This document shows, in pieces, positions 1 to 61,618 of a stretch of DNA of 61,618 nucleotides. The stretch spans positions 1 to 61,618 of the forward strand of contig CAZKXU010000006.1 in the NCBI GenBank assembly GCA_964556665.1. The letters run 5' to 3'. Each line of letters begins with the position of its first letter. Positions within the stretch are counted from its first letter, which is position 1. The notes beneath the pieces were generated by a model, which worked only from the letters and a program-made list of their open reading frames with translations, searched no databases and had not been told where the DNA came from. The stretch is from an uncultured Bdellovibrionales bacterium. GTDB taxonomy: Bacteria > Bdellovibrionota_C > UBA2361 > CAZKXU01. A program made the position numbers and the translations under genes.

Positions 1-812
1 GCATAAAGACTGTTGTGGTCGGAAGTTTTTAGCTCTTTTACGAGATCCTTAACGCTTCCTACCGGAGAGGGCTCTATAAAGGCGTGGCTTACCTCAGTGC
101 TGCCAAATGTGTTTAGTTTTAGACCAGAATCTGTGCGTAGGCCTTTCTGCTTCGTGCTCTTGGCTACTCGATCAAACTGACGTTGTAATCCTAAAGGTTT
201 ATAAAGGTGCTCAGTTACGGCTAAGTGAGTCTTTGGTATATAAAGATCCTTCGCACTTAGGTTCTGTGCTAAGACACGCTCGGTTACAAGTACATCAACT
301 CGCCCCTTCTCGCCTTGAGTTGTCTCAGGAAAGTACTCAGGTAGCAGGGCAGTTTCATGAGTTTTTAATACCTCCAACCCGAAGCGTTGCATCATCGGCA
401 GTGCACCGAATACAATATAATAAAGCGCCTCCCATCCGTTCTTAGCTGCCTGTCGCTCTACTATCTCCCATACGCTCTGGCCTAAGAGGGGCAAGATGTC
501 AAAGTAGTCTTCATGGCAGAGCGGAAATGAAAGCTGAATATTCCTTGGATTATCAGCATCGGGCGTAATTGCTAGATGTCCAACGACCTTGTCGCCATCC
601 TTAGCGACTAAGCTAATAAAGCGCATACCGATATGGGTTCGCCAGAACTGTATCCCATAAACGGAACGGATCGGGAAATTCTCTCCCCAGACTGATCGGA
701 AAAGATCGATTACCTGATTAATTTCACGATCATTATCCGGACTAATAGCCTTAAGCACAAACCTATCTTCACGCACTGTTTTCTCTCTTCCTTGTATTAG
801 TTTAAGTGTCAT
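1..812 (-). CDS. Hypothetical protein, possibly GNAT-like; runs off the window start
   Basis: Not in the ORF track. Read manually from ATG at 812 (MTLKLIQGREKTVREDRFVLKAIS...ISLVAKDGDKVVGHLAI...), and the same frame is still open at the window edge. 'LVAKDGDKVVGH' resembles GNAT beta-strands. Confidence 0.6.
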   Translation of the reverse strand, partial: MTLKLIQGREKTVREDRFVLKAISPDNDREINQVIDLFRSVWGENFPIRSVYGIQFWRTHIGMRFISLVAKDGDKVVGHLAITPDADNPRNIQLSFPLCHEDYFDILPLLGQSVWEIVERQAAKNGWEALYYIVFGALPMMQRFGLEVLKTHETALLPEYFPETTQGEKGRVDVLVTERVLAQNLSAKDLYIPKTHLAVTEHLYKPLGLQRQFDRVAKSTKQKGLRTDSGLKLNTFGSTEVSHAFIEPSPVGSVKDLVKELKTSDHNSLY

Positions 813-896
813 TGTATAAACGTGTAACTATATACTATAAACAGTTACGTCTCAATTTAGTAACTGATGCCTGTAGAATGCCCGTTCTAGTCATAG

Positions 897-2591
897 ATGT
901 CATTACGAGTTAAAGGAAATACAAGATCCCTTGCACCTTCAGAGATTAGGATGGTTGAACGACTTTTTAAGCGTTCAATCTCCAATCATGAGTTAGTCAC
1001 TCTAGATCTTGCTCGTGAAATATTTGAAGTAGCTACGGATCTTAAGAGAAAGGTTGGAGTCATAATCTCTAGATCCGGTCATATTGAGGAGGTTTTTCTA
1101 GGGCAGAAGGATCTTCTGTATATTCCCGATCTCGGCCGTTATCGGCTTGGCGCCGGCAGACTGCGACGATTAAGACTTATATTTAGCGATCTATCAAAAC
1201 GCAGCAACGAAGCGCACATCCCGCATGATATATATACGGATCTGGAAAAGCTGCGTTTTGATGCTGTAGTGGCGGTTAAATCGATCGGCAACACTACCAG
1301 TATGGCATATGCGCACCTGTTGCCGATCAAGCACGGTAACGGGAGTGAGCCTAATTCTAAGACCGAATTAGTAAAAGATCTTGGTCGATTTGATCTCGAC
1401 TTCACAGAATTTATCACCGAACTTGAGTCCGATCTTGAAGCGAGTATGCATGTACAGAGCAGCAGCGGCAAGATGCGTGCATTTTTAGTAGGCGTCTATG
1501 AAAAAGGTTATCATGATTCCGATAGCTCCATAGCTGAATTAGAAGAGCTAGCTAAGACTGCTGGAGTGGAGGTGGTAGGAAAGATAATTCAACGCCGCGA
1601 ACTTGATCCCCGAACATTAGTAGGGAAAGGTAAGCTCGAGGAGATCGTGCTTAAGTGTCTGCGCCTTAATGCAGAGATGATTATTTTTGATACAGAGCTT
1701 AAGCCAACACAATGGCGGGTTATTACTAATTCTACAGAGCTCAAAGTTATAGACCGCGCTATGTTAATTCTTGATATCTTTGCCAAGCATGCAAAAAGTG
1801 CTGATGGGCGTGTTCAGGTTGAGCTAGCACAACTCCGTTACAATATGCCTAAGCTTGTTGAAAAGGATGCGGGATTATCTAGGCTTACCGGCGGAATTGG
1901 AGGGCAAGGGCCCGGCGAAACTAAGCTTGAAATCGGCCGCCGCCGCATCCGTGAGCGCATCAACCAGCTTGAAAAACGGATTGATGAGTTATCTAAGCAG
2001 CGTGAACTAAGACGGAAGGGTAGAAAAGAGAGATTTCTTCCTCAGATCTCTATACTTGGTTATACCAATGTCGGTAAGTCAACGCTTTTTAATGCTCTAT
2101 CTGGGAGTAAGGTGTTGGTAGAAAATAAGCTATTTGCAACCTTAGATCCTACGGAGCGCCGCATCGTCCTGCCATATCAGCCGGAAGACGTCTCAGATTA
2201 TCCACGTGCAGTTATATTAACTGATACAGTTGGGTTTATTAGAAGACTTCCAGCAGAATTAAGTAACGCTTTCCGTGCGACATTAGAAGAGCTGCATTAT
2301 GCAGATCTATTGCTGCACGTACTTGATGCCTCTGATCCAGAGGTGAGCGCTAGAAGATCTGCAGTCGAGAGAATTTTAGAGGAACTGAAGCTAAGCACAA
2401 AGCCTACTCTTGTAATCTTGAATAAAGTAGATGCGGTCACGCCGGATCATCTGCGTGCGCTAGTGCGAGAGCATGATGCCATCCCAGTTTCGGCAAAAAC
2501 ATCTGAAGGGCTAGACGGTTTGCTATGGGCGATTAGAGAGAAGGTGGTGCCGAAAGTCGAAGTGCAAGCAAGGAACCTGTCAGAGATTTAA
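897..2591 (+). CDS. hflX: GTPase HflX (long N-terminal form)
   Basis: GYTNVGKS P-loop, LFATLDPT, DTVGFI, NKVD, GGIGGQGPGETKLE. Confidence 0.95.
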   Translation: MSLRVKGNTRSLAPSEIRMVERLFKRSISNHELVTLDLAREIFEVATDLKRKVGVIISRSGHIEEVFLGQKDLLYIPDLGRYRLGAGRLRRLRLIFSDLSKRSNEAHIPHDIYTDLEKLRFDAVVAVKSIGNTTSMAYAHLLPIKHGNGSEPNSKTELVKDLGRFDLDFTEFITELESDLEASMHVQSSSGKMRAFLVGVYEKGYHDSDSSIAELEELAKTAGVEVVGKIIQRRELDPRTLVGKGKLEEIVLKCLRLNAEMIIFDTELKPTQWRVITNSTELKVIDRAMLILDIFAKHAKSADGRVQVELAQLRYNMPKLVEKDAGLSRLTGGIGGQGPGETKLEIGRRRIRERINQLEKRIDELSKQRELRRKGRKERFLPQISILGYTNVGKSTLFNALSGSKVLVENKLFATLDPTERRIVLPYQPEDVSDYPRAVILTDTVGFIRRLPAELSNAFRATLEELHYADLLLHVLDASDPEVSARRSAVERILEELKLSTKPTLVILNKVDAVTPDHLRALVREHDAIPVSAKTSEGLDGLLWAIREKVVPKVEVQARNLSEI

Positions 2592-2594
2592 GCG

Positions 2595-3539
2595 ATGCAA
2601 AATGAATTTGATTTAATAAAAAGCCTATGCGCAGCCTTGCCGCTTGATAAAAATGTTAACATTGTTGTGCCTAACGGAGATGATGCCGCAGTAACAGAAA
2701 TAGGTGATAAGCTGATAGCCGTTACAACAGACTGCATGGTCGAAGGGGTGCATTTTGATCGAAGCTTTATCTCGGCTGCGCAGCTTGGAAGGAAAGCGAT
2801 AGAGGCGGCAGCTTCTGATATTATAGCTGTTGGCGGCGATCCTACTCAGTGCTATCTATCATTATTCCTTCCGCTGCAGATTGAGGAACAGTACCTAGTC
2901 GAGGTTTATAGAGGAGTGGGTGCCTCGTTGAAGCGCCTAGGGGTCACCTTTATGGGAGGAAATACTAGCCGCGCCAGAGAGCTTATCCTCTCTGTTACCA
3001 TACTTGGGGAGATTCCGGAACGAAGATATCTCTTGCGAAGAAGCGGCGCTAAGGCAAGGGATAATATCTATGTTACAGGAAATTTAGGTGGTTCAGCTGC
3101 AGGACTGTATGTACTGCAGAATAAGATAGAGGGATATGATGGTTTGAAACGGAAGCACCTTGAGCCGTATTGTCGTAGCGATATTATCGGTCAAATTAGA
3201 GAGGTGGCAAGCGCTGCGATTGATCTTAGCGACGGTCTTACCTCTGACCTTAGACATCTTTGCGAAGCAAGCAAAGTAGGGGCGCGCCTTCGCAGTGAGT
3301 GTCTCCCGATTAATACTGAGCTAAGAGAGTTAAGTGCAGCCTCAGGCTTGGACAGTTTGGAGTTGGCATTAAACGGAGGGGAGGAGTATGAGATACTTTT
3401 TACCTCTGCAGAGAGATTGTCAGGAGATTTTACACTTATCGGTCAAATCATAGAAGGTTCAGACGTCTTTCTAGATCGTAACGGCGTTCAGATGGTGTTA
3501 CCTCCGAAAGGTTATAACCACCTGAATAGTAAAATTTAA
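2595..3539 (+). CDS. thiL: Thiamine-monophosphate kinase
   Basis: GDDAAV, D.MVEGVHF, SDIIAVGG, IDLSDGL..DL, GGEEYEILFT. Confidence 0.92.
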   Translation: MQNEFDLIKSLCAALPLDKNVNIVVPNGDDAAVTEIGDKLIAVTTDCMVEGVHFDRSFISAAQLGRKAIEAAASDIIAVGGDPTQCYLSLFLPLQIEEQYLVEVYRGVGASLKRLGVTFMGGNTSRARELILSVTILGEIPERRYLLRRSGAKARDNIYVTGNLGGSAAGLYVLQNKIEGYDGLKRKHLEPYCRSDIIGQIREVASAAIDLSDGLTSDLRHLCEASKVGARLRSECLPINTELRELSAASGLDSLELALNGGEEYEILFTSAERLSGDFTLIGQIIEGSDVFLDRNGVQMVLPPKGYNHLNSKI

Positions 3540-3627
3540 TGACAGATATGTCTGACTGCGAGCTGAAAACATAGATTTTAGGAAGCTTCTCAACAGTCCT
3601 GGGCCTTTGTAAATTGCGTAAGTTTAA

Positions 3628-3727
3628 AATTAACCACAGGAGTCACGGTGGCACAGAGGGAAAGCAGGAGTAATTGGCCTATAGCAGTTATTTTCCTCTG
3701 TGTCCTCCGTCACCCCTGTGCTTAATT
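3628..3727. repeat. Imperfect ~37-bp inverted repeat (CACAGAG/CTCTGTG-type REP-like element) between convergent thiL and pepP
   Basis: aattaaccacaggagtcacggtggcacagagggaaa ... ttttcctctgtgtcctccgtcacccctgtgcttaatt. Confidence 0.7.
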
Positions 3728-3791
3728 CCTGATAACCGCCTGCTTCTAATTACCTGAGGTTGTTGAGCAGTTACGATTTTAGGGGGCAAGC

Positions 3792-5081
3792 CTACAACGG
3801 CGGCACAAAGTCGCATTGCATCAATGTCTCGATCTCATCTATTGATTTTGGAAATGGAGATAAGACTTCAGAGCCGCCTGAAGTTATGTGTACATCATCC
3901 TCGATTCTGATACCGCAAGCAGGGACACGGCCGATCTTTTTTGGGAAATACAATCCAGGCTCAATCGTAATCACCATGCCCTTTCTTAACGGGGCTTTGT
4001 TGTTGCCTCGCAGGTTCCCTATATCATGTACATCTAATCCTAAACTATGACCGATGCCATGCGGAAAGTATGGCTTAAAAGCACCTTTTGCCATTAACTT
4101 CGATGTCTTGCCTCGCAACACTCCAAGCTCAATCAGTCCTACTGTCAGTATTCGTGCTGCGGCATTATATGCGTCTCCAATCGGCACGCCATCTTTTACT
4201 TTATCAATAGCAGCAAGCTGAGATTCAAGTACGATTGAGTAAAGCTCCTTTTGCAAGGCTGAAAATTTTCCGCTAACTGGAAAAACTCTAGTCTGATCTG
4301 CGGCATAGAGCTTCTGCTCTGCTCCCCAATCCACTAGCAGTAAATCCTCATTATTTAATCTGCGTGAGTGGGCATGGTAATGTAGTGTTGCGGCTGATGG
4401 GCCGGCTGCTACGATAGTACCAAAGGCAGGATAGCAATGATCCATGCGGAATCCGTAATCAATAGTTGCAGCTATCTCATGCTCCGTTACGCCGGGATGT
4501 ATGAGCGGTAGTGCAAAGCGAAGCACATTTCCACTAATCTCTCCTGCCTTTTTAATTAACCTGATCTCCTCTGCGTCTTTAATTATACGGAGATCCTCTA
4601 AAAGCACCTCGGCATGAGAGAATGTTTTGGGAAGCTGACTGCGTAGGTGTATCTGACGATTCATAAGATCGGCTACGAGGCTCTGCAACAACGAACCGAC
4701 AGTATTAGTGTGATAGAGGATCTCTATATTTTTAAGTAGTTTTAAAAGATCTGACTTTGGATTGACAGTATGGATAAGTGTTGCTCCTAGGGATGATGCT
4801 AGGGCAGTAGCATCAACACCTTTACCCTCCCACACTATAAGGGAGCGATCCGTTTTAGGAGTGATTAATACTGGTTTTTTTTCACTGCTTGAAATAACTA
4901 GAAAAGTAGATCGGATCTCAGACCCAGTCAGGTAGTAGAAGTTACTATCCTGACGGTAAGGGAATGAAGTATCCCGAGATCTGATCTGCGCCGGAGCGGA
5001 CTCAAGAATCATGGCAGCAGAACGATCATTCTCCAAACGGCTTTTAATTTTTGTGATTCGATTTCTATGTAGTTTATCCAT
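3792..5081 (-). CDS. pepP: Xaa-Pro aminopeptidase (M24)
   Basis: YRQDSNFYYLTG, LHY, D.G....YAAD.TR, HGIGHSLGLDVHD, TIEPGLY, GIRIEDD. Confidence 0.93.
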   Translation of the reverse strand: MDKLHRNRITKIKSRLENDRSAAMILESAPAQIRSRDTSFPYRQDSNFYYLTGSEIRSTFLVISSSEKKPVLITPKTDRSLIVWEGKGVDATALASSLGATLIHTVNPKSDLLKLLKNIEILYHTNTVGSLLQSLVADLMNRQIHLRSQLPKTFSHAEVLLEDLRIIKDAEEIRLIKKAGEISGNVLRFALPLIHPGVTEHEIAATIDYGFRMDHCYPAFGTIVAAGPSAATLHYHAHSRRLNNEDLLLVDWGAEQKLYAADQTRVFPVSGKFSALQKELYSIVLESQLAAIDKVKDGVPIGDAYNAAARILTVGLIELGVLRGKTSKLMAKGAFKPYFPHGIGHSLGLDVHDIGNLRGNNKAPLRKGMVITIEPGLYFPKKIGRVPACGIRIEDDVHITSGGSEVLSPFPKSIDEIETLMQCDFVPPL

Positions 5082-5278
5082 ATGGTTACAATAGGTTATA
5101 GTATTAGATACGGTGAATATTTTGTCACTTGTAAATATTTAATAGTGTTACAGGATAAAAAGGTGTAAATTACCTGTGTAGTAAATAAATAGTAGAGTAG
5201 GCTGTAAGGAGGTTAACTTGATCAGCCATCAACACTGACTGATGACTTCTTACACGGGCGTTTCGTCCTCTATAATAT

Positions 5279-5310
5279 AAGCCAGGCCGTAGTGCCTGGC
5301 TTTTTATTTT
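5279..5310 (+). terminator. Intrinsic terminator in the pepP-sucA divergent intergenic region
   Basis: gccaggc-cgtagt-gcctggc followed by tttttatttt. Confidence 0.75.
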
Positions 5311-5510
5311 CAGCGCAGCATTCAGATAACCCTACCGGCACTTGCTGAAAAAAGATAAAATGTATATCTTCTCGTGGCTTAGGTGTCTCCGCATTACATA
5401 TCGGTCAGTATTTTCAAAACGTTGTTTTCGTTCTGCTGCTCAGAGAATGCTTAATTGCTGCCGATTATGACTGTGTGCGCCGTTGTTTATTGTTCTTATA
5501 ATATTGATCC

Positions 5511-8249
5511 ATGTCGACCAACATTTTCTCTACACTAGGACCGAACTCCGGACTAATCCGTGAGCTTTATGAGCTTTATCTTGACGATCCAAGTCTTGTT
5601 GATAAATCCTGGGCTGATTACTTTGCTGCACTGAATGGTGTTGCCGTTGCGTACACTAACGGAAATCATCAAGCGCAGACCGCAAGTGCTTTACCATCGA
5701 CTAATCTTGCAGTTCAAGAGAAGGCTGTACTCTTAGTGCAGGCTTACCGCAATTGGGGCCATTTCAGAGCTGCTTATAATCCGTTAAGCAAAGGTGTTGA
5801 GCCTAGACCTGAGCTCTCAAGTCTCAAACTCGAAAATTTTGAGATCTCTTCCGCAGAGATGGAGGCAACCGTGCGCGTATCTAATTTCGCAGGGCGGTCA
5901 GAGATGAAGTTGGCGGAATTAGTTTCTGCATTAAAGCAAGTTTACTGTGGAAGCATAGGCTTTGAGTATAATCATATAAATAACGATGCGGCTAGAAACT
6001 GGCTGGAGGCAACGATTGAGGAGCGTTACGGAGCAGCGGCATCGCTACCTGACGCACGTAAGATCAGAATACTAAAGAACATCATTGAGTCTGAGGTTTT
6101 AGAGCAGGAGCTCACCAAAAGATATCCAGGACAGACGAGATTCTCTCTCGAAGGAAGTGATACGTTAATAGCGATCCTCGACACCATCTTGGCAGATTGT
6201 GCTGTGCAAGGTGTACGCGAAGTTATTATGGGGATGGCGCATCGTGGCAGGGTCAATGTGCTAGTCAACACTTTAGGTAAGCCGCTTAATAAATTGCTTG
6301 CCGAGTTCGAGGATTTAACTATCCATGCAAAGCTTGGCTCAGGTGATGTGAAATACCATCTTGATTACAGCACTAAATATAAAGGCCCTAACGGTGAAAC
6401 AGTCGAAGCTTACCTTGCTCCAAATCCATCCCATCTTGAGTTTGTAAGTCCTGTAATAGAAGGTATTGTAAGGGCTAAACAGGATCTTAATTATGCACGT
6501 GACCGAAAAGTCGTTTTGCCGTTATTGATGCATGGCGAGGCTGCCTTTGTAGGGCAGGGGATCGTTTCTGAAACGTTTCAACTCTCACAAGTAGAGGGAT
6601 ACAAAACAGGCGGAACTATTCATTTGGTAACAAATAATCAGGTGGGTTTTACAACGAGTCCTTATGAAGCAAGGTCCTCTGCATACTGCAGTGATTTTGC
6701 TAAGGCAGTAAATGCTCCTGTCTTCCATATTAATGCGGAGGATCCGATTGCCTGTGCTTGGGCAGCTTCGCTTGCCCTGCAGTTTAGGCAACGCTTCGGT
6801 ATCGACTTTGTGTTGGATATCTATGGCTACAGAAAACTTGGACATAATGAAGGTGATGACCCAACATACACTCAGCCTGCCATGTATCAGGAGATTAAGG
6901 CTAAGCGCACAATCGGACAGATTTTTTCAGAGCAGTTAATCGGTGCCGGGGTAGTAGAGAAGCGCTTGGTCGATGAATTTATGGGCGAGGTGCGTGATCG
7001 CTTTGAGATTGCTGATAAACTTAAGAACAGAGCAGGCAGCGGAGAGGCTTGTGGATTAGTGGGCAAGCTTCGTGTTACGACTCCTAAAACTGCAGTAAGC
7101 TTAGAAGACCTAAGACGGGTAGCTGCAAGTATGATCACATATCCAGAGGGCTTTGTGCCTCATCCGAAGCTTAAAGGCATCTTAGAGAAAAGAGTTTCGA
7201 CACTTGAAAGCGGGGGAATTGACTGGGGATTCGCCGAGGGACTTGCCTTTGGATCATTAGTTTTGGAAGGACATGCAGTTCGTCTGAGCGGTCAGGACTG
7301 TTGTCGTGGCACTTTTGGTCAGCGCCATCTTGGCCTTACGCACTATGAAACCCATGAGATTGTCAGGCCGCTTAATCAGCTAGCGCAGCCAAACTCAGAT
7401 GTGTTCTTTGAGGTCTATAATAGTATCCTCTCGGAGAGCGCTGTGATGGGGTTCGAATTCGGGTATTCAACGGTTGCCAACCGTGCATTAGTACTATGGG
7501 AGGGGCAGTTTGGTGATTTTTCAAATGGTGCCCAGGTAATTATTGATCAATTTCTTGCTAGCTCAGAGGCGAAGTGGAATCAGTTCTCCGGGCTCACGCT
7601 TCTATTGCCGCATGGGTATGAAGGACGCGGTCCAGAGCATTCAAGTGCTAGGTTAGAGAGGTATCTGCAGCTTTGCGCTGAAGGCAATATGACGGTTTGT
7701 TATCCAAGTAATTCGGCGCAGCATTTTCATCTGATGCGCAGGCAGGGGCTGACTGTGTTGCAGCGACCATTGATCGTAATGACACCGAAGAGTCTTTTAA
7801 GACTGCCTGAGGCGGCCTGCACAGCGAAAGATCTTAGCACTGGGGAGTTTAAACCCATAATTGAAACAGACTATACAAAAGATGGTAAGGCAAAGTACGT
7901 AGTCTTTCTTAGCGGCAAGGTTTTTTATGACGTAGCCGGTGCTTTATCGAAACTAAATGGCTGCCCTGTAAAAGTTATACGTATGGAGCAGCTCTATCCG
8001 CTGCCTGAGAAGGAGATAAAGGCAGCTCTTAAGGCCTTAACGCCGAAAAAATATATCTGGGTTCAAGAGGAGCCTGAGAATATGGGTGCCTGGAATTTTG
8101 CAGACTACCGTTTCCGTACGGAGTTAGGAATTGAGCTAGAGTATATCGGTCGTCCACTAAGCGCCAGTACAGCTACCGGATCAGGCAAAAGAAGCGCTGC
8201 TGAGGTGGTTGAGTTCCTTGATGTATTGGTAAAGAGAGTGCAGGGGTGA
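5511..8249 (+). CDS. sucA: 2-oxoglutarate dehydrogenase E1
   Basis: RFSLEG, GMAHRGR, GDVKYH, NPSHLE, NNQVGFTT, GHNEGD, LLLPHGYEGRGPEHSSAR, WVQEEPENMGAW. Confidence 0.96.
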   Translation: MSTNIFSTLGPNSGLIRELYELYLDDPSLVDKSWADYFAALNGVAVAYTNGNHQAQTASALPSTNLAVQEKAVLLVQAYRNWGHFRAAYNPLSKGVEPRPELSSLKLENFEISSAEMEATVRVSNFAGRSEMKLAELVSALKQVYCGSIGFEYNHINNDAARNWLEATIEERYGAAASLPDARKIRILKNIIESEVLEQELTKRYPGQTRFSLEGSDTLIAILDTILADCAVQGVREVIMGMAHRGRVNVLVNTLGKPLNKLLAEFEDLTIHAKLGSGDVKYHLDYSTKYKGPNGETVEAYLAPNPSHLEFVSPVIEGIVRAKQDLNYARDRKVVLPLLMHGEAAFVGQGIVSETFQLSQVEGYKTGGTIHLVTNNQVGFTTSPYEARSSAYCSDFAKAVNAPVFHINAEDPIACAWAASLALQFRQRFGIDFVLDIYGYRKLGHNEGDDPTYTQPAMYQEIKAKRTIGQIFSEQLIGAGVVEKRLVDEFMGEVRDRFEIADKLKNRAGSGEACGLVGKLRVTTPKTAVSLEDLRRVAASMITYPEGFVPHPKLKGILEKRVSTLESGGIDWGFAEGLAFGSLVLEGHAVRLSGQDCCRGTFGQRHLGLTHYETHEIVRPLNQLAQPNSDVFFEVYNSILSESAVMGFEFGYSTVANRALVLWEGQFGDFSNGAQVIIDQFLASSEAKWNQFSGLTLLLPHGYEGRGPEHSSARLERYLQLCAEGNMTVCYPSNSAQHFHLMRRQGLTVLQRPLIVMTPKSLLRLPEAACTAKDLSTGEFKPIIETDYTKDGKAKYVVFLSGKVFYDVAGALSKLNGCPVKVIRMEQLYPLPEKEIKAALKALTPKKYIWVQEEPENMGAWNFADYRFRTELGIELEYIGRPLSASTATGSGKRSAAEVVEFLDVLVKRVQG

Positions 8250-8276
8250 GGGGTTTTTTAGTTAGTTGCTGTCAGT

Positions 8277-8397
8277 GTAATTGCTCAAAAAGTGTGGGCA
8301 CTGGGAGCGCGGGCTTCCAGCCCGCAAATAAGTAGCAGCTAATTCGTTTGCGGGCAGGATGCCCGCGCTCCCAGTGCCTACACCTTTGAGCAATTAC
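8277..8397. repeat. 76-bp REP doublet (REPIN, 8300-8375) wrapped in outer GTAATTGCTCAAA/TTTGAGCAATTAC inverted repeats
   Basis: actgggagcgcgggcttccagcccgc-24 nt-gcgggcaggatgcccgcgctcccagt inside a perfect 13-bp outer IR. Confidence 0.85.
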
Positions 8398-8615
8398 GTG
8401 TCTGTCCTTTTAGGACGTAAACTAACTACCCAGTAAGCGCTGAAAAACACACCTGTATTTCAAAATCCGTTATCGCTATTACTCTGATTATGATATATCG
8501 TTATATTGGGTAGAGGAGAGTAAGGTTTTTGTGCAGTGAGGCGGCTAAAGTGTAGAAGGACTTTGGCCGCTTCACCTGCAGTAGGTGAGGTAACTGATAC
8601 GGAGGGGGTTCCCCA

Positions 8616-9230
8616 ATGGCTAGCCACAGTCTCGAGAGTGCAGTGAAGGCTCTTGCGTTTGAGATTCCGTCTGCGCGTCGAAGGTACATCATAACGGCAC
8701 TGCTCGTGTTCCTGACGTTTTGCATCACTCCAGCCCTGATGCAACCGGCCTTGAAAAGAGGACTGGGAAGCTTTTACTCTGACGGCTATCTCATGTTCCT
8801 CACTCTCGGTGTCACATGTCTGGTACTCATGTTCACGTTTGAATGGGCAAAATCGGCTGTTAATGCCGCCACAAGACGTCTACGACTCGAAGGGCTGGGA
8901 GAACCGATTGTCGGTATGGGGTACACAATCCTCCCTGTGCGGGTCGAAACCGTGACAACGACCGTCATTGATGGGGCTGAATGGGTGATCCTGACGGTGA
9001 GTCAGAAGGTAGGTAACTCGGAGCGATACTTCCTCAAAGCTACAGAGGAGGCGCTATCATCGATCGCTGCTCTGAAGATGCTCCAACCTGACGACCTCAT
9101 CTGCCTCCAGCCAGGGGATGAGCGAGAAAAAGTGAATGGATGGAGACCGATTTGTTCATGGTCGTACGGCAAGGTGGTATTCGACTCGGAGAGGCGACGC
9201 CTCCGAGTTGTATCAGCGGCCGCGGCCTGA
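8616..9230 (+). CDS. Hypothetical membrane protein with two predicted TM segments
   Basis: ORF track; GGAGGG RBS upstream; hydrophobic YIITALLVFLTFCIT and YLMFLTLGVTCLVLMFTF; strong hairpin right after the stop. Confidence 0.7.
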   Translation: MASHSLESAVKALAFEIPSARRRYIITALLVFLTFCITPALMQPALKRGLGSFYSDGYLMFLTLGVTCLVLMFTFEWAKSAVNAATRRLRLEGLGEPIVGMGYTILPVRVETVTTTVIDGAEWVILTVSQKVGNSERYFLKATEEALSSIAALKMLQPDDLICLQPGDEREKVNGWRPICSWSYGKVVFDSERRRLRVVSAAAA

Positions 9231-9244
9231 TCGGAGCAGCATGC

Positions 9245-9280
9245 AGCGGCCCCGAGGAGCACCTCCTCCTCGGGGCCGCT
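9245..9280 (+). terminator. Perfect 15-bp GC-rich hairpin downstream of the 8616 gene (terminator or stabiliser)
   Basis: agcggccccgaggag-cacctc-ctcctcggggccgct; no immediate U-tract. Confidence 0.55.
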
Positions 9281-9487
9281 AGCCGTGGTTCTTTGAATGT
9301 TACAGGCTCTTCTACCCGGCTAAGCCTAGAGCTAGAGTTCATTACCAAGGGTAATCCACTCTAAGGAGTGTTCACCATGTTACCATCAGAGCGTCTCAGT
9401 GGCAGCGCTATAGATAGCATAGTAAATAAAAACATCACATTTACTTGCCATTTGGGCGTGTCATCCATTTGGGAAAAGCCAGTTTCC

Positions 9488-11122
9488 TTAGGTCGAATGG
9501 CTCTGCAGAGCCAGATCTGTATAATAAGACGCAATTCCTAAGTAAACTGCAATAAAGGTTGCGATGGCGGGTATCTGAAATGGAAAGTCAAAAAAGCTTC
9601 CAAATAGAAATCCTGTAATTCCTGAAAGAAGTCCTATCAGGATGTATTTTCGCGGAGCTGGGATTACTTTTATGGCTCTTAAAGAATAACGAAAAAATAG
9701 AAATACTAATGCGAGAAGCGGTAATACACCTACTAGACCGACCTCTGCAATGATCTGCAACGGATCGGAGTGTAAATAGACAGGGTTAATTCCTGAAATC
9801 TCAGTTGACATGTAGCTCGGAAAGGCTGCAGCCCAGCCGCCTATGCCTACTCCAAAGAGCGGATGTGCGGCGATCATCTTAAATGTATCTGCATAAAGAA
9901 CTGCTCGAATATCATCCGTAGTATACAAAAGGCCGTATTCAATACGAGCACCAACAAGCTCAGCACCTTTTTGATTGAGGAAAAGATAGAAAATAAATAA
10001 CGCGAAAAGAAAGGCGAGTGGTCTTATGAATCTCGCTGCAAGTGTGAAAAACCGCTCAATGTTGAATGTCCTATTCCGTTCCCGATTTCTAGAATGTTTG
10101 CGGCTACGAGGAACGGCATTGATATTAAGATCTAACTCCGAACTCGCCTGCGTAGTTTTCGGCTTGCTAAGATAACTTAGGAAAACAAAGGTGAGCATTC
10201 CAATACTGGTAGCTAGCCAGGTGCCGCGAGACAGAGTCGCCGCTATGGTTAGTAAAATAAGTAGAGCCACTACAGCAAATATCCCTGCTCGAATTAGACT
10301 TAGATGCAAGGTCACGTTGGAGATAATAGTGGTCCAAGCGCGCCTTCTCCTCTTATTTCCTATATCCAAACTTGTTCGCTTTAAACCATCAGTGCTGGCG
10401 AGAAATCGCCCCAAAGTAAGGAATAATGCAGGTACGAGAAAGTAGCCTAAATGATTGGGGTTAACAAACGGCCAACGCGCACGCTCCGATATAAAAACAG
10501 AGTCAGGCTCGAACATCCAAAACAGCTTGCCGTTATCGTAGAACCAGTGGCTTAAAGCTACGAAGCAGATGAGTGAGGTGATAAAGATTGTAAGACTGAT
10601 AAGGCTAATAGAATTGTTGCGTAATGATGCGCAATAAACCCGTGTCAGAGCAAATACTGCGAAGAACATTAATAATGATCTCAGCGCCGGAAGTAATGTA
10701 TCAAAATTGATGATCTTAGTATGACTACCTAATATCGGATGAGCTGAAGAGATTAGAGAAAACACTATAATTTGCAGAATCAGATAGCCAAGAAAAAGGA
10801 GTGCGCAGCTTTTTACTCCTGCTAATAATTTCGCTTTATTATCAAATATGTTGCCTAGAGCAGGAGCCGCAAAAATAAAGAGCATTAAAATTAAAGAGAA
10901 TGTAAGAATTTGGGCTGTAAGATAAACTCTTTGATGAACTGCGCCAAAGAGAATAGGCATGCTGAGCAATGTAAGCACGCCGCAGCTTTGAATCAATCGT
11001 GATAGCCAGTTAGGCAGCAAAGGCTTTTCGGGCAGTCTTGCATTTTTAATTCTCCAAGGAGCAGCATCCTGCTCTAAGACTAACTGTTCATATGCAACTT
11101 CATTTCTATCTGCTAAATTCAT
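9488..11122 (-). CDS. O-antigen ligase (Wzy_C) family membrane protein
   Basis: Multi-TM; PFVNPNH, TLSRG, HPLFGVGIG, YLHSDPLQ..AEVG..G, FDFPFQIP. Confidence 0.85.
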   Translation of the reverse strand: MNLADRNEVAYEQLVLEQDAAPWRIKNARLPEKPLLPNWLSRLIQSCGVLTLLSMPILFGAVHQRVYLTAQILTFSLILMLFIFAAPALGNIFDNKAKLLAGVKSCALLFLGYLILQIIVFSLISSAHPILGSHTKIINFDTLLPALRSLLMFFAVFALTRVYCASLRNNSISLISLTIFITSLICFVALSHWFYDNGKLFWMFEPDSVFISERARWPFVNPNHLGYFLVPALFLTLGRFLASTDGLKRTSLDIGNKRRRRAWTTIISNVTLHLSLIRAGIFAVVALLILLTIAATLSRGTWLATSIGMLTFVFLSYLSKPKTTQASSELDLNINAVPRSRKHSRNRERNRTFNIERFFTLAARFIRPLAFLFALFIFYLFLNQKGAELVGARIEYGLLYTTDDIRAVLYADTFKMIAAHPLFGVGIGGWAAAFPSYMSTEISGINPVYLHSDPLQIIAEVGLVGVLPLLALVFLFFRYSLRAIKVIPAPRKYILIGLLSGITGFLFGSFFDFPFQIPAIATFIAVYLGIASYYTDLALQSHST

Positions 11123-11736
11123 AAAGCTCCTTCGGCAAGTGTTTTGTGTAAAGTCATAGTTCTTTTGCGCAATGTATCGAGATCTGAGTCATTTTGAATC
11201 AAATAATCAGCAAGCTTCTCCTTCTGCGATGAGGGCAGTTGTGACCTTATTCGCCTTAACGCATCCTCCTTATCGCAACCATCCCGTTTAACGATGCGAT
11301 CAACTAATACCTCTTCTGTTGCTGAAACAACCACTGTTTTTTCGATCTCAGGAAACTTATGTCTAGCTTCGAACAGAAGAGGTACCACATACACGATAAT
11401 CGAATCTGCTTGACTGGATTTATACTCAGCAAGTCTTTTTTTGAAGAGGGAATTGATGAGGGGATGTAGGATTGATTCAACATGCTCCTTTGCAGCAGTA
11501 TCAGAAAAAATGAGACTCCCCAACTTCTTTCTATTAAGTGCTCCGTCTTGATTTATAATAGAGTCTCCAAATTTAGACTGTAGAGACTTTAATGCATTGC
11601 TCCCTGGAGCTACAACCTCTCTTGCCAGCTCATCCGCATCAATAATTTTACAGCCTAAACTCTGTAGAATTTTTGCGACCTCACTTTTACCTGAGCCGAT
11701 TGAGCCTGTAAGTCCTACAACCAAATGCCCTTTCAT
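11119..11736 (-). CDS. coaE: Dephospho-CoA kinase
   Basis: VGLTGSIGSGKS, IDAD..AR, LHP, VPLLFE, RIRSQ. Confidence 0.95.
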   Translation of the reverse strand: MKGHLVVGLTGSIGSGKSEVAKILQSLGCKIIDADELAREVVAPGSNALKSLQSKFGDSIINQDGALNRKKLGSLIFSDTAAKEHVESILHPLINSLFKKRLAEYKSSQADSIIVYVVPLLFEARHKFPEIEKTVVVSATEEVLVDRIVKRDGCDKEDALRRIRSQLPSSQKEKLADYLIQNDSDLDTLRKRTMTLHKTLAEGAL

Positions 11737-11767
11737 AGTAGTACCAACCTATGATACTACTATTCAT

Positions 11768-12202
11768 ATGGCAAATGAAGAAGATTCAAAAGAGCGAAGT
11801 AAGCCAGCAGTACGCGCAGAAGAGACGCGTGACGGTGGAAATAGTGGAGATGCTTTTAAGTCAGATCTTGATCGTCTCTTTAGCGACGTTAAGAAACGAG
11901 CGCAAGCAGCTAACCCTCGTCTTAGAACACAGCTAGCTGGCTCAATCCTTTTGGAGCTGACGGAGGATCAGAGTCGGTATTATATTGATGGTACAGAAGC
12001 GGCTCCAGCAATTGTACCACACTCCCCGGAGAAAGTCGCAGATTGTACAATCGCAATCTCTAAGAGGAATCTTTTTAAGGTTGCTGATGGTGAGCTTAAT
12101 CCGCAGATAGCAATGTTATCAGATAAAGTTAAGGTAAGTGGTAAGCTTGGACTAGCTGTTTATTTTTTCAATCTATTAGACCCGCGTAGAGATGACTATT
12201 GA
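11768..12202 (+). CDS. SCP2 sterol/lipid carrier domain protein
   Basis: ADCTIAIS...GELNPQIAMLSDKVKVSGKLGLA; start moved to ATG 11768 to avoid overlap with coaE. Confidence 0.8.
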   Translation: MANEEDSKERSKPAVRAEETRDGGNSGDAFKSDLDRLFSDVKKRAQAANPRLRTQLAGSILLELTEDQSRYYIDGTEAAPAIVPHSPEKVADCTIAISKRNLFKVADGELNPQIAMLSDKVKVSGKLGLAVYFFNLLDPRRDDY

Positions 12203-13203
12203 AGCTCGCGTGGCAGTAGTACCTCAAATATAGTCCCGTTAATCTTATCACTTCTAACCTCGACTTTACCGCCGAGTCCGTCAACTATAAGCTTAACAAT
12301 ATATAGCCCAAGACCGCTGCCGACTGTGCCGCTGCTGGTTGCGGCGCGTCGGTATCTTTCAAAAAGATGTGGTAGATCCTCAGCATCAATGACAACACCT
12401 GTATTTGTTATCGAGAGGATGGCGTTTGATCTATCTTTTTCATGAACACCGGTATGGATCAGTATTCTCTCAGATTTAGGAGTATATTTTAGTGCATTGC
12501 TAAAAAGGTTAGAGATTATACGCTCCAGATGAACCTTCTCGATCCGCAATCTAAGCTTCTCTTTACTAGGCTCAAATGCTAAAAGTGGATTGAACGGATC
12601 TTCGCGCCAAGTTGAGTCAATCACCGACCTGATAGTCTCATTTAGTTCGACGATTGTAGAGCTCTTTGGCAGGCCACGTAGGTCTAAATTTGTAAGGTGT
12701 TGATAGTTTCTTACTAGATCTACTGCTCTGGCAGCGGTGCCACGAATACGGGCGACCACATCGCGCTGCGCGGCATTGAATCCTGCACCTAGGGCGGTGT
12801 CTAGTAGAGTGTCTGCATATCCAAAGATTGCGCCTAATGGATTTTTAATGTCATGCGCTACTGTTGCCAGGAGCTCCTCTTTCTCCTCATAGGAAGTGGC
12901 ATACGAGTCAGAAAAGCTAAAGGCCAAGAGCTGCTCGTCGCTATCCGGATCTCCGCTGCTCATATCTATCGGAACGACCGAGAGGCGCTTTCCCTGTAGC
13001 TTTCCGTAATCTAAGGAGATATCGAAAACCGTAAGTGCGGGATTAAGCCTAACCTCATTAAGCTTATTTTGCAGCTGTTGAGGCAGACACTCCTTTATGT
13101 CAAAATATTCAGCTGCCGCCTGATTTGCCCAAAGTATCTCTTTGCCCTTGATAAGCATAAGAGGATTTCTGCTATCAGATAAGGTATTAGTAATTTTTTC
13201 CAT
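12196..13203 (-). CDS. Cytoplasmic sensor histidine kinase
   Basis: H-box AHDIKNPL, N-box NLFSNALKY, LFERY, GSGLGL; no TM segment. Confidence 0.9.
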   Translation of the reverse strand: MEKITNTLSDSRNPLMLIKGKEILWANQAAAEYFDIKECLPQQLQNKLNEVRLNPALTVFDISLDYGKLQGKRLSVVPIDMSSGDPDSDEQLLAFSFSDSYATSYEEKEELLATVAHDIKNPLGAIFGYADTLLDTALGAGFNAAQRDVVARIRGTAARAVDLVRNYQHLTNLDLRGLPKSSTIVELNETIRSVIDSTWREDPFNPLLAFEPSKEKLRLRIEKVHLERIISNLFSNALKYTPKSERILIHTGVHEKDRSNAILSITNTGVVIDAEDLPHLFERYRRAATSSGTVGSGLGLYIVKLIVDGLGGKVEVRSDKINGTIFEVLLPRELQ

Positions 13204-13241
13204 CTATTGCATCTTAAATTCGACCTACTATTATTACAATC

Positions 13242-14453
13242 ATGGAATTTAATAGCCTTTCATGGCTCAATAACAACTCTCTGGAAGCTCTTAACCGGTT
13301 TAGAGGGAAGGATTTCACTGCTGACGAGAGTCTTCTCGATCTCTCAATGATTAATCCTGATATCCCACCGCCAAGGCTTGCGCTCGACAAGCTGACTGAG
13401 GCATCTCTAAATCCAACTAATCATCGTTACTCAAGCTCACGCGGCATTCGAAAACTTAGAGATGCATTTGCACAGAAGTACAGTAGCGCTTTTGCGGTAA
13501 CACTGGATTCGGAAGAGGAGGTTCTAGTTACTCTTGGATGTAAGGATGCGTTTCGTTCAGCCTTAAAGATCTTTGCTCTGCATGGATTCTCTGCACTGCT
13601 TTTCACTCCGACCTATCCGGCCCATCTCTCGGCTGTCTTGCTCAATGGAATGAAACATAGTTTTTGTTCCTTCATTCGACCTAAAGAGGTTGGCAGTAAA
13701 GAGTTACGCCGTCCTAGCGAACCGGACTTTGAAGAGATAGAAAGAAAAATAAAAGAGCTTGGGCCATCTGTTATTATCTTAAACTTCCCCTCAAATCCAA
13801 CAGGAGAGTTACCTCCTCAAGGTTTTTATCGAAAATTATTAGAGGTTGCCTCCCGTAACGGCAGTTTTATTCTTAATGACTTTACTTACGGTGAGATGGG
13901 ATTTAAAGAGCAACCCGAAAGCTTACTCTCTTTATTTGATAACCCCGAGCTTCCATTGGCAGAGGTCTATAGTCTTTCTAAGGCCTACTCTGTACCTGGC
14001 TGGAGAGTAGGAGCGCTGCTCGGCAACAGAAAATTAGTTAGGACCGTAACTAAACTTAAATCACACCAGGATTACGGAGTATTTCTAGGAACACAGATAG
14101 CAGCTACTGCGCTCTTAAATGGAAAGTATGAGCGCTCTATAGTCAACACCTATCAACGTCGCATAAATTGCCTTAGTGTTGGCCTGCGTGACTTAGGATG
14201 GGCAATGGTTGAGCCGGCAGCTGGTGCTTCTTTATGGGCAAAGTTCCCGGAACGATATTTTAAATTAGGTTCGGTTGGTTTTGCAAAGAAGCTCATAGAG
14301 GAGGTGCATATTGCAGCGTTGCCAGGTATAGTATTCGGTAAAGACTTTGATCAATATATTAGATTTGCACTCGTAGTAGATGAGCGTTCTATACATGAGG
14401 TGCTTACGCGACTTGGAAGGTTAGCAGATGAAAATAGCAAAAGTAACTCGTAG
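13242..14453 (+). CDS. PLP-dependent class I/II aminotransferase (AlaC-like)
   Basis: NFPSNPTG, DFTY, SLSKAYSVPGWRVG, PG..FG...YIRFAL. Confidence 0.88.
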   Translation: MEFNSLSWLNNNSLEALNRFRGKDFTADESLLDLSMINPDIPPPRLALDKLTEASLNPTNHRYSSSRGIRKLRDAFAQKYSSAFAVTLDSEEEVLVTLGCKDAFRSALKIFALHGFSALLFTPTYPAHLSAVLLNGMKHSFCSFIRPKEVGSKELRRPSEPDFEEIERKIKELGPSVIILNFPSNPTGELPPQGFYRKLLEVASRNGSFILNDFTYGEMGFKEQPESLLSLFDNPELPLAEVYSLSKAYSVPGWRVGALLGNRKLVRTVTKLKSHQDYGVFLGTQIAATALLNGKYERSIVNTYQRRINCLSVGLRDLGWAMVEPAAGASLWAKFPERYFKLGSVGFAKKLIEEVHIAALPGIVFGKDFDQYIRFALVVDERSIHEVLTRLGRLADENSKSNS

Positions 14454-14469
14454 TGAGGTAGGGGGATAT

Positions 14470-15612
14470 ATGACGGAAAAATCGATTCTTTACAAGGCAG
14501 CACTATTCAATATTTTATTATTTATACCTACATTTTCAGCACTTGCCGATTGCAGTGAAGCTGCAAAGCTTGTTAGGCAGGGGATAGCATTGGGTGACGG
14601 GTCTAAGCAGGAGGAGCAGTTCTATAGAGATGCTATAACTAGTTGTTCTTCTATTCCTGAGGCGCATTACAACTTAGGGTTAGTGCTGCTTAAGCAGAAG
14701 CAAAATGAGGAGTCCCTTAAGAGTCTTCAGGCTGCCACGGCTATCCGTGATGATGCGCGCTTCCGTATCGCTGCTGGCAATCTTCTGCTTGAACAAGACA
14801 AACCTGATCTCGCAAAAATAGAATACGAAAAAGCGCTTGAGTTAGATCCGAAAAATGTGTCAGCGCTGCAAGGTTTAAGTGTTATTTATGAAAGAAGCGG
14901 TGCCTTTGATAAAGCACTTGAATATCTAAATAAAGCCTCTGCGCTTGAGAGTAAAAATTCGATCACATTATTTAATCAGGCGGTTGTATATGAGAAGAGT
15001 AACCGTCTTGAGGCGGCGGTTTCGTCATATGAGAAGGTGCTTGAGATCGATTCAAAACATTTTCAGGCGGCGCTACATCTTGGACTTTGTTATCAGAATC
15101 TTGGACGAGTCGAGGAAAGTATCAAGGCATTGATGCAGGCTCAGCAGATTAACCCGCAAAGTGTCGAAGTCTATCGCGCGCTTGGGGTCTCGTATGAGAA
15201 GATCGAAGACTATGATCGAGCTGAGGACTCTCTGCGTAAGGCCTTGGCCGTTGACCCGGGAGATCTCTTAAGCAAGACAAATCTAGGAATAGTACTTGTG
15301 AACAAGAAGCAGGAGAGCTTAGCCCTGCCATATCTAGAAGATGTCATTAGATCAGATTCTTCAAACACTAAAGCCCTGACAGCCTTAGGCTGGGCAGCTA
15401 TGGAGCTAGGAAAATATGAGAAGGCGGAGGAGACCTTGAAGAAGGCACTCGAGATCGACGCAACGAATGCACTTGCGCATAATAATTTAGGAGTGCTCTA
15501 TCAGCGTACGCAGAGAACAGAGGAGGCTAAGAAAGAGTTCAAATCAGCTTTGCGTCTAGATCCGGAGCTAGAAGCCGCAAAGCAGAACGTACAGCAATTC
15601 GTAGGAAACTAA
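14470..15612 (+). CDS. Exported TPR-repeat protein
   Basis: Repeated TPR consensus (AHYNLG, ALELDP, AHNNLG); signal peptide ending SALA; RBS gaggtagggg before ATG 14470. Confidence 0.88.
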   Translation: MTEKSILYKAALFNILLFIPTFSALADCSEAAKLVRQGIALGDGSKQEEQFYRDAITSCSSIPEAHYNLGLVLLKQKQNEESLKSLQAATAIRDDARFRIAAGNLLLEQDKPDLAKIEYEKALELDPKNVSALQGLSVIYERSGAFDKALEYLNKASALESKNSITLFNQAVVYEKSNRLEAAVSSYEKVLEIDSKHFQAALHLGLCYQNLGRVEESIKALMQAQQINPQSVEVYRALGVSYEKIEDYDRAEDSLRKALAVDPGDLLSKTNLGIVLVNKKQESLALPYLEDVIRSDSSNTKALTALGWAAMELGKYEKAEETLKKALEIDATNALAHNNLGVLYQRTQRTEEAKKEFKSALRLDPELEAAKQNVQQFVGN

Positions 15613-15766
15613 ACTATTGAAATTCCCCGTGTTTATTTGAAAATATTTGGTAACCGTAACCGTTTACTGGGGGACACCAAGTTTAGTAAAGGCGCCTTTC
15701 TTGGTAAACAAATTTAGAAACCTAAGAATCAAACAGGTAATTAAGATTTGGCTCTTCACGGAAGTA

Positions 15767-15805
15767 AGTGGGTAAAAAGTAGTCAAAAAAGTCTTTTTAC
15801 CCACT
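15767..15805. promoter_or_regulatory. Perfect 13-bp inverted repeat upstream of the methyltransferase-like gene
   Basis: agtgggtaaaaag-13 nt-ctttttacccact. Confidence 0.45.
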
Positions 15806-15990
15806 CGAAGGAGAGATGACCCTAATATTTTTTCCAGCAAAATCGCGGCCTTAAAAAAAAGATAACGGCTCACTCTGGACTATTAAAACATTTGGGATAG
15901 CGTGATTCTTAATTGCTAGGTAGCATAGGCTGAGTAGTAAGGTTTTATCTGTTTTACTCTTAAAGATTTTATTGATCCAAGGAGGCAGGT

Positions 15991-17154
15991 TTGGCGCGTC
16001 CAGCATTAAGATTAGTTGAAAGTACTCCCCATTATAGTAAGGAAGCTGAGCTTTTTGTATCTAATTCGGAAGAGAGTCACTCTTTGCATCAAGCTATCTC
16101 TTTCCCGGGTACATACCGTTCAGAGATATCTAATCACTTTATAAAAAAATACAGTAAGCCAGGGGATCGGGTACTCGATCCGTTCTGTGGAGCGGGCACC
16201 TCTATGCTAGAGGCTGTGCTGCTTGGGCGTGTCGCCTTGGCATCAGATATGAATCCTTTAGCAGTTAGAATTACGACTGCTAAGATCTTCCCGGCGGACC
16301 TAACAGAGGTGACTCTTAGGCTGCAGCAGCTCTCACTTAGAAGGCCAATCGATGCTAAGCTTTATCGAGGTTTTGAGCAGTTCTATGATCTTGATACTTT
16401 TCGCGAGCTCGTTAATTTACGATTAGCGCTTAATCAAAATTACGATCGAGTAGCACGTTTTGTAGAGCTTGTGACACTCTCCCTGTTGCACGGACATACC
16501 TCCGGATACTTTTCTGTTTATACATTTCCTCAAATCGCTCTTTCGGTAGCTGAGCAGCGGCAATTAAATGATCGCAGAGCTCAGACTCCGGATTATAGAG
16601 CGGTCGCACCGCGTATTATCCGCAAGACAGCTGCTATTCTGAGGGATGGACTCCCGTCCATTATTCGACAGCTGCAGTCAAAGGGCAGGATATTTGAATC
16701 TGACCCACGCGATCTAGGTTCGATTCCAGCAGGCTCTGTTAATCTTGTCGTAACCAAGCCGCCTTATCCATTTAGCCAGCTAGCGGAGGAGCTGTGGCTT
16801 AAGAATTGGTTCGCAGGGATAGGTGAGAATTCTCATGTTCGTGCGGCTCAAAGCTTCGATAGTATAGAGCAATGGCGGGAGTACATGAACGAAACGCTCT
16901 TGGAGCTAGCACGGGTCGTAGCCCCCGGAGGTCGAGCTTGTTTCCAGCTTAAAGAGGTTCGTGGTTCTGGGCAGACTCATTACTTGGATAGGGAGATTGT
17001 AGAGATAGTAACGCAGGGCCTCTCGGCTTATTGGGATGCTGAGTGCACTCTTATTAATACCGAAAAAATGCCAGCCTTAAAAGAATGTGAGGGGCAGCGC
17101 GACCAGAGGAAGGTTGCTGAGCGTATCCGTATTTTAGTGCTAAGACGCAGGTAG
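15991..17154 (+). CDS. Orphan N4/N6 DNA-methyltransferase-like protein with atypical motif IV (KPPY)
   Basis: Motif I VLDPFCGAGT, SDMNP, VNLVVTKPPY, ELARVVAPGG; ggagg RBS before TTG. Confidence 0.8.
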   Translation: MARPALRLVESTPHYSKEAELFVSNSEESHSLHQAISFPGTYRSEISNHFIKKYSKPGDRVLDPFCGAGTSMLEAVLLGRVALASDMNPLAVRITTAKIFPADLTEVTLRLQQLSLRRPIDAKLYRGFEQFYDLDTFRELVNLRLALNQNYDRVARFVELVTLSLLHGHTSGYFSVYTFPQIALSVAEQRQLNDRRAQTPDYRAVAPRIIRKTAAILRDGLPSIIRQLQSKGRIFESDPRDLGSIPAGSVNLVVTKPPYPFSQLAEELWLKNWFAGIGENSHVRAAQSFDSIEQWREYMNETLLELARVVAPGGRACFQLKEVRGSGQTHYLDREIVEIVTQGLSAYWDAECTLINTEKMPALKECEGQRDQRKVAERIRILVLRRR

Positions 17155-17204
17155 TGCCGAAAACTAAGTGTCAAAAGCTTTAGACTCATGCTACTTTACC
17201 AGGC

Positions 17205-17753
17205 ATGAATGGAGATAAGGTAAAAAAGTTTATGCAATTAGCCGGGCAACCGCTTGGCAATGCCAATTCAGATTCGCCTCAGCTACGTAGTCTAGGGGCT
17301 CAACTTCTTCTATCTGAGGTGCTGGAATATATTATTCATGGACTCGGAGTGACACCTGAGATCGGGGGAGTTAGGATAGTAGAGCCGGAGAAGGTGCATT
17401 ATCATCCAGATGCTCCGACTGACCGGTTAGAGATGTTGGATGGGTTATCGGATGTGGCCTATACGATGTACTGGAATATGCACGCTTTTGGCCTGCGCTT
17501 GGAGGAGGCCTTCGAACTTGTCTCTGATAATAATTTAGAAAAGTTTGTAAAACTCAAGCAGGGGAGTTTTGCAGCAGGGCCGATCGAGGCGCAACGCTGG
17601 CATTGCGAGCGCTCGGTTACTTGGCCAGCTGAAGTAGTTGAAGTGATATGCGTTGACGTTGCAGGTGAGCTTTATGCCGTGGGAAAGGATAAGAGCGGTA
17701 AGGTAAGAAAGCCATCTTCTTATGCAGCAGTTAAATTGGAGTCTTTAATCTAA
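17205..17753 (+). CDS. MazG/PRA-PH-like all-alpha NTP pyrophosphohydrolase
   Basis: KVKKFM, LLSEVLEY, EMLDGLSDVAY, AFELV..NNLEK, GKVRKP. Confidence 0.7.
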   Translation: MNGDKVKKFMQLAGQPLGNANSDSPQLRSLGAQLLLSEVLEYIIHGLGVTPEIGGVRIVEPEKVHYHPDAPTDRLEMLDGLSDVAYTMYWNMHAFGLRLEEAFELVSDNNLEKFVKLKQGSFAAGPIEAQRWHCERSVTWPAEVVEVICVDVAGELYAVGKDKSGKVRKPSSYAAVKLESLI

Positions 17754-17765
17754 GGGAATATTATT

Positions 17766-19166
17766 ATGGAAAAAGCACAAGTCGGAATGGTTGGTCTTGC
17801 GGTCATGGGACAGAACTTAATCAGGAACGTAGAGAGTCGTGGCTATCGCTGTGCTGTCTATAATAGATCTTATGATGTCAGCGCAGCTTTTATGAAAAGT
17901 TTTGGAACAGGTAAATTTGTGGCTGCTAAAACCTTAGAAGAGTTAGTAGCTGCGCTTGAGCGCCCACGCAAGATCTTAATTATGGTAAAGGCAGGAGCGC
18001 CTGTGGATGGGGTAATAGATGGGCTTTTGCCGTTGCTGGAAAAAGGTGATGTGCTGATTGAAGGTGGAAATAGTTATTTCACAGATACTGCACGCAGACA
18101 GAAGAATTGCGCAGCTAAGGGGATTGAGTTCGTTGGTATGGGAGTCTCAGGAGGTGAGGAGGGTGCGCTCAAAGGACCAAGTTTGATGCCGGGTGGAGAG
18201 CGCGAGGCCTGCATGAAGATTATGCCGGTATTGCAAAAGATTGCAGCGCAGGCAGGTGGTGCCTGTGTCGATTATATGGGGCCAGAGGGAGCAGGGCACT
18301 TTGTAAAGATGATTCATAACGGTATTGAGTATGGTGATATGCAGCTTATTGCGGAGGCTTATGACTGCCTGCGTACAGTATTGGGTACCAAGCCACCCGA
18401 GCTTGGAGATATCTTTGAGAGCTGGAACAAGGGACCCTTATCGTCATTTTTGATCGAGATAACACAGAATATTTTTAGACGTAAGGATGATGAAGGCTCA
18501 GGATTTTTGGTCGACATGATTCTTGATAAGACCGGTCAAAAAGGAACCGGAAAGTGGACTTCGCAGATAGCTTTAGACCTAGCTGTGCCAATTCCTACTA
18601 TCTTCGCAGCGGTTGATGCAAGAACTATCTCTGGACTTCGAGATCAGAGGGTCGCAGCCTCAAAGCTGTATCCGGCGCCGCAGACAAAGCCGTATAGTGG
18701 AGATAGGAGTAAGTTTATAGCAGCGGTACATGACGCGCTGTATTGCTCTAAGATCATGTCGTATGCACAGGGAATGTCGATCCTTAGTGCGGCATCTACT
18801 GCATACAGTTGGAATCTTGATCTAGGAGCTATCGCCTCGATCTGGCGCGGTGGTTGTATAATACGTGCCAAGTTCTTGGAGCTTATAAAACAGGCATACT
18901 CATCGGCTAATAAACCTGCAAATCTTATCTTTGATCCTACAATCAAAGAGGAGCTTAGCTCTAGGGTGCATAGTCTACGTGAGATAGTTTCCGTTGGATA
19001 TCAGTACGGGCTACCGCTCTTTGCCTTTGGTGGTTCACTAAATTATTATGATGCCTACCGCACGGAGAATTTGCCGCTTAACCTTACGCAGGCACAGCGC
19101 GACTATTTTGGTGCGCACACTTATGAGCGACGGGATAAGTCAGGAGTATTTCATAGTAAGTGGTAG
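17766..19166 (+). CDS. gnd: NADP-dependent 6-phosphogluconate dehydrogenase
   Basis: GLAVMG, YNRS, GGNS, GVSGGEEGA, VKMIHNGIEYGDMQ, QAQRDYFGAHTY. Confidence 0.97.
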   Translation: MEKAQVGMVGLAVMGQNLIRNVESRGYRCAVYNRSYDVSAAFMKSFGTGKFVAAKTLEELVAALERPRKILIMVKAGAPVDGVIDGLLPLLEKGDVLIEGGNSYFTDTARRQKNCAAKGIEFVGMGVSGGEEGALKGPSLMPGGEREACMKIMPVLQKIAAQAGGACVDYMGPEGAGHFVKMIHNGIEYGDMQLIAEAYDCLRTVLGTKPPELGDIFESWNKGPLSSFLIEITQNIFRRKDDEGSGFLVDMILDKTGQKGTGKWTSQIALDLAVPIPTIFAAVDARTISGLRDQRVAASKLYPAPQTKPYSGDRSKFIAAVHDALYCSKIMSYAQGMSILSAASTAYSWNLDLGAIASIWRGGCIIRAKFLELIKQAYSSANKPANLIFDPTIKEELSSRVHSLREIVSVGYQYGLPLFAFGGSLNYYDAYRTENLPLNLTQAQRDYFGAHTYERRDKSGVFHSKW

Positions 19167-19188
19167 TATTGAGTAGTTACCTAAAAAC

Positions 19189-19295
19189 GTATTAGCTCAT
19201 TAAGTGTGGGTATTCTCTTTGTCCTAGTGCTCATCTTTTCCGACAAAAGACAAAGACTGGGACTAGGAGATTGCCCCCACTTAATGAGTAATTAC
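19189..19295. repeat. MITE-like element with GTAATTACTCA-type terminal inverted repeats and an internal hairpin
   Basis: gtattagctcattaagtgtggg ... ccccacttaatgagtaattac; ends related to the wrapper at 8277-8397. Confidence 0.65.
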
Positions 19296-19505
19296 CATAA
19301 ATACAATCTAACCTCCTAATAATCCTATATATTTTTTATTACCATATGACGGTTTGAGTTGTTAGGTTAAAGGTGCTATGATTCTTACGTCTGTCGGTCC
19401 TCCCTGAATTTAAGTAGCCCAGTTCTTGGGGTATTTAATTCCGAACCATTGTGATGTTTTTTGGTTCTCTGGTCGTTTTACTGGGGTGATCGCGGTTGTA
19501 TTTTT

Positions 19506-19970
19506 ATGCTTACATCGGAACAGGTATGGAATACTGTTAACTCCATCGTAGAAGGGCAAGGTCTTAAACTCTTTGATCTGGAGGTGCCAAAAAGTAGTGG
19601 CGGAACACTGCGTGTTTTTATTTGGCGCGGAGAGCAGAAGATAAATATTAATCTGGATGATTGTGCCTCAGTAAGTCGTGCAATTAGAGAGATGGACGAG
19701 GAGGCAAACATGTTTCCGTCAGGCTGGGAGCTTGAGGTTTCATCTCCAGGGGTAAATCGAAGACTCTCCCGTTATGAGCATTTTAATACTGCGCTAGGCG
19801 AGAGACTGAAAGTGACAGTGGGCGAAGAAGGAAAGCCAGGATTTAAGACACATTTTGGCAAGTTACTTACAGCTAGCCCCGAGGTACTTGAGTTGGAGGA
19901 TGAGGCTTGTGGAGCGATAATAATACCGTTTAGTCAGGTTCGTAAAGCTAGAATAGATTTTTTGTTTTAA
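19506..19970 (+). CDS. rimP: Ribosome maturation factor RimP
   Basis: LRVFI, LDDCASVSR, LEVSSPGVNR; upstream of nusA. Confidence 0.92.
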   Translation: MLTSEQVWNTVNSIVEGQGLKLFDLEVPKSSGGTLRVFIWRGEQKININLDDCASVSRAIREMDEEANMFPSGWELEVSSPGVNRRLSRYEHFNTALGERLKVTVGEEGKPGFKTHFGKLLTASPEVLELEDEACGAIIIPFSQVRKARIDFLF

Positions 19971-19991
19971 TGTATTAAGGAGAGATAACAA

Positions 19992-21485
19992 ATGTCAGTA
20001 GGTGACTTAAATACCCTCTTAGGACAGATGGGTAAAGATAAGGGGATTGAAAAGAAGATTTTAATTGAAGCTGTTGAGTCTGCTGTTCTTTCGGCTGCAC
20101 GAAAGCATTACGGACACAATTTAAACCTGGAAGCTACCTTCAATGAGGAGAGCGGAGAGGTAGAAGTTGTTCAATTTAAGACAGTAGTTGAGAGAGTAGA
20201 GGATCCTGATACTCAGATCGGAACCGAGGCAGCGCGTATCGAATATGATGCCGAGGCGATGGTTGGTGACGAGCTTGGTAAAAAGCTTGATACCTCTGTT
20301 TTAGGCAGAATCGCAGCGCAGACAGCTAAGCAGGTCATTATCCAAAAATTCAGAGATGCAGAGCGTGACGTGATATTCGATGAATACAAAGGCTCTAAGG
20401 GAGAGTTAATTAACGGTATAGTACAGCGCTACGATCGCGGTAATTTGATCGTAAACCTTGGTAGAACCGAGGCCGTTGTTCCAAAACGGGAACAGATCGC
20501 AAAGGAGAGGTACCGCCAAGGAGATCGTGTGCGTTGCATGATCTTGGATATAGATCGCTCAGCACGCGGACCACAGATCATCCTTACACGCAGTCATCCA
20601 GATTTTCTAAGAAAACTGTTCGAACTTGAGGTGCCTGAGATTCAGGAGAAGGTGATTGAGATAAAAGGTATTGCACGTGAGCCAGGAGAGCGCGCAAAAA
20701 TTGCTGTGTATTCAAATGATAGCAGTGTGGACCCAGTAGGTGCATGTGTAGGCATTAAGGGATCCAGGGTTCAGGCTGTTGTGCAGGAGCTACGTGGTGA
20801 AAGAGTCGACATTATTCCATGGGTACCAGACGAGCCATCATTCGTAGCTCGCTCATTAGTACCGGCAGAGGTTTCACGTGTTGTAATGGATGAAGATGAC
20901 CACTCCATGGAGGTAATTGTAAACGACGACCAGCTTTCATTGGCGATCGGTCGTCGCGGACAGAATGTCAAACTTGCTAGCAAGTTGACCGGGTGGCGAA
21001 TCGATGTGCGCAGCGTAGCCGTTGCCGAAGAAGAATCGAAGCGTGCACGTTTGGCGCTCGAAGGAATTCCAGGTATCGAATTCACACATGCCGAGCTGTT
21101 ATTTCAGGCTGGATTTAGAAGTGTAGAAGAAGTTGCTAATGCAAGCTTAGAGGAGTTGTGCGAGACAGAGGGTGTTGATCAGGCCGTAGCATCAACTATT
21201 TCAGCTGCAGCGAAGCAGTGGATTGTTGAGCAGGAGAAGGCGGTGATTAATGATGCCTCAGCTGTTTCTGACTTGGATAAGATTCTGATCGGACCAGATC
21301 TGAGAGGAAAGCTTCTCAAGGGCGGATATCGAACGATTCAGAGTTTGGTGCTTACAGACCCACAGGATCTTTTGAAGGTTGATGGGGTGCAGGCAACTGA
21401 CCTAGACATTATTAAAGAAGCAACTGATGCTTTCCTTAGAAGCGCAGCTCCTCAGAAAGAGAAGTTTGGGAGAGCGCGTACATGA
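19992..21485 (+). CDS. nusA: Transcription factor NusA with C-terminal HhH repeats
   Basis: GRIAAQTAKQVI, AREPGERAKIAV, DPVGACVG, SLAIGRRGQNV. Confidence 0.97.
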   Translation: MSVGDLNTLLGQMGKDKGIEKKILIEAVESAVLSAARKHYGHNLNLEATFNEESGEVEVVQFKTVVERVEDPDTQIGTEAARIEYDAEAMVGDELGKKLDTSVLGRIAAQTAKQVIIQKFRDAERDVIFDEYKGSKGELINGIVQRYDRGNLIVNLGRTEAVVPKREQIAKERYRQGDRVRCMILDIDRSARGPQIILTRSHPDFLRKLFELEVPEIQEKVIEIKGIAREPGERAKIAVYSNDSSVDPVGACVGIKGSRVQAVVQELRGERVDIIPWVPDEPSFVARSLVPAEVSRVVMDEDDHSMEVIVNDDQLSLAIGRRGQNVKLASKLTGWRIDVRSVAVAEEESKRARLALEGIPGIEFTHAELLFQAGFRSVEEVANASLEELCETEGVDQAVASTISAAAKQWIVEQEKAVINDASAVSDLDKILIGPDLRGKLLKGGYRTIQSLVLTDPQDLLKVDGVQATDLDIIKEATDAFLRSAAPQKEKFGRART

Positions 21486-21706
21486 GCTCTCCTCCGCGGG
21501 AGCGATCCTGTTTAGTATGTCGAAAAAGGACTCAACAGGATGGGATGCTAAGGTTGGCTTGGAATGGTAACTTGGTCATAGATAAGGATTGTAAACTTAT
21601 CGGACGAGGAGCCTATATACATGCAGATTGCAAAGGCCGGCTTAAACCTGAACAGGTTAGACGAGCACTTAGACTTAAAGAGGTGCCATGTTTGAGCGGA
21701 CTATAG
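21482..21706 (+). CDS. ylxR: YlxR/DUF448 RNA-binding protein
   Basis: RSCLVCR, GRGAYIH; canonical position between nusA and infB. Confidence 0.85.
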   Translation: MSSPPRERSCLVCRKRTQQDGMLRLAWNGNLVIDKDCKLIGRGAYIHADCKGRLKPEQVRRALRLKEVPCLSGL

Positions 21707-21785
21707 GCGAGGTAATTTGAAAGGGCGGACATTAGTCCGCCCAGATGAGAATTTAGGTTCTCATCTGGTTAAGTTAAAGAGACAT

Positions 21786-24305
21786 ATGACAAAGATTAGA
21801 ATATACGAACTGGCGAAAGAGCTAGGCGTTGATAATAAAATAGTTATTAATAAGGCGATCGAGCTCGGCTTTCCCGGGAAGAGTTCGCACTCACACTCAC
21901 TTGAGGCCGATGAGGCGGATCAGATTAGACGCGCGGTAATTCGTCAAGCCATAGGCAATGCGCCAGCAGAGGTTGTAAAAAGCAAGGTCACCGAGGAGGG
22001 CACATCAACGGTGGTTGAGCGTCGTAAGGGTAATATTATCCGCAGACGTCGAGAAGAGCCGGTAGCTGAGGCACCAGCGCAGGTAATAGAAGAGCCTCAG
22101 ATAGCAGCTCCAGTAGAGGTAGTAGTTCCTCAGATTGAATCGGAGATAGAGCCGCAGGTTAAGTCGCAGGAGCAAGCAACAGAAGAGACAGCAGCTCCTA
22201 TAGAGCAGGTCAGCACTGCTGTTGTTTCTGAGAGTCAGACGCCTAAGGCAGGGGAAGCAAAAAAAATAATTGGACCGAAGATACTAGGTAAGATAGATCT
22301 GCCTGTTAGACGATTGCCCAAAACTGAGGTTAAAGCAAAATCTTCTGAATCGGTTATTGTTGATCCTGAAGAGGAAAAGCTTAAATCAAAAGTTAAAAAG
22401 AGAAAGAAGGTTGAGTTTAGCCGTGGTCAGCTAGTTGACTATGAAGGGCGAGATAGGAAGGGTCGAGCAGGTGGCAAAGGGCGTGGTCGTGAGGAGGAAC
22501 TCGACAAGAAGAATATTGAGGGAACAGCACCACGTGCTACCAAGAAAATTCTTAAAATCGCTGAATCAATCTCGGTGGGTGATCTTGCTAAGCAGATGAG
22601 TCTAAAAGCTGGGGATGTAATTTCCAAGCTTATGGAGCTCGGCATTATGGCTACCATTAACCACAGCCTTGATCAGGTTACAGCTCAGCTCGTGGTTGAA
22701 GAGTTGGGGTTCGAATTTGAGTCTTCATCCTTCGACGAAGCTCAGATGATTAAGGATGATTCAACAACTGAAACTGAGGATGTCGCTGCACTTAGGCCCC
22801 GTCCGCCGGTTGTCACTGTAATGGGACATGTTGACCATGGTAAGACCTCGCTACTTGATAATATCCGCAGTGCTGCTGTGGCTGCCAAAGAGGCAGGTGG
22901 TATCACTCAACATATCGGTGCATATACTGTAAAGGTCAAGGAACGATCGATTACCTTTATCGATACTCCAGGTCATGCGGCCTTTACCTCAATGCGTGCT
23001 CGCGGAGCACAGGTTACTGATATAGTTATTTTAGTTGTAGCTGCTGATGATGGTGTGATGCCTCAAACAGTAGAGGCGATTAACCATGCAAAAGCTGCTG
23101 GAGTGCCGATAATTGTAGCGATCAATAAGATGGATAAGCACGGTGCTCAGCCTGATAAAGTGAAGCAGAGATTGGTAGAGCAGGGGCTACAGCCCGAGGA
23201 TTGGGGCGGAGATACTATGTATTTCCCGGTTTCAGCCTTAAAGGGAACCGGTGTACGTGAGTTATTAGAAGGTGTGCTGTTATTAGCAGATGTTAAGGAG
23301 CTTAAGGCTAATCCAGACAAGCGTGCGCGTGGAACTATTATCGAGGCGCGCCAGGATCGTGGACGCGGACGTGTATGTACAGTATTGGTACAGAGCGGAA
23401 CGTTACGGGTGGGTGATATGTTTGTAACCGGCTCGGAGATGGGGCGTGTGCGATCGATGCAGGATCATATGGGCACCAAGCTGAAGGAGGCCGGACCATC
23501 AATGCCGGTTGAGATTACCGGTTTAGATGAGCTGCCGGGTGCGGGGGATGACTTCTTAGTCTTGGAGTCTGAGGATGCAATTAAGGATATCGTTTATAAT
23601 CGTCAGCAGATAAAAGCTGCAAAGGAGCGCTCCCTTGCAGCAGGACCTATTAGCTTAGAGGAGTTTGCGCGTCGCGCTAACGATATGGCAGCGGCCGAAC
23701 TTAATGTAATTATAAAGGCAGATGTGCATGGTTCCCTTGAGGCTGTAAAGCAGTCATTGGAACAGGTTTCTACACCTAAGGTGAAGGTTAAGGTGGTACA
23801 TTTCGCCGTTGGTGGTATCACTGAGAGTGATATTCAGCTAGCGCTTGCTTCCAAAGCTATCGTGATCGGTTTTGGCGTGCGTGCTGAGAGTCGAGCACAG
23901 GAAGAAGCAGAGAGATTCGGCATACAGCTTAGATTCTATCGGATTATTTATGATGTGGTAGAGGATATTAAAAAAGCGATGGCGGGTCTACTTGAGCCGT
24001 TACGTGAGGAGGTTAAACTTGGCCGTGCAGAGGTACGTGAAACCTTTAGTATACCAAAGATGGGTGTAATAGCTGGCTGCTACGTTGCTGATGGACAGAT
24101 TAAGAGAGGTGCATTTGTTAGATTACTACGTGACAGTCAGGTCGTGTACGAAGGTAAGATGGGAAGTCTTAGACGCTTCAAGGAAGATGTAAAAGAGGTC
24201 AATAGCGGATATGAATGCGGTATCGGCATTGAGCGCTTTAACGATATAAAGATAGGTGATCAGATCGAGGTATTTGAAGTTAAGGAGATTGCGCAAACAT
24301 TGTAA
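21786..24305 (+). CDS. infB: Translation initiation factor IF-2
   Basis: RIYELAKELG, MGHVDHGKTSLLD, DTPGH, NKMD; likely start ATG 21786. Confidence 0.97.
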   Translation: MTKIRIYELAKELGVDNKIVINKAIELGFPGKSSHSHSLEADEADQIRRAVIRQAIGNAPAEVVKSKVTEEGTSTVVERRKGNIIRRRREEPVAEAPAQVIEEPQIAAPVEVVVPQIESEIEPQVKSQEQATEETAAPIEQVSTAVVSESQTPKAGEAKKIIGPKILGKIDLPVRRLPKTEVKAKSSESVIVDPEEEKLKSKVKKRKKVEFSRGQLVDYEGRDRKGRAGGKGRGREEELDKKNIEGTAPRATKKILKIAESISVGDLAKQMSLKAGDVISKLMELGIMATINHSLDQVTAQLVVEELGFEFESSSFDEAQMIKDDSTTETEDVAALRPRPPVVTVMGHVDHGKTSLLDNIRSAAVAAKEAGGITQHIGAYTVKVKERSITFIDTPGHAAFTSMRARGAQVTDIVILVVAADDGVMPQTVEAINHAKAAGVPIIVAINKMDKHGAQPDKVKQRLVEQGLQPEDWGGDTMYFPVSALKGTGVRELLEGVLLLADVKELKANPDKRARGTIIEARQDRGRGRVCTVLVQSGTLRVGDMFVTGSEMGRVRSMQDHMGTKLKEAGPSMPVEITGLDELPGAGDDFLVLESEDAIKDIVYNRQQIKAAKERSLAAGPISLEEFARRANDMAAAELNVIIKADVHGSLEAVKQSLEQVSTPKVKVKVVHFAVGGITESDIQLALASKAIVIGFGVRAESRAQEEAERFGIQLRFYRIIYDVVEDIKKAMAGLLEPLREEVKLGRAEVRETFSIPKMGVIAGCYVADGQIKRGAFVRLLRDSQVVYEGKMGSLRRFKEDVKEVNSGYECGIGIERFNDIKIGDQIEVFEVKEIAQTL

Positions 24306-24312
24306 TCTAATG

Positions 24313-24388
24313 ACTGGGAGTGCGGGCTTCCAGCCCGCAAACGAATTAAATGTTACTGCGTAGTGGGCAAGATGCCCTCGCTCCCAGT
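24313..24388. repeat. 76-bp REP doublet
   Basis: actgggagtgcgggcttccagcccgc ... gtgggcaagatgccctcgctcccagt. Confidence 0.85.
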
Positions 24389-24412
24389 AAATTAAGCTTT
24401 ATATTTTTTATC

Positions 24413-24811
24413 ATGTCAACAAACCGTCGTGTTCATCAGGTAGCAGAGAGAATTAAAACCTTAATAGCTGCTGAGCTAGTGCGTGCGGCTGATCCTCGTT
24501 TTCTTCTAGTTACTATTACCTCAGCCTCAGTTACAGATGACCTACGCTTAGCGCGTGTCTATTGGATTGTCTCTGGAGATCAGGGACGCCGAGAGGAGAT
24601 CGATGAAGCTTTTAGAGGAGCAGCAGGGTTATTTAAGAGGATCTTAGGAAAAGAGCTTAGGACCCGCTTTGTACCGGATCTAACATTCTATTATGACGAC
24701 ACCTTTGATGCTGTAACTCAGGTTGACGATCTATTCGCAAAAATTAAGAGACGGGATATTGAATTAGGCAAAATTGAAGAGACCGAAAAGGCAGGGGAAA
24801 ATGAGCAGTAA
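24413..24811 (+). CDS. rbfA: Ribosome-binding factor A
   Basis: RRVHQVAERI, DPR..VTIT...VTDDLR.ARVY, RFVPDLTFYYD. Confidence 0.93.
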   Translation: MSTNRRVHQVAERIKTLIAAELVRAADPRFLLVTITSASVTDDLRLARVYWIVSGDQGRREEIDEAFRGAAGLFKRILGKELRTRFVPDLTFYYDDTFDAVTQVDDLFAKIKRRDIELGKIEETEKAGENEQ

Positions 24812-25775
24812 TCTTTCAATCACTGAGATCTCTAATGTCATTAGTAAGATTGATAAAGTTGTAGTCGCAGCCCATTATAACCCAGATGCTGATGCCTATG
24901 GATCTAGCTCTGCAATGGCAATGGCGCTTAGCTCAATTGGTAAAGATGTAGTTCTTTTCAATGAAACAGGATTAGTAGAGGGGTATGAGCATATTCCTGG
25001 TGTTGAAAAATTAGTATCGACTCTGCCGCTTAACTACACGAATATTATTTCACTCGATTGTGGCGGATTAAATAGATTAGGCGAGAGCTTTAGAAGTAAA
25101 GCTCATAAATTTGAGCGCATAGTGAATATCGACCACCACGTATCTAATGACCTTTTTGGTACACATAATCTAGTTCTTGGTGATGCAAGCTCAACATGTG
25201 AGATAGTATTTAACATTCTCAAGCAGCTAAAAATTACGATTAGCAAAGAGATAGCGACAGCTTTATTTACTGGAATATCTGCTGATACTGGGTCCTTTGC
25301 CTACTCTTCTACACGCGCATCGACCTTTGCGATTGCCGAGGAGTTAGTAAAATTAGGGGCCTCCCCAGCTGAGATCGCAGTAAATCTCTATCAGAGTAAT
25401 TCACTGCCAACAATTATGTTACAGTCCGAAGCCTTAAGTAAACTAAAACTGCATTGTAACGGCGCGTTAGTAGAGATCCTAGTAGATGATGAGATGTATA
25501 AACGACATCACGCCACATCAGAAAATACAGAAGGCATAGTAGATCGTGCCCGCTCCATAAAAGGGGTCCGAGTTGCACTTTTCATATACCGCGAGGATGG
25601 GCTTTGGAAGATTAGTCTTAGATCTAAAGATCCGGCTGTTGATCTCTCCAAAGTAGCGGCAACTTTTGGAGGCGGTGGACATCGCGCTGCAGCTGCTTTT
25701 AGGTGGAAGAAAGACTTAGAGGAGCTTAGGCCAAAAATATTAGATGCGTTGGAGAATGCTCTGCTAGTTAAATGA
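24801..25775 (+). CDS. nrnA: DHH/DHHA1 phosphoesterase (NrnA-like)
   Basis: H.NPDADAYGS, LDC, NIDHH, DTGSF, SLRS, GGGGH..AA. Confidence 0.88.
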   Translation: MSSNLSITEISNVISKIDKVVVAAHYNPDADAYGSSSAMAMALSSIGKDVVLFNETGLVEGYEHIPGVEKLVSTLPLNYTNIISLDCGGLNRLGESFRSKAHKFERIVNIDHHVSNDLFGTHNLVLGDASSTCEIVFNILKQLKITISKEIATALFTGISADTGSFAYSSTRASTFAIAEELVKLGASPAEIAVNLYQSNSLPTIMLQSEALSKLKLHCNGALVEILVDDEMYKRHHATSENTEGIVDRARSIKGVRVALFIYREDGLWKISLRSKDPAVDLSKVAATFGGGGHRAAAAFRWKKDLEELRPKILDALENALLVK

Positions 25776-25797
25776 TAGCGTTTCGCTAAATAAGCAT

Positions 25798-25873
25798 ACT
25801 GGGACCGCGGGCTTTCAGTCCGCTTAGTGGTGACAGCTCATTTGTTTGGTGGGCAAGATGCCGCGCTCCCAGT
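25798..25873. repeat. 76-bp REP doublet
   Basis: actgggaccgcgggctttcagtccgc ... gggcaagatgccgcgctcccagt. Confidence 0.8.
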
Positions 25874-25975
25874 GGAAAACAATTTATGTTTTAGTGCGCT
25901 TGCCATAACGAGCTTTATTTTTCCGCTTATACCCTCTACCAATTAAGTTAAATCTGCGCTATAAATTTTCCTTAC

Positions 25976-26057
25976 GCGGGGGTGGTGGAATTGGCAGACA
26001 CGCCAGACTTAGGATCTGGTGCCGCAAGGCTTGGGGGTTCAAGTCCCCCCTTCCGCA
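25976..26057 (+). tRNA. tRNA-Leu (anticodon TAG), CCA not encoded
   Basis: GCGGGGG/CTTCCGC-A acceptor, D-loop GGAATTGGCAGAC, anticodon arm CCAGA-CTTAGGA-TCTGG, long variable arm, T-arm GGGGG-TTCAAGT-CCCCC. Confidence 0.95.
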
Positions 26058-26252
26058 TTTTTAAGTTAGTCCGTTATACAGTTTCCTCAGTTTGCTTTTA
26101 AAGCAGTTCTATTATATACTCACGGGTAGGTGGTCGAGAGCTAAACAGATAAATCCGTCCGATTGATTACTATCTTCGGCTTTATCCGTTCAACTTCTTT
26201 CCAGCCATACTTATAATATCAGATATTTTGTAATCATATTGGGAGATCTACG

Positions 26253-27062
26253 ATGCGTTTCTCTATTATGCTTGGAGAAGAGGAGTCTCTGCCGAGTAAG
26301 CCGACAGATTCGGTTCAGCAGCATGAGGCCTTCAATCGTCATGACTTTACTGCGATTGAGAGTATTATTGGGTATCAGTTCAAGGATAAGACCTGGCTAG
26401 AGCGAGCTTTTACACACCGTTCTGCGCCTTCTAGTAAGATAGCAGAAGGCGGTAATGATTATGAAAGGCTAGAGTTTTTAGGTGATGCAGTACTTGATCT
26501 TGCAATTGCGGATCTTCTGCTTAGCAATCATCTGCAAGCCAAAGAAGGAGATCTCTCCAAGATGCGAGCAGCACTTGTTAATACAGCTTCACTTGCTGAC
26601 ATAGCAAAAACATTAGGCTTAGGATCCTATATTAGACTTAGCCGTGGTGAGCTAACAGCAGGGGGTGCTGAGCGTCCGTCGATCTTGGCTGATGTATTTG
26701 AAGCGCTAATGGGAGCAATTTATAGAGAGGCCGGTTTCGATGCTGCTATGAGTTGTGTTAAGAGGCTTTTTGCCAATCGTGTCTCTGATGTAAATCCCCG
26801 TGATCCAAAGACAGAGCTTCAGGAAATTTTACATGCAACCGGAAGTGAGCCGCCAACATATCTTTTGGAATGTGTGGAGGGGCCAGAACATGCACCAGCA
26901 TTTGTATCTGTTGTTCAGGTTGATGGCCAAATAGTTGGACGCGGACGCGGCAACACAAAGAAAGCCTCGCAGCAGATGGCCGCCGAAGAGGCTCTTAAGA
27001 GGCTTCGCGGTGGTGATGAGATAGATCAGCAGATTTTAAATAATATGAGTAGGGGCGTGTAG
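26253..27062 (+). CDS. rnc: Ribonuclease III
   Basis: AFTHRS, ERLEFLGDAVL, ADVFEALMGAIY, dsRBD DPKTELQE...GPEH. Confidence 0.96.
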   Translation: MRFSIMLGEEESLPSKPTDSVQQHEAFNRHDFTAIESIIGYQFKDKTWLERAFTHRSAPSSKIAEGGNDYERLEFLGDAVLDLAIADLLLSNHLQAKEGDLSKMRAALVNTASLADIAKTLGLGSYIRLSRGELTAGGAERPSILADVFEALMGAIYREAGFDAAMSCVKRLFANRVSDVNPRDPKTELQEILHATGSEPPTYLLECVEGPEHAPAFVSVVQVDGQIVGRGRGNTKKASQQMAAEEALKRLRGGDEIDQQILNNMSRGV

Positions 27063-27074
27063 TCTAAGTGTTTA

Positions 27075-27150
27075 ACTGGGACCGTGGGCTATCAGCCCGC
27101 AAACGAATTAGCTGTCACCACTAAGCGGGCTGGAAGCCCGCGGTCGCAGT
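27075..27150. repeat. 76-bp REP doublet
   Basis: actgggaccgtgggctatcagcccgc ... gcgggctggaagcccgcggtcgcagt. Confidence 0.85.
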
Positions 27151-27178
27151 GATGATTTATGCAGGGATGAAGTAATTT

Positions 27179-28555
27179 ATGTCAGGACGTACACCGATAG
27201 TAGCAATTATAGGCCGCACAAATGTGGGTAAATCCACACTTTTCAACGCTATAACTGCACGCAGAAAAGCAGTTGTAGAGGATCAGCCTGGTGTTACCCG
27301 CGATAGAAACTACGCCTTTGTAACCCGTTTTGGCCAGCCATTTACTCTGATTGACACAGGTGGACTAGTAGGGGAGGAGCAACGTGCTCTTTCAAAAGCA
27401 GTTAGGGACCAGGCTGAGGTGGCAGTTAATGAGGCAGATGTTGTAATTGCACTTTTTGATGGTATTCAGGGGCTCCATCCGCACGATGCCGAAGTGGTAG
27501 ATCTCTTAAGACGATCAAAAAAAGAAGTTATTTGGGTAATAAATAAATGTGAAAGCCCCAAGACGACTATTTCATCCGCTGAATTCTATTCATTAGGTGT
27601 TTCAGATCTGCATTTTGTAAGTGCGGCACATAAGCGCGGCATCAAAGAGTTAGCTAAACTTCTAAATGAGAAATTTGAGAGTCTAGGATTTGAGCCCACA
27701 AGTCTTGAACGTACAGAAAGAGGGATTAGAGTTGCAGTGCTTGGCAGGCCAAATGTTGGCAAATCAACACTTATAAATAAGATATTGGGTGAGGAACGGC
27801 TCGTCACTTCGCCTATAGCAGGAACTACAACGGATAGCATCGACATAGTACTTAAACGGGATGGTAGGCATTTTACTATAGTAGATACGGCTGGCTTGAG
27901 AAAGCGCGGAAAAGTAGATGCGGCGACCGTAGAGCGCTTTGCTAATTTGCGTGCTCTTAAAACCTTAGCTGGTAGTGACGTTGCTGTATTGGTGCTGGAT
28001 GCGTCTGAGGAGGGAACTCCAACTGAGCAGGAGCTTAAGATTGTCAGTATTGCACATGAACGCGGGAAAGGGATCGTAGTAGTAGTTAACAAATGGGACG
28101 CAATTGAAAAAGATGATAAAACTGCTAAATATTTTAAGGAGCATATTAAGTCCCGACTAGGGTTTGCTTCCTATGCCTCAGTTCTTTTCGTTTCAGCTAA
28201 AATGGGAACACGCTGCCCGAGCGTATTAAAAGAGGTAAATCGCGTTTACGAAAATGCTGCTACAAAGGTTAAAACTCCTGACATCAATAGAATTTTGAGT
28301 AAGGCTTTTGAGATGAACCCGCCCCCAATATACCGTGGCGCGCCTGTAAAACTTAATTATGTGACACAGATAGATGTGCAGCCACCAACATTTGTGCTCT
28401 TTCTTAATAATCCTAATAGGATCTCACCTTCATATGAACGGTATCTGAAGCGAGAGCTAAGAGAGCACTATGGATTTGAGGGCAGTGATATTAAATTTGT
28501 TTTCAAAAAGAAACCCGGGAAGCAGATGCGATTTTTGCCGCATAGTGGGGAGTAG
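27179..28555 (+). CDS. der: Ribosome biogenesis GTPase Der (EngA)
   Basis: Two G domains (GRTNVGKS, GRPNVGKS), PGVTRD, DTAG, NKWD, C-terminal PPTF. Confidence 0.96.
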   Translation: MSGRTPIVAIIGRTNVGKSTLFNAITARRKAVVEDQPGVTRDRNYAFVTRFGQPFTLIDTGGLVGEEQRALSKAVRDQAEVAVNEADVVIALFDGIQGLHPHDAEVVDLLRRSKKEVIWVINKCESPKTTISSAEFYSLGVSDLHFVSAAHKRGIKELAKLLNEKFESLGFEPTSLERTERGIRVAVLGRPNVGKSTLINKILGEERLVTSPIAGTTTDSIDIVLKRDGRHFTIVDTAGLRKRGKVDAATVERFANLRALKTLAGSDVAVLVLDASEEGTPTEQELKIVSIAHERGKGIVVVVNKWDAIEKDDKTAKYFKEHIKSRLGFASYASVLFVSAKMGTRCPSVLKEVNRVYENAATKVKTPDINRILSKAFEMNPPPIYRGAPVKLNYVTQIDVQPPTFVLFLNNPNRISPSYERYLKRELREHYGFEGSDIKFVFKKKPGKQMRFLPHSGE

Positions 28556-28905
28556 GGGTTACTAGACAGTCTTCACATTACCTCTAACAATTGTTGCTCC
28601 TGTCCTTGGTAGGAATCTTTTGTAATCTGTCCTCTATAGTGGGAAATAAAGATAATTGAAGATCGCTATGATGTTGCCCCAAGTTCGCATAATAACCTGC
28701 TACGGCGACGCGATAGGTATCGCTCTGCCCCAGGATTTTTCAAGCTCGTTGGCGATGTCCAGACGAAAGTGATCTTGAGAGACAGCAAAGTGAAGCACCT
28801 TTACTTCTTAGAAAATTTAAGATAATGAAGGAAGAAAGCGCTGGCAGCGGCGCGCTCTGAATCTTCGTATAATAAATAAATATTGATTGCTGTATAGGGC
28901 AGATT

Positions 28906-30090
28906 TTGAAACCTTTATCAATTGCTGTAGTTGGATTTGGAACAGCTGGCGGAGCGGCATCAATCTTACTTCACGATCTTGGTCATAAAATTACTCTATT
29001 TGAACAAGCTCACTCTCTTGGTCCGATTGGTGCAGGTGTTTTGTTGCAACCTTCGGGGCAGATGATTCTTCAAAAAATGGGACTGCTTTCCTATGTGACC
29101 CGAGATGCCGCACCGATTCGTTACATTAGGGCATTTAAACATTCAAGAAAAATACTTGCGGAGTTTGATTTTAATGAGCTCGGAGCCGGATGTAGAATCT
29201 TTGGCCTACATCGAAACGATCTCTTTTCCGTGCTTCACCGTGAAATTGAGAAGAGAAGTGTCTCCCTAGTTCTTGGAAAAAAGATTGAAAGAGCTGTGCA
29301 GGTTCAAGATAGGATGGAGATCTTGGATTCAACTGGCTCGAGTCATGGAGAATTTGATTTTGTAATCGCTGCGGACGGGGCAAATTCGGCATTAAGAGAT
29401 AATTCTAATATATCAATTCGAAAATATATCTATCCACACGGGGCACTTTGGTTGAATGGGCATTTAGACTACGATTTGGATTCTCTCTTACAGTGGACAA
29501 AAGGAACGGAGCTGCTTTCTGGGATCCTTCCGACTGGGAAAGGGCGAGGTTCTCTATTTTGGTCCATGACAAAGGCCGAATACCCTGTTGTGTTAGAGTC
29601 AGGATTCTCAGTCTGGAAAGATAATGCTCTTTACCAAGTTCCCGAAGTGGCCTCAATTCTCGAACCGATAAAAAGCCTAGAGGACTTTAAGTTTATAACC
29701 TACTCACATGTTGCACTTAGCTCCTGTTACAGTTCCGGAATATTATTTATCGGTGATGCTGCACATGCAATGTCACCTCACACAGGGCAGGGGATCAATC
29801 TTGCATTATTCGACGCTTACGAACTGGCAAAAGTAATGTCGAGCGCGCACAATATTAATGAAGCGTGCTTTGTTTACTCCAGGCGTAGAAAATCTCATAT
29901 TAGATTTTACTCTTTATTAACCGCAACTCTATCGCCGTTATTTCAATCACCAGGAATCTTCAAAGGTCTATTACGAGACTTGACCTTGCCTTGGCTTCAT
30001 CAACTTCCCTTGATAGACAAATATATGCTTAAGTCTGTTTCTGGGTTAAAGAAAGGTGTGTTTGGATGCTACTCTGATTTTGAAATTTAA
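28906..30090 (+). CDS. FAD-dependent monooxygenase
   Basis: VVGFGTAG, ADGANS, IGDAAHAMSPHTGQGINLAL.D. Confidence 0.88.
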   Translation: MKPLSIAVVGFGTAGGAASILLHDLGHKITLFEQAHSLGPIGAGVLLQPSGQMILQKMGLLSYVTRDAAPIRYIRAFKHSRKILAEFDFNELGAGCRIFGLHRNDLFSVLHREIEKRSVSLVLGKKIERAVQVQDRMEILDSTGSSHGEFDFVIAADGANSALRDNSNISIRKYIYPHGALWLNGHLDYDLDSLLQWTKGTELLSGILPTGKGRGSLFWSMTKAEYPVVLESGFSVWKDNALYQVPEVASILEPIKSLEDFKFITYSHVALSSCYSSGILFIGDAAHAMSPHTGQGINLALFDAYELAKVMSSAHNINEACFVYSRRRKSHIRFYSLLTATLSPLFQSPGIFKGLLRDLTLPWLHQLPLIDKYMLKSVSGLKKGVFGCYSDFEI

Positions 30091-30383
30091 AGCATTAAGG
30101 ATGACACGGTAACTATTATGGCTCTGTTTGGTGAGGAGATCAAGAAAAATATAACCGTCACTTTTTTTCTGAGCGGTAAGAATCGAAGAGTAAAAGTTCT
30201 GTTTACTCAAAAAAAAGTTCTAACAGCTTCCTACAGTAATAGACAGTAGGTATCATAAACAACACAATAATACCACCTAAGATAGTGTTTCTATTGTTTT
30301 TATTTCACAGCCGTTTGTAATGCAATTAGTAATCATGCCGACTTTTGTATACATAATCTTCTTATTTTATTAGGGGTAATTTT

Positions 30384-31994
30384 ATGATTGATAGGTTTTG
30401 TAAATTTAGAAAAGCTGCTATTGTCTGCTCAGTAGCGATAGTCAGTTGTGCATTTAATTGTTGGGCGCAAGGAGCTGGTGGAGCTATGCCAACACCTATT
30501 CCGAACTTTGTAGGTAATTCACCCGTTCCAGTGTACAGAAATGATGATCCGACTAAGCCTGTAATTTTCTATAAATATGAAAATGTTCCATACGGACAAG
30601 GTCTCAAGGATGCTTCTGATTCCACTGGATCAGCCTCAACTAAGGCATCAGAGCAAAAATTTGATCTTTACCTTCCTAGTGACTATGACACGCGGACTAA
30701 TATTCCAATAGTTGCATACTTTCATGGAGGGGGATTGAACAGTGACTCTAAAGATCTGCCAATGGCAAGCTTTGATGATGTGGGTTCATTAATGCTAATT
30801 GGATGTCGCAACCCTAGCAGTGCAGGAACTAAATTTAATTGTACAAATCCTTTAATACCTGCTTATGACGGGTTGTTGAGGAGGAGTGGTAGTAGTGCTA
30901 ACAGTGTGATAGTCGCCTCGTTTAACTATGGTTTTTACGATCAGTTTCGTAAGAATAGCGCCGGAGTTTGGACTAAAAACATCTATGATCACGATACAGC
31001 GTTAAATCATCGTTCGGTTATGGAGAACGATGCGTTGTTGGCTATCGAAGCATTGAGAAACAATGCTCCACTATTCAAAGGAGACCCAGATAGAATTATT
31101 ACCTGGGGTTATTCATCAGGGGGTCTATTAGCAACCTTAACTGCTTTGACCGATGGCACAGGTGTGCGTTGTATAGTTAATGAACAGGGCCAGCTAGGTG
31201 CAAATCCGCTAGATGAATTAGTAACTAACAGCCCTGATGCGCGTGAAGTTCGAACTGGTGGTGCACTAGATACATGTACCGATCCTGCAGATTATAAAAA
31301 GGCCCATGCAATTTTTGGAATGGATAAGATTGGTGATGGAACCTCACAAAGTCATCTGTTTTATACCGATCTGGATAATAACGGATTCCTATGTCCGATT
31401 GTTTCCTCCGGTGTAACGAGATGGGAGGCTCAGGTAATGAATACTCCTAGCTTAAAGAGATCCTACCTTGGAATGTCAGTCAACGTGCGATCAAATCAAA
31501 CAACTTTAACTGCACAAGGTGTTGACCCTTCGCTATTATTGAATCCGACTGGTCGAAAAATGTTTAGTGTACATAAGACTTCATTTTTTGATGGTGAGCA
31601 GTCAAAGCATAGGCATGAGGTTTCCACTCTAATGTTCAGAGGCGAGCGTCAGGAGGAGACTTGTGATATCAAAGGAGGTTCAGCTAGTTTATGTTCAAAT
31701 AGTCCGTATAATTTCCTTTGTACTACACCTAGTAATTCGCTACAGGGTCAAGGCCTTGTCCTAGAGGAGCGTTTCGGCGAACTATGCACTGGTACCAGTG
31801 AGTGTTCTTGTTATGATGGGATCCCCGACAATGACTCTACAGATGGTGTTGACTCCGTTCAGAATTGTAGAAATCCGATTACCACATCAACTGTAGCCAA
31901 TGAGGGGTATGTATGGGGTGCCAACGCGTTTAATGCCGCTGTCCAGTTTGTTAGGACTAATGCATTTGATTCGGCTGGGCCTTGTAAGTGGTAG
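30384..31994 (+). CDS. Secreted alpha/beta-hydrolase (esterase-like) with Cys-rich C-terminal part
   Basis: Signal peptide; DLYLP, YFHGGG oxyanion motif, GDPDRI..WGYSSGG nucleophile elbow. Confidence 0.78.
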   Translation: MIDRFCKFRKAAIVCSVAIVSCAFNCWAQGAGGAMPTPIPNFVGNSPVPVYRNDDPTKPVIFYKYENVPYGQGLKDASDSTGSASTKASEQKFDLYLPSDYDTRTNIPIVAYFHGGGLNSDSKDLPMASFDDVGSLMLIGCRNPSSAGTKFNCTNPLIPAYDGLLRRSGSSANSVIVASFNYGFYDQFRKNSAGVWTKNIYDHDTALNHRSVMENDALLAIEALRNNAPLFKGDPDRIITWGYSSGGLLATLTALTDGTGVRCIVNEQGQLGANPLDELVTNSPDAREVRTGGALDTCTDPADYKKAHAIFGMDKIGDGTSQSHLFYTDLDNNGFLCPIVSSGVTRWEAQVMNTPSLKRSYLGMSVNVRSNQTTLTAQGVDPSLLLNPTGRKMFSVHKTSFFDGEQSKHRHEVSTLMFRGERQEETCDIKGGSASLCSNSPYNFLCTTPSNSLQGQGLVLEERFGELCTGTSECSCYDGIPDNDSTDGVDSVQNCRNPITTSTVANEGYVWGANAFNAAVQFVRTNAFDSAGPCKW

Positions 31995-32022
31995 TAATTC
32001 ACTATAATTGAAGTTTGAGATG

Positions 32023-32049
32023 TGGGGCACGTGAGTGCTCCATTTTTTT
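32023..32049 (+). terminator. Intrinsic terminator
   Basis: tggggcac-gtga-gtgctcca followed by a T7 run. Confidence 0.8.
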
Positions 32050-32186
32050 CAAAGTATTCCTAAAAGCTAATAAAACATCGTAGTAAAGATACTTATTACA
32101 TCAGAAGGAATAGTTAAAAATACCGTTGGTATTATATTTGCTCTGAACGTATATTATCGTATGTTAGCCTACTCAGGGCAAAAGCA

Positions 32187-33659
32187 ATGCATAATAAAAA
32201 TATATTAGTATCTATATTATTAACAATATTCTTAAGTGCCTCATCAACTTCTTTTGCTGATGGGAGCGACATTTTTTACGAGATGAGTTCAGTCTATACC
32301 AGAAAGATGCCATCTCCAGCGATAATTGGCGTCTCTCCATATATCGTACCTCCTGCACTTGCGCAGAACGCGATAATTTATGATCAGATTTATAATGTCA
32401 CAAATGACGACTATGATTATCGCCTGCTTTATATTGATTCAGTCAACGATCAGATAAATAGTACTATAGTTGTTAATGATTTTGGTGGTGAAAGCCCTGC
32501 TGAAATAGAGGTCAGTCCTCTAGGTGGGAGTGGGGTAATGTTCAACTATGATCTCAATGATATATTGTTTACTAAAGATTCAGGGCTAACATGGTTTGAA
32601 ATCCTCCTTCCAACATCAAGTACACACACACTTATTGAGCCTGCCCTTAATTATTTTAACTTTGATATTGCTACTTTCGATAGTACAGGCAATCTGCAAG
32701 TTTTCTATTACTCCCATAAAACTAGTGGCAGCACAAAATATTGGCAGGCAAACCGCGCAGTTTTTGACAATCTCGGCAATTTGCTAACACATGAAATCTT
32801 AGCAACTCAGGATAGTGACTTTACGCAACCCTTAATAGTCGAAGTGACTAGAAGTTATGATAAAGTTTTTGCTTTAATGCGTCCATCTGACACCTGGACC
32901 GATGCTGCAGGCACAGCTTACAAATTTATTCCAAAAATCTATGTTTATGAGGATTCTACGCAGATTTTAACTGAATCAACACATATTGGCACCTTCCCCT
33001 CAGACCCAGATGCACTTTATTATAATAAATTGATGGCGTCGGGCCAACATTCTACAAGTAATAACTTGACAACTGATGGCCAGGCACTGTTTACCCTTAC
33101 TAGAACTACCGATAGTGCTGATTCCCTTGGTCCAAAGGAGGATGAGGAGATTAGAAGATTTGTATACAATAGTACCGATCAATTTTTCCCTGATCACGGC
33201 TCCGCACTAGGCACTATGCCTCTTTGCGACTTAAAGCAGCTACCAGCTTTTAGAATTAGCACCTTGATGACACGCACTAATAGTACAGATTACGATGGTT
33301 GGATAGAACACTTTGCCGCTTCATGGAATGCGACTACCTCAACTTTAGAGGTAGATATTATGTACCAGACCCCTGATGATTTTGAGTTTTCTAACCAAGC
33401 TCCTCTTGAGTTTAAGGTTGCTCGGATTACTGATCCCAATAGTAGTAGTCCAAGCTATGTAATAGATCGATCAAGAAACGACATAGACTGTGCAGGGTTA
33501 CAGGGAAAGAAGAATCCGGTTTTTTGCTTGATCTTTTCGAATAGTTTTAACAGTTCAATGGTATCTCTTGAAGGTAGTGTAGCTTCTTCGTTTAGCCAAT
33601 ATTTATATTTTTTCAATACCGGATTGGCAGCTAATCTTTTTGTTATAGATGTTTCTTAG
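32187..33659 (+). CDS. Secreted hypothetical protein, acidic and Ser/Thr-rich, possibly beta-propeller
   Basis: Signal peptide ending TSFA; one Asp-box-like TKDSGLTW. Confidence 0.7.
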   Translation: MHNKNILVSILLTIFLSASSTSFADGSDIFYEMSSVYTRKMPSPAIIGVSPYIVPPALAQNAIIYDQIYNVTNDDYDYRLLYIDSVNDQINSTIVVNDFGGESPAEIEVSPLGGSGVMFNYDLNDILFTKDSGLTWFEILLPTSSTHTLIEPALNYFNFDIATFDSTGNLQVFYYSHKTSGSTKYWQANRAVFDNLGNLLTHEILATQDSDFTQPLIVEVTRSYDKVFALMRPSDTWTDAAGTAYKFIPKIYVYEDSTQILTESTHIGTFPSDPDALYYNKLMASGQHSTSNNLTTDGQALFTLTRTTDSADSLGPKEDEEIRRFVYNSTDQFFPDHGSALGTMPLCDLKQLPAFRISTLMTRTNSTDYDGWIEHFAASWNATTSTLEVDIMYQTPDDFEFSNQAPLEFKVARITDPNSSSPSYVIDRSRNDIDCAGLQGKKNPVFCLIFSNSFNSSMVSLEGSVASSFSQYLYFFNTGLAANLFVIDVS

Positions 33660-33712
33660 CTCCTAGTCTGGCTGCATATTGGAACTAATTGTTAATGCGA
33701 ACAATCGATATT

Positions 33713-33750
33713 GTCCAATAAATAGTCCCAATAAATAGTCCCAATAAATA
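33713..33750. repeat. Three tandem GTCC(C)AATAAATA units abutting the left end of the transposase element
   Basis: gtccaataaata gtcccaataaata gtcccaataaata then gtctcagtgac. Confidence 0.9.
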
Positions 33751-33751
33751 G

Positions 33752-35107
33752 TCTCAGTGACGACGATAATTATAAATGAGTTGAAGTGAAATAGTGTAAG
33801 AGGCTGATATTATTGTCTGATAGATAGTAAGGCTAGTGAAGGAATAAGGGTGATAAGCAACAAACAGAGATGTTCTCCGAATACATAGATATAAGGAGAA
33901 ATCTATGGGCTATCACCCAAGAATTGAGAGTGAGAAGTTTGCATCATTTTTGACTACCAGAACTAGGAACTCAGAGCTCTGGTTTATCAACAACAAGCCG
34001 TTAGAGATGGCGGTGTTAGGATATGCCGCAAAGTATGCCGAACGTTATGAAGTAAAGCTATACGCCTTGGCTATAGAGGGGAATCATACCCAAGGCCCAG
34101 CACATTTTCCAAAGTGCAATCGATCACACTTTATGAGAGATCTAAACTCGTCCATAGCACGAGCCGTGAAGCGCCTTACTCCGGAGTATCCTGGAGGCAG
34201 ATTATGGGGACGACGATACTCCGCCGAATTTATGCCTGGGGAGGAAGATATTGAAGATCGCTTCTTCTACACAGTATTGCAGCCTGTGCAGGATGGTCTT
34301 GTGGAGAAGATATCTGAGTACCCCGGATATAACTGTTTTCATGATGCTATTCATGGGATTAAGCGAAAGTTTAAGGTACTAAAAATTGGTGCGTATAATG
34401 ACGCTAAACGCTTTAATCCACAGATTCCCATTAAAGATTACATTGATACGGTGACGTTAGAATATGCAAGACTTCCAGGTTACGAAGATCTGACACAAAG
34501 TGAATATGCTAAATTGATGCAAAAAAAGTTTGAGGAGCGTCGGGTTAAAATTGTTGCTGAGCGTTATAAAGCTGGCAAGGGTTTTGCTGGTAAGGAGAAT
34601 TTGCTAAAGACCGAGCGCGGAGCCAAGCCTAAGAGTACAAAAACATCCACCTCTACTAGCCATCGCCCACGGGTTCTTTCTGTATGCCCTAAACGCTTAC
34701 AGGCATGTAAACTTTGGTACTTTAAAATTTATTTCGATTATAGGGATGCTTCAAAGCGTTATCGCGAAGGGAAGGATGAGGTAATCTTTCCGGATGGTAC
34801 ATATAAACCTTACCGATCTCTCAATCCTTTTTGGAGTGATGGGGCACCGCCTAAGACATAATTCAAAATCTCAGCGCCACTGATTAGCCTGATCGGCAAC
34901 ATGAAATCTAAATTGACGACTTCTCAGGCTCGCCTGGTGTGGGTGTATGCGTTCATCTAAAAATCTACAGGTATAACCAGTATTGATCCTGAAATTAACA
35001 CCTTGCTAGCAACTTATTAAGACAAATACTGATAATTTATCGGTTGCACTATTTTTCGCATCACCAAATACTTACTCAATCGATCGTTGTTATCGGTGTC
35101 ACTGAGA
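33752..35107 (+). mobile_element. Element carrying a RAYT-like Y1 transposase, bounded by 18-bp inverted repeats
   Basis: Left TCTCAGTGACGACGATAA (33752-33769); right TTATCGGTGTCACTGAGA (35090-35107); 16/18 match. Confidence 0.8.
33905..34861 (+). CDS. Y1/HUH transposase (IS200/RAYT-like) with variant motifs
   Basis: FLTTRT, LYALAIEGNHTQ (HUH-like), FMRDLNS, G.LW.RRY, YTVLQPVQDGLV (Y1 helix), C-terminal FPDGTY. Confidence 0.82.
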   Translation: MGYHPRIESEKFASFLTTRTRNSELWFINNKPLEMAVLGYAAKYAERYEVKLYALAIEGNHTQGPAHFPKCNRSHFMRDLNSSIARAVKRLTPEYPGGRLWGRRYSAEFMPGEEDIEDRFFYTVLQPVQDGLVEKISEYPGYNCFHDAIHGIKRKFKVLKIGAYNDAKRFNPQIPIKDYIDTVTLEYARLPGYEDLTQSEYAKLMQKKFEERRVKIVAERYKAGKGFAGKENLLKTERGAKPKSTKTSTSTSHRPRVLSVCPKRLQACKLWYFKIYFDYRDASKRYREGKDEVIFPDGTYKPYRSLNPFWSDGAPPKT

Positions 35108-35161
35108 AAATATTAGGAAGAAAATATTAGGAAAATATTAGGGGGGAAGGAAAATATTAGG
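35108..35161. repeat. Four (A)AAATATTAGG units plus short GG/AAGG fragments abutting the right end of the element
   Basis: actgaga aaatattagg aag aaaatattagg aaaatattagg gggg aagg aaaatattagg. Confidence 0.9.
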
Positions 35162-35248
35162 GAGCGGCATAGTTGTTTGTTAATTCACTCTTCTGAAGCC
35201 TTTTCCCACTGCCTTGCCACAACAGCACACATCTGCTATTAGATCGCC

Positions 35249-36796
35249 ATGAGAGATTCAGTTTTAATTCTAGATTTTGGCTCACAATTCACCCAACTTA
35301 TTACACGCCGCATTCGCGAGCTAGGACTTTTTAGTGAGATAAAGCCCTGTCATATCTCCCCTGATTCAGTTGATACCTCCAAGATCCAGGCACTTATCCT
35401 GTCCGGAGGACCTGCCGGTGTAACCGATAGTGATGCACCGAAATTCGATCGTCGTTGGTTAGAGCTCGGATTACCTACGCTTGGGGTATGTTACGGTATG
35501 CAGTTAATCTCCCATATCTTTGGAGCAAAGCTTGGTAAGGGAGCAGCGCGGGAATACGGACGCGCAACTCTAGAAATAAAAGACAACACAGATCTTTTTA
35601 GCTCCTTTGATTTAGGTGAGAAAACCACAGTCTGGATGAGTCACGGAGATCATGTCGAAACGGTAGCACCTGGATTTACATTATTAGCAAGCTCTAAGAA
35701 CTGTGAGGTTACTGCTATCGCAGATCGTGAGCGTAAGATCTATGCAGTGTTGTTCCACCCGGAAGTAGTGCATACGGCTCGCGGCACTGACTTACTTTCC
35801 AATTTTATATTCAAGATAGCTAAGCTTAAAAAGAACTGGAGCTCGGAAGGGTTTATAGCAGATAGCGTGGAGAGGATACGCAATGCTGTTGGTTCTACTA
35901 ATGTAATCTGCGGCTTGAGTGGTGGTGTAGATTCAAGCGTCGCAGCAGCCTTAGTTTCCAAGGCCATTGGTAATCAATTACACTGTCTATTTATAGATAA
36001 TGGATTGCTGCGTAAACATGAGGCTCAGGAGGTAATGGATAGACTGGGTAGCTCAGGACTAGGGCTAAACGTTAAATTAATTGATGCTTCGAGTAGGTTT
36101 CTTAGTGAGCTAAAAGGGGTCACTGATCCTGAGAAAAAGCGTAAGATTATCGGACGGGTTTTTATTGAGGTCTTTGATGAAGAGGCCCATAAAATTTCAA
36201 ATGTTACACATCTTGTTCAAGGCACGCTATATCCCGATGTGGTTGAAAGCATGTCGGTGCGCGGCGGACCATCAACAACAATCAAAACTCACCATAATGT
36301 AGGCGGCCTGCCAGAGAAAATGAAGTTAAAATTGATAGAACCTTTCCGAGAACTTTTCAAAGATGAAGTACGACGACTCGGTGCCGAATTAGGTATCAGT
36401 GATGATATTCTTTATCGTCATCCTTTTCCTGGGCCAGGTTTGGCAGTGCGTGTTCTAGGAGACATAACGCCAGAACGACTAAAAATTACCCGTGATGCTG
36501 ATGCTATATTCATTGAGGAGCTCCGCGCCGAGGGACTCTATCGCAGTATCTGGCAGGCCTTTGCTGCTTTACTGCCAGTTCAGTCCGTAGGAGTGATGGG
36601 GGATGGTAGAACCTATGAGCAGGTAGCTGCGCTGCGAGCAGTTTATTCTGAAGACGGAATGACCGCCGATTGGGTGGATCTTCCTGTCGCCCTCCTAAAG
36701 CGTGTTAGCAGTCGCATCATTAATGAGGTCAAAGGGATTAACAGGGTAGTATATGATATTTCAAGCAAGCCGCCCTCCACTATAGAATGGGAATAG
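35249..36796 (+). CDS. guaA: GMP synthase (glutamine-hydrolysing)
   Basis: [44 protein letters not shown]. Confidence 0.97.
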
Positions 36797-36975
36797 AAAG
36801 CTGGACAAAATCCATAACGCATAACGGAGAGACAATAGAGATTACCTTTATTAGACGCCCTTTTAGAGAGGGGCTAGAGGCTATTGCGCGCTTTAGAGGG
36901 AAGGAGGTGCGCATTGCTGAGTTGGGTTTAGGGGAGAATGCCTTGATTGAAAGAATTATTAAGGAACTGAGTTGA
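36787..36975 (+). CDS. Small hypothetical protein overlapping the guaA stop
   Basis: 62-aa ORF with a 10-nt overlap; ends just before a REP doublet. Confidence 0.5.
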
Positions 36976-37002
36976 TTAAGCAAAAGTTACATTAATCATA
37001 AG

Positions 37003-37078
37003 ACTGGGACCGCGGGCTTCCAGCCCGCTACGAAATACTATCAAATGAGTCTGCGGGCAGGATGCCCGCGGTCCCAGT
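37003..37078. repeat. 76-bp REP doublet
   Basis: actgggaccgcgggcttccagcccgc ... gcgggcaggatgcccgcggtcccagt. Confidence 0.88.
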
Positions 37079-37163
37079 TCTACAGGTTTTGAGGTGCAAA
37101 TAAGCTAATTTCATAATCTTCCCTATCGAGTTTAAGCTTGAGGTGTAATATAATACAAGTGAT

Positions 37164-38087
37164 ATGCGCATCATCTCCTTATCTCCATTTATCACCGAAA
37201 CAATCTTTACCCTAGGCCTTGAAACTTCCCTAGTTGGCATTAGTCATGATGTAGAATACCCCAAAGGTGTGGAGAAGATTAAATGGATTACGGTCGATCG
37301 TAATGCTGCGCCAACATGGAAGAAGAGAGACACACTGCTAGAGACAAAGCTTGCAAGCGGATTAGTGGATCTAGACTTAATGGCATCACTTAAGCCAGAT
37401 ATAATACTTACATCGCTGGATCCAACTGATGGTGGTGCTCTACTTAACCAGCTTCGCAATAATCTGTCCTCGATATTTGAGACAGTCCCCAAATTATTAT
37501 CCTTCTTCCCTACTAATTTAGATAAGATTTATGAGAGTTTTGCACGGCTGGGGAAGGAGCTAGGTGCGGCTACTCAAGGCCATGAGTTGGCCTCACGGGT
37601 ACGCGCTCAGTTTATGGATTGGGCAGATAACTTTTATGATCGTACAAAGAATAAGAAAGTATCATTTATAGGTGGATACAATCCGCTCTTATTATCCGGA
37701 CTTTGGATCCCTGACATGATTAAAACAGCCTCAGCCGTAAGTCACAATCCAAACTCAGGCGAGGGTGCACTAGCTATCGGATGGGAGGACCTTGTTAGTT
37801 TTAAACCTGATGTAATTATTTTTGCCCCTCATAACAGAGACCTCACCGGTTCTATGAAGCTGTTAGGAGAGTTAGAGAAGTTGCCGCAATGGGAGCAGGT
37901 TCCTGCGGTGAAACGAGGAGAGTTCTTTTTTGTAGATGGGAGGCTTTTTATCTCTCCTGGACCACGAATAATAGAGGCTATGTCTATAATCGAATCAGCG
38001 ATAGCTGGAATTGATAGTGGTTATATAAGTGCAAGGGGCTCCTTTCAGCGGCTTAGATATGTTGAGTTGCATCGGCATAAGTTGTAA
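37164..38087 (+). CDS. BtuF/TroA-like substrate-binding-fold protein without signal peptide
   Basis: MRIISLSP..TE.IF.LG...LVGIS, LKPDIIL, W.QVPAVK.G, PGPRI. Confidence 0.8.
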   Translation: MRIISLSPFITETIFTLGLETSLVGISHDVEYPKGVEKIKWITVDRNAAPTWKKRDTLLETKLASGLVDLDLMASLKPDIILTSLDPTDGGALLNQLRNNLSSIFETVPKLLSFFPTNLDKIYESFARLGKELGAATQGHELASRVRAQFMDWADNFYDRTKNKKVSFIGGYNPLLLSGLWIPDMIKTASAVSHNPNSGEGALAIGWEDLVSFKPDVIIFAPHNRDLTGSMKLLGELEKLPQWEQVPAVKRGEFFFVDGRLFISPGPRIIEAMSIIESAIAGIDSGYISARGSFQRLRYVELHRHKL

Positions 38088-38098
38088 AAGATAAGTAT

Positions 38099-38506
38099 AT
38101 GTCTACACGCGCAACCTGGCTACAAACGCCACTTAACGATACCGCGTCATTAGAGCGCTTAACTGCAGAGCGTCTAAAGTCACGATTTCATTCCGGCTCC
38201 ATTAATCTTGAGGAATACAACTCAGTTACTGAGATGAAGCGTACTTTATTTAGTGGAGCATTAAAGCTTGGTCCGCAGGAGCTTGAGAATCTTAGAAAAT
38301 TATGTCAGCTCTGGGATATTGATATAAGGCCGGTAGAAGTTACCTCACACCGCAAATTTATCGGACCATTTATAGTACTAGGCAAAAAGATAATCTATCC
38401 GATCTTAAGAGTTCTATTAAAGGATCTCCTGCGCCAACAGCGGGAATTTAATGCGACTAGCTTAAGTATGATTGCTTATCTTATAAAAGATAAAAACGCC
38501 CAGTAA
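38099..38506 (+). CDS. Hypothetical protein
   Basis: ORF track; 11 nt after the upstream gene; SHR..IG..IV..KK...LL..Q.EFN amphipathic segment. Confidence 0.7.
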   Translation: MSTRATWLQTPLNDTASLERLTAERLKSRFHSGSINLEEYNSVTEMKRTLFSGALKLGPQELENLRKLCQLWDIDIRPVEVTSHRKFIGPFIVLGKKIIYPILRVLLKDLLRQQREFNATSLSMIAYLIKDKNAQ

Positions 38507-38531
38507 GGAAACATATATTTTTCCTAACCTC

Positions 38532-38828
38532 CTAATTGAAGATTATTTTTGCCTCTGTTCGTTTCTGGATCTCATCTTTTTGGATACCTGGTGCTAGTGC
38601 TCCTCCAAATAAGTTTTTTCACGTCTAGCATCACATCGTTGCCCCACCTTGTCACGCTTCTCAGTCGGAAAATCCTCGCAATACTCCAGTATTGCTGCGG
38701 ATTTCCTCCTTCCGAGGCGTGCCAATCTGGGGCAACGCTGCGCGCTATACGTGAAAAAACTTATTTGGCGAAGCACTAGTTCGATCAGCTTTAATCCTCC
38801 AGCAACTACTTTGCGAGATCTCCATCTT
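38532..38828 (-). pseudogene. Degenerate duplicate of the scoB 3' end, interrupted by a MITE and internally deleted
   Basis: 38532-38597 and 38776-38809 match 43332-43427 (RTEAKIIFN* vs RTEAKLIFN*); 38813-38828 matches 43624-43639. Confidence 0.88.
38594..38779. mobile_element. Palindromic MITE flanked by duplicated CTAG
   Basis: ctagtgctcctccaaataagttttttcacgt ... acgtgaaaaaacttatttggcgaagcactag; central gcaatact-cc-agtattgc lies on the symmetry axis; removing it restores continuous scoB sequence. Confidence 0.88.
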
Positions 38829-38878
38829 TGCATTCAGCCCAAAAAATTCTCACCCAAAAGATTTTCCCCAAAAAACTT

Positions 38879-39151
38879 TCTCAGTGACAACGCTTACGGT
38901 TGTTATAGTTGAGTTGATTTCAAAGCAGCAGAAAATATGAATTACTTCAGGGAATAAGGTCAAATCTAGTCGCCAATATCTTACGTGCTTTAGAGAAAAA
39001 TATGCTTTGAAGGCATATTTTAAGGCAAACATAGCTCGCTAACTGGCTTAATACTTAGCGCTAATATTCTGTATATATTGGGTTTTTAGTCACCAGCTTA
39101 AGTGATTTAAAATCTACAACTTTTATTAGGAGGTTCGCAATGTCAGTGAGA
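38879..39151. mobile_element. Non-autonomous 273-bp element with the same end motif as the transposase element
   Basis: Left TCTCAGTGACA, right TGTCAGTGAGA; both flanked outward by GG-terminated short repeats (38838-38878; 39152-39177). Confidence 0.72.
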
Positions 39152-39377
39152 CAAGGTGCTAGGGTGCTAGGTGCTACGAAATATTAGTATAAAATTCCAA
39201 ATAATACCTATGAACCATATTGTGCAATTCCCATGACCTTACTTTAGAGAGATTTTTATCTAATTTAATTAAAAGCTAAATTTTAGGTAACTCATCTTCT
39301 CATTTTTATAATAACAATATTAACGGTCGCTTGTTATAGAAAAACATTTGACCAATTTATTATTCTAGAGGTTTTAT

Positions 39378-39791
39378 ATGCGTAATTTACTTTGTCTTGC
39401 TCTTTCAATAGCAGTTGTACTACCAATAGTTGCATCTGCTCAAATAGCACCTGGGTTTAATATTAAGCGACTTGAAAAGCGGCTGCAGACAGATGGTTTT
39501 ATCAATGGTAAAAATTGTTATTGGCGCTTGACCAATGAAGTGAGAGTCTCAGCCGGTGCTAACGACCTCAAAATTATTCATAATATTTCATGCAATAGTG
39601 GCGATCTGTTCTATAGTAGTAATTTCTATCAAACAAGAGGAGGATCACTGAAAATTCTAGATGGAGGCGGCGATTTTACTGGTTCAGGTTATTTACCTGA
39701 GGGTAAAAACCATACTATATATGTAACTAATTTGGATCCTAGTAACGATGGGTATTTAGAATTTTCAGCTCTTTGTTGCCCAATATCGTAA
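39378..39791 (+). CDS. Small secreted hypothetical protein
   Basis: gagg RBS, signal peptide ending ASA, hairpin after the stop. Confidence 0.72.
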   Translation: MRNLLCLALSIAVVLPIVASAQIAPGFNIKRLEKRLQTDGFINGKNCYWRLTNEVRVSAGANDLKIIHNISCNSGDLFYSSNFYQTRGGSLKILDGGGDFTGSGYLPEGKNHTIYVTNLDPSNDGYLEFSALCCPIS

Positions 39792-39805
39792 GTCTTGTTA
39801 ATAAG

Positions 39806-39833
39806 CCTAAATCCGGTTAAGGCCGGGTTTAGG
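39806..39833 (+). terminator. Hairpin, probable terminator
   Basis: cctaaatccgg-ttaagg-ccgggtttagg; weak U-tract. Confidence 0.5.
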
Positions 39834-39990
39834 TACTTCCGGGAACTGGCGCCAGGCAACTTATTAAATGCTGCTGAAATATCAAAAGATATTTGTAGGT
39901 GAAGTAACGATTATTCCAAAGAGAGGCTCTATTTGTTAGCCATTAATTATTTCAAATGGTTGAAGCCTGATATTTTAAGTAACTTAAAAA

Positions 39991-40051
39991 TATCGTCGTG
40001 TGTGAGAAAACGTGCAGGAAAACGTGCAGGGGCAGGGGGGGAAACGTGCAG
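39991..40051. repeat. Degenerate element end (tatcgtcgtgtgtgaga) followed by AAACGTGCAGG repeats and truncated units
   Basis: tgaga aaacgtgcagg aaaacgtgcagg ggcagg ggggg aaacgtgcag. Confidence 0.75.
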
Positions 40052-40106
40052 TGATATTTTTAACAGTTCGATAATTGGTAAAGAGGCAAAGCCTTCTGCT
40101 TCCTCC

Positions 40107-41156
40107 TTAATCTAAAAATTTCGTTTGATTATCAATCGCTACTACTTTAATCCATGTAGCCTCAAGTGTCCCAGGATATACAGCCAATCGAATTTTTGAG
40201 CGATGCTCCTCAACTTTATTGTATTGATAATATTTTACCTGAACGCGATCTAATTTTCCTTCAAGAATTGGTGAGAAATAGAGGAAATAACTATCAGCTC
40301 CTTTTTTGCGATCTATCTCCCGTTTATTACTTACTATCACTTCATAAAATTTGGGTTGTGAATAATCAAGATTGTTATTAATAAAGTTTTGTACTCCCTC
40401 ACCTGCTTGAATCATGGTTACAAAGACAGAGATGATAGAAATTATCAGATGTAGCTGTGAGTTAGGAAATCCTCTAATTATAAAATAATTTAAAATTGAA
40501 AAAATACTTAATAAAATTAATAGCAGCGCAACTACCTCCGGCCAGATCTGATTAGGATCGACAAGTGAACCTATGGAAGATAAATCAAGAGTTAATAAGA
40601 GCGCAAAAATAATGGCTGTAAATAAATAAGCACAAGTAAGCTTTAACTGCCATCTAGGATCATCGACATCAATTCCTTGCTTAAGTAAGTTATTTATAAT
40701 CTCTCCAAGCCTTTGGAGTTTGCTAGTAAGTTCCTCTCGATATAAATCAAGCTGCTCAGATAATTTTGGATTTAGCTGAGCCGTAATCATCGAGTCGCGC
40801 TGCTGGTGCGATTTGCAGGTGGAGATACTAGTAACTCCAAGGTTAAAGAGCTCTTCAATAACTTTTCTAAACTCATCATTTTTAATAAGGGCTAAAGTAA
40901 ATTTAGGATTAGGAATTACAATTTTATACTTTTTATCAAAGGCAGGTGCAAAACTTTCAACCTTTGAATTGATCTTAAGCTTATACATCAACCGAGAGAA
41001 ATTAGTCTCTAAGGAGAAATCAATATTAACATCAATTCCAAAATTGATCTTAAATATTTTACAATTTTTCGGAATAGTCCCAAATTTCAATATTAGAAAT
41101 ATCGGCAACAGCGAAATAAATACAAATATTCCTATTACTACAGGGGTAATTTCCAT
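40107..41156 (-). CDS. AT-rich hypothetical membrane protein (about 4 TM)
   Basis: ORF track; N-terminal TM plus three central hydrophobic segments. Confidence 0.72.
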   Translation of the reverse strand: MEITPVVIGIFVFISLLPIFLILKFGTIPKNCKIFKINFGIDVNIDFSLETNFSRLMYKLKINSKVESFAPAFDKKYKIVIPNPKFTLALIKNDEFRKVIEELFNLGVTSISTCKSHQQRDSMITAQLNPKLSEQLDLYREELTSKLQRLGEIINNLLKQGIDVDDPRWQLKLTCAYLFTAIIFALLLTLDLSSIGSLVDPNQIWPEVVALLLILLSIFSILNYFIIRGFPNSQLHLIISIISVFVTMIQAGEGVQNFINNNLDYSQPKFYEVIVSNKREIDRKKGADSYFLYFSPILEGKLDRVQVKYYQYNKVEEHRSKIRLAVYPGTLEATWIKVVAIDNQTKFLD

Positions 41157-41844
41157 TATTTTATTACATTATCTTTAACCTAAATAGCAAGGCAAATTTC
41201 TAAAAGCTATCAGCTGCTTGCATCCACTACTCTCATTTCAACTGCACTATTTAGGTTTAAAGGAGTATATGGATCAGCCTTTTAAAACGATAAAAAGTGA
41301 TTGAAAACATTTACTTTTGTAATATAACTAGTTCACCTATTGGATGAGCCTACCGATGAGTTGTTTTCAATCATTTTTTACCCTAAAGATTTTGCAACGA
41401 CATTTTTTATTTACCAGAAAGTGCGTGACCTTTAGCCGTAACTAATAAACTCAGAAGTAATCAGTATGGAGCGCGATGCTCCTAGCGCTGGTAATCTTGC
41501 GATATGCGCTGTGCTAGCGGCCAGATGACGCTTACCGGGAGCAATAACCAGATTAACATGTTGCTTATTGAGCTTTGAGCGGGAAGTTTCACTTGGCGTA
41601 AGGTATTGTCTTTACCGAAAACTCCATCAGCGACGAAAGAATGGAGGTGAGGATTAAAGTTTAGAGAAATCGCGTTTTGCGCGGACTAATGGATAGCTTC
41701 GCCATCAATCAACGAGCTCGGTTGATGGGCTTCGCCCATCCCTCGCACGTCCAGCTGTTTGAATGACAAAAGCAGCAGCGGGCACACCTTTGCCAGGGAG
41801 CGCCGATTCAAACACCTGGCGCAGGCTCTCCACCCTTGGCAATG

Positions 41845-42432
41845 TCACCGAGATAATTTTTTTTTGACAACACTCTTAAGTAACATCTCAAGCCGCTCTA
41901 GTATTTCCGGCTCCTCCTTAAGTTCGATAAGTGGCGCAAGTTCTTCTCTAATGATCGCAATATTTAGTTTTTCTGCCTGTCGTTTCAATGTGCTATCTAT
42001 ATCAATCCAATCCTTTGCTCTATTAGCAAAAGCTTTTAGAATAATTAGATCCTCTGCGGAACAGGTAAGGAGTTTGATATTTCTGTAATATTGAAACTTT
42101 GTAGCTCGCTTAATAATATTTTCTTCGAAGGGCATAGCACCTAAAGAAATGTCTAACGGGACGCCATTACTGGCTTCGAGTAAAAGCACCCGAAATGATA
42201 AAGCAAATTCCTTTGCATCACCTCGTCTTGCCTTAAATTGTTGAAGAAGTGCATCTATAAACCTTTCTTCTAAACCAAAACCAGTTATTACGGTTAAATC
42301 TATATCTTGCGTTAGACGAGGTTCAGCCCAGCGCTGGACTGCCAAACCTCCTATTATACAAAATTTCCATTTAAGACGCTCACAGAAATCTTGAATTTCT
42401 TGAGCTGCTACAAGTAATTTACTTTTGGCCAA
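41845..42432 (-). CDS. Pol-beta-superfamily nucleotidyltransferase (AbiEii/DUF6036-like)
   Basis: IIGGLAV......R.TQDIDL, SAEDLIILKAFANR.KDW.DI. Confidence 0.8.
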   Translation of the reverse strand: MAKSKLLVAAQEIQDFCERLKWKFCIIGGLAVQRWAEPRLTQDIDLTVITGFGLEERFIDALLQQFKARRGDAKEFALSFRVLLLEASNGVPLDISLGAMPFEENIIKRATKFQYYRNIKLLTCSAEDLIILKAFANRAKDWIDIDSTLKRQAEKLNIAIIREELAPLIELKEEPEILERLEMLLKSVVKKKLSR

Positions 42433-42664
42433 GTCTCCATCGCATAAAATATTTCTGTTGTTCTATTAACCCAGAGGTTGAAGCTCTATTGGGATCTAGT
42501 ATGATATTGTCGGCATGTTCAAAAATTCTTTCTATGGCTTGGCGACACTGCTTTTCAGTCATCTGTCTAAGCTCGTTTGAAGAGTGTTCCCCTAGAGCAA
42601 CAGAAGCTGATTTCCATTGCTTGATCCAAGCAAGATGATCCGGGTTGGGCACTTTGTCCGACAT
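42419..42664 (-). CDS. Small protein overlapping the nucleotidyltransferase start (putative antitoxin/partner)
   Basis: 81 aa, 14-nt overlap, same strand. Confidence 0.65.
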   Translation of the reverse strand: MSDKVPNPDHLAWIKQWKSASVALGEHSSNELRQMTEKQCRQAIERIFEHADNIILDPNRASTSGLIEQQKYFMRWRLGQK

Positions 42665-42875
42665 AGCTATATTCTATCATATCAATCTTTGGACAGCTAT
42701 TGCTAAAGTATATGCCTGCGATAGGTATGCCTGAGCCACATACCAGCGCTTCACCGAATATATAACTTCTGTGCTGATGGCATATATCTATGTAATCGCA
42801 CTTTCATTGCTAAAGTTCCTCAAATATTTTCAAGAAGTAAAAAAATAGGGTGACTCCTAAAAAAATGCTAATACA

Positions 42876-43165
42876 TTAAAAGCCGATCCGTCGTTTTGAG
42901 CCTTCAACTGGCTGCTCCAATTGTGAGATGAGGAATTGAATTTCCTGCAATTCCTGCTCATGCGCTGCAAAACCCCTGGCGAGGCGACTTTCGATCTCCT
43001 GCAGTCGCTTCTTTAAGTCGCTGTTTTCATGGATCACTTCTCTCATGCGAATGAATGCACCTACAATTAGAATACTGGCTTCAATACCACGCGTTGACCT
43101 CGAATTAGATGAATTTGTTCCTCAACTGTAACAAGTGCCGTATCACAAGATATTTTATCCGTCAT
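42876..43165 (-). pseudogene. Internally deleted ORF6N-domain gene
   Basis: N-terminus MTDK...EEQIHLIRGQRVVL is joined out of frame to the C-terminus ASILIVGAFIRMRE...KRLQEIE...KRRIGF*. Confidence 0.8.
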
Positions 43166-43273
43166 TAGTTATTCCTCCTAAGTAACTAATCGGTAATTCA
43201 AATCAGAAATTTCCTGCTGTCTATAGGAGAACAAACGGGTTTGGTGCCAAGCAACATTGTTATGTGCTCAAGA

Positions 43274-43300
43274 GTTTCGGCAAAGATAATGGCAAGCTTA
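43274..43300 (-). promoter_or_regulatory. Sigma28-like promoter upstream of the ORF6N remnant
   Basis: Minus strand TAAG-N15-GCCGAAAC vs consensus TAAA-N15-GCCGATAA. Confidence 0.4.
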
Positions 43301-43331
43301 GCGGCGCAGCTTGGGCAGATTCTCTTCTTAC

Positions 43332-43964
43332 TTAATTAAAAATTAATTTTGCCTCTGTACGTTTCTGGATCTCATCTTTTTGGATACCTGGTGCAAGTTC
43401 GATCAGCTTTAATCCTCCAGCAACTACATCAAAAATGCCTAGATCAGTATAGATACGATCTACACATTTCTGACCTGTCAGCGGCAGATCACATTTTTTC
43501 ATAAGTTTTGGTGTGCCGTCTTTGGCGTTATGATCCATTAGTACGACTACGCGCTTAACACCGGCTACTAGGTCCATTGCACCGCCCATACCTTTCACCA
43601 TCTTACCGGGGATTGTCCAATTAGCGAGATCTCCATCTTCACTTACCTGTAAAGCACCAAGGATACTAAGATCTATATGTCCGCCGCGAATCATGCCGAA
43701 GGAGTACGCACTGTCGAAATAGCTTGATTCAGGTAGTGCAGAGATAGTCTGTTTCCCTGCGTTGATTAGATCGGGGTCAACCTCGTTTTCGTACGGAAAG
43801 GGGCCCATGCCGAGCATGCCGTTTTCGCTCTGTAAGGTGACATGTACATGCTGCGGTATATAGTTTGCCACCATAGTTGGGATTCCAATCCCAAGGTTCA
43901 CATAGTAGCCATCTACTATCTCTCTGGAGGCTAGCTTACAGATCTCTTCACGGGTCCAAGCCAT
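43332..43964 (-). CDS. scoB: 3-oxoacid CoA-transferase subunit B
   Basis: VNLGIGIPT, LQSENG, DLINAGK, GMGGAMDL. Confidence 0.93.
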   Translation of the reverse strand: MAWTREEICKLASREIVDGYYVNLGIGIPTMVANYIPQHVHVTLQSENGMLGMGPFPYENEVDPDLINAGKQTISALPESSYFDSAYSFGMIRGGHIDLSILGALQVSEDGDLANWTIPGKMVKGMGGAMDLVAGVKRVVVLMDHNAKDGTPKLMKKCDLPLTGQKCVDRIYTDLGIFDVVAGGLKLIELAPGIQKDEIQKRTEAKLIFN

Positions 43965-43991
43965 TTATTGCTCCTTAATATGAATAGTTAT

Positions 43992-44693
43992 TTACGCATC
44001 TCTGATCGTACGGCGCTCGATCCGCTTCTCAAAATGTATGCCTTTAAAAATCCGATCAATGAAGATGCCGGGCGTGTGTATTTGGTCCGGATCAATCTCA
44101 CCGATCTCAACTAATTCCTCAACCTCTACAACTGTAGTGCTGGCTGCTGTTGCCATAATAGGGTTAAAGTTGCGGGCTGTCTTGCGGAAGACAAGATTTC
44201 CTTCCTTATCACCCTTCCAGGCTTTGATAATAGCTAGATCAGCCCAGAGACCTTTCTCCATCACATAAGTTTTGCCGTTAAACTCACGGGTCTCTTTGCC
44301 CTCTGCAACCTGCGTTCCAACTCCACTGCGTGTAAAAAAAGCCGGTATGCCGGCGCCGCCGGCGCGGATACGCTCTGCTAATGTGCCTTGCGGATTTAAC
44401 TCTAGCTCAAGTTCGCCGCTTAGGAATTGCTGCTCGAAGGTTTTATTTTCTCCAACATAAGAGGAGATCATCTTTTTGATCTGTCTGGTATGCAATAGAA
44501 CTCCCATGCCGAAGTCATCAACTCCACAGTTATTACTGATTACGGTTAGGTCTTTCACGCCCGAGGCATGCAGGGCTTTTATGCAGTGTTCAGGTATGCC
44601 ACAAAGACCAAATCCACCGGCCATAATAGTAAGATTGTCCCGTAGAAGTCCGTGCAAAGCACTCTCGGCATTTTGATATACCTTTTGATTCAT
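43992..44693 (-). CDS. scoA: 3-oxoacid CoA-transferase subunit A
   Basis: [39 protein letters not shown]. Confidence 0.93.
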
Positions 44694-44744
44694 CAACAAA
44701 GCATTAACATCGCGGCGGCATTTAATCAATATCTACGTATAGTG

Positions 44745-44787
44745 AAGGAAACTTTTTCAACATTTCTCCGAATACATAAATATAAGG
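44745..44787 (+). promoter_or_regulatory. Candidate sigma28-like promoter of the type III operon, containing a 24-mer shared with 33873-33896
   Basis: GAAA-N15-TCCGAATA; TTCTCCGAATACATAAATATAAGG at 44764-44787. Confidence 0.5.
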
Positions 44788-44849
44788 GCAGGTAGGCAGC
44801 AATAATATTCGCCAAGCTTACCACTCTATTTCTTAAATAATGGGGCGTT

Positions 44850-45158
44850 ATGCAGAGTAATACTATATCACCTAGCTCGACAGTGAGGCTTCCGCAAATC
44901 TCTGAAAATAAAACTATAGCTAATGGGGAGGGGGCCAGGTTTGGACAGGTAATGGATGAGCTGAGAGGTAAGTCTCGCGATCCGTATATAGAGCTAAAGA
45001 GCTTAAAGGAGAAGCTTTTAGGAGGTGCAGAGATTCCACCAAAAGAGCTTCTTTTATATCAGATTCGGGCAAGCGAATACGGACTTAAGGTCGAATTAGT
45101 TTCCAAGGTAGGTGAAAGTCTAAGCGCTAGTCTTAAAAAACTACAGAGCGGGAATTAG
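44850..45158 (+). CDS. SctI/HrpB2-like inner-rod-type protein (tentative)
   Basis: C-terminal PKELLLYQ.....Y...VELVSKV......LKKLQ resembles SctI/needle-family C-termini; first gene of the export operon. Confidence 0.55.
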   Translation: MQSNTISPSSTVRLPQISENKTIANGEGARFGQVMDELRGKSRDPYIELKSLKEKLLGGAEIPPKELLLYQIRASEYGLKVELVSKVGESLSASLKKLQSGN

Positions 45159-45162
45159 TCAG

Positions 45163-46020
45163 ATGGAATCTGAGGAAGTTAAAAGATATCTTATTAAGAG
45201 TCTCGCAATTGAAAGAGAGCTCACCCATACAAGAAATGAGCTTTCAGAGCTTAAGTACACTCAGAGCATTGAAGAGCGTAAGCTAAATGAGTGCAGAGCT
45301 AAATTTGCTAAGGTCAAAGAGGCTCTAGAGAAAAGGTCTACTAAAGATCCTGCTCTCGGTCTACATGAAACAAGAGAGGGTATTAAGCGTCTTAAAGAAA
45401 AAACAGTCCAGGTTAATGCACAGGCGAGTAAGACAGATGCGATTAACCATAATATAGAGAAGCAGCTATGTAAGCTGTCTGCTGAGAATCGCAGGTTTGA
45501 ACGTTGCCAGGAGATCATTAAGGAACGGCGATTTAAGGAACTCCAGCAGCGTGAGGATATCGCAGCAGAGGAACTGCAGGAAGGTGGATTATTACTTAAA
45601 TATAGCAGCGTAGAGTCACTTCCCATAACTGCAGTGCCTGTTTCTAGTAATACTAAAACTCTCCATTCTTTCATGCAGGAAGAGAATTACTGTAGTCATA
45701 ATATGGAAAGTGGCACTTCTCACAGTGAGCCTATGCCTTCATATCATGACTTTGTAGGAGAGATCTCAAAATTAAAGATCTGGAATTCACTAAATACAAG
45801 CAGAGGAATAAATTTTGAGTATAAAGATTCTACTGGTGAAAAGATCCTAGTAGATCTCTTTAGTCTTAGAGCAGATGAACTTACAGTAAATTTAAGTACA
45901 GCAAGTAAGGCAAAGCGTAGAGAACTTTTAAGTGTCAGAAGTCGGATAAAGCAATCACTCGCAGAGACTGGGTATAAATCTAAGATTGATATAATAGGAG
46001 ATTCAGGTGCCGAATATTAA
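45163..46020 (+). CDS. Coiled-coil SctO/FliJ-like N-terminus fused to a FliK/SctP-like C-terminal domain (tentative)
   Basis: About 145-aa charged coiled coil; C-terminal ILVDL....ELTVNL......RRELL.....IKQSLAETG pattern; position before sctR. Confidence 0.5.
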   Translation: MESEEVKRYLIKSLAIERELTHTRNELSELKYTQSIEERKLNECRAKFAKVKEALEKRSTKDPALGLHETREGIKRLKEKTVQVNAQASKTDAINHNIEKQLCKLSAENRRFERCQEIIKERRFKELQQREDIAAEELQEGGLLLKYSSVESLPITAVPVSSNTKTLHSFMQEENYCSHNMESGTSHSEPMPSYHDFVGEISKLKIWNSLNTSRGINFEYKDSTGEKILVDLFSLRADELTVNLSTASKAKRRELLSVRSRIKQSLAETGYKSKIDIIGDSGAEY

Positions 46021-46663
46021 TCCTATCTGGCTTGTCCTGGCTAGTTTCCTGCTAGCCCTAGCTCCGATCTTAGTTGGGCTTCTGACTTCGTATGTAAAGG
46101 TTAGTATCGTTCTTGGAATGTTGCGTAACGGCATCGGAGCTCAACAGGTTCCGGGAGCGCTGGTAGTCATGGCGTTATCTATTGCCCTTACAGCATTTAT
46201 CATGGCACCTACAATAGAGCGCACCTCTCAGATAGCAATAGGAATGAAGATCGAGGATCGCACCCCAACAGTTTCTGATATCAAGGCGATTGATCCGCTA
46301 CTAGTTCCGTGGCGTGAATTTATGATTAAGCATGCCGGCAACAGAGAGATTGCGGCATTAAAGCTGATGAGGCCTTCTCTAACAGTTGGGCAAGAACATG
46401 AGATCGGGAAAGAGTCACTATCCTTTGGGATTATCCTACCAGCCTTTGTCCTATCTGAGCTTAAGGAGGCATTTGCAATGGGATTTGTGCTACTCCTGCC
46501 GTTTCTGCTTATCGACTTAGTTGTCTCGAATGTCCTAGTAGGGTTAGGGATGATGATGGTGAGTCCAACAATGATCTCATTGCCGCTTAAATTACTGCTA
46601 TTTGTCGGATGTGATGGTTGGATTCTACTTTCACGGGGTTTAATTAATTCCTACAATGTTTGA
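46007..46663 (+). CDS. sctR: Type III export gate SctR (FliP family)
   Basis: TSYVKVSIVL..LRN.IG.QQVP, PAFVLSELKEAF, LGMMMVSP..ISLPLKLLLFV..DGW; no FliP-type signal peptide. Confidence 0.88.
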   Translation: MPNINPIWLVLASFLLALAPILVGLLTSYVKVSIVLGMLRNGIGAQQVPGALVVMALSIALTAFIMAPTIERTSQIAIGMKIEDRTPTVSDIKAIDPLLVPWREFMIKHAGNREIAALKLMRPSLTVGQEHEIGKESLSFGIILPAFVLSELKEAFAMGFVLLLPFLLIDLVVSNVLVGLGMMMVSPTMISLPLKLLLFVGCDGWILLSRGLINSYNV

Positions 46664-46916
46664 GATCTATATTCGAAACACCTTCATTCTAGTGATTGTA
46701 TTCTCAGGCATTCCGTTGCTAGTGAGTTCGGTGTGCGGTTTAGTTATCTCCATAATGCAGGCCGCTACCCAGATACAGGAGCAGAGTTTAAGCTATCTTG
46801 TTAAGTCTTTAACAGTCAGTATCGTTTTTTATCTACTGTCGAATTTTTATGCGAGTGAGTCCGTAAAGTTTTTTCAGGAGATGTTGGGAGGAATTGAGAG
46901 ATTAGGAAGGATGTAA
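46656..46916 (+). CDS. sctS: Type III export gate SctS (FliQ family)
   Basis: GLVISIMQAATQIQEQSLSYLVK. Confidence 0.9.
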   Translation: MFEIYIRNTFILVIVFSGIPLLVSSVCGLVISIMQAATQIQEQSLSYLVKSLTVSIVFYLLSNFYASESVKFFQEMLGGIERLGRM

Positions 46917-46945
46917 TTAAAGATTTTATTTAAAATAGACTAACA

Positions 46946-47674
46946 ATGGAGCACGCTCTACTAAGCAGTTTTGTCCCTTCATTTTTCCGTGCACTTGGAT
47001 TGCTCTATATATTGCCATTTGGGGAGGGGTATCTTAACGCTGCAACTAAGCTTGCTATTGCCGTAGGAATGGCACTCTTTATCCAGCCAGAGCTGCCAGC
47101 AGCTGGCCCGCTATATCCGATCTCATATATGTCGGAGTTTCTAATAGGTATATGTATCGGACTACCTACCGCTCTTACCATCTCGGCCTTTTCAATGTGG
47201 GGAGAGCTTATGGATACAGCGCGAGGTCAGAACATCTCGTATATCCTAGATCCTCTTAGTAACATTCAATCGCCATTACTTGGGGTATTTATGAACAATC
47301 TTGCCTGGAGCAGTGCTGTGCTTCTAGGGGTCCTTGAATTAAATCTGGTCGGTTATGTAAGGAGTTTTAATATAATTGCTGCCGGCGGATTTGAGATCTT
47401 CAATCTCACTACTATAGCCTCTCAGATGTTGAAGTTTCTCGGTATAAGTATCTCAGCACTACTACTTTTTCATCTACCTGTAGCGCTTCTATTCCTAATG
47501 ATCGAATTAGCTCTTGGATATATTGCGAAAGTTATACCGCGGAGCTCATTTGCCGCTGAATCATTCCAGATAAAGTCGTATCTTGGACTTTTAATGATTG
47601 TCTTGCTGCTTCAGTTGGACGTTCTGCCAAGTCTCCTCTCTTTTACTAAGCATGGAGCTTTACTGTTGGAGTAG
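46946..47674 (+). CDS. sctT: Type III export gate SctT (FliR family)
   Basis: E.LIG..IG, GELMDTARG, DP, ELALGYIAKVIP, F.IK; multi-TM; synteny. Confidence 0.85.
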   Translation: MEHALLSSFVPSFFRALGLLYILPFGEGYLNAATKLAIAVGMALFIQPELPAAGPLYPISYMSEFLIGICIGLPTALTISAFSMWGELMDTARGQNISYILDPLSNIQSPLLGVFMNNLAWSSAVLLGVLELNLVGYVRSFNIIAAGGFEIFNLTTIASQMLKFLGISISALLLFHLPVALLFLMIELALGYIAKVIPRSSFAAESFQIKSYLGLLMIVLLLQLDVLPSLLSFTKHGALLLE

Positions 47675-48457
47675 GTGATGCCGGAGGAGAAGCCTTATAA
47701 GCCTACCAAACGGAGATTAGATAAGGCACGTCGAGACGGGAAAGTCCTTAAAAGTCAACAGCTTACTCAGTCTATTGTAGTTGCATTACTTCCTCTTCTC
47801 TGCATTTATTTAGCAGGTCCTGCTTGGGTAAGGATGAGAAAGTTGTTAGAATATCAGTTGACACTAGGGTTCACCGAGCCGCTCTCTGCATTTTCTGCTA
47901 TGTTAGAAATACTTTGTGAATTCCTCTTTGTCGTATTATTGTTAGGCTCGTTTCTAGGAGTAGTTCTGGAAGGAGTTCAGATCGGCTTTCGGTTTGAGGG
48001 GGCACTTATAGCTCCAAAGTTGAGTCGTTTGAATCCAATAGCAGGGGTAGGTAAAACTCTTTCTAGTTTACGACAGATCTGGACTCAGGCGCTGCGTCTT
48101 CTGTTTCTTGTAACTGTATTTATCTGGTTTTTTAAGGGCAACTATCTTGCATACGTAAAGCTCTACTTCTTACCTCTGGAGCAGGCTTTGGAGGTCGGAC
48201 TTGAGCTACTTAAAAGACTACTGTATGTGATGGGAGTAGCAGTGATGATCGTAGGCGGCGTTGATTATCTTTTAACACGTCGTCGCTTTGTAAAAGATCT
48301 CTCCATGAGCTTGGATGAGCTAAAGCGTGAGCAGCGAGAGGATGAAGGTGATCCTCATATTAAGGCCAGACGTAAGGCGCTCCACGAGGCCATACTGATG
48401 CAGGATATTGTAAGACGGGTACGCAGTTCGAAAGTTATAGTAGTTGAGAAGATGTAA
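47675..48457 (+). CDS. sctU: SctU/FlhB N-terminal part (TM domain plus CN linker), ending at the normal NPTH position
   Basis: EEKPYKPT.RRL.KAR.DG, PKLSRLNP..G, L.MS.DELKRE....EGDPHIKARR, ends KVIVVEKM*. Confidence 0.88.
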   Translation: MMPEEKPYKPTKRRLDKARRDGKVLKSQQLTQSIVVALLPLLCIYLAGPAWVRMRKLLEYQLTLGFTEPLSAFSAMLEILCEFLFVVLLLGSFLGVVLEGVQIGFRFEGALIAPKLSRLNPIAGVGKTLSSLRQIWTQALRLLFLVTVFIWFFKGNYLAYVKLYFLPLEQALEVGLELLKRLLYVMGVAVMIVGGVDYLLTRRRFVKDLSMSLDELKREQREDEGDPHIKARRKALHEAILMQDIVRRVRSSKVIVVEKM

Positions 48458-51400
48458 TGTTGCTAGAAGCAGTTGCAGTAAAATTAAGAGAATTTTCAGC
48501 TCAGATCGTTAAGCTAAACGATGCTCAGAGTCTCTGTGATTTTGCTGCAGAATTTATAGCCGGAGAGGTTAAGCCTGACTGTATATTTCTCTACTATTCA
48601 ATTGATAATCTAAAGATTCACACAAGGATTGAAAGCAAGTTAGCAAAAGTTGATGTCTATGATTGGGAGCCTATTTACGATCCATTTGTAACCTCAGCTG
48701 ATGAGATTACGCTGCCACTTTATATCAATGATCTGCAACGCAACGTCATCCCATTACCTCTCCAGCCTCGCATTAGGGCAGATCTTAAATCTTTAGCTAT
48801 TTGGGGGATAGAGCGCGGCACTTTAGTCAGTGGAGCGATAGAGCTTCACTTCGGTGATGCATACCACCGTTGGCGTCGCGAAGAGCTTTTTCTGATAGAG
48901 CAGCTCTCTCAACTATTAGCAGTGGCCTTAGAGAGGTTCAGTACTTCAACTGCTGCTATCACAGATAATTCAGCTGAATATGAGCGCGTAGCGGAATATG
49001 GCAATCTCTTAATTGTACGCACCGACCGGGAACTTCGTATCACAAGTGTATTTGGCAGCACTGAGCGCATTACCGGAATTAAATTAAATGATTTTCTGAA
49101 TGATAGTGACATTTGGATGCGTGTAATTTACCCGCAAGATCTAGTAAAGCTTAGCCGCAAGATCGCCCGCATGCGACTTAGCCCATCCGAGATTTCCGAA
49201 GAGATTAGAATCCTCCATCAGGAGAGCGGAGCATTACGTTGGATACTACTTCGCGCCATACCTCTTTACGACAAAGGGAGGAATTTCATAGGTTGGGAGG
49301 GTTTTGGTTTAGATATAACGGACCGTTATGAAGCCCAGCAAGGGCTTAAGGCTCAAAGTAAAAGAGTAGAGGCACTCTATCAAATTTCACGTGCCTTACA
49401 GTTCACTATGGACCCGGCACTCGTGGTATTAAAGGGGCTAAAATCTCTCATTAAAGCTACTAATTCAGATGCCGGCATCGGCTTATTTTACGACCGTAAT
49501 AGTGAAATGTTGGAATTAGTCGCAGCCGAAGGTCTTTCACAGCAGTATGTTGCAGCAGTGAATAAGGTAATAAATGGGCCAAGTCTTGTACGGTATGCTA
49601 TTGATAACCGTGAAGGTATTTTACTTGATAATATTCAGCAAGATTCTAGAGCCGCAGTAGAAGTCGCCAAAATCGAGGATTTAAAATCCACGATTGTTAT
49701 GCCGCTTATGATTGACCAAACCGTATTAGGAGCGCTTGTTCTTTTTTGTAGAAAGGCGTCACGCTACAGTAATGCGGATTTTGAGCTAGTTGAAGCAGCA
49801 GCAAATCAGGTAGTTTTGGTATGCAAACAGGCGGATTTTTATGCAGCAGAGAAGAGACAGGCAAGCTCCTTAGCGGCGTTGTACCGATTAAGTCATGAGT
49901 TGGCAAAACATACGGCAACTAAAGAGATAGCAGAGAGTGCCTTCCCGGTTATTCAGGAGGAGTTTGGCTGTAAGAGGATATGGTTCGGTGTAATTAACGA
50001 CCAAGGCACTCATATTGTAGGCCAGGCTGGATATGGTCCTGGCATAAGACAGAGCATCATAGATGTACAGATCGAGTTAGATCTGCGACATGATTTCCTA
50101 GATGATGCTATTAAAAGTAAGAAGCCGGTAATAGTTAAGCCAGGGGAGCCGATGGAATGCTCCGGATTAGCACGTATCATGAAGAAACTAAAGCCTGGAA
50201 CCTTCATAATTGTGCCGTTAATCTCTCTCGGGCAGGTTATGGGTATTTTAGTGGTTGAACCTTCCGTTCCATCTAACTTTTTTGCACAGAGCAAGTTGCC
50301 GCTCTTAAGAAGTATGGCGAGTGAGATCGCAAATGTGATTTTAGCACGAAGATTCGAGTATAGAATGGCAGAGGCCGACAAGATGAGGATGGCCGGCATG
50401 TTAGCTTCAGGAGTAGCTCATAATTTCAATAATATGCTCCAAGCAGTTATGGGACAAGCCTCACTTATCGAAATGCAGCTTCCTGAGGACTCCATGCTAC
50501 GACCTTCAGCTAAGATGATCGTTGAAGCAGCGCACCGAGGGGCGCTACTGATTAAGCAACTGCTTAGTTTTTCCCGCGCAGAATCAGTCTCCTGTGTGCC
50601 TATCTCACTCAAAAAGATGCTTTTAGATTCAAATGATTTTTACAGATCGGTATTAGGCTCAGCTGTCGCGTTGAACGTAGAGATTGGAGAGGATGTGCCT
50701 GAGGTTAAGGCGGATTACAATCAGCTGCAGCAGGTCATAGCAAATATCCTAGTTAATGCTAAAGAAGCTATTAATTTTAAAACTGACGGCAAGGTCGATT
50801 TATCGCTTAAACGGGTGCGATTACTTTCAGGCGAGGTTGACCCGGAATTGCCGCCTGGAGTGTATGTTAGGCTGGACATATCAGATAACGGTGCCGGCAT
50901 GGACGCAGAGCGGCAACGCCGTTGTTTTGAGCCATTTTTTACTACAAAGAATACCGACTCAGGTAGTGGGGTTGGTATCAGCGGTTCTGGGTTAGGACTT
51001 TCTACTGCATATTCAATCATAAGACAGCATGATGGCATGCTTACAGTAAGAAGCTCCCCCGGACAGGGCTCTGTCTTTAGCTTACTCATTCCAGCATTGG
51101 TAGCTATAAAAGAGAGTGCTAAAACTGAACAGACAAAATATGAAGCACTTGATGTCATGATCTTCGATCTTGATGATTCAACCAGTCTCTCCGTAAAGTC
51201 TGCGCTTGAATCGATCGGACTTAACTCTGCTATCTACTCTGATCGAGAGGATCTATTTAAGACGGTTAAAGAGAGTAGTAAGGTTTCCCTCCTCATCTTT
51301 GATGCCGAACGGTACGGCTATGAGTTTGAGGAGATGATTAGCAAGATTAGAGCAATGAAGCCTGAACTTAAGATCTTGATCTCAGCTCTTAATTACACCC

Positions 51401-51621
51401 GTTGGCAACGCATCTTTGGTCATTTAGAAGGTATTGAGATCATAGAAAAACCTATCGGCGTTTGGGCTGTGCACTCAGCGGCTAAGAGACTATTGGGAAG
51501 AAATAATGCTACACAGAAACTTGTTCAGGCAATTGAAAAGGAGAAGATTAACACGGAATTAAATCTCTCCGGCGAGTCTCAGGAGAATAATGACACACTA
51601 CTTTATGGATCAAAACTGTAA
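48457..51621 (+). CDS. Cytoplasmic hybrid histidine kinase (GAF-PAS-GAF-GAF-HisKA-HATPase-REC)
   Basis: PAS W...IYPQD...RW...DIT; AHNFNN H-box; NILVNAKEA; DNGAGM; FEPFFTTK; GSGLGL; REC LLIFD...EKP. Confidence 0.9.
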   Translation: MLLEAVAVKLREFSAQIVKLNDAQSLCDFAAEFIAGEVKPDCIFLYYSIDNLKIHTRIESKLAKVDVYDWEPIYDPFVTSADEITLPLYINDLQRNVIPLPLQPRIRADLKSLAIWGIERGTLVSGAIELHFGDAYHRWRREELFLIEQLSQLLAVALERFSTSTAAITDNSAEYERVAEYGNLLIVRTDRELRITSVFGSTERITGIKLNDFLNDSDIWMRVIYPQDLVKLSRKIARMRLSPSEISEEIRILHQESGALRWILLRAIPLYDKGRNFIGWEGFGLDITDRYEAQQGLKAQSKRVEALYQISRALQFTMDPALVVLKGLKSLIKATNSDAGIGLFYDRNSEMLELVAAEGLSQQYVAAVNKVINGPSLVRYAIDNREGILLDNIQQDSRAAVEVAKIEDLKSTIVMPLMIDQTVLGALVLFCRKASRYSNADFELVEAAANQVVLVCKQADFYAAEKRQASSLAALYRLSHELAKHTATKEIAESAFPVIQEEFGCKRIWFGVINDQGTHIVGQAGYGPGIRQSIIDVQIELDLRHDFLDDAIKSKKPVIVKPGEPMECSGLARIMKKLKPGTFIIVPLISLGQVMGILVVEPSVPSNFFAQSKLPLLRSMASEIANVILARRFEYRMAEADKMRMAGMLASGVAHNFNNMLQAVMGQASLIEMQLPEDSMLRPSAKMIVEAAHRGALLIKQLLSFSRAESVSCVPISLKKMLLDSNDFYRSVLGSAVALNVEIGEDVPEVKADYNQLQQVIANILVNAKEAINFKTDGKVDLSLKRVRLLSGEVDPELPPGVYVRLDISDNGAGMDAERQRRCFEPFFTTKNTDSGSGVGISGSGLGLSTAYSIIRQHDGMLTVRSSPGQGSVFSLLIPALVAIKESAKTEQTKYEALDVMIFDLDDSTSLSVKSALESIGLNSAIYSDREDLFKTVKESSKVSLLIFDAERYGYEFEEMISKIRAMKPELKILISALNYTRWQRIFGHLEGIEIIEKPIGVWAVHSAAKRLLGRNNATQKLVQAIEKEKINTELNLSGESQENNDTLLYGSKL

Positions 51622-51625
51622 CCGT

Positions 51626-51883
51626 ATGGTTAATCCCAAATACAAGCTCGCTATCGGACTGGAATATGAAGAGAATGGAGAGGCAGCTCCTAGGCTGGGA
51701 GTAAAGGGTGAAAACCTTATTGCAGATGAGGTTGTTAAGGTAGCCCGTCGTTTTGGTATTCCGGTCGTAGAAAAGGCAGATCTAGCAAAATCCCTCACTG
51801 CGCTTGAATTAGAGGAGGAGATCCCTGAGAGCCTATATCAAGCCGTTGCCGTTATATTAAATGAAATAGGAAAGAAGGGCTAA
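51626..51883 (+). CDS. Stand-alone SctU/FlhB C-terminal (CC) domain (FlhX-like)
   Basis: MVNP...AIGLEY.....AP....KG....A......A....IPVVE...LA..L.......IPESLYQAVAVIL. Confidence 0.88.
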   Translation: MVNPKYKLAIGLEYEENGEAAPRLGVKGENLIADEVVKVARRFGIPVVEKADLAKSLTALELEEEIPESLYQAVAVILNEIGKKG

Positions 51884-51985
51884 GTTAAAGAAAGGACAGT
51901 AGTCTATAATATATCTTTTCAGATAGGCATACCTCTTGCACTTTACAGATTCCTTAGTTTTTTAATATAATCTAGGGGGTTAGAC

Positions 51986-53044
51986 GTGTTTGCAGATTCT
52001 ATCTCGGACTCTAGTTTCCCATATATGAGTACTTTAGAGTTAATTGAACTTAAGAACCAGGGTGCACACTCTCTTGCAGTATTGCAGGCAGATACGTTAA
52101 TTGGACGTGAGCCGGATAGTGGTGGGATTGCAGTTAACAATAGTGCTGTCTCAAGAAACCACGGTAGGTTTATGCGTGTCTCCGATTACTGGCTTTTCAA
52201 AGACCTAGCTAGCACTAATGGATCTTGGCTAAACGGTCAGCAGCTCCGCTCAGAGCAATTATGCATATTAAGGCAGTCAGATATTTTGCAGCTTGCTGAT
52301 AGTGCCTTTAAGATTTTGATTAAATCCCCATCTGAGTCTAATAAGCTTCCAACAGGTCGTTCTTTATTAGTTTTTAAAAATGATACATTTGTTGAGGAGT
52401 ATCATATCCCGGAATACGGGAGAGCGTTCGTTTTAGGAGGCAGAGAAGGTGATCTGCAGTTTGAGGAGAGCGGAGAGGATCTCCCGGTACTTGTAGTGGA
52501 GGGCCGCGGCGCAGATATCGTAGTTTATGGTCTAAGAAAGTCACAAAGTATTACTGTTAATGGTGAGGAGACTCGTTCGACTAAAGTAGTCGTCGAGCGC
52601 GATGAGATTAAATTTAAGAATTATTCGTTTCTTATTAACTGTGCAAGAGCTGTCACGCGTATGACAGAGAAAGAGCCACCTCCACAGATTAAAGCGAAGC
52701 CTGTAGTAGCAGGAGGAGCTGCGGTGCTAAAGGAGTGGGGCAGCGAAGAGCCAGCGCACAGGAGCGTATCCACGCAGGAGAAGGGGATGCGTACCCATTC
52801 CGGGCGTATCATGTTTGGTGCTATAAGTGAAGGAGAAGTGGAGTCGGATGCTACAGTGGCTATCGACTCGTCCATTGTCTCACGCCGTCTTTCAGGAATT
52901 GAAAAGAATCCAGTCTTGTCGAGACATGAAGAGGATTCACAGGAGTTGATGCTTAATTCATTAGAGGATCGGCTCCTAATAGTAATCGGTTTTGTAATGC
53001 TGATAGCCTTGATGATTGGTGTGGCTGTTTGGGTGTTCGTGTAA
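51986..53044 (+). CDS. FHA-domain protein with second FHA-like domain and C-terminal TM anchor
   Basis: IGR, VSRNH, DLASTNGSWLNG; C-terminal LLIVIGFVMLIALMIGVAVWVFV; true start may be ATG 52026. Confidence 0.85.
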   Translation: MFADSISDSSFPYMSTLELIELKNQGAHSLAVLQADTLIGREPDSGGIAVNNSAVSRNHGRFMRVSDYWLFKDLASTNGSWLNGQQLRSEQLCILRQSDILQLADSAFKILIKSPSESNKLPTGRSLLVFKNDTFVEEYHIPEYGRAFVLGGREGDLQFEESGEDLPVLVVEGRGADIVVYGLRKSQSITVNGEETRSTKVVVERDEIKFKNYSFLINCARAVTRMTEKEPPPQIKAKPVVAGGAAVLKEWGSEEPAHRSVSTQEKGMRTHSGRIMFGAISEGEVESDATVAIDSSIVSRRLSGIEKNPVLSRHEEDSQELMLNSLEDRLLIVIGFVMLIALMIGVAVWVFV

Positions 53045-53144
53045 ATCTAAGAACAATCAATATCTACTCTAAGACTTTTTACTAAATACATATGTCCACG
53101 CGAAGCGTAGCCCAGCACGCAAAGGAATTAAATGGGATTCCGTT

Positions 53145-53170
53145 GCGGGCTGAAAGCCCGCGGTCCCAGT
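53145..53170. repeat. Single intact REP arm with a degenerate partner upstream
   Basis: gcgggctgaaagcccgcggtcccagt. Confidence 0.75.
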
Positions 53171-53185
53171 GAGATTCAGATTGTA

Positions 53186-54163
53186 CTAACTCGGCAACAC
53201 CACCCTAAGTTTATACGCACTAAGATCAAGCCTTTTATATTCAATCTGTAGTTTGTTCGTCTTAACGATATCCTGTAAGGCCTCTTTGCAAAGTAATCTT
53301 TCTCCTACGCTCTGCTCTCCAAAAATTAGATCAATGTCAGAGGCAGCGCCGCCCCAGGAACCCTGCTGAGCTTCAGCAGTGATAATAAGATTGCATTTTG
53401 AATGGTCGGGGAGTACCCTAATCTCAATTATCCCTGAGGAGCCAACCGTATCAACAGCTAAAAGTATAAGCTCTGCTAGGATTCTAAAAAGATGCGGCTG
53501 GGTAAGTAGAATCTTCAGATCCTCGCGGCAGTCAACACGTACTGACACATCTGATGGAATAACATGATCAAGGTATTGTAAGACTATGTTGAGTGTGGAC
53601 TGAATGCTGCTTTGAGGGTTTTTATTAGCTGTAGGAGTGTCGATACTAACTGATTGGAGCGCACCGCGATCTAGTAGGACACTACTTGCTAACAATCCAA
53701 GAGATCGTCCACGCGAGACATCCCTAACTGTCCTTGCTAAATCGCGCACGGCTACTTTAACTCGCTCAGCACCATAAATCCTCTCGCGGCGTAGTGCGAT
53801 GAAAGCCCAGTACGTAAGCTCTACATCAAAGGGCTGCTGTAGTACTACCGCACAGCCAGCTTCGTATAGTGGCCTGCTAAAACTTCGATCGTCAGATAGC
53901 AAAAGAGTTACTACTGGAATGTGAGCTAGATCTGGATCTGCTTTAAGTTCAGCTAATTTTGCCAGGGCATTTATCTCACCACTAAGTAGGCTAGGAACAA
54001 TCACCAGATCAAAAGGATCTGCCTCATCCCGCATTAAGTGCAAAATATCTTTTCCCTCATTTACTTCACGAACCATATAGTCGTGACGTCTAAACAGATT
54101 AGTAATCTGCGTCCTTTTACTATCAGAGGGCTTAAATAATGCGATGCGTAAAGGAATGTTCAA
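53186..54163 (-). CDS. Degenerate receiver domain plus pseudo-histidine-kinase-like protein
   Basis: REC-like FDLVIVP, IPVV.L, QQPF; SLGLLASSVLLD lacks the His; L..ILAELILLA.D in the N-box position. Confidence 0.65.
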   Translation of the reverse strand: MNIPLRIALFKPSDSKRTQITNLFRRHDYMVREVNEGKDILHLMRDEADPFDLVIVPSLLSGEINALAKLAELKADPDLAHIPVVTLLLSDDRSFSRPLYEAGCAVVLQQPFDVELTYWAFIALRRERIYGAERVKVAVRDLARTVRDVSRGRSLGLLASSVLLDRGALQSVSIDTPTANKNPQSSIQSTLNIVLQYLDHVIPSDVSVRVDCREDLKILLTQPHLFRILAELILLAVDTVGSSGIIEIRVLPDHSKCNLIITAEAQQGSWGGAASDIDLIFGEQSVGERLLCKEALQDIVKTNKLQIEYKRLDLSAYKLRVVLPS

Positions 54164-54209
54164 GATTGGGCCCTTTTAATTATCACCTAGTCATTATATA
54201 TTAACCGTT

Positions 54210-55154
54210 ATGCGTTGCATAGTAACAGGAGTAGCGGGCTTTGTAGGCTCTTCTCTGGCAGAGAGGCTATTAAGGGATGGACATACCGTTATCGGTATTG
54301 ACTGTTTTGTCGAGTATTACCCGCGGGGTATTAAGACTAGAAATCTAGCTTCTTTATTGGGAAATCCTAAATTCACTTTTATAGAAAAAGATATACTTGC
54401 GCTTGATATTAAGAATGAATTTGCCGGCGCAGAACTTATTTTTCATCAGGCAGGGCAAGCAGGAGTGAGAGCTAGCTGGGGGAGTTATTTTGATACTTAT
54501 TGCAGACATAATATCCTAGCTACGCAGCATATTTTAGAGGGAATAAAGGGGCAGTCTAATATCAAAAAGCTGGTTTTTGCCTCAAGCTCATCTGTCTATG
54601 GTGATGCAGAGAGCTTTCCTACGAAGGAGTCAACTTTGCCCAAACCAGTAAGTCCATACGGAGTAACGAAACTTGCGGCTGAGCATCTAGTCACTCTTTA
54701 TGCTTCCCAATTTGGAGTGCCGACTACCTCGTTAAGGTATTTTACGGTATTTGGTCCGCGTCAGCGCCCAGATATGGCCTTTAACCGTTTCATGCGTCAG
54801 GCACTAACAAATGAAGAGATTACACTTTACGGTGATGGAACACAGAGTCGTGATTTCACATTTATAGACGATATAGTCACAGCCAATATTTTAGCCTCTG
54901 AGCATGGTACTCCAGGATCGGTATACAATATTGGTGGTGGAACTCATGCTACCGTTAATCAAGTACTAGAGATAATTGCCTCATTCGGTGTTAACTTAAA
55001 TATTAAACGTTATGACAGGCAGATTGGTGATGCTAAGCATACAAGTGCTGATACCTCAAAAGCAGGTGTAGAGCTTGGTTTCATTCCTAAAGTTAACCTA
55101 ATCGACGGCTTAAAAGCTGAATTTGATTGGATGAAGAGAGAGTTGGGGTGCTAG
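54210..55154 (+). CDS. NAD-dependent nucleotide-sugar epimerase/dehydratase
   Basis: VTGVAGFVG, ASSSSVYG, SPYGVTK, LRYFTVFGPRQRPDMA, RDFTFIDD. Confidence 0.92.
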   Translation: MRCIVTGVAGFVGSSLAERLLRDGHTVIGIDCFVEYYPRGIKTRNLASLLGNPKFTFIEKDILALDIKNEFAGAELIFHQAGQAGVRASWGSYFDTYCRHNILATQHILEGIKGQSNIKKLVFASSSSVYGDAESFPTKESTLPKPVSPYGVTKLAAEHLVTLYASQFGVPTTSLRYFTVFGPRQRPDMAFNRFMRQALTNEEITLYGDGTQSRDFTFIDDIVTANILASEHGTPGSVYNIGGGTHATVNQVLEIIASFGVNLNIKRYDRQIGDAKHTSADTSKAGVELGFIPKVNLIDGLKAEFDWMKRELGC

Positions 55155-55251
55155 TCATTATACGGAAGTTGCTTGTATAGACTTGTATAGAGAATATGAC
55201 CTTTTCGATTTTAACAGCAGTGGTTTTGTCATAATTAGCGACTTCTAAGCA

Positions 55252-56247
55252 ATGAAAATTCTTTTAGTTCAGACTAGCTTTCTTGGAGATGTGATCCTTT
55301 CAACTCCTGTCATTGCAGGCATTAAGAAAATATATCCGCAATCTGAGGTTTGGTGTATGACTACACCCCTTGCCGCGCCACTACTGCAGCGCGATCCACT
55401 TATCTCCGGAATAGTGGAGCTTGATAAGCATGGAAAGCATCGTGGCATTTTGGGCAGTAGGAAGATAATAGCACAACTTCGAGAAATGCGCTTTGACAAG
55501 GCTTACTCTCTTCATAGATCTGCGCGTACAGCTTTGCTGCTTTATTTTGCACAGATCCCAGAGAGGATCGGGTTTTCATCTGCAAAACTCTCCTTTCTCT
55601 ATACCCGTACTGTAAAACGACTTAAAGGAGTGCATGATGTTGTTAGGAATTTATCACTACTAACTAAGGACGCCTCCCTAGATCTGCTAGATAGCAGCCT
55701 TAGAGTCTTTGCGCCTCAGGAGAATGAGATTTCAGCTGAAATCTCAACACTGCGAGGTGCTGTTATCTTGGTTCCAGGTAGTAGCTGGAGAACTAAGATG
55801 TGGCGTGCTGAGGGGTATAGTGATCTCGCATCTTTCTTCCTTTCTAAGGGGTTAGAAGTAATATTGACCGGTAATAGCAAGGAACGGCTTCTCTGTGATA
55901 AGGTAGGTGCCGGGATGGCGGTGAAGAACCTTGCTGGCAGGATATCGCTAGATGAGATGTTGTTTCTGGTTAAACACTCTAAGCTCCTAGTTTGTAATGA
56001 CAGTATGGCATTACACTTGGCCTCCGCTTTTAAGATACCGAACGTAGCTATCTTTTGTGCGACCTCACCACAGTTTGGTTTTGGACCATGGGAGAACAAT
56101 GGGATAGTTGTGGAAAAAGAAGGGCTTCGATGTAAGCCCTGTAGTCCTCATGGAAGTGCTCGCTGCCCAACTGGTACATGGGCATGTATGAATGAGCTTG
56201 ATTCTTATCGAGCATTAGAGGCTGCACGTTCGTTGTTGGGTTATTAA
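55252..56247 (+). CDS. GT9 LPS heptosyltransferase (WaaF-like)
   Basis: SFLGDVILSTP, PGS.W.TKMW, NDS..LHLASA. Confidence 0.88.
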   Translation: MKILLVQTSFLGDVILSTPVIAGIKKIYPQSEVWCMTTPLAAPLLQRDPLISGIVELDKHGKHRGILGSRKIIAQLREMRFDKAYSLHRSARTALLLYFAQIPERIGFSSAKLSFLYTRTVKRLKGVHDVVRNLSLLTKDASLDLLDSSLRVFAPQENEISAEISTLRGAVILVPGSSWRTKMWRAEGYSDLASFFLSKGLEVILTGNSKERLLCDKVGAGMAVKNLAGRISLDEMLFLVKHSKLLVCNDSMALHLASAFKIPNVAIFCATSPQFGFGPWENNGIVVEKEGLRCKPCSPHGSARCPTGTWACMNELDSYRALEAARSLLGY

Positions 56248-56945
56248 TGGGATTAGTTTTGCATCATCTTTCAGGATATGCCTTTGGAACAGAGGAGGAC
56301 TTCCCGGTCGAGAGACTTAAGGATCTTCGCAATCTTCTATTGCTTCCTGAGGAGCAAACCGCACGCACTAGACTTGGTGGTCGAAGTCCAATCATTCGTG
56401 GCGAAGTGCCAGGTCTAGGAGTTGTAGTAGTAAAGAGATATACCCGTGGTGGCATCATAGGCAGATTAATTAAGCATCGTTACTTGAAATTAGGTGATAC
56501 AAGAGGCCAGCGCGAGTTTAGTATTATGAAAAAAGCTAGTGAGTTAGGTGTTAATACAGCCAAGCCACTTGCCTTTGCGTATTCCGGATGGCCGCTATAC
56601 TCGGCCTGGCTCTTTACAGAGGAGCTTAAGGGTGTTCGCACATTAGCTGAGATCTCTCGGTGTGATGAAAATATCGCAGATTATATTCATTCCGCAGCTC
56701 AGCAGATAGCCTCACTAATTCACTCAGGAATATTTCATGTTGATCTGCATCCTGGCAATATTCTTGTAGATGAGGCAGGCAAGGTATATCTTTTTGATTT
56801 TGATAAAGCTACTTACTTTAAAGGAAACCAAAGGCAGCTCAGGGATAACTACATCACTAGATGGAGGAGAGCGGTAATTAAGCACGGCCTTCCAGATTCA
56901 TTATCTGAGCATCTGTGCGGCGAACTGAGAAGGAGCTATGAGTAG
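56247..56945 (+). CDS. Kdo/LPS kinase (KdkA-like)
   Basis: LGGR, KRYTRGG, R..REF, H.DLHPGNIL, FDFDKA. Confidence 0.82.
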   Translation: MGLVLHHLSGYAFGTEEDFPVERLKDLRNLLLLPEEQTARTRLGGRSPIIRGEVPGLGVVVVKRYTRGGIIGRLIKHRYLKLGDTRGQREFSIMKKASELGVNTAKPLAFAYSGWPLYSAWLFTEELKGVRTLAEISRCDENIADYIHSAAQQIASLIHSGIFHVDLHPGNILVDEAGKVYLFDFDKATYFKGNQRQLRDNYITRWRRAVIKHGLPDSLSEHLCGELRRSYE

Positions 56946-57047
56946 TTTAAGTTAGATTTTCAGTTACTGATCAGATCTGATGCCGACTTAAAATGCCGTG
57001 ATCCAGCCTTAGTGGTTAATCTACTCTCTATATGATATCAATAAGTT

Positions 57048-58058
57048 ATGCCTCTTTCTATTCTTATCATCTTACTAGGGTCAATCGGTGATGTAGCGCG
57101 TGGCCTGGCTCTTGTTAATGACTTAAAACGTGCTTATCCAAATGTGCGCATCTCCTGGGTTGTAGAGCCTAAAAGCGCAGCCTTAGTTGAACTTCATTCA
57201 GGTATAGATAAAATATTTATTTTTAGAAGACAGTCAGGAGTCTTAGCTTTTCTAGAGTTAATCTCAGAACTTCGCAAGGAAAAGTTTGATATTAGTCTTG
57301 ATCTTCAACGCCACCTTAAAAGTGGTTTAATCTCATTTTTTTCAGCAGCAAGACGAAGACTTGGATTTCATCCCAAAAACTGTAAAGAGTTTAACTATCT
57401 ATTTAATTCAGAGTATATTCCATATACACCTGACAATGTTTCTAAGCTTGCTCATTATCAGCAATTTTTAAGTAAGCTCGGCGCAGCTATATCTACAAAG
57501 CCTGACTTTGGTATAAAGCCAATAGAGCTTACTAATGCGACTAAAGAGAGGTTACACTTCACTAAACCTTATGTAGTCCTAGTTTTAGGATCTTCTTGGC
57601 AGACTAAAAATTGGCCGTTGCAGGGATATATGGATCTCATTGAGAAGCTTCTTAAAGATGGTCATTATGCGATTGTGCTGGTGGGAGATCGTTCTCAGGT
57701 TAAGCTAGCCGAAGACCTCATGTCAAAGCTGCCTCAGGGGGATGATGTCGTAAATTTAGCAGGACAGATAACTCTTAAGGAGTTAGTAACGGTGCTTAAG
57801 AATGCCCGCCTCTCTATAGGGCCCGATTCCGGTCCTGGGCATATAGCCGCTGCGATTGGAACGCCGTATATCCCATTATTTGGTCCAACTGCGCCGCTGC
57901 GGGTAGCACCGTTCATGTCCGAAGCTCTAGTAGTCCGCAGTGAAATAGCCTGCTCGCCGTGCAATAGAAAAAAATGCCCTGGGCTAAATACCCTTTGTAT
58001 GCGCCTTATTACTGCGGATGCAGTGTTGCAAAAAGTAAGGATGGCGGATAGATTGTAA
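57048..58058 (+). CDS. GT9 LPS heptosyltransferase (WaaC-like)
   Basis: GSIGDV, ISWVVE, DLQ..LKS, TKNWP, DSGPGHIAAA, LFGPT. Confidence 0.88.
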   Translation: MPLSILIILLGSIGDVARGLALVNDLKRAYPNVRISWVVEPKSAALVELHSGIDKIFIFRRQSGVLAFLELISELRKEKFDISLDLQRHLKSGLISFFSAARRRLGFHPKNCKEFNYLFNSEYIPYTPDNVSKLAHYQQFLSKLGAAISTKPDFGIKPIELTNATKERLHFTKPYVVLVLGSSWQTKNWPLQGYMDLIEKLLKDGHYAIVLVGDRSQVKLAEDLMSKLPQGDDVVNLAGQITLKELVTVLKNARLSIGPDSGPGHIAAAIGTPYIPLFGPTAPLRVAPFMSEALVVRSEIACSPCNRKKCPGLNTLCMRLITADAVLQKVRMADRL

Positions 58059-58072
58059 TTGCTAAAAAGTTT

Positions 58073-58101
58073 GGATTTCACTCATGCAGTGAGTGAAATC
58101 C
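58073..58101. terminator. Perfect 12-bp hairpin between the GT9 and heptose kinase genes
   Basis: ggatttcactca-tgcag-tgagtgaaatcc. Confidence 0.45.
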
Positions 58102-58132
58102 CTAGATATGTCGAAATCAACTTATTACCTAT

Positions 58133-59143
58133 ATGCTTAGCAGCGAAGTCGAACTGTATAAAACGCTTGATTCCTTTAAAGACATCTCCGTATTAGTCGT
58201 AGGTGACATTATTTTAGATCGTTATATCTGGGGCAAGGTTGAAAGAATCTCTCCTGAGGCTCCGGTTCCGGTTGTTGAAGTTCGAAAAATGGAGGATAGG
58301 CTTGGTGGCGCCGGAAATGTAGTAAGGAACCTTCTTACGCTTGGCATCAAGAGTTCTCTCTGCGGCTTCATCGGTGATGACGAGGATGGCAGAGCCGTAC
58401 TTAAGATGCTGGAGAAGGACGGTGCAGGTCGTGAAGGGGTAATGATTGATAAGGAGCGGCCAACTTCAGTAAAAACTAGGGTAATTGCACACAACCAACA
58501 GGTCGTACGTATCGATCGGGAGAGTAAGATACAGCCTACCCCTGCACTACGTGAAGGATTCGCAGCATTAGTTGAGGCTCAGTTTGAGAACTATGATGCC
58601 TTGATTGTTTCAGACTACGGGAAGGGGGTGATAAGCTCCAATCTGCTGCGCCGCTTTGAGGAGTTTAAAAGAAAGGGTAAAACCGGTGTTGGTAAAAAGG
58701 TTCTCTTTCTCGATCCACATCCCGCAAACTATGATCAGTATACAGCGATAACAGTCGCTAAGCCTAACAGAAGAGAGGCTGAGAAGGCCTCCGGAATTAA
58801 GATCGATAGCCGTGAGAAAGCCTATGAAGCAGGGCAGATTCTGCTGAACAAATGGAACGCGGAGATGATGGTGATAAGCCTTGGAGAGGATGGGCTAGCA
58901 ATCATTGAAGCTGGCAAAACAGATGGTATTTTTCTTGAAACCGTAGCGCAAAACGTATTCGATGTTAGCGGTGCTGGAGATTCAGTAGTAGCCGTTTTCT
59001 GTGCAGCTATGGCCTGTGGCGCCAAGTCGGTAGTCGCAGGGGATCTAGCAAATATTGCAGGTGGTATAGCAGTCTCTGAAGTAGGTACGGTAGCAGTACC
59101 GCTAGCAAAGATAAAAAGTGAAATTGAGCGGTTGGCGGGGTAA
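58133..59143 (+). CDS. hldA: Heptose-7-phosphate kinase (HldA/RfaE domain I)
   Basis: GD.ILD.Y..G.VERISPEAPVPV, GGAGNV, SDYGKG, DVSGAGD. Confidence 0.9.
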   Translation: MLSSEVELYKTLDSFKDISVLVVGDIILDRYIWGKVERISPEAPVPVVEVRKMEDRLGGAGNVVRNLLTLGIKSSLCGFIGDDEDGRAVLKMLEKDGAGREGVMIDKERPTSVKTRVIAHNQQVVRIDRESKIQPTPALREGFAALVEAQFENYDALIVSDYGKGVISSNLLRRFEEFKRKGKTGVGKKVLFLDPHPANYDQYTAITVAKPNRREAEKASGIKIDSREKAYEAGQILLNKWNAEMMVISLGEDGLAIIEAGKTDGIFLETVAQNVFDVSGAGDSVVAVFCAAMACGAKSVVAGDLANIAGGIAVSEVGTVAVPLAKIKSEIERLAG

Positions 59144-59160
59144 AAAGTGTAGATAAGATC

Positions 59161-59208
59161 GTAGGGGTAGCCAGACTTCGGCGAGCTCGGTCGAGTCGCG
59201 GCTGCTCC
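59161..59208. repeat. Nested REP-like palindrome (GTAG-footed stem with inner gacttcggcgagctcggtcgagtc)
   Basis: gtag-gggtagcc-[a gacttcggcgagctcggtcgagtc gc]-ggctgctcc. Confidence 0.5.
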
Positions 59209-59268
59209 AGGGTTTGAGCTGCGCTCGCACAGGCCCGTAGTTAACAGGTGAGTACGGAATTTTATTCA

Positions 59269-60192
59269 ATGGCAACAGCAAAACGTCAGCAGAAGAACAG
59301 GTCCACTCTCATTCAGAGCATGACCGGGTTTGGTAGAGCCGGGGGGGAGGATAGTAAAGTATCTATTGATGTTGAGCTTCGAAGTGTAAATCACCGCTAT
59401 TTGGATATAGGCTTTAAACTCCCACGACAATATTCCGGCTTTGAAGCTGAGCTAAAGAGTGAGCTTTCATCAAAGCTTAATCGAGGTCGGATTGAGGTCT
59501 GGGTTGGGCGCAGAGAGAAAACTCCGACGCGCGCACTGAATCTAAATGCAGCGCTTTTCGATCGCTATCTTGATATCTTTAAAAGTATACTAGTGCGACA
59601 GAAGGTCCCGTTAAAACAGATTGATGCGCAGATTCTTTTTAATCTTATGAATCGAGAAGGGGTGCTCGAGCAAGGGGAGCAGGCAGGGGTAGAAAAAGGA
59701 GAGGAGCAGCTATTAAGTCGAGTCTTTAATGAGGCTCTTTCCGACCTTGTATCTATGCGTACACTTGAAGGAAAGCGTCTCACAGAAGACATGCTTACTC
59801 GGCTCCAATCATTGGAGAACCTCAAAGTTAAGATTCAGAAGAGTAGCGCCAATACTCCTAAAGCCTATCGCCAGCGACTAGAGCAAAGGCTTAAAAAGCT
59901 AGCATCTGATCTCACTGTTTCTGAAGAGAGATTAGCACAGGAGATCGCCTTGCTATCAGAGCGCGTCGATATCACAGAGGAGTTGACCCGTCTGGATAGC
60001 CATTTTTTACATTATCGGTCAATTTTAGAGGAGAATACTCCTGGCAAGAAACTTGATTTTTTACTGCAGGAGTTTAATCGGGAGTTTAACACCATTTCCT
60101 CAAAGGCGCTCGATTCCGCGGTACAGTCACTCGTGGTTGAGGCTAAGAGCGAGATTGATAAGTTGAAGGAGCAGGTACAGAACATTGAGTAA
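59269..60192 (+). CDS. yicC: YicC/YloC family endoribonuclease
   Basis: SMTGFG, SVNHRYLD, DITEEL.RL.SH, GKKLDFLLQEFNRE.NT..SK, EQVQNIE. Confidence 0.93.
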   Translation: MATAKRQQKNRSTLIQSMTGFGRAGGEDSKVSIDVELRSVNHRYLDIGFKLPRQYSGFEAELKSELSSKLNRGRIEVWVGRREKTPTRALNLNAALFDRYLDIFKSILVRQKVPLKQIDAQILFNLMNREGVLEQGEQAGVEKGEEQLLSRVFNEALSDLVSMRTLEGKRLTEDMLTRLQSLENLKVKIQKSSANTPKAYRQRLEQRLKKLASDLTVSEERLAQEIALLSERVDITEELTRLDSHFLHYRSILEENTPGKKLDFLLQEFNREFNTISSKALDSAVQSLVVEAKSEIDKLKEQVQNIE

Positions 60193-60841
60193 AGTTAAAC
60201 GTGAGGGGATCCTACTATGTCTGATCGGACCTGCTGGCGGTGGAAAGTCTACCTTTTCGCGGGAGCTTCTTAAGGTCTTTAAAGGCTCAACCAAGCTCTC
60301 AGTCTCTGTTACCTCTCGTAATCCTAGAAAAGGTGAACGCGAGGGGGTGGCCTACTACTTTGTGTCAAAGGCCCAGTTTAAAAATAAGATTAGTCGGGGG
60401 GAGTTCTTCGAGTGGGAGCAGGTGCATGGAAACTACTACGGAACTTTGAAAAGCACCGTAGAGCAGAGTATTAAGAGCAGCATCGACCTATTACTAGATA
60501 TTGATATTAAAGGTGCTTTAAATTTCAAGAAACAGTATAGGAATAACACCGTAGTTATTTTCCTAGCTCCGCCTTCTTTCAATGTTATGTTAAAGCGGAT
60601 TAAGGGCAGGAGTAATGTCTCTATCGCTGAGCTTGCACGCCGCGTGAAAACAGCCCGAGAAGAGTACAAGGCGCTTTTATCTGCTGTAAAAAAGAGTGGA
60701 GCGATCGACTATTTCGTGGTAAACGATAAGTATGAGCACACCCTTGATGCGGTTGTATCAGTGCTCAAGTGTGAGCGTCATAGGATCTCCCGGTTAGAGA
60801 AAAATAGTCTTAAAAATATATGTAAGGTAGGAAATGTTTAA
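60185..60841 (+). CDS. gmk: Guanylate kinase
   Basis: GPAGGGKST, SVTSR.PR.GE..G..YYF, HGNYYGT, DIDIKGA. Confidence 0.94.
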   Translation: MSKVKREGILLCLIGPAGGGKSTFSRELLKVFKGSTKLSVSVTSRNPRKGEREGVAYYFVSKAQFKNKISRGEFFEWEQVHGNYYGTLKSTVEQSIKSSIDLLLDIDIKGALNFKKQYRNNTVVIFLAPPSFNVMLKRIKGRSNVSIAELARRVKTAREEYKALLSAVKKSGAIDYFVVNDKYEHTLDAVVSVLKCERHRISRLEKNSLKNICKVGNV

Positions 60842-61274
60842 AAACATAATTCTGATATTAGCAGTCCTTCTTTTCACAGGTTGTTCTGCCTCAGATGGCG
60901 GAGCAAAGCTTGCAAGTTTACGACCAGATAATTCAGGGATGAAAACGTTTGACTCCACTATTAGCCGTAAGGCCTATATCGATCGCCTTTCGCAACCCTC
61001 TCTTAATACAATCCGACTAGTAGAGATCTTTAAGGGTGGGAGCAGTAAGGGCTCACCACCAGAGTATAGATTATTTAGTATTCAGCCTATGGGAGTGTAT
61101 GCTCTTTTGGGGATTAAGAATAACGATGTACTTGTTGCCGCCAATGAATTTGTTGTCCGCCAACCGAAGCAGTTTCTAGCTTTTACCGAGCTATTGCAAA
61201 ACGAAAAGAGCGCGACCATTGAGCTGCGTCGTCAAAATAATCCAATTTTAATGCGCTATACCTTTGTTGACTAA
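60834..61274 (+). CDS. Lipoprotein with a GspC-type PDZ-like domain
   Basis: Lipobox LLFTGC; YRL..I.P..VY..LGIKNNDVL...N...IELRR. Confidence 0.68.
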   Translation: MFKNIILILAVLLFTGCSASDGGAKLASLRPDNSGMKTFDSTISRKAYIDRLSQPSLNTIRLVEIFKGGSSKGSPPEYRLFSIQPMGVYALLGIKNNDVLVAANEFVVRQPKQFLAFTELLQNEKSATIELRRQNNPILMRYTFVD

Positions 61275-61276
61275 AT

Positions 61277-61618
61277 ATGGATATCTTAGCTTTTGAACTA
61301 TCCGAGGATCAGTTAGCGCTGCAGGCAGAGGCAAGAAAATTTGCGCAGAATGAGATTCTGCCCGTGGCAGCGAAGTACGATGAGAGCGGCAAATTTCCTG
61401 CAGCTGAGATTAAAAAAGCACATTCCTTGGGACTGTTGAATCTGATTCAGGAGGCTGAATTCGGAGGAACAGGACTTACCCTCTTAGATGCATGTCTCGT
61501 AATTGAAGAGCTAGCAGCGGGCTGCGCCGGCTTCGCAACTTCAATGGTGGCAAATGACCTGGCGTTGACACCTATTCTATTGTTCGGAACTAAAGAGCAG
61601 AAAGCTAAATTTATAAAG
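61277..61618 (+). CDS. Acyl-CoA dehydrogenase, truncated by the window end
   Basis: MDILAFELSEDQ...ARKFAQNEILP.A..YD..G.FP...GLL......FGG.G......VIEELA...FGT.EQK. Confidence 0.9.
   Translation, partial: MDILAFELSEDQLALQAEARKFAQNEILPVAAKYDESGKFPAAEIKKAHSLGLLNLIQEAEFGGTGLTLLDACLVIEELAAGCAGFATSMVANDLALTPILLFGTKEQKAKFIK

Follow-up and report, generated by a model that had tools for sequence, protein, structure and literature searches.

What leaves short tandem repeats immediately outside the ends of a mobile element, and could the element's own transposase have made them? The question is raised by a 61,618-nt stretch of DNA from an uncultured Bdellovibrionales bacterium (the window), in which (T)NNNTGAGA is found at all five element ends between 33715 and 40051. 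Outward of each end a short unit is repeated two to four times, just where the initial annotation had placed it. TCASTGAGA occurs six times in the window against 1.29 expected, and two extra matches (23818 and 24820) have no following repeat and no element-like context.

Element ends and tail arrays in the window

Three members of one element family are found in the region: an autonomous element, a miniature element, and a solo end. The family extends across Bdellovibrionota, has inverted-repeat ends, and is mobilised by a RAYT-like Y1 HUH transposase. The autonomous element is bounded by an 18-nt left terminal inverted repeat, TCTCAGTGACGACGATAA (33752-33769, plus strand), which is 89% complementary to its right partner, TTATCGGTGTCACTGAGA (35090-35107, plus strand), and the end motif TCACTGAGA is present at 33752-33760 (minus strand) and at 35099-35107 (plus strand). 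An internal, subterminal copy of the end sequence, TTATCGGTTGCACT (35037-35050, plus strand; 86% identical to 35090-35103), is possibly a second protein-binding site. The left tail array (33715-33751, minus strand) reads outward as ACTATTTATTGGG, ACTATTTATTGGG, and ACTATTTATTGG before the unique flank ACAAT. It is thus ACTATTTATTGG(G) three times over, and the repeat search returned three copies at 13-nt spacing, with the left limit of the periodicity at -2 and zero microhomology. On the right (35108-35162, plus strand), four copies of AAAATATTAGG, the same number as in the repeat search, are interspersed with AAG, AAGG, and G-run bits.

The non-autonomous, MITE-like element (38879-39151, 273 bp) has the ends TCTCAGTGA ... 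TCAGTGAGA, with TCACTGAGA at 38879-38887 (minus strand) and TCAGTGAGA at 39143-39151 (plus strand). It has relatives on contigs C70 and C119 and does not form a long hairpin (DNA fold z-score, 0.15). Its left array (38838-38878, minus strand) consists, outward, of AAAGTTTTTTGGGG, AAAATCTTTTGGG, and TGAGAATTTTTTGGG, diverged T-rich units that close with GGG; TGAGA lies within the outermost one. The right array (39152-39176, plus strand) is CAA followed by three GGTGCTA units with one extra G (period 8; left limit, +3). The solo right end, gtaacttaaaaatatcgtcgTGTGTGAGA (39979-40007, plus strand), is the single match in the window to the TGTGTGAGA subfamily, with TGTGTGAGA itself at 39999-40007 (plus strand), and no inverted partner lies within the window. 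It is followed by AAAACGTGCAGG twice, GCAGG, a G-run, and then AAACGTGCAG (40008-40051, plus strand; period 12; left limit, -2). Target-site duplication does not explain the units, as had been argued from the outset: the sequences on either side of one element are unlike each other and form no direct repeats. Some units do reach back into the GA or TGAGA of the element end.

The transposase

The gene at 33905-34861 (plus strand) encodes a 318-aa Y1 HUH transposase of the RAYT/TIRYT-like kind, with H-T-Q at residues 61 to 63 and Tyr122 within FFYTVLQP. Both this motif and H-x-Q/H are kept across 22 aligned homologues. The assignment to the HUH enzymes, already made by the initial annotation, is supported by Pfam Y1_Tnp (23.7 bits against a cut-off of 23), by Foldseek, in which the top rows are all Y1 transposases, and by the best structural match of the AF2 model (pLDDT, 86), Escherichia coli TnpAREP 4ER8 (Z, 12.7; rmsd, 3.0; 157/165 residues); the second-best match reached 7.8. 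NCBIfam REP_Tyr_transpos scored 35 bits, below its cut-off of 80, and Pfam detected neither an HTH nor a DnaA_C domain. Seven full-length copies, 72 to 100% identical at the protein level, are present in this genome, and 730 database homologues were found at an E value of at most 0.001. The gene occurs in several copies and has inverted repeats, not REP hairpins, on its flanks, which makes the element TIRYT/TIRtron-like.

Occurrence across the element family

Tail arrays are a property of the whole element family and not of the window alone. Ends were collected genome-wide, as the initial annotation had called for: among 34 curated ends in this genome, selected by the analyst on upstream similarity, 18 were called by a tandem detector (period of 8 to 17, at least 80% identity, arrays with indels being missed), and the other 16 carry a single tail. 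At T[CG]N[CG]TGAGA sites throughout the genome, a tandem follows in 24 of 415 cases, compared with 168 of 20,000 random positions (0.84%); at least three copies were seen at 4 of the 415 sites and at none of the 20,000 positions. Three further repeat families of this genome, scored at their ends, gave 0/113, 0/21, and 2/290. The same arrays also occur at homologous elements in other assemblies. Related loci from Bdellovibrionota and similar assemblies numbered 122, of which 80 were kept, and 15 of these 80 have at least one array. A tandem follows 22 of 182 outward-facing NNNNTGAGA sites in these loci, compared with 3 of 81 inward-facing sites and 0 of 144 within the gene. The arrays are therefore specific to the TGAGA-type end of this family.

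One locus represented in two assemblies (L026 and L153) is 98.2% identical over 1510 bp, and its sole gap is one 12-nt unit, present once in one assembly and twice in the other. Arrays that are specific to an end type and vary between assemblies of one locus fit an end-specific, ongoing process. This single polymorphism could also be plain slippage between two existing units. All five arrays of the window were reproduced, without differences, in contigs from three sequencing runs of one sample, which were compared as contigs and not as reads; their agreement is not independent support because that sample is possibly the window's own source. A metagenome scan yielded no relative of the neighbouring gene, the known relatives sharing only the same order.

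Tail pattern and break points

Across the family the tail consensus is AAA at +1 to +3, a T-rich stretch, and a G peak at +11/+12. The functional end extends beyond TGAGA to include AAA, the T-rich stretch, and a G-run at about +11/+12. Tails such as AAAGTTCAAGTGG and AAATTGTTG are common to independent insertions within one subfamily, so the tail is often carried with the element. The initial view that each unit is locus-specific consequently holds only in part: one tail unit, on contig C112, is clearly built from flanking REPIN-like DNA, but the pattern is conserved and tails recur among independent insertions.

The unit had also been described as having a fixed 3' GG and a variable 5' end. 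A terminal GG is indeed common, but it is not universal, and family-wide the sharpest boundary is the 5' one, TGA|GA. Of 41 perfect arrays, 22 have the left limit of the periodicity there (-2) and 8 have it at 0; a further 5, with limits of +2 to +5, have units that are 5'-truncated inside the tail. Microhomology at the break is 0 nt in 17 of the 41, 1 nt in 19, and at least 2 nt in 5. In arrays with an unambiguous frame, as read from the array rows, the unit begins with GA preceded by A in 14 of 17. The 3' boundary falls 12 to 14 nt beyond the 5' one, usually but not always after G, and is looser, with a final T, A, or C in 18 of 51 arrays. Spacing rather than the first G-run appears to matter, as the C112 array stops at AAGG at +11/+12 despite a GGG at +5 to +7. 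The period is 12 to 14 nt in 36 of 57 arrays. Some units reach back 5 to 9 nt or about 30 nt, G-run length differs from unit to unit, and the number of copies varies widely, from 1 to 7 or more.

How the arrays may arise

Repeated single-strand nicking at the element ends had been suggested initially, and the geometry of the units may reflect a more specific form of it. We give a probability of about one half to the reading that the transposase cuts at two sites 12 to 14 nt apart, and that the stretch in between is doubled by strand transfer or primed copying. An end-bound enzyme would be able to cut the outward-running strand at an inner site, TGA|GA or sometimes AGA|GA, and at an outer site 12 to 14 nt downstream, usually directly after the G-run. 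The 3'-OH from the outer cut would then join the 5'-phosphotyrosyl GA end released by the inner cut of a sister copy or, alternatively, prime re-copying from the inner site; either way, each event would add one GA...G unit. A reciprocal event would remove the tail, whose place would be taken by flanking sequence as far as the next G at a suitable distance. Once two units are present, ordinary slippage could also alter copy number and G-run lengths. We infer from the repeats themselves that the break points are sites of transposase cleavage, as well as which polarity they have and how the ends are joined. A strict two-site model does not predict 5'-truncated units or units that reach back 5 to 9 or about 30 nt, and the 19 arrays with 1-nt G microhomology are explained equally well by a 3' G end that slips back to the G in TGAGA.

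Transposase-independent slippage or unequal exchange at an unstable AT-rich stretch plus G-run would instead make the arrays an ordinary minisatellite adjoining the element. Variable G-run lengths and 1-nt microhomology agree with this, and a polymorphism of one versus two units is expected once two units exist. We nevertheless consider it unlikely: the first duplication arises without a pre-existing repeat, often with zero microhomology, breaks cluster at one phosphodiester within the conserved TGAGA, the period is largely held to 12 to 14 nt, and tandems are nearly absent both from the ends of the three other repeat families and from random positions.

Somewhat less probable still is that the units are selected iterons, that is, extra binding or cleavage sites or G-quadruplex tracts that aid transposition or regulation, their origin being secondary. 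The conserved AAA/T-rich/G-run pattern, the arrays at both ends and in many genomes, and the G-rich 3' strands at both termini would suit such a role, but uneven copy number, the single unit at nearly half of the curated ends, and the decay of units by point changes, as at 38838-38878, speak against it. Selection of this kind is compatible with two-site cutting.

Insertion may instead have been preferred into or beside AAAT..GGG-type tandems, so that the arrays are earlier host DNA. The composition common to the tails of different copies, the tail made of REPIN-like DNA, and the differing tails at identical 23-nt ends of the miniature element on C6 and C70 could be read in this way. The units, however, contain GA from the element itself, in some cases even TGAGA, TGTGAGA, or TCAGTGAGA, and were therefore made after the end was in place. 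Moreover, other copies of the C112 REPIN-like family lack that tandem (2/290), the units to the left and right of one element differ and lie in mirror orientation, and the same tail occurs at loci with unrelated flanks; we regard this explanation as quite improbable. An artefact of short-read metagenome assembly is barely credible even for a 163-contig draft in which one array, on C21, adjoins a run of N, since the arrays in the window and nearly all others are under 60 nt (the longest, on C78, is about 110 nt), the five arrays come out identical in contigs from three runs, all on one sample that may be the source, and dozens of assemblies from different groups show this architecture too.

Relation to known systems

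Single-strand, peel-and-paste elements of the IS200/IS605 group (IS608 and ISDra2) lack inverted repeats; their ends are asymmetric and carry subterminal hairpins, and a 4-nt internal guide recognises the cleavage sites. The present family shares with them the Y1 HUH fold and the absence of a target-site duplication, but its ends are inverted repeats without a significant hairpin, and its protein is twice as long. Complementarity between tail and subterminal sequence was looked for at the present ends, and none was found. Cleavage in IS200/IS605 takes place at a set distance from the bound end sequence (introduction of PMC3333891), a logic that the cuts proposed here would share.

A close likeness is to TIRtrons, or TIRYTs, the TIR-associated tyrosine transposases of Di Nocera et al. 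2013 (PMC3733652), later taken up by Quentin et al. 2018 (PMC6006769). As described for these, a RAYT-like Y1 gene lies between terminal inverted repeats without REP hairpins, solo, dimeric, or clustered copies of the repeats are also found at other genomic sites, the proteins exceed classical RAYTs in length, and the ends include G-runs and a WSAS-type core (here TCAC and TGAG). In the published motif, GGGGWSAS, the G-run adjoins the core, whereas here it lies 8 to 10 nt outside TGAGA, beyond the AAA/T-rich spacer. The present element also differs in having no HTH or DnaA_C domain by Pfam, in its seven copies, and in a tyrosine motif of Y-x3-QP rather than Y-x3-NP. By description only, the transposase also resembles TnpAY1 subclass 2.3 or class 3: about 325 aa, core insertions and an extended C terminus, upwards of five diverged copies in a genome, and no REP found nearby. 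That subclass is described mainly from Chromatiales and Alteromonadales, unlike the present host, and Y-x3-QP is intermediate between the signatures of class 1 (Y-x3-Q) and class 2 (Y-x3-NP) (PMC6006769).

The initial annotation knew of no description of such a footprint. Our literature searches likewise turned up no account of it, and in passages of the TIRYT papers (PMC3733652, PMC6006769) we found no tandem reiteration of the terminal 12 to 14 nt, but the kind of mechanism has been published for REPtrons. TnpAREP has more than one cleavage site around REP, several in all, and its in vitro strand transfer "can ... assemble tandem BIME copies" (Ton-Hoang et al. 2012, PMC3333891). TnpAREP is the closest solved structure to the present enzyme, and in both cases more than one cut site around the recognition element (here suggested by the footprints), tandem build-up by strand transfer or 3'-OH-primed copying, and copy number that varies between strains at one locus are described or proposed. 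The differences lie in the amplified unit, which here is a 12- to 14-nt tail, or sometimes the roughly 45-nt end plus tail, and not a whole REP pair; in ends without a GTAG-tagged hairpin; in a putative break at A|GA instead of a CT dinucleotide; in a multi-copy, insertion-sequence-like gene where that of the REPtron is single and domesticated; and in the below-cut-off REP_Tyr_transpos score. Multi-site cleavage with strand transfer that builds tandems thus has a precedent in TnpAREP and BIMEs, and the sharp break points in the present arrays probably mark cutting and rejoining by a single-strand DNA-cutting enzyme belonging to elements of predatory-type bacteria.

Tandem arrays at element ends in the window

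All five ends at which the initial annotation had placed repeated units were confirmed by reading positions 33300-40500, and the pattern was then generalised to a family. An autonomous element is bounded by 18-nt terminal inverted repeats at 33752-33769 (TCTCAGTGACGACGATAA) and 35090-35107 (TTATCGGTGTCACTGAGA), which are 89% complementary and enclose an ORF of 318 codons (33905-34861). A repeat search placed arrays directly outside both repeats. On the left (33715-33751), the minus strand read outward gives ACTATTTATTGGG, ACTATTTATTGGG, and ACTATTTATTGG before unique DNA begins, and on the right (35108-35162), the plus strand carries outward four copies of AAAATATTAGG with small AAG, AAGG, and G-run insertions. 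A miniature element of 273 bp (38879-39151) is flanked on the left by three diverged, T-rich units that end in GGG (38838-38878) and on the right by three copies of GGTGCTA (39152-39176). The remaining end is a solo end (39979-40007; gtaacttaaaaatatcgtcgTGTGTGAGA, the sole match in the window), whose array runs up to 40051 and consists of two copies of AAAACGTGCAGG, GCAGG, a G-run, and AAACGTGCAG.

The word TCASTGAGA occurs six times in the window against 1.29 expected, and its matches at 23818 and 24820 have neither repeats nor an element-like context. A long REPIN-like hairpin was considered for the miniature element and dropped, since its DNA fold (z 0.15) was no better than that of shuffled sequence. 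The autonomous element lies 87 nt upstream of a 515-aa ORF (35249-36796), which looks from its motifs like the GMP synthase gene guaA, and the right-end array falls in the presumed promoter region of that ORF. All arrays of the window were identical in contigs from three runs of one sample (about 3-4x over the arrays; contigs do not reveal minor variants), and these contigs had no joints at element ends. Their agreement rules out gross assembly error as the source of the repeats, with the three runs counting as one sample and not as independent support.

Other repeats share this genome, a 3.3-Mb draft of 163 contigs. A REPIN-like palindromic repeat of about 77 nt (ACTGGGAsCGCGGGCTTCCAGCCCGC..GCGGGCArGATGCCCGCGsTCCCAGT) lies in the window at 37003-37078 and 24313-24388 and recurs genome-wide, its half-site 83 times and its end word 290 times. 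Because this repeat stands on both sides of a classical 232-aa RAYT (NHVH, YIETNPV) on contig C108, the two constitute a classical REPtron separate from the element family described here. At 38594-38779 lies a highly repeated miniature element with ..TTATTTGGAGGAGCACTAG ends; one cluster contains 69 of its copies, the genome has 113 matches to its ends, and summed contig depth over it was about 500 against 3-5 in its surroundings (three runs). A third miniature-element family, with ..GGAGG CTTATGAGAAATGSCGGCTAG inverted ends about 110-160 bp apart, is found outside the window on contigs C7, C26, C27, C36, C49, C62, and others.

The transposase and its family

With the whole protein as query, residues after about 250 included, Y1_Tnp (PF01797) was the sole Pfam match of the 318-aa product at E ≤ 1; the score of 23.7 bits barely met the cut-off of 23, and four copies in the genome score above it. 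The NCBIfam RAYT equivalog REP_Tyr_transpos gave 35 bits, far under its cut-off of 80. Among 22 aligned homologues, the HUH motif context reads E-G-N-H-x-Q in 17, H-x-H in 4, and Y-I-Q in one; FFYTVLQPVQDGLV is almost invariant, and FFY(122)TVLQP, whose aligned counterpart in 4ER8 is YIYINPV, varies little or not at all. We infer that Tyr122 is probably the single catalytic tyrosine. The best structural match to an AlphaFold (AF2) model (pLDDT 86, pTM 0.85), compared by VIA-align with about 48,000 PDB representatives, was E. coli TnpAREP (4ER8; Z 12.7, rmsd 3.0, 157 of 165 residues, model range 1-249), followed by the IS608 transposase 2VHG (Z 7.8), and the top rows from Foldseek were all Y1 transposases (2F4F, 2XM3, 4ER8, and 2VJV; probability 1.00, E 0.007-0.02). 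Together, the profile score, the homologue motifs, and these structural matches identify the protein as a Y1 HUH enzyme of RAYT-like type that carries insertions and is extended at its C-terminus. The HUH transposase that had been proposed from the DNA alone is thus borne out by fold, Pfam match, HUH motif, and conserved tyrosine motif.

Seven full-length copies of the transposase gene (72-100% protein identity) are present in the genome along with fragments, and wherever the flanks of a copy could be read, its ends are of this kind, in the same inverted-repeat arrangement. Among the candidates scored, 730 homologues reached E ≤ 0.001, many on contigs of about 1.1-1.4 kb and a few named "transposase" or "RayT." A scan of species-representative genomes returned 122 related loci, and nearly all of the 80 that were kept are titled Bdellovibrionota, Oligoflexia, or unclassified proteobacterial MAGs. 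When metagenomes were scanned with CGCGCGGTSTCTGAGA, most of the 87 matches read in loci L089-L168 proved to be chance matches in GC-rich coding DNA, and only a handful were real ends (L094, L095, L111, L114, L128, L130, L141, and L153); no relative turned up when metagenomes were scanned with the 490-aa protein encoded next to the element. For empty sites, the nearest genomes compared were of the same order only, and their matches were limited to the transposase or guaA parts.

A second, far more distant Y1 protein (about 330 aa; NHGHLLL and YVSLNPIKDQLV) is encoded at about 3400-5000 of contig C39, and a same-type end, ..tagTCGCTGAGAaaatattttggggg, lies about 400 nt downstream, which suggests that this type of end predates the 318-aa clade. 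On C21, an array of three CCCCAATATTTT units upstream of the copy at 38405-39346 is followed by a run of N and then by a longer stretch of different units, each led by a C-run (CCCCAACACTTT, CCCCTACACTTT, ..), that may be decayed older tails or leftovers of neighbouring ends. Four right-end modules in one orientation lie within 4 kb of C53 (6900-10800), a contig broken by N, and an internal segment there is duplicated after one array (tgctttctgaccgctccaaaaaatcc..), an arrangement that suggests tandem or partial element copies.

Specificity of the arrays

Array frequency was measured in all controls with one simple detector, which accepted periods of 8-17, required at least 80% identity, and allowed no indels. 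The 34 curated ends are our own list, comprising clusters 0, 1, 19, and 47 of the end clustering minus two doubtful members, and tail sequence played no part in picking them. Tandem repeats were detected at 18 of these 34 ends, and three more look repeated by eye. Across the genome, 24 of 415 T[CG]N[CG]TGAGA sites were followed by a tandem compared with 168 of 20000 random positions, and at least three copies were present at 4/415 and 0/20000, respectively. At the related loci, tandems accompanied NNNNTGAGA in 22 of 182 outward-facing cases, 3 of 81 inward-facing cases, and none of 144 inside the gene. The ends of three other repeat families gave 0/113 (TTATTTGGAGGAGCACTAG-type end matches, genome-wide), 0/21 (end matches of the third miniature family), and 2/290. 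Because these control counts are low, we conclude that the arrays are specific to this end type.

Collecting homologous ends, as the initial annotation had proposed, showed that arrays recur across genome copies and related loci. At least one array is found in 15 of the 80 loci, and examples from the flanks of the related loci are GACAATCTGGGGAT x3, GAACTAACGGG(G) x3, repeats of GAGATTGTGGGA, and AGAAAATTTTTTTGG(G) x4. BIME-like arrays also occur (L006, L010, and L024), in which an end module of about 30 nt has its own small tandem after each copy. End modules of 30-45 nt are repeated two to three times at L006 (= L082), L010 (= L083), L024, L018, and L072, and the small tandem differs after each copy (e.g., CAATCCGGGGG x2, CAATTTGGGGGA x2, and CAATCTGGGGAT x3).

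Composition and origin of the tail

Counting outward from the first base after TGAGA (+1), the 34 curated ends share more than a core word. TGAGA itself is all but invariant (T, G, A, and G in 34/34, the last A in 32/34), and A occupies +1, +2, and +3 in 27, 33, and 31 ends; T predominates from +4 to +8, and G peaks at +11 (21/34) and +12 (25/34). Because of this pattern from +1 to +12, the conserved end is longer than the 9-mer first recognised.

The same tails recur at separate insertions: AAAGTTCAAGTGG or AAAGTTCAAAGG follows six ends of the TGTGTGAGA subfamily, AAATTGTTG.. is shared by contigs C53 and C32 and AAATAC.. by C71 and C103, and CAATCGCGAAGG occurs twice in locus L130. Since independent insertions with unrelated outer flanks have the same tails, tails appear usually to travel with the element. 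Two copies of the miniature element with identical 23-nt ends have different tails, CAAGGTGCTAGG in the window and CAATTTATTGGGG on contig C70. On contig C112, the tail AAGCGGGCAAGG is present in four copies and extends back into TGAGA and TGTGAGA; it is the start of a flanking REPIN-like repeat, the remainder of which follows the last unit. That array stops at AAGG (+11/+12) and not at GGG (+5 to +7), which argues for a spacing rule. Units are therefore not purely specific to their locus, as the initial annotation had them; many come along with the element, and some derive from the flank. An IS608-like guide pairing between tail and subterminal sequence was dropped for want of signal, the best 9-nt match of a tail to its own subterminal region averaging 6.73 inverted and 6.82 direct against 6.65 and 6.49 for other ends.

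Break points and proposed mechanism

Over this genome and all loci, the period is 12-14 nt in 36 of 57 arrays. Six of these rows were excluded as chance or low-complexity matches (C1, C36, C111, L090, L115, and L020), leaving 51, for which the left limit of periodicity is -2 (TGA|GA) in 26 arrays, 0 in 12, and -3 in 4; the unit starts with G preceded by A in 38 of the 51. Among the 41 perfect-duplication arrays, the limit is at -2 in 22 and at 0 in 8, and 17 of them have no microhomology, 19 have 1 nt, and 5 have at least 2 nt. By our reading of the rows, A precedes a unit-initial GA in 14 of the 17 arrays with an unambiguous frame. A copy-number difference was found at one insertion, represented by a MAG contig (L026) and a metagenome contig (L153) that share the same flank and are 98.2% identical over 1510 bp; their sole gap reflects a 12-nt unit, GAAAATTTACAG, of which L026 has one copy and L153 two.

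Junctions this sharp and this poor in homology, lying within a conserved word, are expected from cleavage and rejoining at a defined position and not from slipped-strand mispairing. The initial annotation had read the repeats as a stutter left by transposase nicking at a fixed 3' GG. That reading is partly supported: the sharp break points and the L026/L153 difference would fit such nicking, but the fixed GG fails in several arrays; likewise, a strict rule that every unit boundary follows a G is true of many arrays and fails in L153, C31, L031, L071, and others.

We consider it about an even bet (roughly 0.5) that the break points represent two sites cut by the Y1 enzyme while it is bound at the end, followed by joining or re-copying. 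The inner break, A|GA, would be one cut on the outward-running strand, and the outer limit, 12-14 nt further and usually behind a G-run, would be the second. The outer 3'-OH could then be joined to a sister copy at its inner 5'-phosphotyrosyl end, or it could prime re-copying from the inner site, and either route would add one unit; in the reciprocal product, the tail would be lost and flank recruited as a new tail. Such a two-cut mechanism would account for the mirror orientation of arrays at both ends, the period, the G|GA junction, and tails that are carried and occasionally flank-derived. The 5'-truncated units, the longer reach-backs, and the loose outer boundary go beyond two cuts alone, and slip-back of the 3' G end together with ordinary slippage likely contributes to them. 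The sharp break points and the one polymorphic locus fit a BIME-type amplification, in which tandem copies would be bounded by enzyme cleavage sites and would differ in number between strains.

A wider reading joins these elements: the Y1 transposon would turn about 12 nt of adjoining DNA into its tail, then carry and reiterate it, so that arrays become a countable record of strand transfer, and both 3' strands, G-rich, telomere-like, and possibly G-quadruplex-forming, would be needed as landing or cleavage pads. Taken whole, this seems improbable to us.

Relation to known systems and significance

E. coli TnpAREP cleaves at several sites around REP and carries out strand transfer in vitro, tandem BIME number varies from strain to strain, and BIME amplification has been modelled as cleavage, priming, and rejoining (PMC3333891). 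Because multi-site cleavage, strand transfer, and that model are in print in the text of this source, the kind of mechanism is already known. RAYT-like genes with flanking inverted repeats have been named TIRYTs or TIRtrons, some with a GGGGWSAS motif (PMC3733652); Quentin et al. place most TIRYTs in TnpAY1 subclass 2.1 and also describe subclass 2.3, whose members are multi-copy, about 325 aa long, and not accompanied by REPs (PMC6006769). In the literature searched, these two papers alone use the name, and searches of it turned up no description of this family, of its AAA/T-rich/G-run tail, or of terminal 12-14-nt reiteration with a fixed TGA|GA break.

The element resembles a TIRYT/TIRtron in having a RAYT-like gene between terminal inverted repeats, as do the other copies in the genome. 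The WSAS words (TCAC, TGAG) and the G-run of GGGGWSAS are present 8-10 nt apart, and GGGG directly before TCAG is seen here only inside arrays (e.g., contig C78). The whole-protein Pfam query, with Y1_Tnp as its single match at E ≤ 1, gave no hit to a C-terminal HTH or DnaA_C-like domain of the kind found in subclass 2.1. The family is set apart from classical RAYTs by a REP_Tyr_transpos score below cut-off (35 versus 80 bits), by flanks that are 18-nt inverted repeats without a hairpin rather than highly repeated GTAG-tagged REP hairpins, and by seven full-length copies where a RAYT is typically single and domesticated. It is likewise set apart from IS200/IS605 elements, with their asymmetric ends, subterminal hairpins, and guide pairing, by its inverted repeats and the lack of a guide-pairing signal.

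TIR-associated Y1 transposases are common, and the literature searched contained no biochemical study of one. The arrays are natural footprints that indicate a single phosphodiester (TGA|GA) and a 12-14-nt spacing, and they offer precise, cheap predictions of the cut sites and of the reach of the enzyme's two active sites; the finding is relevant to workers on single-strand transposition. They also lend in-genome support, in bacteria of an unrelated phylum, to the strand-transfer model put forward for the growth of tandem BIMEs in E. coli. If tails are captured from the flank and carried, the family would represent micro-transduction by a single-strand transposon in a simple form, and its arrays could mark element activity in time-series metagenomes.

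Follow-up and report, generated by a model that had tools for sequence, protein, structure and literature searches.

Nine close-packed genes are found on the plus strand at positions 44850–53044 of the window, as we call the whole stretch of 61,618 nt which was analysed. In 5' to 3' order they code for two proteins which we designate orfA and orfB, for SctR, SctS, SctT, the N-terminal part of SctU, a histidine kinase, the C-terminal part of SctU and an FHA protein. The junctions between them measure 4, −14, −8, 29, 0, −1, −32 (or +4, if the third ATG is the start) and 102 nt. The two subunits, A and B, of a CoA-transferase are encoded upstream on the minus strand. The GC content of the cluster is similar to that of the remainder of the window, and a scan for promoters and terminators gave 10 of them, not above chance (18 expected). 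Every gene which the initial annotation had named here is recovered at its position. A literature search did not find any paper describing this cluster.

The same order of nine genes is found in three other genomes (L001, L002 and L003; contigs JAFLCA010000012.1, RFKT01000004.1 and JBIKWF010000024.1): the cluster is thus not due to chance. Relatives carry the labels Bdellovibrionota, Bdellovibrionales or Deltaproteobacteria. All nine ORFs are intact in the four genomes. Protein identity between the window and the three relatives is 36–58% over the cluster: 52–58% for SctR, 47–52% for the kinase (over 842–941 columns), 36–44% for the N-part of SctU and 46–53% for its C-part. The 3' flank, with LPS genes for an epimerase, a heptosyltransferase and a Kdo-kinase, is also common to the four loci. 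Identity is 60–65% for the epimerase and 44–53% for the heptosyltransferase. The cluster is about as conserved as these housekeeping neighbours, so that, judged by its sequence, it is vertically inherited and under selection. A FliO-like gene (PF04347) is present in all three relatives, but the window has none.

The export gate proteins SctR (46007..46663, 218 aa), SctS (46656..46916, 86 aa) and SctT (46946..47674, 242 aa) match the Pfam models FliP (E 7.9e-56), Bac_export_3 (E 6.3e-19) and Bac_export_1 (E 2.5e-29). When NCBIfam models are compared, those for Sct proteins score somewhat higher than the flagellar ones: 181 against 165 bits for SctR, 60.7 against 56.8 for SctS, 75.4 against 65.6 for SctT and 158 against 134 for SctU. 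SctR passes the cut-off of the EscR/YscR/HrcR subfamily (NF009438, 202.9 bits vs 179); SctS stays below the equivalog cut-offs of the SctS and FliQ models, and SctT below the cut-offs of the SctT and FliR models. The motifs TSYVK, QQVP and MMMVSP, which had been pointed out in SctR, are present in its translation, and the Met-loop GLGMMMVSP is kept with its surroundings in all four members of the clade. SctR had also been described as devoid of a signal peptide: its Pfam match begins at residue 15, which leaves no room for one. In trees the gate proteins form a clade of their own, apart from the flagellar group, from the "short locus" of Myxococcia and from the proteobacterial injectisomes. 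This clade is long-branched, with stems of 1.47–1.64 changes per column, and a tree which joins it to the flagellar rows is not rejected by the AU test (p 0.35). The initial annotation had proposed that a complete canonical set elsewhere, together with a position inside an ordinary clade, would speak against its reading; as for the second half, the phylogeny places the gate proteins outside the ordinary flagellar and injectisome clades.

SctU is encoded in two pieces. The N-part (47675..48457, plus strand, 260 aa) covers positions 1–256 of the 335 in Bac_export_2 (E 1.6e-50), the C-part (51590..51883, plus strand) positions 256–333 (E 2.8e-18). The N-part has four hydrophobic segments, a cytoplasmic linker and a first strand. 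It ends in KVIVVEKM, where canonical proteins go on with NPTH: the break between the two genes falls precisely on the site of autocleavage. This is the case for all nine members of the clade which were seen (the window, the three other loci and five metagenome proteins), and the stop of the N-part has an identical position in five short relatives and in the three locus orthologues. In other loci a single ORF of 336–451 aa is found in 75 of 77; the remaining two run off the contig. The C-part has 97 aa from its first ATG, which is preceded by AGGAG, or 85 aa from an alternative ATG at 51626. Its orthologues have 84–91 aa and start 1–4 residues ahead of P/S/A-K/R-Y/H. The NPTH site appears as NPKY in the window and as PSRH, AKY and RPRY in the others, so that the catalytic Asn is kept in one of the four and the His also in one. 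The stop of the N-part overlaps the kinase start as TAATG in the window; at both kinase junctions such overlaps (TAATG or 4 nt) are found in the window, L001 and L003.

Positions 4–256 of the N-part clade profile align to residues 3–256 of SpaS (112 bits), and positions 208–255 to the 54-aa chain A fragments of cleaved EscU. The C-part profile aligns to the 83–87-aa chain B cleavage fragments of FlhB and EscU. In the PDB it scores higher with flagellar FlhB C-domains (56.8 bits for residues 4–78 of chain 3b1s_B, and 47.8 bits) than with PscU, YscU or EscU (37–32 bits). These alignments indicate that the two SctU genes correspond to the two solved cleavage fragments.

The first gene, orfA (44850..45158, plus strand, 102 aa), has no match of its own in Pfam or NCBIfam. 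Neither orfA nor orfB rises above a curated cut-off, and sequence searches of the PDB gave no match for either. However, when orfA is combined with its orthologues of L001 and L003 into a profile, 96 proteins are retrieved, 91 of which were aligned, leaving out three short and two weak ones. Among these 91, 66 match PF17001 (T3SS_basalb_I) at E≤0.1, with 1e-6 as the best value; T3SS_needle_F is matched by eight and FliE by five. Its closest neighbours among the named clusters of the Atlas are "needle MxiH/YscF..." and "inner rod subunit SctI" (0.94). The family HMM also matches an ORF of about 162 aa in each of 12 Myxococcia short loci, and a C-terminal ELVSKV block is invariant. All this supports orfA as a putative SctI-like inner-rod or adaptor protein of the SctI/SctF superfamily.

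The second gene, orfB (45163..46020, plus strand, 285 aa), is predicted by AF2 to have an N-terminal two-helix hairpin (2–140), a disordered linker and a C-terminal domain of T3S4 type (about 195–281). The mean pLDDT is 68, with about 85–90 in the hairpin and 70 in the C-domain. A Foldseek search of 350,542 PDB chains gave nothing below 1e-3: the first hit is the FliK C-terminal domain 2rrl (E 1.1e-3), the second the substrate-switch domain of PscP, 5cuk (E 8.2e-3, TM 0.56, rmsd 3.6 Å over 85 columns). The window protein has E 0.034 with PF02120 (Flg_hook) and fails its cut-off. The C-domain profile finds 113 representatives, and 30 of the 97 scanned match this model (best 9e-6). With hhalign a marginal similarity to Xanthomonas HpaP is found, C-end to C-end (P 0.0011), and a weak one of the hairpin to HrpB7 (P 0.0026). 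Fold and family thus support orfB as a probable SctP/FliK-like switch protein. The labels "SctI-like" and "SctP-like" had been proposed at first sight: they lack a direct Pfam match, but are backed by the families and by the fold search.

The kinase (48457..51621, plus strand, 1054 aa) is a cytoplasmic multi-sensor histidine kinase. Its domains are, in order, GAF-like, PAS, GAF, GAF-like, HisKA and HATPase_c, followed by a degenerate receiver-like tail; the Pfam matches are GAF_2 (9.2e-25), PAS_3 (7.3e-10), HisKA (1.3e-06) and HATPase_c (8.1e-20). Residues 631–1020 are covered by VirA-like and CckA-like NCBIfam matches. The tail matches Response_reg in one of the four orthologues (E 3.3e-4). 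The kinase has the same position in the three relatives and is conserved to the same degree as the gate: it is a member of the cluster in all four loci.

The last gene (51986..53044, plus strand, 352 aa) codes for a tail-anchored tandem-FHA protein (Pfam FHA, 1.7e-12), also with the same position in the three relatives. The AF2 model has two beta-sandwich domains (16–113 and 125–218), a disordered linker and a C-terminal TM helix, its only hydrophobic segment (residues 330–348); there is no periplasmic domain. All four orthologues share unchanged GR, SRxH and TNGS blocks. The protein reaches 33.7 bits with Yop-YscD_cpl (cut-off 33.2); it is a generic FHA protein of phosphothreonine type, not a SctD. 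Its best Foldseek matches are phosphothreonine-binding FHA domains (Bdellovibrio DgcB with 1.3e-6, GarA/OdhI, EmbR, FhaA); CdsD has rank 39, and YscD, PrgH and MxiG do not appear among the best 50 listed. Without a periplasmic ring domain, the protein does not point to a canonical SctD/SctJ ring. A convergent gene (53186..54163, minus strand) codes for a receiver-like protein of 325 aa with a weak Response_reg match (E 3.1e-4; 2.2e-7 in L001). It has 474 aa in L001 and 477 aa in L003, both with a PAS-like middle part, and a weak HPTransfase match in L001; it is absent in L002. Of this middle part, some 150 aa are missing in the window. This protein is a possible signalling partner, of uncertain membership in the system.

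No homologue of SctV, N, Q, C, J/F or D is found among the window ORFs of at least 50 aa, and Pfam scans of 53 window ORFs gave neither these parts nor any flagellar gene. SctV, SctN, SctJ, SctQ and the secretin had been noted as missing at the locus, and this extends to the 61.6-kb window. SctV, N, Q, J, C and D are also absent from the four loci with their visible flanks (upstream/downstream 44.8/8.6 kb in the window, 7.3/10 in L001, 3.0/6.4 in L002 and 6.6/10 in L003; 10–18 kb of visible DNA in each relative). In 46 of the 77 other loci a SctV/FlhA gene is found in the flank, mostly directly 3' of sctU; in the window's clade this slot holds the kinase. With the slot so occupied, and the missing parts not in the visible DNA, it is an assumption that they are encoded elsewhere. 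The initial annotation was right to see a reduced type III set, conserved rather than decaying: as far as sequence tells, the cluster encodes only a type III gate-and-switch core in a Bdellovibrionota-affiliated lineage. To that first reading we add the clade-wide split at the autocleavage site, the conservation of the kinase within the cluster, the FliO-like gene of the relatives and the generic nature of the FHA protein.

We consider that the cluster is probably (about 55%) a live gate-and-switch module wired to a kinase, for which SctV and the ATPase would be provided from another locus. SctR, S and T would form a helical gate wrapped by the four helices of the SctU N-part, as in the known SctRSTU and FliPQR-FlhB complexes (the composition of the gate is reviewed in PMC7911332). 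The C-part would dock non-covalently on the terminal strand of the N-part, as in cleaved SctU; autocleavage would then be dispensable, and its catalytic residues, Asn and His, would have drifted. The SctI-like protein may be an early substrate which caps the periplasmic side of the gate, and together with the T3S4 protein it might act on the C-part to switch substrate class: according to PMC3040844, HpaC (a T3S4 protein) and HrpB2 (a rod protein) bind the HrcU C-terminal domain. More speculatively, the kinase, translationally coupled to both SctU halves, and the FHA protein, whose phosphothreonine-binding residues are intact, could exert phospho-control of assembly or switching. The most likely source of SctV and ATPase would be scattered genes of the system itself or the flagellar FlhA and FliI of the cell; a gate working without them is less likely. 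Scattered but complete systems are known: Abby and Rocha count 21 among 216 NF-T3SS in the relevant part of PMC3459982.

Whether SctV and the ATPase are present elsewhere in these genomes decides how novel the cluster is. If the lineage had neither, the cluster would be an autonomous minimal gate, a new T3SS-derived inner-membrane conduit or signalling device, which could, for instance, let a small number of proteins out into the periplasm when the kinase allows it. We find this unlikely, since a T3S4 switch and a rod protein would have no purpose unless substrates were exported, and to our knowledge every T3SS studied requires a SctV/FlhA ring for export. The hairpin of orfB, by its weak similarity to HrpB7, could also be a SctO/FliJ-like stalk and imply an ATPase. 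The missing parts are indeed found in none of the four loci, but just 10–62 kb of each genome are visible. Such a gate would fit with a kinase as conserved as the gate in the slot of sctV/flhA, with a TM-anchored FHA protein which has no domain for building a ring, and with a separate, long-branched clade; reduced and conserved T3SS-like loci are also described in Myxococcales, in the sections of PMC3459982 which deal with them.

The higher scores of the C-part with FlhB, the FliO-like gene of the relatives and the AU test would agree with a further possibility, an alternative gate cassette, a second R-S-T-U set equipped with a rod and a switch protein of its own, which works in the FliF/FlhA/FliI scaffold of a flagellated cell and exports non-flagellar cargo under control of the kinase. 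Bdellovibrionota are commonly flagellated; however, we know of no case of gate swapping, and the window has no flagellar gene. The Sct models beat the flagellar ones for all four gate proteins, SctR passes only the Sct subfamily cut-off, and PMC12403147 reports FliO homologues from non-flagellar T3SS operons too, in Myxococcota and elsewhere. This cassette is therefore improbable. The reading of the cluster as what is left of a T3SS, once complete and now decaying and without function, is close to refuted. The two pieces of sctU, the lost partners, the lack of a FliO-like gene in the window and its shortened receiver-like protein might recall one, as might the Myxococcus loci once annotated as relics (PMC3459982, in the part on these loci). 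Against this, nine ORFs are intact in four genomes which have diverged to 36–58% identity, their conservation resembles that of housekeeping neighbours with functional motifs kept, the split is identical in all nine members at a site which is cut anyway, and orfA and orfB each belong to a family of about 100 proteins.

Canonical SctU and FlhB have the same order of domains, conservation extends to the strand ahead of the cut and to the core which follows, and their cleavage fragments are equal in length and register to the two gene products. Here the cut is at the gene level, with a 3.2-kb kinase gene between the halves; the canonical protein passes through an uncleaved state, which is impossible in this clade. 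Cleavage is needed in canonical T3SS, according to the pertinent section of PMC7911332. Stand-alone FlhB C-domain proteins (TIGR00789, flhB_rel) are also small separate homologues of the C-terminal fragment; this model matches our C-part at E 5.2e-17, with 61.8 bits, far below its cut-off of 117.35. They coexist with a full-length FlhB, whereas here the partner gene has no C-part of its own. Examples are YlqH of B. subtilis and FlhX/HP1575 of H. pylori.

Xanthomonas has the same trio of T3S4 protein, rod and SctU C-domain (HpaC, HrpB2 and HrcU-C; PMC3040844), but in a complete Hrp injectisome with secretin, ATPase, Q and V (L010); in sequence, HpaP and HrpB2 are matched marginally (P 0.0011 and 0.17). 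Chlamydial CdsD (CT664 FHA structure 3gqs) shares a true FHA domain on a T3SS membrane protein, although it is a large SctD whose periplasmic part has ring domains, while our protein ends at its TM helix. The order of genes in the chlamydial T3SS differs. Its core genes are distributed over several loci, by the account of them in PMC3459982, a precedent for scattering. A hat-like inner-membrane structure (Kaplan et al. 2022, PMC9380563) ties the flagellar T3SS core to an assembly which is neither flagellum nor injectisome. It depends on FlhA, its correlation is with the genes of flagella and not with those of NF-T3SS, and the passages describing it assign no genes to it: it is only an analogy.

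The needleless T3SS* of M. xanthus (mxan_2434-2464; Herrou et al. 2025, PMC12075869) is also derived from a T3SS and, in the sections which describe it, has no secretin, needle or translocon. It is a large cluster, reported to have all that a sorting platform requires, including the ATPase SctN; at our locus no sorting platform, ATPase or SctV is in view. It belongs to a predatory relative, where a role in prey lysis is shown. The second T3SS of M. xanthus, probably the short locus, is reported as uninvolved in prey killing in the relevant parts of PMC10469934 and PMC12403147. The short NF-T3SS locus of Myxococcales is likewise reduced, conserved and vertically inherited in former Deltaproteobacteria, and has no secretin or needle in the description given in PMC3459982. 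FliO-like genes are found in such systems, as in the relatives of the window. The initial annotation had pointed to the degenerate myxobacterial systems, and they are the closest known by gene content: homologous SctI-like rod genes are detected by the orfA HMM in all 12 loci. These 12 Myxococcia loci contain I, a J-like ORF, Q, R, S, T, an unsplit U and V. The window's clade, which forms a group separate from theirs in the tree, has no J, Q or V; it has a T3S4 protein, a U in two pieces with the kinase embedded between them, and an FHA anchor.

The cluster consists of nine plus-strand ORFs between positions 44850 and 53044, which follow each other with junctions of 4, -14, -8, 29, 0, -1, -32 (or +4) and 102 nt. 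The first two, orfA (44850-45158) and orfB (45163-46020), have no direct match with any Pfam or NCBIfam family. The other seven are recognized by Pfam: SctR/FliP (46007-46663, E 7.9e-56), SctS/FliQ (46656-46916, E 6.3e-19), SctT/FliR (46946-47674, E 2.5e-29), the N-terminal part of SctU/FlhB, which we call U-N (47675-48457, profile positions 1-256 of 335), a kinase of 1054 aa with PAS, GAF, HisKA and HATPase_c domains (48457-51621), the C-terminal part of SctU/FlhB, U-C (51590-51883, profile positions 256-333), and an FHA protein (51986-53044). The core set of non-flagellar type III secretion systems (NF-T3SS) has nine genes: sctC, J, N, Q, R, S, T, U and V (Abby & Rocha, PMC3459982). SctR, SctS and SctT are present in the cluster. 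In place of a single SctU protein with the motif NPTH there are two genes 3.2 kb apart, with the motif NPKY; this split SctU may be functionally equivalent to the canonical protein. Pfam scans of 53 ORFs, together with HMMs from annotated loci applied to all ORFs of at least 50 aa, detect no SctV/FlhA, ATPase (SctN), SctQ/FliN, SctJ/FliF, SctD, secretin, FliG or FliE in the window. The initial annotation, a gate cluster without SctV, SctN, SctJ, SctQ and secretin, is thus borne out within the window.

SctU is divided at its autocleavage site. Canonical SctU/FlhB cuts itself between Asn and Pro of the NPTH motif. U-N of the window ends in KVIVVEKM, and five short relatives and the orthologues of three related loci end at the same place in the alignment, the point at which NPTH or a variant of it follows in full-length proteins. 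U-C proteins start 1-4 residues ahead of P/S/A-K/R-Y/H. In the window the distance is 2 or 14 residues, according to the ATG chosen, and the first candidate ATG is preceded by AGGAG. Comparison with solved structures gives the same limits: the U-N profile of the clade, formed by the window and the relatives with a split SctU, aligns to residues 3-256 of SpaS and, in cleaved EscU, to the chain A fragments of 54 aa. The U-C profile matches chain B of cleaved FlhB and EscU, fragments of 83-87 aa, beginning at their residue 4 or 5. The two genes therefore encode the products which canonical SctU/FlhB obtains by self-cutting. The Asn is retained in only one of the four U-C proteins and the His also in one of four, as expected if the cleavage chemistry is no longer used. 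A split at the cleavage bond, together with drifted catalytic residues, argues that only the cleaved state of SctU/FlhB would be required. The clade is in this sense a natural experiment on autocleavage, in which a chemical cut has been swapped for a gene split at the same peptide bond. In the flagellar system the cut of FlhB is needed for the switch to late substrates, according to an excerpt of PMC7911332. We also considered U-C as a stand-alone FlhB-like protein of family TIGR00789, which was rejected (61.8 bits, with a cut-off of 117.35).

The split is shared by other genomes. A search with U-N finds five proteins of 185-270 aa with 32-43% identity; beyond these there are only full-length FlhB/SctU proteins of 344-382 aa, with 23-32% identity. 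We then have a sample of 80 loci, kept from a scan of one genome per species in GTDB. The best three (L001, L002 and L003) are labelled Deltaproteobacteria bacterium UWPOB_DELTA1, Candidatus Dadabacteria bacterium J135 and Bdellovibrionota bacterium bin89. Their common order is orfA, orfB, a FliO-like gene (PF04347), R, S, T, U-N, kinase, U-C and an FHA protein with a transmembrane (TM) helix; orfA of L002 is truncated by the contig end. Among the other 77 loci, 75 have a single U ORF of 336-451 aa and two run off the contig. The U-N stop overlaps the kinase start (TAATG in the window). At the other end of the kinase gene, in the window as in L001 and L003, the stop codon overlaps the start of U-C or directly adjoins it. 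In the three relatives the kinases have 882-1162 aa with GAF/PAS/GAF domains, and U-C has 84-91 aa. Identity to the window is 52-58% for SctR, 44-48% for SctS, 27-34% for SctT, 36-44% for U-N, 46-53% for U-C, 47-52% for the kinase, 31-39% for the FHA protein, 39-41% for orfA and 26-29% for orfB. The same epimerase, heptosyltransferase and Kdo-kinase genes come after the cluster in the window and in L001-L003; the epimerase is 60-65% identical and the heptosyltransferase 44-53%. The base composition of the cluster resembles its surroundings. The shared chromosomal position, this composition and a conservation like that of housekeeping genes argue for vertical descent under purifying selection rather than decay.

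A FliO-like gene is found directly 5' of sctR in all three relatives (PF04347, E 3e-6 to 2e-9, with one N-terminal TM segment), at 5420-5671 in L001, 1005-1310 in L002 and 4215-4709 in L003. It is missing in the window, where orfB (to 46020) overlaps sctR (from 46007). Further carriers of the orfA family are labelled 'Bdellovibrionales bacterium' (two), 'Deltaproteobacteria bacterium' and 'bacterium', and the Atlas cluster closest to the FHA protein consists mainly of Bdellovibrionota; the lineage is taken to be Bdellovibrionota-affiliated.

Upstream of the cluster there are two CoA-transferase subunits on the opposite strand. Downstream we find a minus-strand receiver-like protein, followed by genes of the LPS core: an epimerase, two heptosyltransferases, a Kdo/WaaP kinase and a sugar kinase. 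The rest of the window is filled by housekeeping genes (HflX, SucA, NusA, IF-2, RbfA, RNase III, Der, GuaA and others). Rfam and tRNA scans of the window give a single result, a tRNA-Leu at 25976-26057. The promoter and terminator scan of the window gave matches not above chance; its only strong match is a near-consensus sigma-70-like site at 51942-51971 (TTTACA, 18 nt, TATAAT; 11 of 12 positions), just 5' of the FHA gene, which may have its own promoter at this predicted site. On the minus strand, an AbiEii/DUF6036-type nucleotidyltransferase of 195 aa with an overlapping 81-aa ORF upstream (41845-42664) looks like a type IV toxin-antitoxin pair. The region 30000-42000 may be an island: its GC content is 0.375-0.41, compared with about 0.43-0.48 in other parts of the window, and within it five ORFs of 135-490 aa have no Pfam match (32187-33659, 33905-34861, 38099-38506, 39378-39791 and 40107-41156). 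In ORF 15991-17154 the match to the N6_N4 DNA methylase model is confined to the model's C-terminal end (positions 160-219 of 221) and falls near the ORF's own N-terminus; the ORF has an odd architecture or is a remnant.

The kinase gene lies between the two halves of the switch protein. With a HisKA domain of 28.7 bits (cut-off 26.9), a HATPase_c domain of 71.8 bits and the H-box VAHNFNN in its translation, the 1054-aa protein has the predicted features of a two-component histidine kinase. Its maintenance between both halves of SctU over long evolutionary distances points to a phospho-control acting at the type III gate itself, of which we found no description in the literature searched. In all four orthologues of the FHA protein, two beta-sandwich domains are followed by a disordered linker and, at the extreme C-terminus, by a TM helix; only 0-4 residues follow the helix and a periplasmic domain is absent. 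The GR, SRxH and TNGS blocks, which are the phosphothreonine-binding residues of FHA domains, are invariant. An identification with SctD was rejected, since the protein has no periplasmic ring domain, ends at the TM helix and has the fold matches of a generic FHA domain. It gives 32.1-40 bits with Yop-YscD_cpl (cut-off 33.2), and generic FHA scores higher. The top fold matches are phosphopeptide-binding FHA domains; the FHA domain of chlamydial CdsD has rank 39, and YscD, PrgH and MxiG are not among the best 50. Both the kinase and the FHA protein have the look of regulators integral to the cluster. The receiver-like protein (53186-54163, minus strand, convergent with the cluster) has 325 aa, and its orthologues in L001 and L003 have 474 and 477 aa, with a PAS-like middle part missing in the window copy. 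That of L001 also has a weak histidine-phosphotransferase-like match, and the gene is absent in L002. Taken with the CckA-like matches of the kinase, the receiver-like protein gives a hint of a possible phosphorelay.

The two small genes at the start of the cluster require profile and fold comparisons. The orfA profile, built from three orthologues, retrieves 96 proteins. Among 91 aligned relatives, 66 match the YscI/HrpB/PscI rod family (PF17001, T3SS_basalb_I), all of them weakly (counted at E<=0.1, best 1e-6), eight match the needle family and five FliE; the window protein itself has no PF17001 match at E<=0.1. Language-model look-alikes in Atlas clusters carry the names needle or inner rod SctI. 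In all 12 Myxococcia loci of our sample the orfA-family HMM finds an ORF of about 162 aa directly upstream of a SctJ-like ORF, in accordance with the 'inner rod' and 'smaller inner ring' genes listed for the short locus of Myxococcales in an extract of Abby & Rocha (PMC3459982). The predicted model of orfB, of moderate confidence, begins with a hairpin of two long helices; a disordered stretch leads from there to a small alpha/beta domain. A Foldseek search of 350,542 PDB chains places first the C-terminal domain of FliK (E 1.1e-3) and second the substrate-switch domain of PscP (E 8.2e-3). The C-terminus of orfB has the predicted fold of a substrate-switch (T3S4) domain; its sequence is below the cut-off (PF02120, Flg_hook, E 0.034). 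A word-indexed protein search with the orfB profile gave only two proteins; an exhaustive profile search with its C-domain gave 113 representatives, about 100 of them with 250-370 aa and the domain at the extreme end. The Flg_hook model of FliK (PF02120) is matched by 30 of the 97 relatives scanned, a set which excludes nine giant repetitive and seven short proteins. Neither the two orfA profiles (of 3 and of 91 sequences) nor that of orfB gave anything relevant in sequence searches of PDB. Small-profile hhalign comparisons with Xanthomonas were not significant (orfA with HrpB2, P 0.17; orfB with HpaP, P 0.056). With deep profiles we obtained P 0.0011 for the C-terminal part of orfB with HpaP, and for its N-terminal part P 0.0026 with HrpB7 and 0.028 with one FliJ. 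In the Foldseek search the hairpin matches coiled coils of a generic kind, Vipp1/PspA and subunit G of the V-ATPase among them. On the family and look-alike evidence we accept the initial reading of orfA as a putative SctI-like protein. The label 'SctO/P-like' given to orfB stands in part: on the fold evidence the predicted domain is accepted as SctP/FliK-like (T3S4), and a SctO-like hairpin is a lead only.

For all four gate proteins the non-flagellar NCBIfam models score better than those of fliP, fliQ, fliR and flhB, with small margins. SctR is above the curated cut-off of the EscR/YscR/HrcR subfamily, in agreement with the injectisome type assigned to it initially; SctS and SctT are best on Sct models, yet below their equivalog cut-offs. 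The trend is reversed when U-C is compared with solved structures: flagellar FlhB gives 56.8 and 47.8 bits; PscU, YscU and EscU give 37-32 bits.

We consider the cluster as a live gate-and-switch module which relies on partners encoded elsewhere, with a probability of about 0.55. In such a module, by analogy with SctRSTU, the R-S-T gate would be an R5S4T1 helical assembly with U-N wrapped round it, and U-C would rest against the strand that ends U-N, as it does in cleaved SctU. The rod protein would be exported first and cap the gate, and the T3S4 protein would act on U-C. In Xanthomonas the C-domain of HrcU is bound by both HpaC and HrpB2, as reported in an excerpt of PMC3040844. The partners might instead be dispensable: if the whole genome lacked both SctV and a T3SS ATPase, we would be dealing with a kinase-gated R-S-T-U conduit with a permanently 'pre-cleaved' switch protein, a self-contained third type III branch, neither flagellum nor injectisome, whose assembly or opening is controlled by His-Asp and phosphothreonine signalling. 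At the locus level, SctV (FHIPEP), SctN, SctJ/SctD rings, SctQ and secretin SctC are all absent from the stretches examined in L001-L003; a SctV/FlhA gene is found in the flank of 46 of the other 77 loci. We regard this self-contained conduit as rather unlikely. A cassette which uses a flagellar scaffold seems improbable; the window has no FliE/F/G, FlhA, FliI, rod or hook genes. That the cluster is a relic is very hard to sustain, as decay is opposed by the shared position, the composition and the housekeeping-like conservation.

The readings differ in their consequences. A self-contained conduit, if true, would mean that SctRSTU gates can be of biological use even where the FlhA/SctV engine is missing. 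Should SctV and the ATPase prove truly absent, this would be the smallest conserved T3SS-derived system known, and it would bear on the working of the export gate and on the early stages of the passage from flagellum to injectisome, which were inferred from Myxococcales loci by Abby & Rocha (PMC3459982, in extract). If the missing parts are elsewhere, as in the module with partners which we prefer, the cluster still represents a new T3SS family that branches deeply and belongs to an under-studied, possibly predatory phylum.

HMM scans, with Pfam on eight loci, show four kinds of context among the 80 loci. Some loci are flagellar, as in Gemmata and Vreelandella, and others are complete injectisomes of Proteobacteria, such as that of Xanthomonas. 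Twelve, all from Myxococcia, carry I, J-like, Q, R, S, T, U and V, and in 23 a full-length SctU stands alone. Trees were built for U-N (45 of 81 rows, identity under 75%), SctR (13 of 28, under 85%) and concatenated R+S+U-N (17 rows chosen by hand). Their sample comes from loci found with patterns of the window clade and is biased towards its relatives; L079 was called flagellar only by its position beside L007, and L014 non-flagellar without proof from context. The window clade is always starred and long-stemmed, and lies outside the flagellar, Myxococcia and proteobacterial injectisome rows. It is a separate clade. The possible orders of the groups are not distinguishable: of three groupings of the four groups, neither the one with the window clade sister to the flagellar rows (AU p 0.35) nor that with the Myxococcia rows (AU p 0.42) is rejected, and the support in the best tree is 45/9.

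The 23 loci with a lone SctU/FlhB-like gene (L005, L009, L011-L013, L015-L017, L019, L021, L022, L028, L032, L034, L036-L038, L042, L044, L053, L066, L068 and L077) have no other T3SS part detected within flanks of 2.2-20.8 kb. Almost all carry the label Polyangia-type Myxococcota or 'delta proteobacterium'. The gene lies, in L005 and L012, next to those of an M48 peptidase, a PLD-like protein and an ABC transporter. The U tree places the lone genes in clades of their own, and they make up an orphan SctU family. L035 has a FliO-like gene (5535-5831, minus strand) within a complete non-flagellar locus with SctD, secretin, SctV and SctQ, which agrees with the FliO reported in non-flagellar operons in an excerpt of PMC12403147.

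In the literature searched we found no description of a split flhB/sctU, of a kinase within flhB/sctU or of this arrangement in a Bdellovibrionota T3SS; in Gazi et al. 2012 'split' refers to the secretin, to HrcQ, and to hrcN and hrcV, which are degenerate. Already known are reduced loci in Myxococcales, the needleless T3SS*, FliO genes of non-flagellar operons and FlhB C-domains that stand alone. The 'short' NF-T3SS locus of Myxococcales has the rod protein in common with the window clade. It differs in having SctV and a small inner-ring (J-like) protein, whereas the loci of the window clade have neither a V nor a J-like ORF, and the two form separate clades in the trees.

Follow-up and report, generated by a model that had tools for sequence, protein, structure and literature searches.

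SctU of a non-flagellar type III export gate is encoded by two genes that flank a sensor histidine kinase gene

SctU, the type III secretion switch protein, ordinarily cuts itself in two, and the role of this autocleavage in the SctU/FlhB family has long been debated. Stand-alone proteins corresponding to the CC part of FlhB also exist, among them FlhX/HP1575 of H. pylori and YlqH of B. subtilis, which we take to be paralogues of the TIGR00789 flhB_rel type. Such proteins accompany an intact FlhB and are spare parts at most. Co-produced fragments of FlhB are reportedly functional though the chain is broken, in work from 2000 attributed to Minamino and Macnab. According to Monjaras Feria et al. 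2015 (PMC4620466), SpaS autocleavage is unregulated, SpaS that is precleaved or cleaved by a protease performs as wild type, and a broken chain at the cleavage site, however made, gives a functional switch protein. Our literature searches found no earlier description of a split sctU gene with an embedded kinase gene.

We analysed a window of 61,618 nucleotides, i.e. the whole stretch of DNA under study, from the 163-contig metagenome-assembled genome of an uncultured Bdellovibrionales bacterium (GCA_964556665.1 CAZKXU010000006.1:1-61618). ORF analysis revealed that SctU is encoded in two genes, with a kinase gene between them, in the following cluster.

44850-45158, plus strand: orf102, a small conserved protein heading the cluster, possibly an SctI-like inner rod protein; a weak assignment, as the sole Pfam hint (T3SS_basalb_I, E 0.15) is far below the cut-off
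45163-46020, plus strand: orf285, probable fusion of an SctO-like coiled-coil hairpin with a T3S4 (substrate-switch) domain of the SctP/FliK type, from its fold and Foldseek matches
46007-46663, plus strand: sctR (FliP family), non-flagellar type (PF00813, E 7.9e-56)
46656-46916, plus strand: sctS (FliQ family; PF01313, E 6.3e-19; best NCBIfam match TIGR01403 SctS)
46946-47674, plus strand: sctT (FliR family; PF01311, E 2.5e-29; best NCBIfam match TIGR01401 SctT)
47675-48457, plus strand: sctU(N), membrane domain, linker and CN strand, stopping at the former cleavage site (PF01312 and alignment)
48457-51621, plus strand: cytoplasmic sensor histidine kinase with a variable N region, PAS, GAF, GAF, HisKA, HATPase_c and a receiver-like C domain (Pfam, motifs and fold)
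51626-51883 (alternative start 51590), plus strand: sctU(C), the complete CC subdomain as a gene of its own (PF01312, profile match and complex model)
51986-53044, plus strand: FHA/YscD-cytoplasmic-domain protein with a C-terminal membrane anchor (PF00498, E 1.7e-12; PF16697, 33.7 bits for a cut-off of 33.2; hydrophobic segment 321-352)
53186-54163, minus strand: divergent receiver-like protein, candidate signalling partner (Response_reg, 21.3 bits, below the cut-off of 30.2)

The sctU(N) ORF codes for 260 residues, ending with VRSSKVIVVEKM, and its TAA codon (48455-48457) shares one base with the kinase ATG at 48457. The kinase ORF, of 1054 residues, stops with the TAA at 51619-51621. Four nucleotides further on, the ATG at 51626 opens sctU(C), whose product begins with MVNPKYKLAIGLEY and whose ORF ends at 51883. 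An initial annotation made from the sequence alone had described these ORFs and junctions in the same way, including the TAATG overlap and the 4-nt gap. It had also assigned the entire CC domain to the sctU(C) ORF, which is correct for the content, but the start of the gene is uncertain (85-97 residues) because there is an alternative start at 51590 (97 residues), with AGGAG 4 nt 5' of it, that overlaps the 3' end of the kinase gene. At both junctions, stop and start codons overlap or almost touch in many related loci.

Both halves match the Pfam profile PF01312 (FlhB/HrpN/YscU/SpaS), sctU(N) at positions 1-256 of 335 (E 1.6e-50) and sctU(C) at positions 256-333 (E 1.9e-18), and the break therefore falls at one profile position. 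The sctU(N) protein has four hydrophobic, i.e. membrane, segments followed by a charged linker with a conserved E-G-D-P motif. Alignment with full-length relatives places its tail, KVIVVE-KM, on the strand VV(I/V)(T/V)N-PT, just before the point of cleavage between N and PTH, and sctU(C) begins a few residues ahead of the H-Y-A-V-A-L strand. The NPTH motif itself is absent. The sctU(N) protein terminates with VIVVEKM, the position of the Asn is occupied by E, S, G, D or N in relatives, and no PTH was seen in the aligned sctU(C) heads of the relatives. The 'NP' in the MVNPKY start of sctU(C) should not be taken for a conserved trace of NPTH, because these residues vary in relatives. A profile built from 26 sctU(C) homologues matches the solved FlhB-CC chain 3b1s_B from its residue 3 onwards (E 9.9e-20), as well as solved FlhB, YscU, EscU, PscU and SpaS chains. 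The C-domain fold of SctU, composed of the CN strand and CC, is complete only across the two genes, and the whole-protein cut-off of TIGR01404 (358 bits) is reached by neither sctU(N) (158) nor sctU(C) (63). The two proteins are members of the SctU/FlhB family by descent, not by mechanism, since the single-polypeptide NPTH motif is absent.

In models of the complex between residues 200-260 of sctU(N) and sctU(C), the ipSAE score was 0.76 in three of three runs and 0.00 in the best of three controls, a measure of likeness rather than of binding because the model may recall solved SctU/FlhB C-domains. The partners have pLDDT values of 80-81, with at least 98% contact agreement between runs, and for this tool 58 of 80 solved complexes reach the mark, as do 2 of 110 mismatched pairs. 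Residues 248-260 of sctU(N) pair with residues 3-14 and 45-51 of sctU(C), such that the tail strand lies between sctU(C) strands. From this model we infer that the two products re-associate into the SctU C-domain, the pairing of CN with CC for which the initial annotation had proposed structure prediction.

Of 42 related loci, which represent many families and several orders, 38 have the gene order sctR-S-T-U(N)-kinase-U(C)-FHA, and two of the four exceptions are loci cut by contig ends. The sctU(N)-kinase-sctU(C) arrangement occurs in 19 of 20 loci of the same order and in two further, non-duplicate public loci; in another set of 20 loci, 18 of them belonging to other orders of the class, 17 have it. 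Across these related loci, sctU(N) identity to the window copy falls to 25-41%. In a phylum-wide set, 89 of 124 genomes have a match to sctU(N) at E<=1e-15, the best one lying in an open frame of 194-331 residues in 85 of them. Similarly, 149 of the best 150 library representatives (50% clustering) have 172-290 residues and are N-only or fragments. The nearest relatives do not carry an intact NPTH-containing sctU but the split form, and intact NPTH is found only in other lineages, which is the opposite of the outcome that the initial annotation had named as refuting its reading. The linkage is not obligatory. It is broken in one genus (G065), which retains the kinase gene and has sctU(C)-like genes on other contigs, and 2.7 kb separate the kinase gene from sctU(C) in locus L044. 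In addition, an unrelated gene follows sctU(N) in G066, and there is an in-frame TAA inside sctU(N) in one relative, G074. Comparisons of 13 gene pairs from five locus pairs, covering sctU(N), the kinase gene and sctU(C), gave pN values of 0.09-0.40 and pS values of 0.58-0.79; dN/dS values are rough because dS is saturated (>1.1). Judging from these substitution patterns, both SctU halves and the kinase are under purifying selection.

In a phylogeny of the N part, the 44 split sequences group into a single clade (SH-aLRT 93), within a group supported at 96 that includes SctU proteins of Myxococcota and of the Hrp (Xanthomonas/Burkholderia) type, apart from the flagellar FlhB of the lineage itself (100). 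Among the NCBIfam models, sctU(N) scores higher with SctU (158 bits) than with FlhB (134 bits), and sctR passes the cut-off of the EscR/YscR/HrcR subfamily NF009438 (202.9 bits for a cut-off of 179). By sequence affinity, the locus is therefore a non-flagellar type III export gate. The genes for SctV, SctJ, SctQ-like, SctL, SctN and SctD-like FHA proteins are dispersed over contigs of the same genome. No dedicated T3SS secretin was identified in the genome, which has two secretin genes, neither of them assigned to a particular system. Besides a flagellum, this uncultured freshwater lineage has non-flagellar T3SS-like genes in two unusual, scattered sets.

Several neighbouring genes are also shared. 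In many of the related loci, tblastn detects orf102 ahead of sctR, and the FHA gene lies downstream of sctU(C) in most of them. The AlphaFold model of orf285 (pLDDT 79) starts with two long helices (4-150), which a disordered linker connects to an alpha/beta domain (194-278). In the PDB, Foldseek ranks the FliK C-domain 2rrl first (E 1.4e-3), the PscP switch domain 5cuk second (E 2.3e-3, TM 0.72 on the target) and the YscO homologue 3k29 41st, with no match reaching E 0.001. Pfam Flg_hook matches 6 of 14 positional homologues of orf285, the best at E 4.8e-4, all below the cut-off. Based on these sub-threshold matches, orf285 is probably an SctO/SctP-like (T3S4) switch partner. The gene for the receiver-like protein adjoins the cluster in five related loci by tblastn (L028, L030, L032, L036 and L045), and its product is a candidate signalling partner.

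The presence of the arrangement in 38 of 42 loci, the single clade, the constraint and the modelled pairing argue that sctU was split at the NPTH site by an ancient fission, which took the place of autocleavage and left a working two-piece SctU, an explanation that we consider highly probable. This agrees with the initial annotation, which had proposed both the replacement of autocleavage by fission and a selected arrangement as opposed to decay. Fission at the autocleavage site would permanently divide SctU into two polypeptides. The sctU(N) product would extend from the four membrane helices through the linker to the first beta strand of the cytoplasmic domain, and sctU(C) would supply the rest of that domain. 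The products would re-join by strand complementation to give the fold of an ordinary self-cut SctU. Because the separate products would thereby attain the post-cleavage fold, the self-cleavage chemistry would be dispensable and NPTH could be lost. The SctU made of two pieces should remain able to switch substrate specificity, as a T3S4-type partner is probably encoded just upstream. The gene of a soluble GAF/PAS kinase would have entered at the break before the clade began to diversify, and it may be transcribed with, and translationally coupled to, both halves. Most likely, this kinase would be a dedicated sensor that conveys an intracellular signal to the expression or activity of the secretion system by phosphotransfer.

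Pfam detects a PAS, two GAF, a HisKA (28.7 bits, cut-off 26.9) and a HATPase_c domain (71.8 bits) in the kinase, whose two hydrophobic stretches fall inside the GAF regions. At least 80% of the 41 homologues retain the H, N, G1, F and G2 motifs, whereas the N- and C-terminal domains are variable or missing in relatives. The initial annotation had called the kinase a hybrid. The fold of the C domain supports this, as its model (pLDDT 84.3) resembles CheY and receiver domains dominate the top Foldseek rows, and so does NCBIfam, with VirA-like and CckA-like matches covering residues 631-1020 and the VirA-like alignment reaching residue 1020. However, this domain has no match to Pfam Response_reg even at E<=1, and about half of the relatives lack it or have a C-terminal part that cannot be aligned. 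An Asp that closes strand 3 is mostly conserved, as is a K-P pair, but not the first acidic pair. The kinase is conserved with its catalytic motifs intact, and it is probably co-expressed with the two halves. Whether it has a regulatory role is, in our estimation, an even call, with gene order as its only observed tie to SctU.

Alternatively, the kinase might be a physical part of the switch, docked on the cytoplasmic domain of sctU(N)/sctU(C) or on the T3S4 protein, where it would gate substrate switching by ligand or report the export state to gene expression. Its position between the halves is kept over a class-level clade, codons overlap at both junctions, and the second GAF and the kinase core are its best-conserved parts (0.43-0.62 mean identity to the window copy per 50-residue block). 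Its closest paralogues in the genome match the core only, at 26-30% identity. Nevertheless, domain analysis found no domain peculiar to a secretion-switch context and none of an unknown type fit for docking, the end domains are variable, and one genus retains the kinase gene at a locus from which sctU(C) is gone. We thus regard docking as rather unlikely, and its strongest version, in which the export switch includes the kinase as a structural subunit, in a ternary assembly with sctU(N) and sctU(C) at the cytoplasmic face of the gate, as unlikely. If that assembly were true, a two-component sensor would be built into the type III secretion gate; an intracellular signal sensed by the GAF/PAS domains would act directly on the machine's choice of substrates or, alternatively, T3S4 occupancy of the switch would be reported to transcription by phosphorelay.

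The order might also be a frozen accident, the kinase gene having landed in the sctU loop-coding site, where it was tolerated because the protein is cut at that loop anyway, with a function unrelated to secretion and an order kept by inertia. As precleaved SpaS is fully functional and cleavage is no signal per se (PMC4620466), a gene inserted here would be close to neutral; sctU(C) can lose its linkage, and the kinase sensor domains differ between lineages. We nevertheless find this quite improbable, as the kinase gene is in place in nearly all loci despite the low sctU(N) identities and its core is strongly constrained (pN 0.09-0.26 and pS 0.70-0.79 in four of five locus pairs), whereas an unrelated passenger would be expected to move or vanish more often.

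The fission explanation takes sctU(C) as the partner of sctU(N), but the genome also encodes a full-length flagellar FlhB with NPTH and, on contig C47, a separate FlhX-like CC protein, with the flagellar fliPQR and flhBA genes elsewhere in the genome. A membrane-domain-only SctU-like gene is present in the genome and its relatives. Stand-alone CC proteins being known elsewhere, sctU(C) could be a spare CC of the FlhX/YlqH type for flagellar FlhB, next to a truncated sctU(N) that works or idles without CC; its TIGR00789 score (62.4 bits, below the cut-off of 117.35) is near that of the SctU model (63.1 bits). This is very doubtful, however, given that sctU(C) lies within the sctRSTU cluster, whereas a stand-alone CC gene should lie apart from export-gate genes, that it is beside sctU(N) in those 38 loci, and that it pairs with the sctU(N) tail strand in the model. 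Furthermore, its nearest neighbours in the CC tree are sctU(C) proteins of same-order loci, the C47 copy groups elsewhere, and tblastn with sctU(C) does not find that copy at E 1e-3. The pairing of a stand-alone CC with a full-length FlhB described in the initial annotation exists in this genome, but sctU(C) goes with sctU(N). Lastly, an assembly error or a recent pseudogenization by an inserted gene, for which the fragmented source genome and the in-frame TAA of G074 might speak, can practically be dismissed, as 38 independently assembled genomes share the architecture, the frames are all intact and under constraint, the best library representatives are almost all N-only or fragments, and Logan contigs from three runs of one freshwater sample, made with an independent assembler, bridge both junctions with zero differences, although they are not independent support because that sample may be the source of the window's own assembly.

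The cleavage chemistry thus appears to have been discarded and only its product kept across several orders, which supports the view that the machine needs a broken chain at the loop and not a cleavage event. Naturally separate CN and CC are ready partners for structural and binding studies, and the locus flags a poorly known uncultured freshwater lineage. To our knowledge, no direct coupling of a cytoplasmic sensor to a type III export gate has been described, and literature searches found no case; the conserved kinase between the halves is a concrete candidate for it. Compared with the autocleaving SctU/FlhB proteins (YscU, EscU, SpaS/Spa40, HrcU and FlhB), the locus has the same family, domain order, coverage of PF01312 throughout, place after sctR-S-T and two-fragment end state, with the CN strand and CC joined in the model. 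In contrast, the chain is broken at the level of the gene and not by proteolysis, the NPTH motif is missing, and one gene is replaced by two, separated by a 3.2-kb kinase gene. Like FlhX/HP1575 and YlqH, sctU(C) is a small CC-only protein, but it is the sole CC for a CC-less sctU(N), to which it is linked. Pre-cleaved SpaS and co-produced FlhB fragments are laboratory constructs, whereas the present break is natural, ancient and lineage-wide, with an extra gene in the gap. The fused FliR-FlhB of some Firmicutes (NF009411, which matches sctU(N) and sctU(C) separately) is also a natural rearrangement of the export gate, but it results from the fusion of neighbours, whereas here a single gene was split.

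Between positions 44850 and 53044 of the window, every gene lies on the + strand. The cluster comprises, in order:

First gene, + strand: 102-aa ORF
45163-46020, + strand: 285-aa ORF (orf285)
Next three genes, + strand: sctR (PF00813), sctS (PF01313) and sctT (PF01311), by Pfam
47675-48457, + strand: sctU(N), a 260-aa ORF matching positions 1-256 of the 335 in the PF01312 (FlhB/YscU family) profile
48457-51621, + strand: kinase of 1054 aa with PAS, two GAF, HisKA and HATPase_c domains
51626-51883, + strand: sctU(C), an 85-aa ORF matching PF01312 positions 256-333
Last gene, + strand: FHA/YscD-cytoplasmic-domain protein of 352 aa whose last 30 residues are hydrophobic

Inspection of the ORFs showed that the initial annotation had described the junctions of the three central genes correctly. 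Base 48457 is common to the TAA of sctU(N) and the ATG of the kinase gene, and the sctU(C) ATG at 51626 lies 4 nt past the kinase stop. An alternative sctU(C) ATG at 51590, with AGGAG 4 nt upstream, would make the protein 12 residues longer. CoA-transferase genes flank the cluster upstream; downstream come a receiver-like gene (53186-54163) and LPS-core genes. The CoA-transferase genes and the receiver-like gene have the opposite orientation to the cluster. A few kb upstream, at 41845-42432 (- strand), we also noted a gene for an AbiEii/DUF6036-type nucleotidyltransferase, which is type IV toxin-antitoxin-like. A scan of 44600-54300 yielded 10 promoter-like sites versus 17.4 expected and 8 terminator-like sites versus 7.0 expected; as these counts are near or below expectation, the scan is uninformative. 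The gap between sctU(C) and the FHA gene contains the top promoter-like site (51942-51971, 11 of 12).

We aligned both SctU pieces with full-length relatives, including the FlhB of the window's own genome (G000). The end of SctU(N), KVIVVE-KM, falls on the strand VV(I/V)(T/V)N-PT of those proteins, and SctU(C) starts a few residues ahead of the strand that comes after the autocleavage motif NPTH. A profile of 26 SctU(C) homologues matched the solved chain 3b1s_B of FlhB CC, the part of the cytoplasmic domain after the cleavage site, from its third residue (E 9.9e-20). Judging from these alignments, the sctU gene is broken at the autocleavage site. The NPTH motif is absent from the split SctU. 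The 'MVNP' of the window's SctU(C) (MVNPKY) was considered as a relic of it and rejected, as 'NP' is not conserved among relatives.

A first protein search with SctU(N) returned homologues of 255-270 aa with 32-43% identity, and those that were aligned stop at the same site. Each of the 41 genomes searched (the window's own and 40 others of its order) has SctU/FlhB family matches, and most carry one copy in a short frame and another of ~365-390 aa. When the window proteins were mapped onto 20 same-order loci, SctU(N), the kinase and SctU(C) were found in order at 19, the contig of the 20th ending within the kinase. These loci usually have sctR-S-T before the trio and an FHA gene after it. The same three genes are in order at 17 of 20 further loci, 18 of which are from other orders of the class. 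As for the exceptions, one contig stops after sctU(N); genome G065 has the kinase after SctU(N), but U(C)-like genes on other contigs; and in G066, of the same genus, the genes downstream of sctU(N) are unrelated. A one-genome-per-species scan collected 80 loci, four of them split likewise, including two that duplicate loci already counted. The 76 others, from Xanthomonas, Burkholderia, Myxococcota, Gemmata and others, have a single continuous frame, with NPTH in 63. Overall, the sctU(N)-kinase-sctU(C) order is present at 38 of 42 non-duplicate related loci, which confirms and much extends what the initial annotation had observed in the window. At one locus (L044, contig C6 of G038), sctU(C) lies ~2.7 kb past the end of the kinase gene.

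In a phylum set of 124 genomes, SctU(N) had a match at E<=1e-15 in 89, the best match lying within an open frame of 194-331 aa in 85 of these. G088 and G026 have longer stop-to-stop frames, yet both are split on inspection, and the sole match in G051 and G060 is a frame of 374-380 aa. In G074 (contig C63, 27017-27787), the match contains an in-frame TAA, possibly reflecting a pseudogene or a sequencing error. An exhaustive HMMER search of 1.84 billion representatives, with no length limit, gave 5863 matches. Among the 150 best, 149 proteins, including the window's own, are 172-290 aa long, the sole long one has NPTH, and no SctU(N)-kinase fusion is found. Production of such a fusion by frameshift or read-through was rejected, as in relatives the junctions vary between an overlap of 1 nt and gaps of >100 nt; no conserved slippery context was found at the junctions of the relatives inspected.

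The initial annotation had also envisaged decay or mis-assembly of the locus. In 13 gene-pair comparisons from five locus pairs, pN (0.09-0.40) is well below pS (0.58-0.79); dN/dS, where computable, is 0.04-0.42, these values being rough because synonymous sites are saturated. In three runs, the contigs of an independent assembler, whose source sample may be the same, span both junctions with zero differences; some parts of the window have no contig cover in these runs, and none of the runs listed as containing the sequence is of RNA. The split arrangement is old and conserved, not broken.

A full-length flhB does exist elsewhere in G000: it codes for an intact 364-aa flagellar FlhB with NPTH and adjoins flhA. 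The flagellar fliPQR, FliF, FliI and FliM/N are also located elsewhere in the genome. For both SctU(N) and SctU(C), the NCBIfam SctU model outranks that of FlhB, and SctR scores above the EscR/YscR/HrcR NCBIfam cut-off. A quick IQ-TREE search on 85 rows of the N-terminal part places all 44 split sequences in a single clade (SH-aLRT 93). This clade is nested in a group (support 96) that also includes SctU of Myxococcota and of the Xanthomonas/Burkholderia type; nine flagellar FlhB from the lineage of the split copies branch apart (100). In a CC tree, which has few columns, split and flagellar CCs are set apart with one change (support 93). On these grounds the split SctU is not the flagellar copy. 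The remaining non-flagellar core genes are scattered over G000 contigs and include two hrcV-type SctV, two SctJ, two SctQ-like proteins, SctL-SctN and two SctD-like FHA proteins. G000 also encodes a 107-aa stand-alone FlhB-CC paralogue of the FlhX/YlqH kind, unlinked to export-gate genes (contig C47, locus L004, 1450-1773). It scores 74.4 bits with TIGR00789, below the cut-off of 117.35, and does not group with SctU(C) in the CC tree.

An ordinary SctU cuts itself between the N and the PTH of its motif, and both pieces remain together. A Salmonella study describes SctU cleavage as unregulated and preceding assembly, and machines with precleaved or protease-cleaved SpaS as behaving like wild type (PMC4620466). 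It follows that breaking the gene at that loop should be tolerated, and NPTH would then be dispensable; its absence from the sequences is what such a break predicts. Protein trans-splicing by a split intein was rejected, since the SctU(N) tails past the last strand (0-15 residues) and the SctU(C) heads (~6-15 residues) are too short for intein halves. We modelled residues 200-260 of SctU(N), which include CN, the part before the cleavage site, with SctU(C). The complex scored 0.76 in all three runs, versus 0.00 for the best of three controls, with partner pLDDT of 80-81 and contacts agreeing at at least 98% between runs; with this tool, 58 of 80 solved complexes attain the mark, as do 2 of 110 mismatched pairs. 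In the model, the tail strand of SctU(N) packs against SctU(C) residues 3-14 and 45-51. As cleaved SctU/FlhB C-domains have already been solved, this score may come from structures known to the predictor, and the model shows that the halves still resemble the two SctU fragments, a likeness rather than binding. Fission of the SctU gene at its autocleavage site is well supported.

Of 41 homologues, at least 80% retain the H-box (AHNFNN), N, G1, F and G2 motifs of the kinase. Conservation is highest in the second GAF domain and in the kinase core; the N-terminal ~170 and C-terminal ~150 residues are variable. Its best paralogues in G000 match it in the kinase core only, at 26-30% identity. Based on its conservation, the kinase gene is a fixed, constrained member of the operon since before the clade diversified. 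The two hydrophobic stretches of the protein sit within the GAF regions, and we do not read them as membrane helices. The initial annotation had called the kinase 'hybrid'. Its C-terminal domain has no Pfam receiver match; nevertheless, it is predicted to adopt a CheY-like fold (pLDDT 84.3), with chiefly receiver domains in the top Foldseek rows, and it can be aligned to VirA-like kinases over their receiver end. The term is thus reasonable for the window's copy. From its linkage, the kinase may act on the secretion system, and it may regulate the switch. The opposite-strand receiver-like gene, which also adjoins the cluster in five related loci, is a candidate partner of the kinase.

Upstream of sctR, orf285 is modelled as a long coiled-coil hairpin followed by an alpha/beta domain. 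The FliK C-domain and the PscP switch domain come first among its structural neighbours, with a YscO homologue lower, all with weak E-values. Six of 14 positional homologues have Flg_hook matches, all sub-threshold. An ESM Atlas search gave no usable match for orf285, and a PDB sequence search with its profile returned chance-like rows only. With moderate confidence, we regard orf285 as an SctO/SctP-like partner of the switch. It seems to be a single protein in which an SctO/FliJ-like coiled-coil hairpin is joined to a T3S4 domain of the SctP/FliK kind. Its positional counterpart in other orders has only ~150 aa and, judged by eye, looks like a coiled coil only.

Other unusual export-gate genes were noticed at four loci, three of them in G000:

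Contig C110 (L130, 5261-8107, - strand): third, very divergent export-gate set, with FliP-family (201 aa) and FliQ-family (79 aa) proteins, membrane proteins of 194 and 197 aa, an 84-aa ORF and a TPR protein
Contig C42 (L131, 264-18875): one hrcV-type SctV, directly downstream of Tad-pilus-like genes (CpaB, CpaE-like, CpaF, TadB/C)
Contig C49 (L132, 5997-12889): second SctV, clustered with a sigma-70-family factor, SctJ, an SctQ-like protein, a TPR protein and a receiver-HisKA protein
Contig C23 of G065, of a small-genome genus (L140, 1796-10530): both non-flagellar sets adjoining, in the order sctT, sctU(N), kinase, SctT-like gene, membrane-only SctU-like gene, TPR gene

The 197-aa protein of C110 matches PF01312 weakly and in the membrane part only (positions 38-194, E 0.037); its equivalents in G065, G040 and G020 are above the Pfam cut-off, over ~positions 2-231 only. 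It is an SctU-like protein without any cytoplasmic C-domain. The C49 cluster and the C110 set may be partners; the latter likewise carries sigma-like and TPR genes. The surroundings of the C42 SctV are unusual for this protein, with a Ser/Thr kinase, an FHA protein and a PP2C phosphatase farther upstream and a kinase/HEAT protein after it. L140 has no sctU(C), and two stand-alone CC genes are on other contigs of G065.

A library of open-access papers, searched mostly at the abstract level, yielded no account of an SctU/FlhB that is split in nature or that has a kinase inside it.
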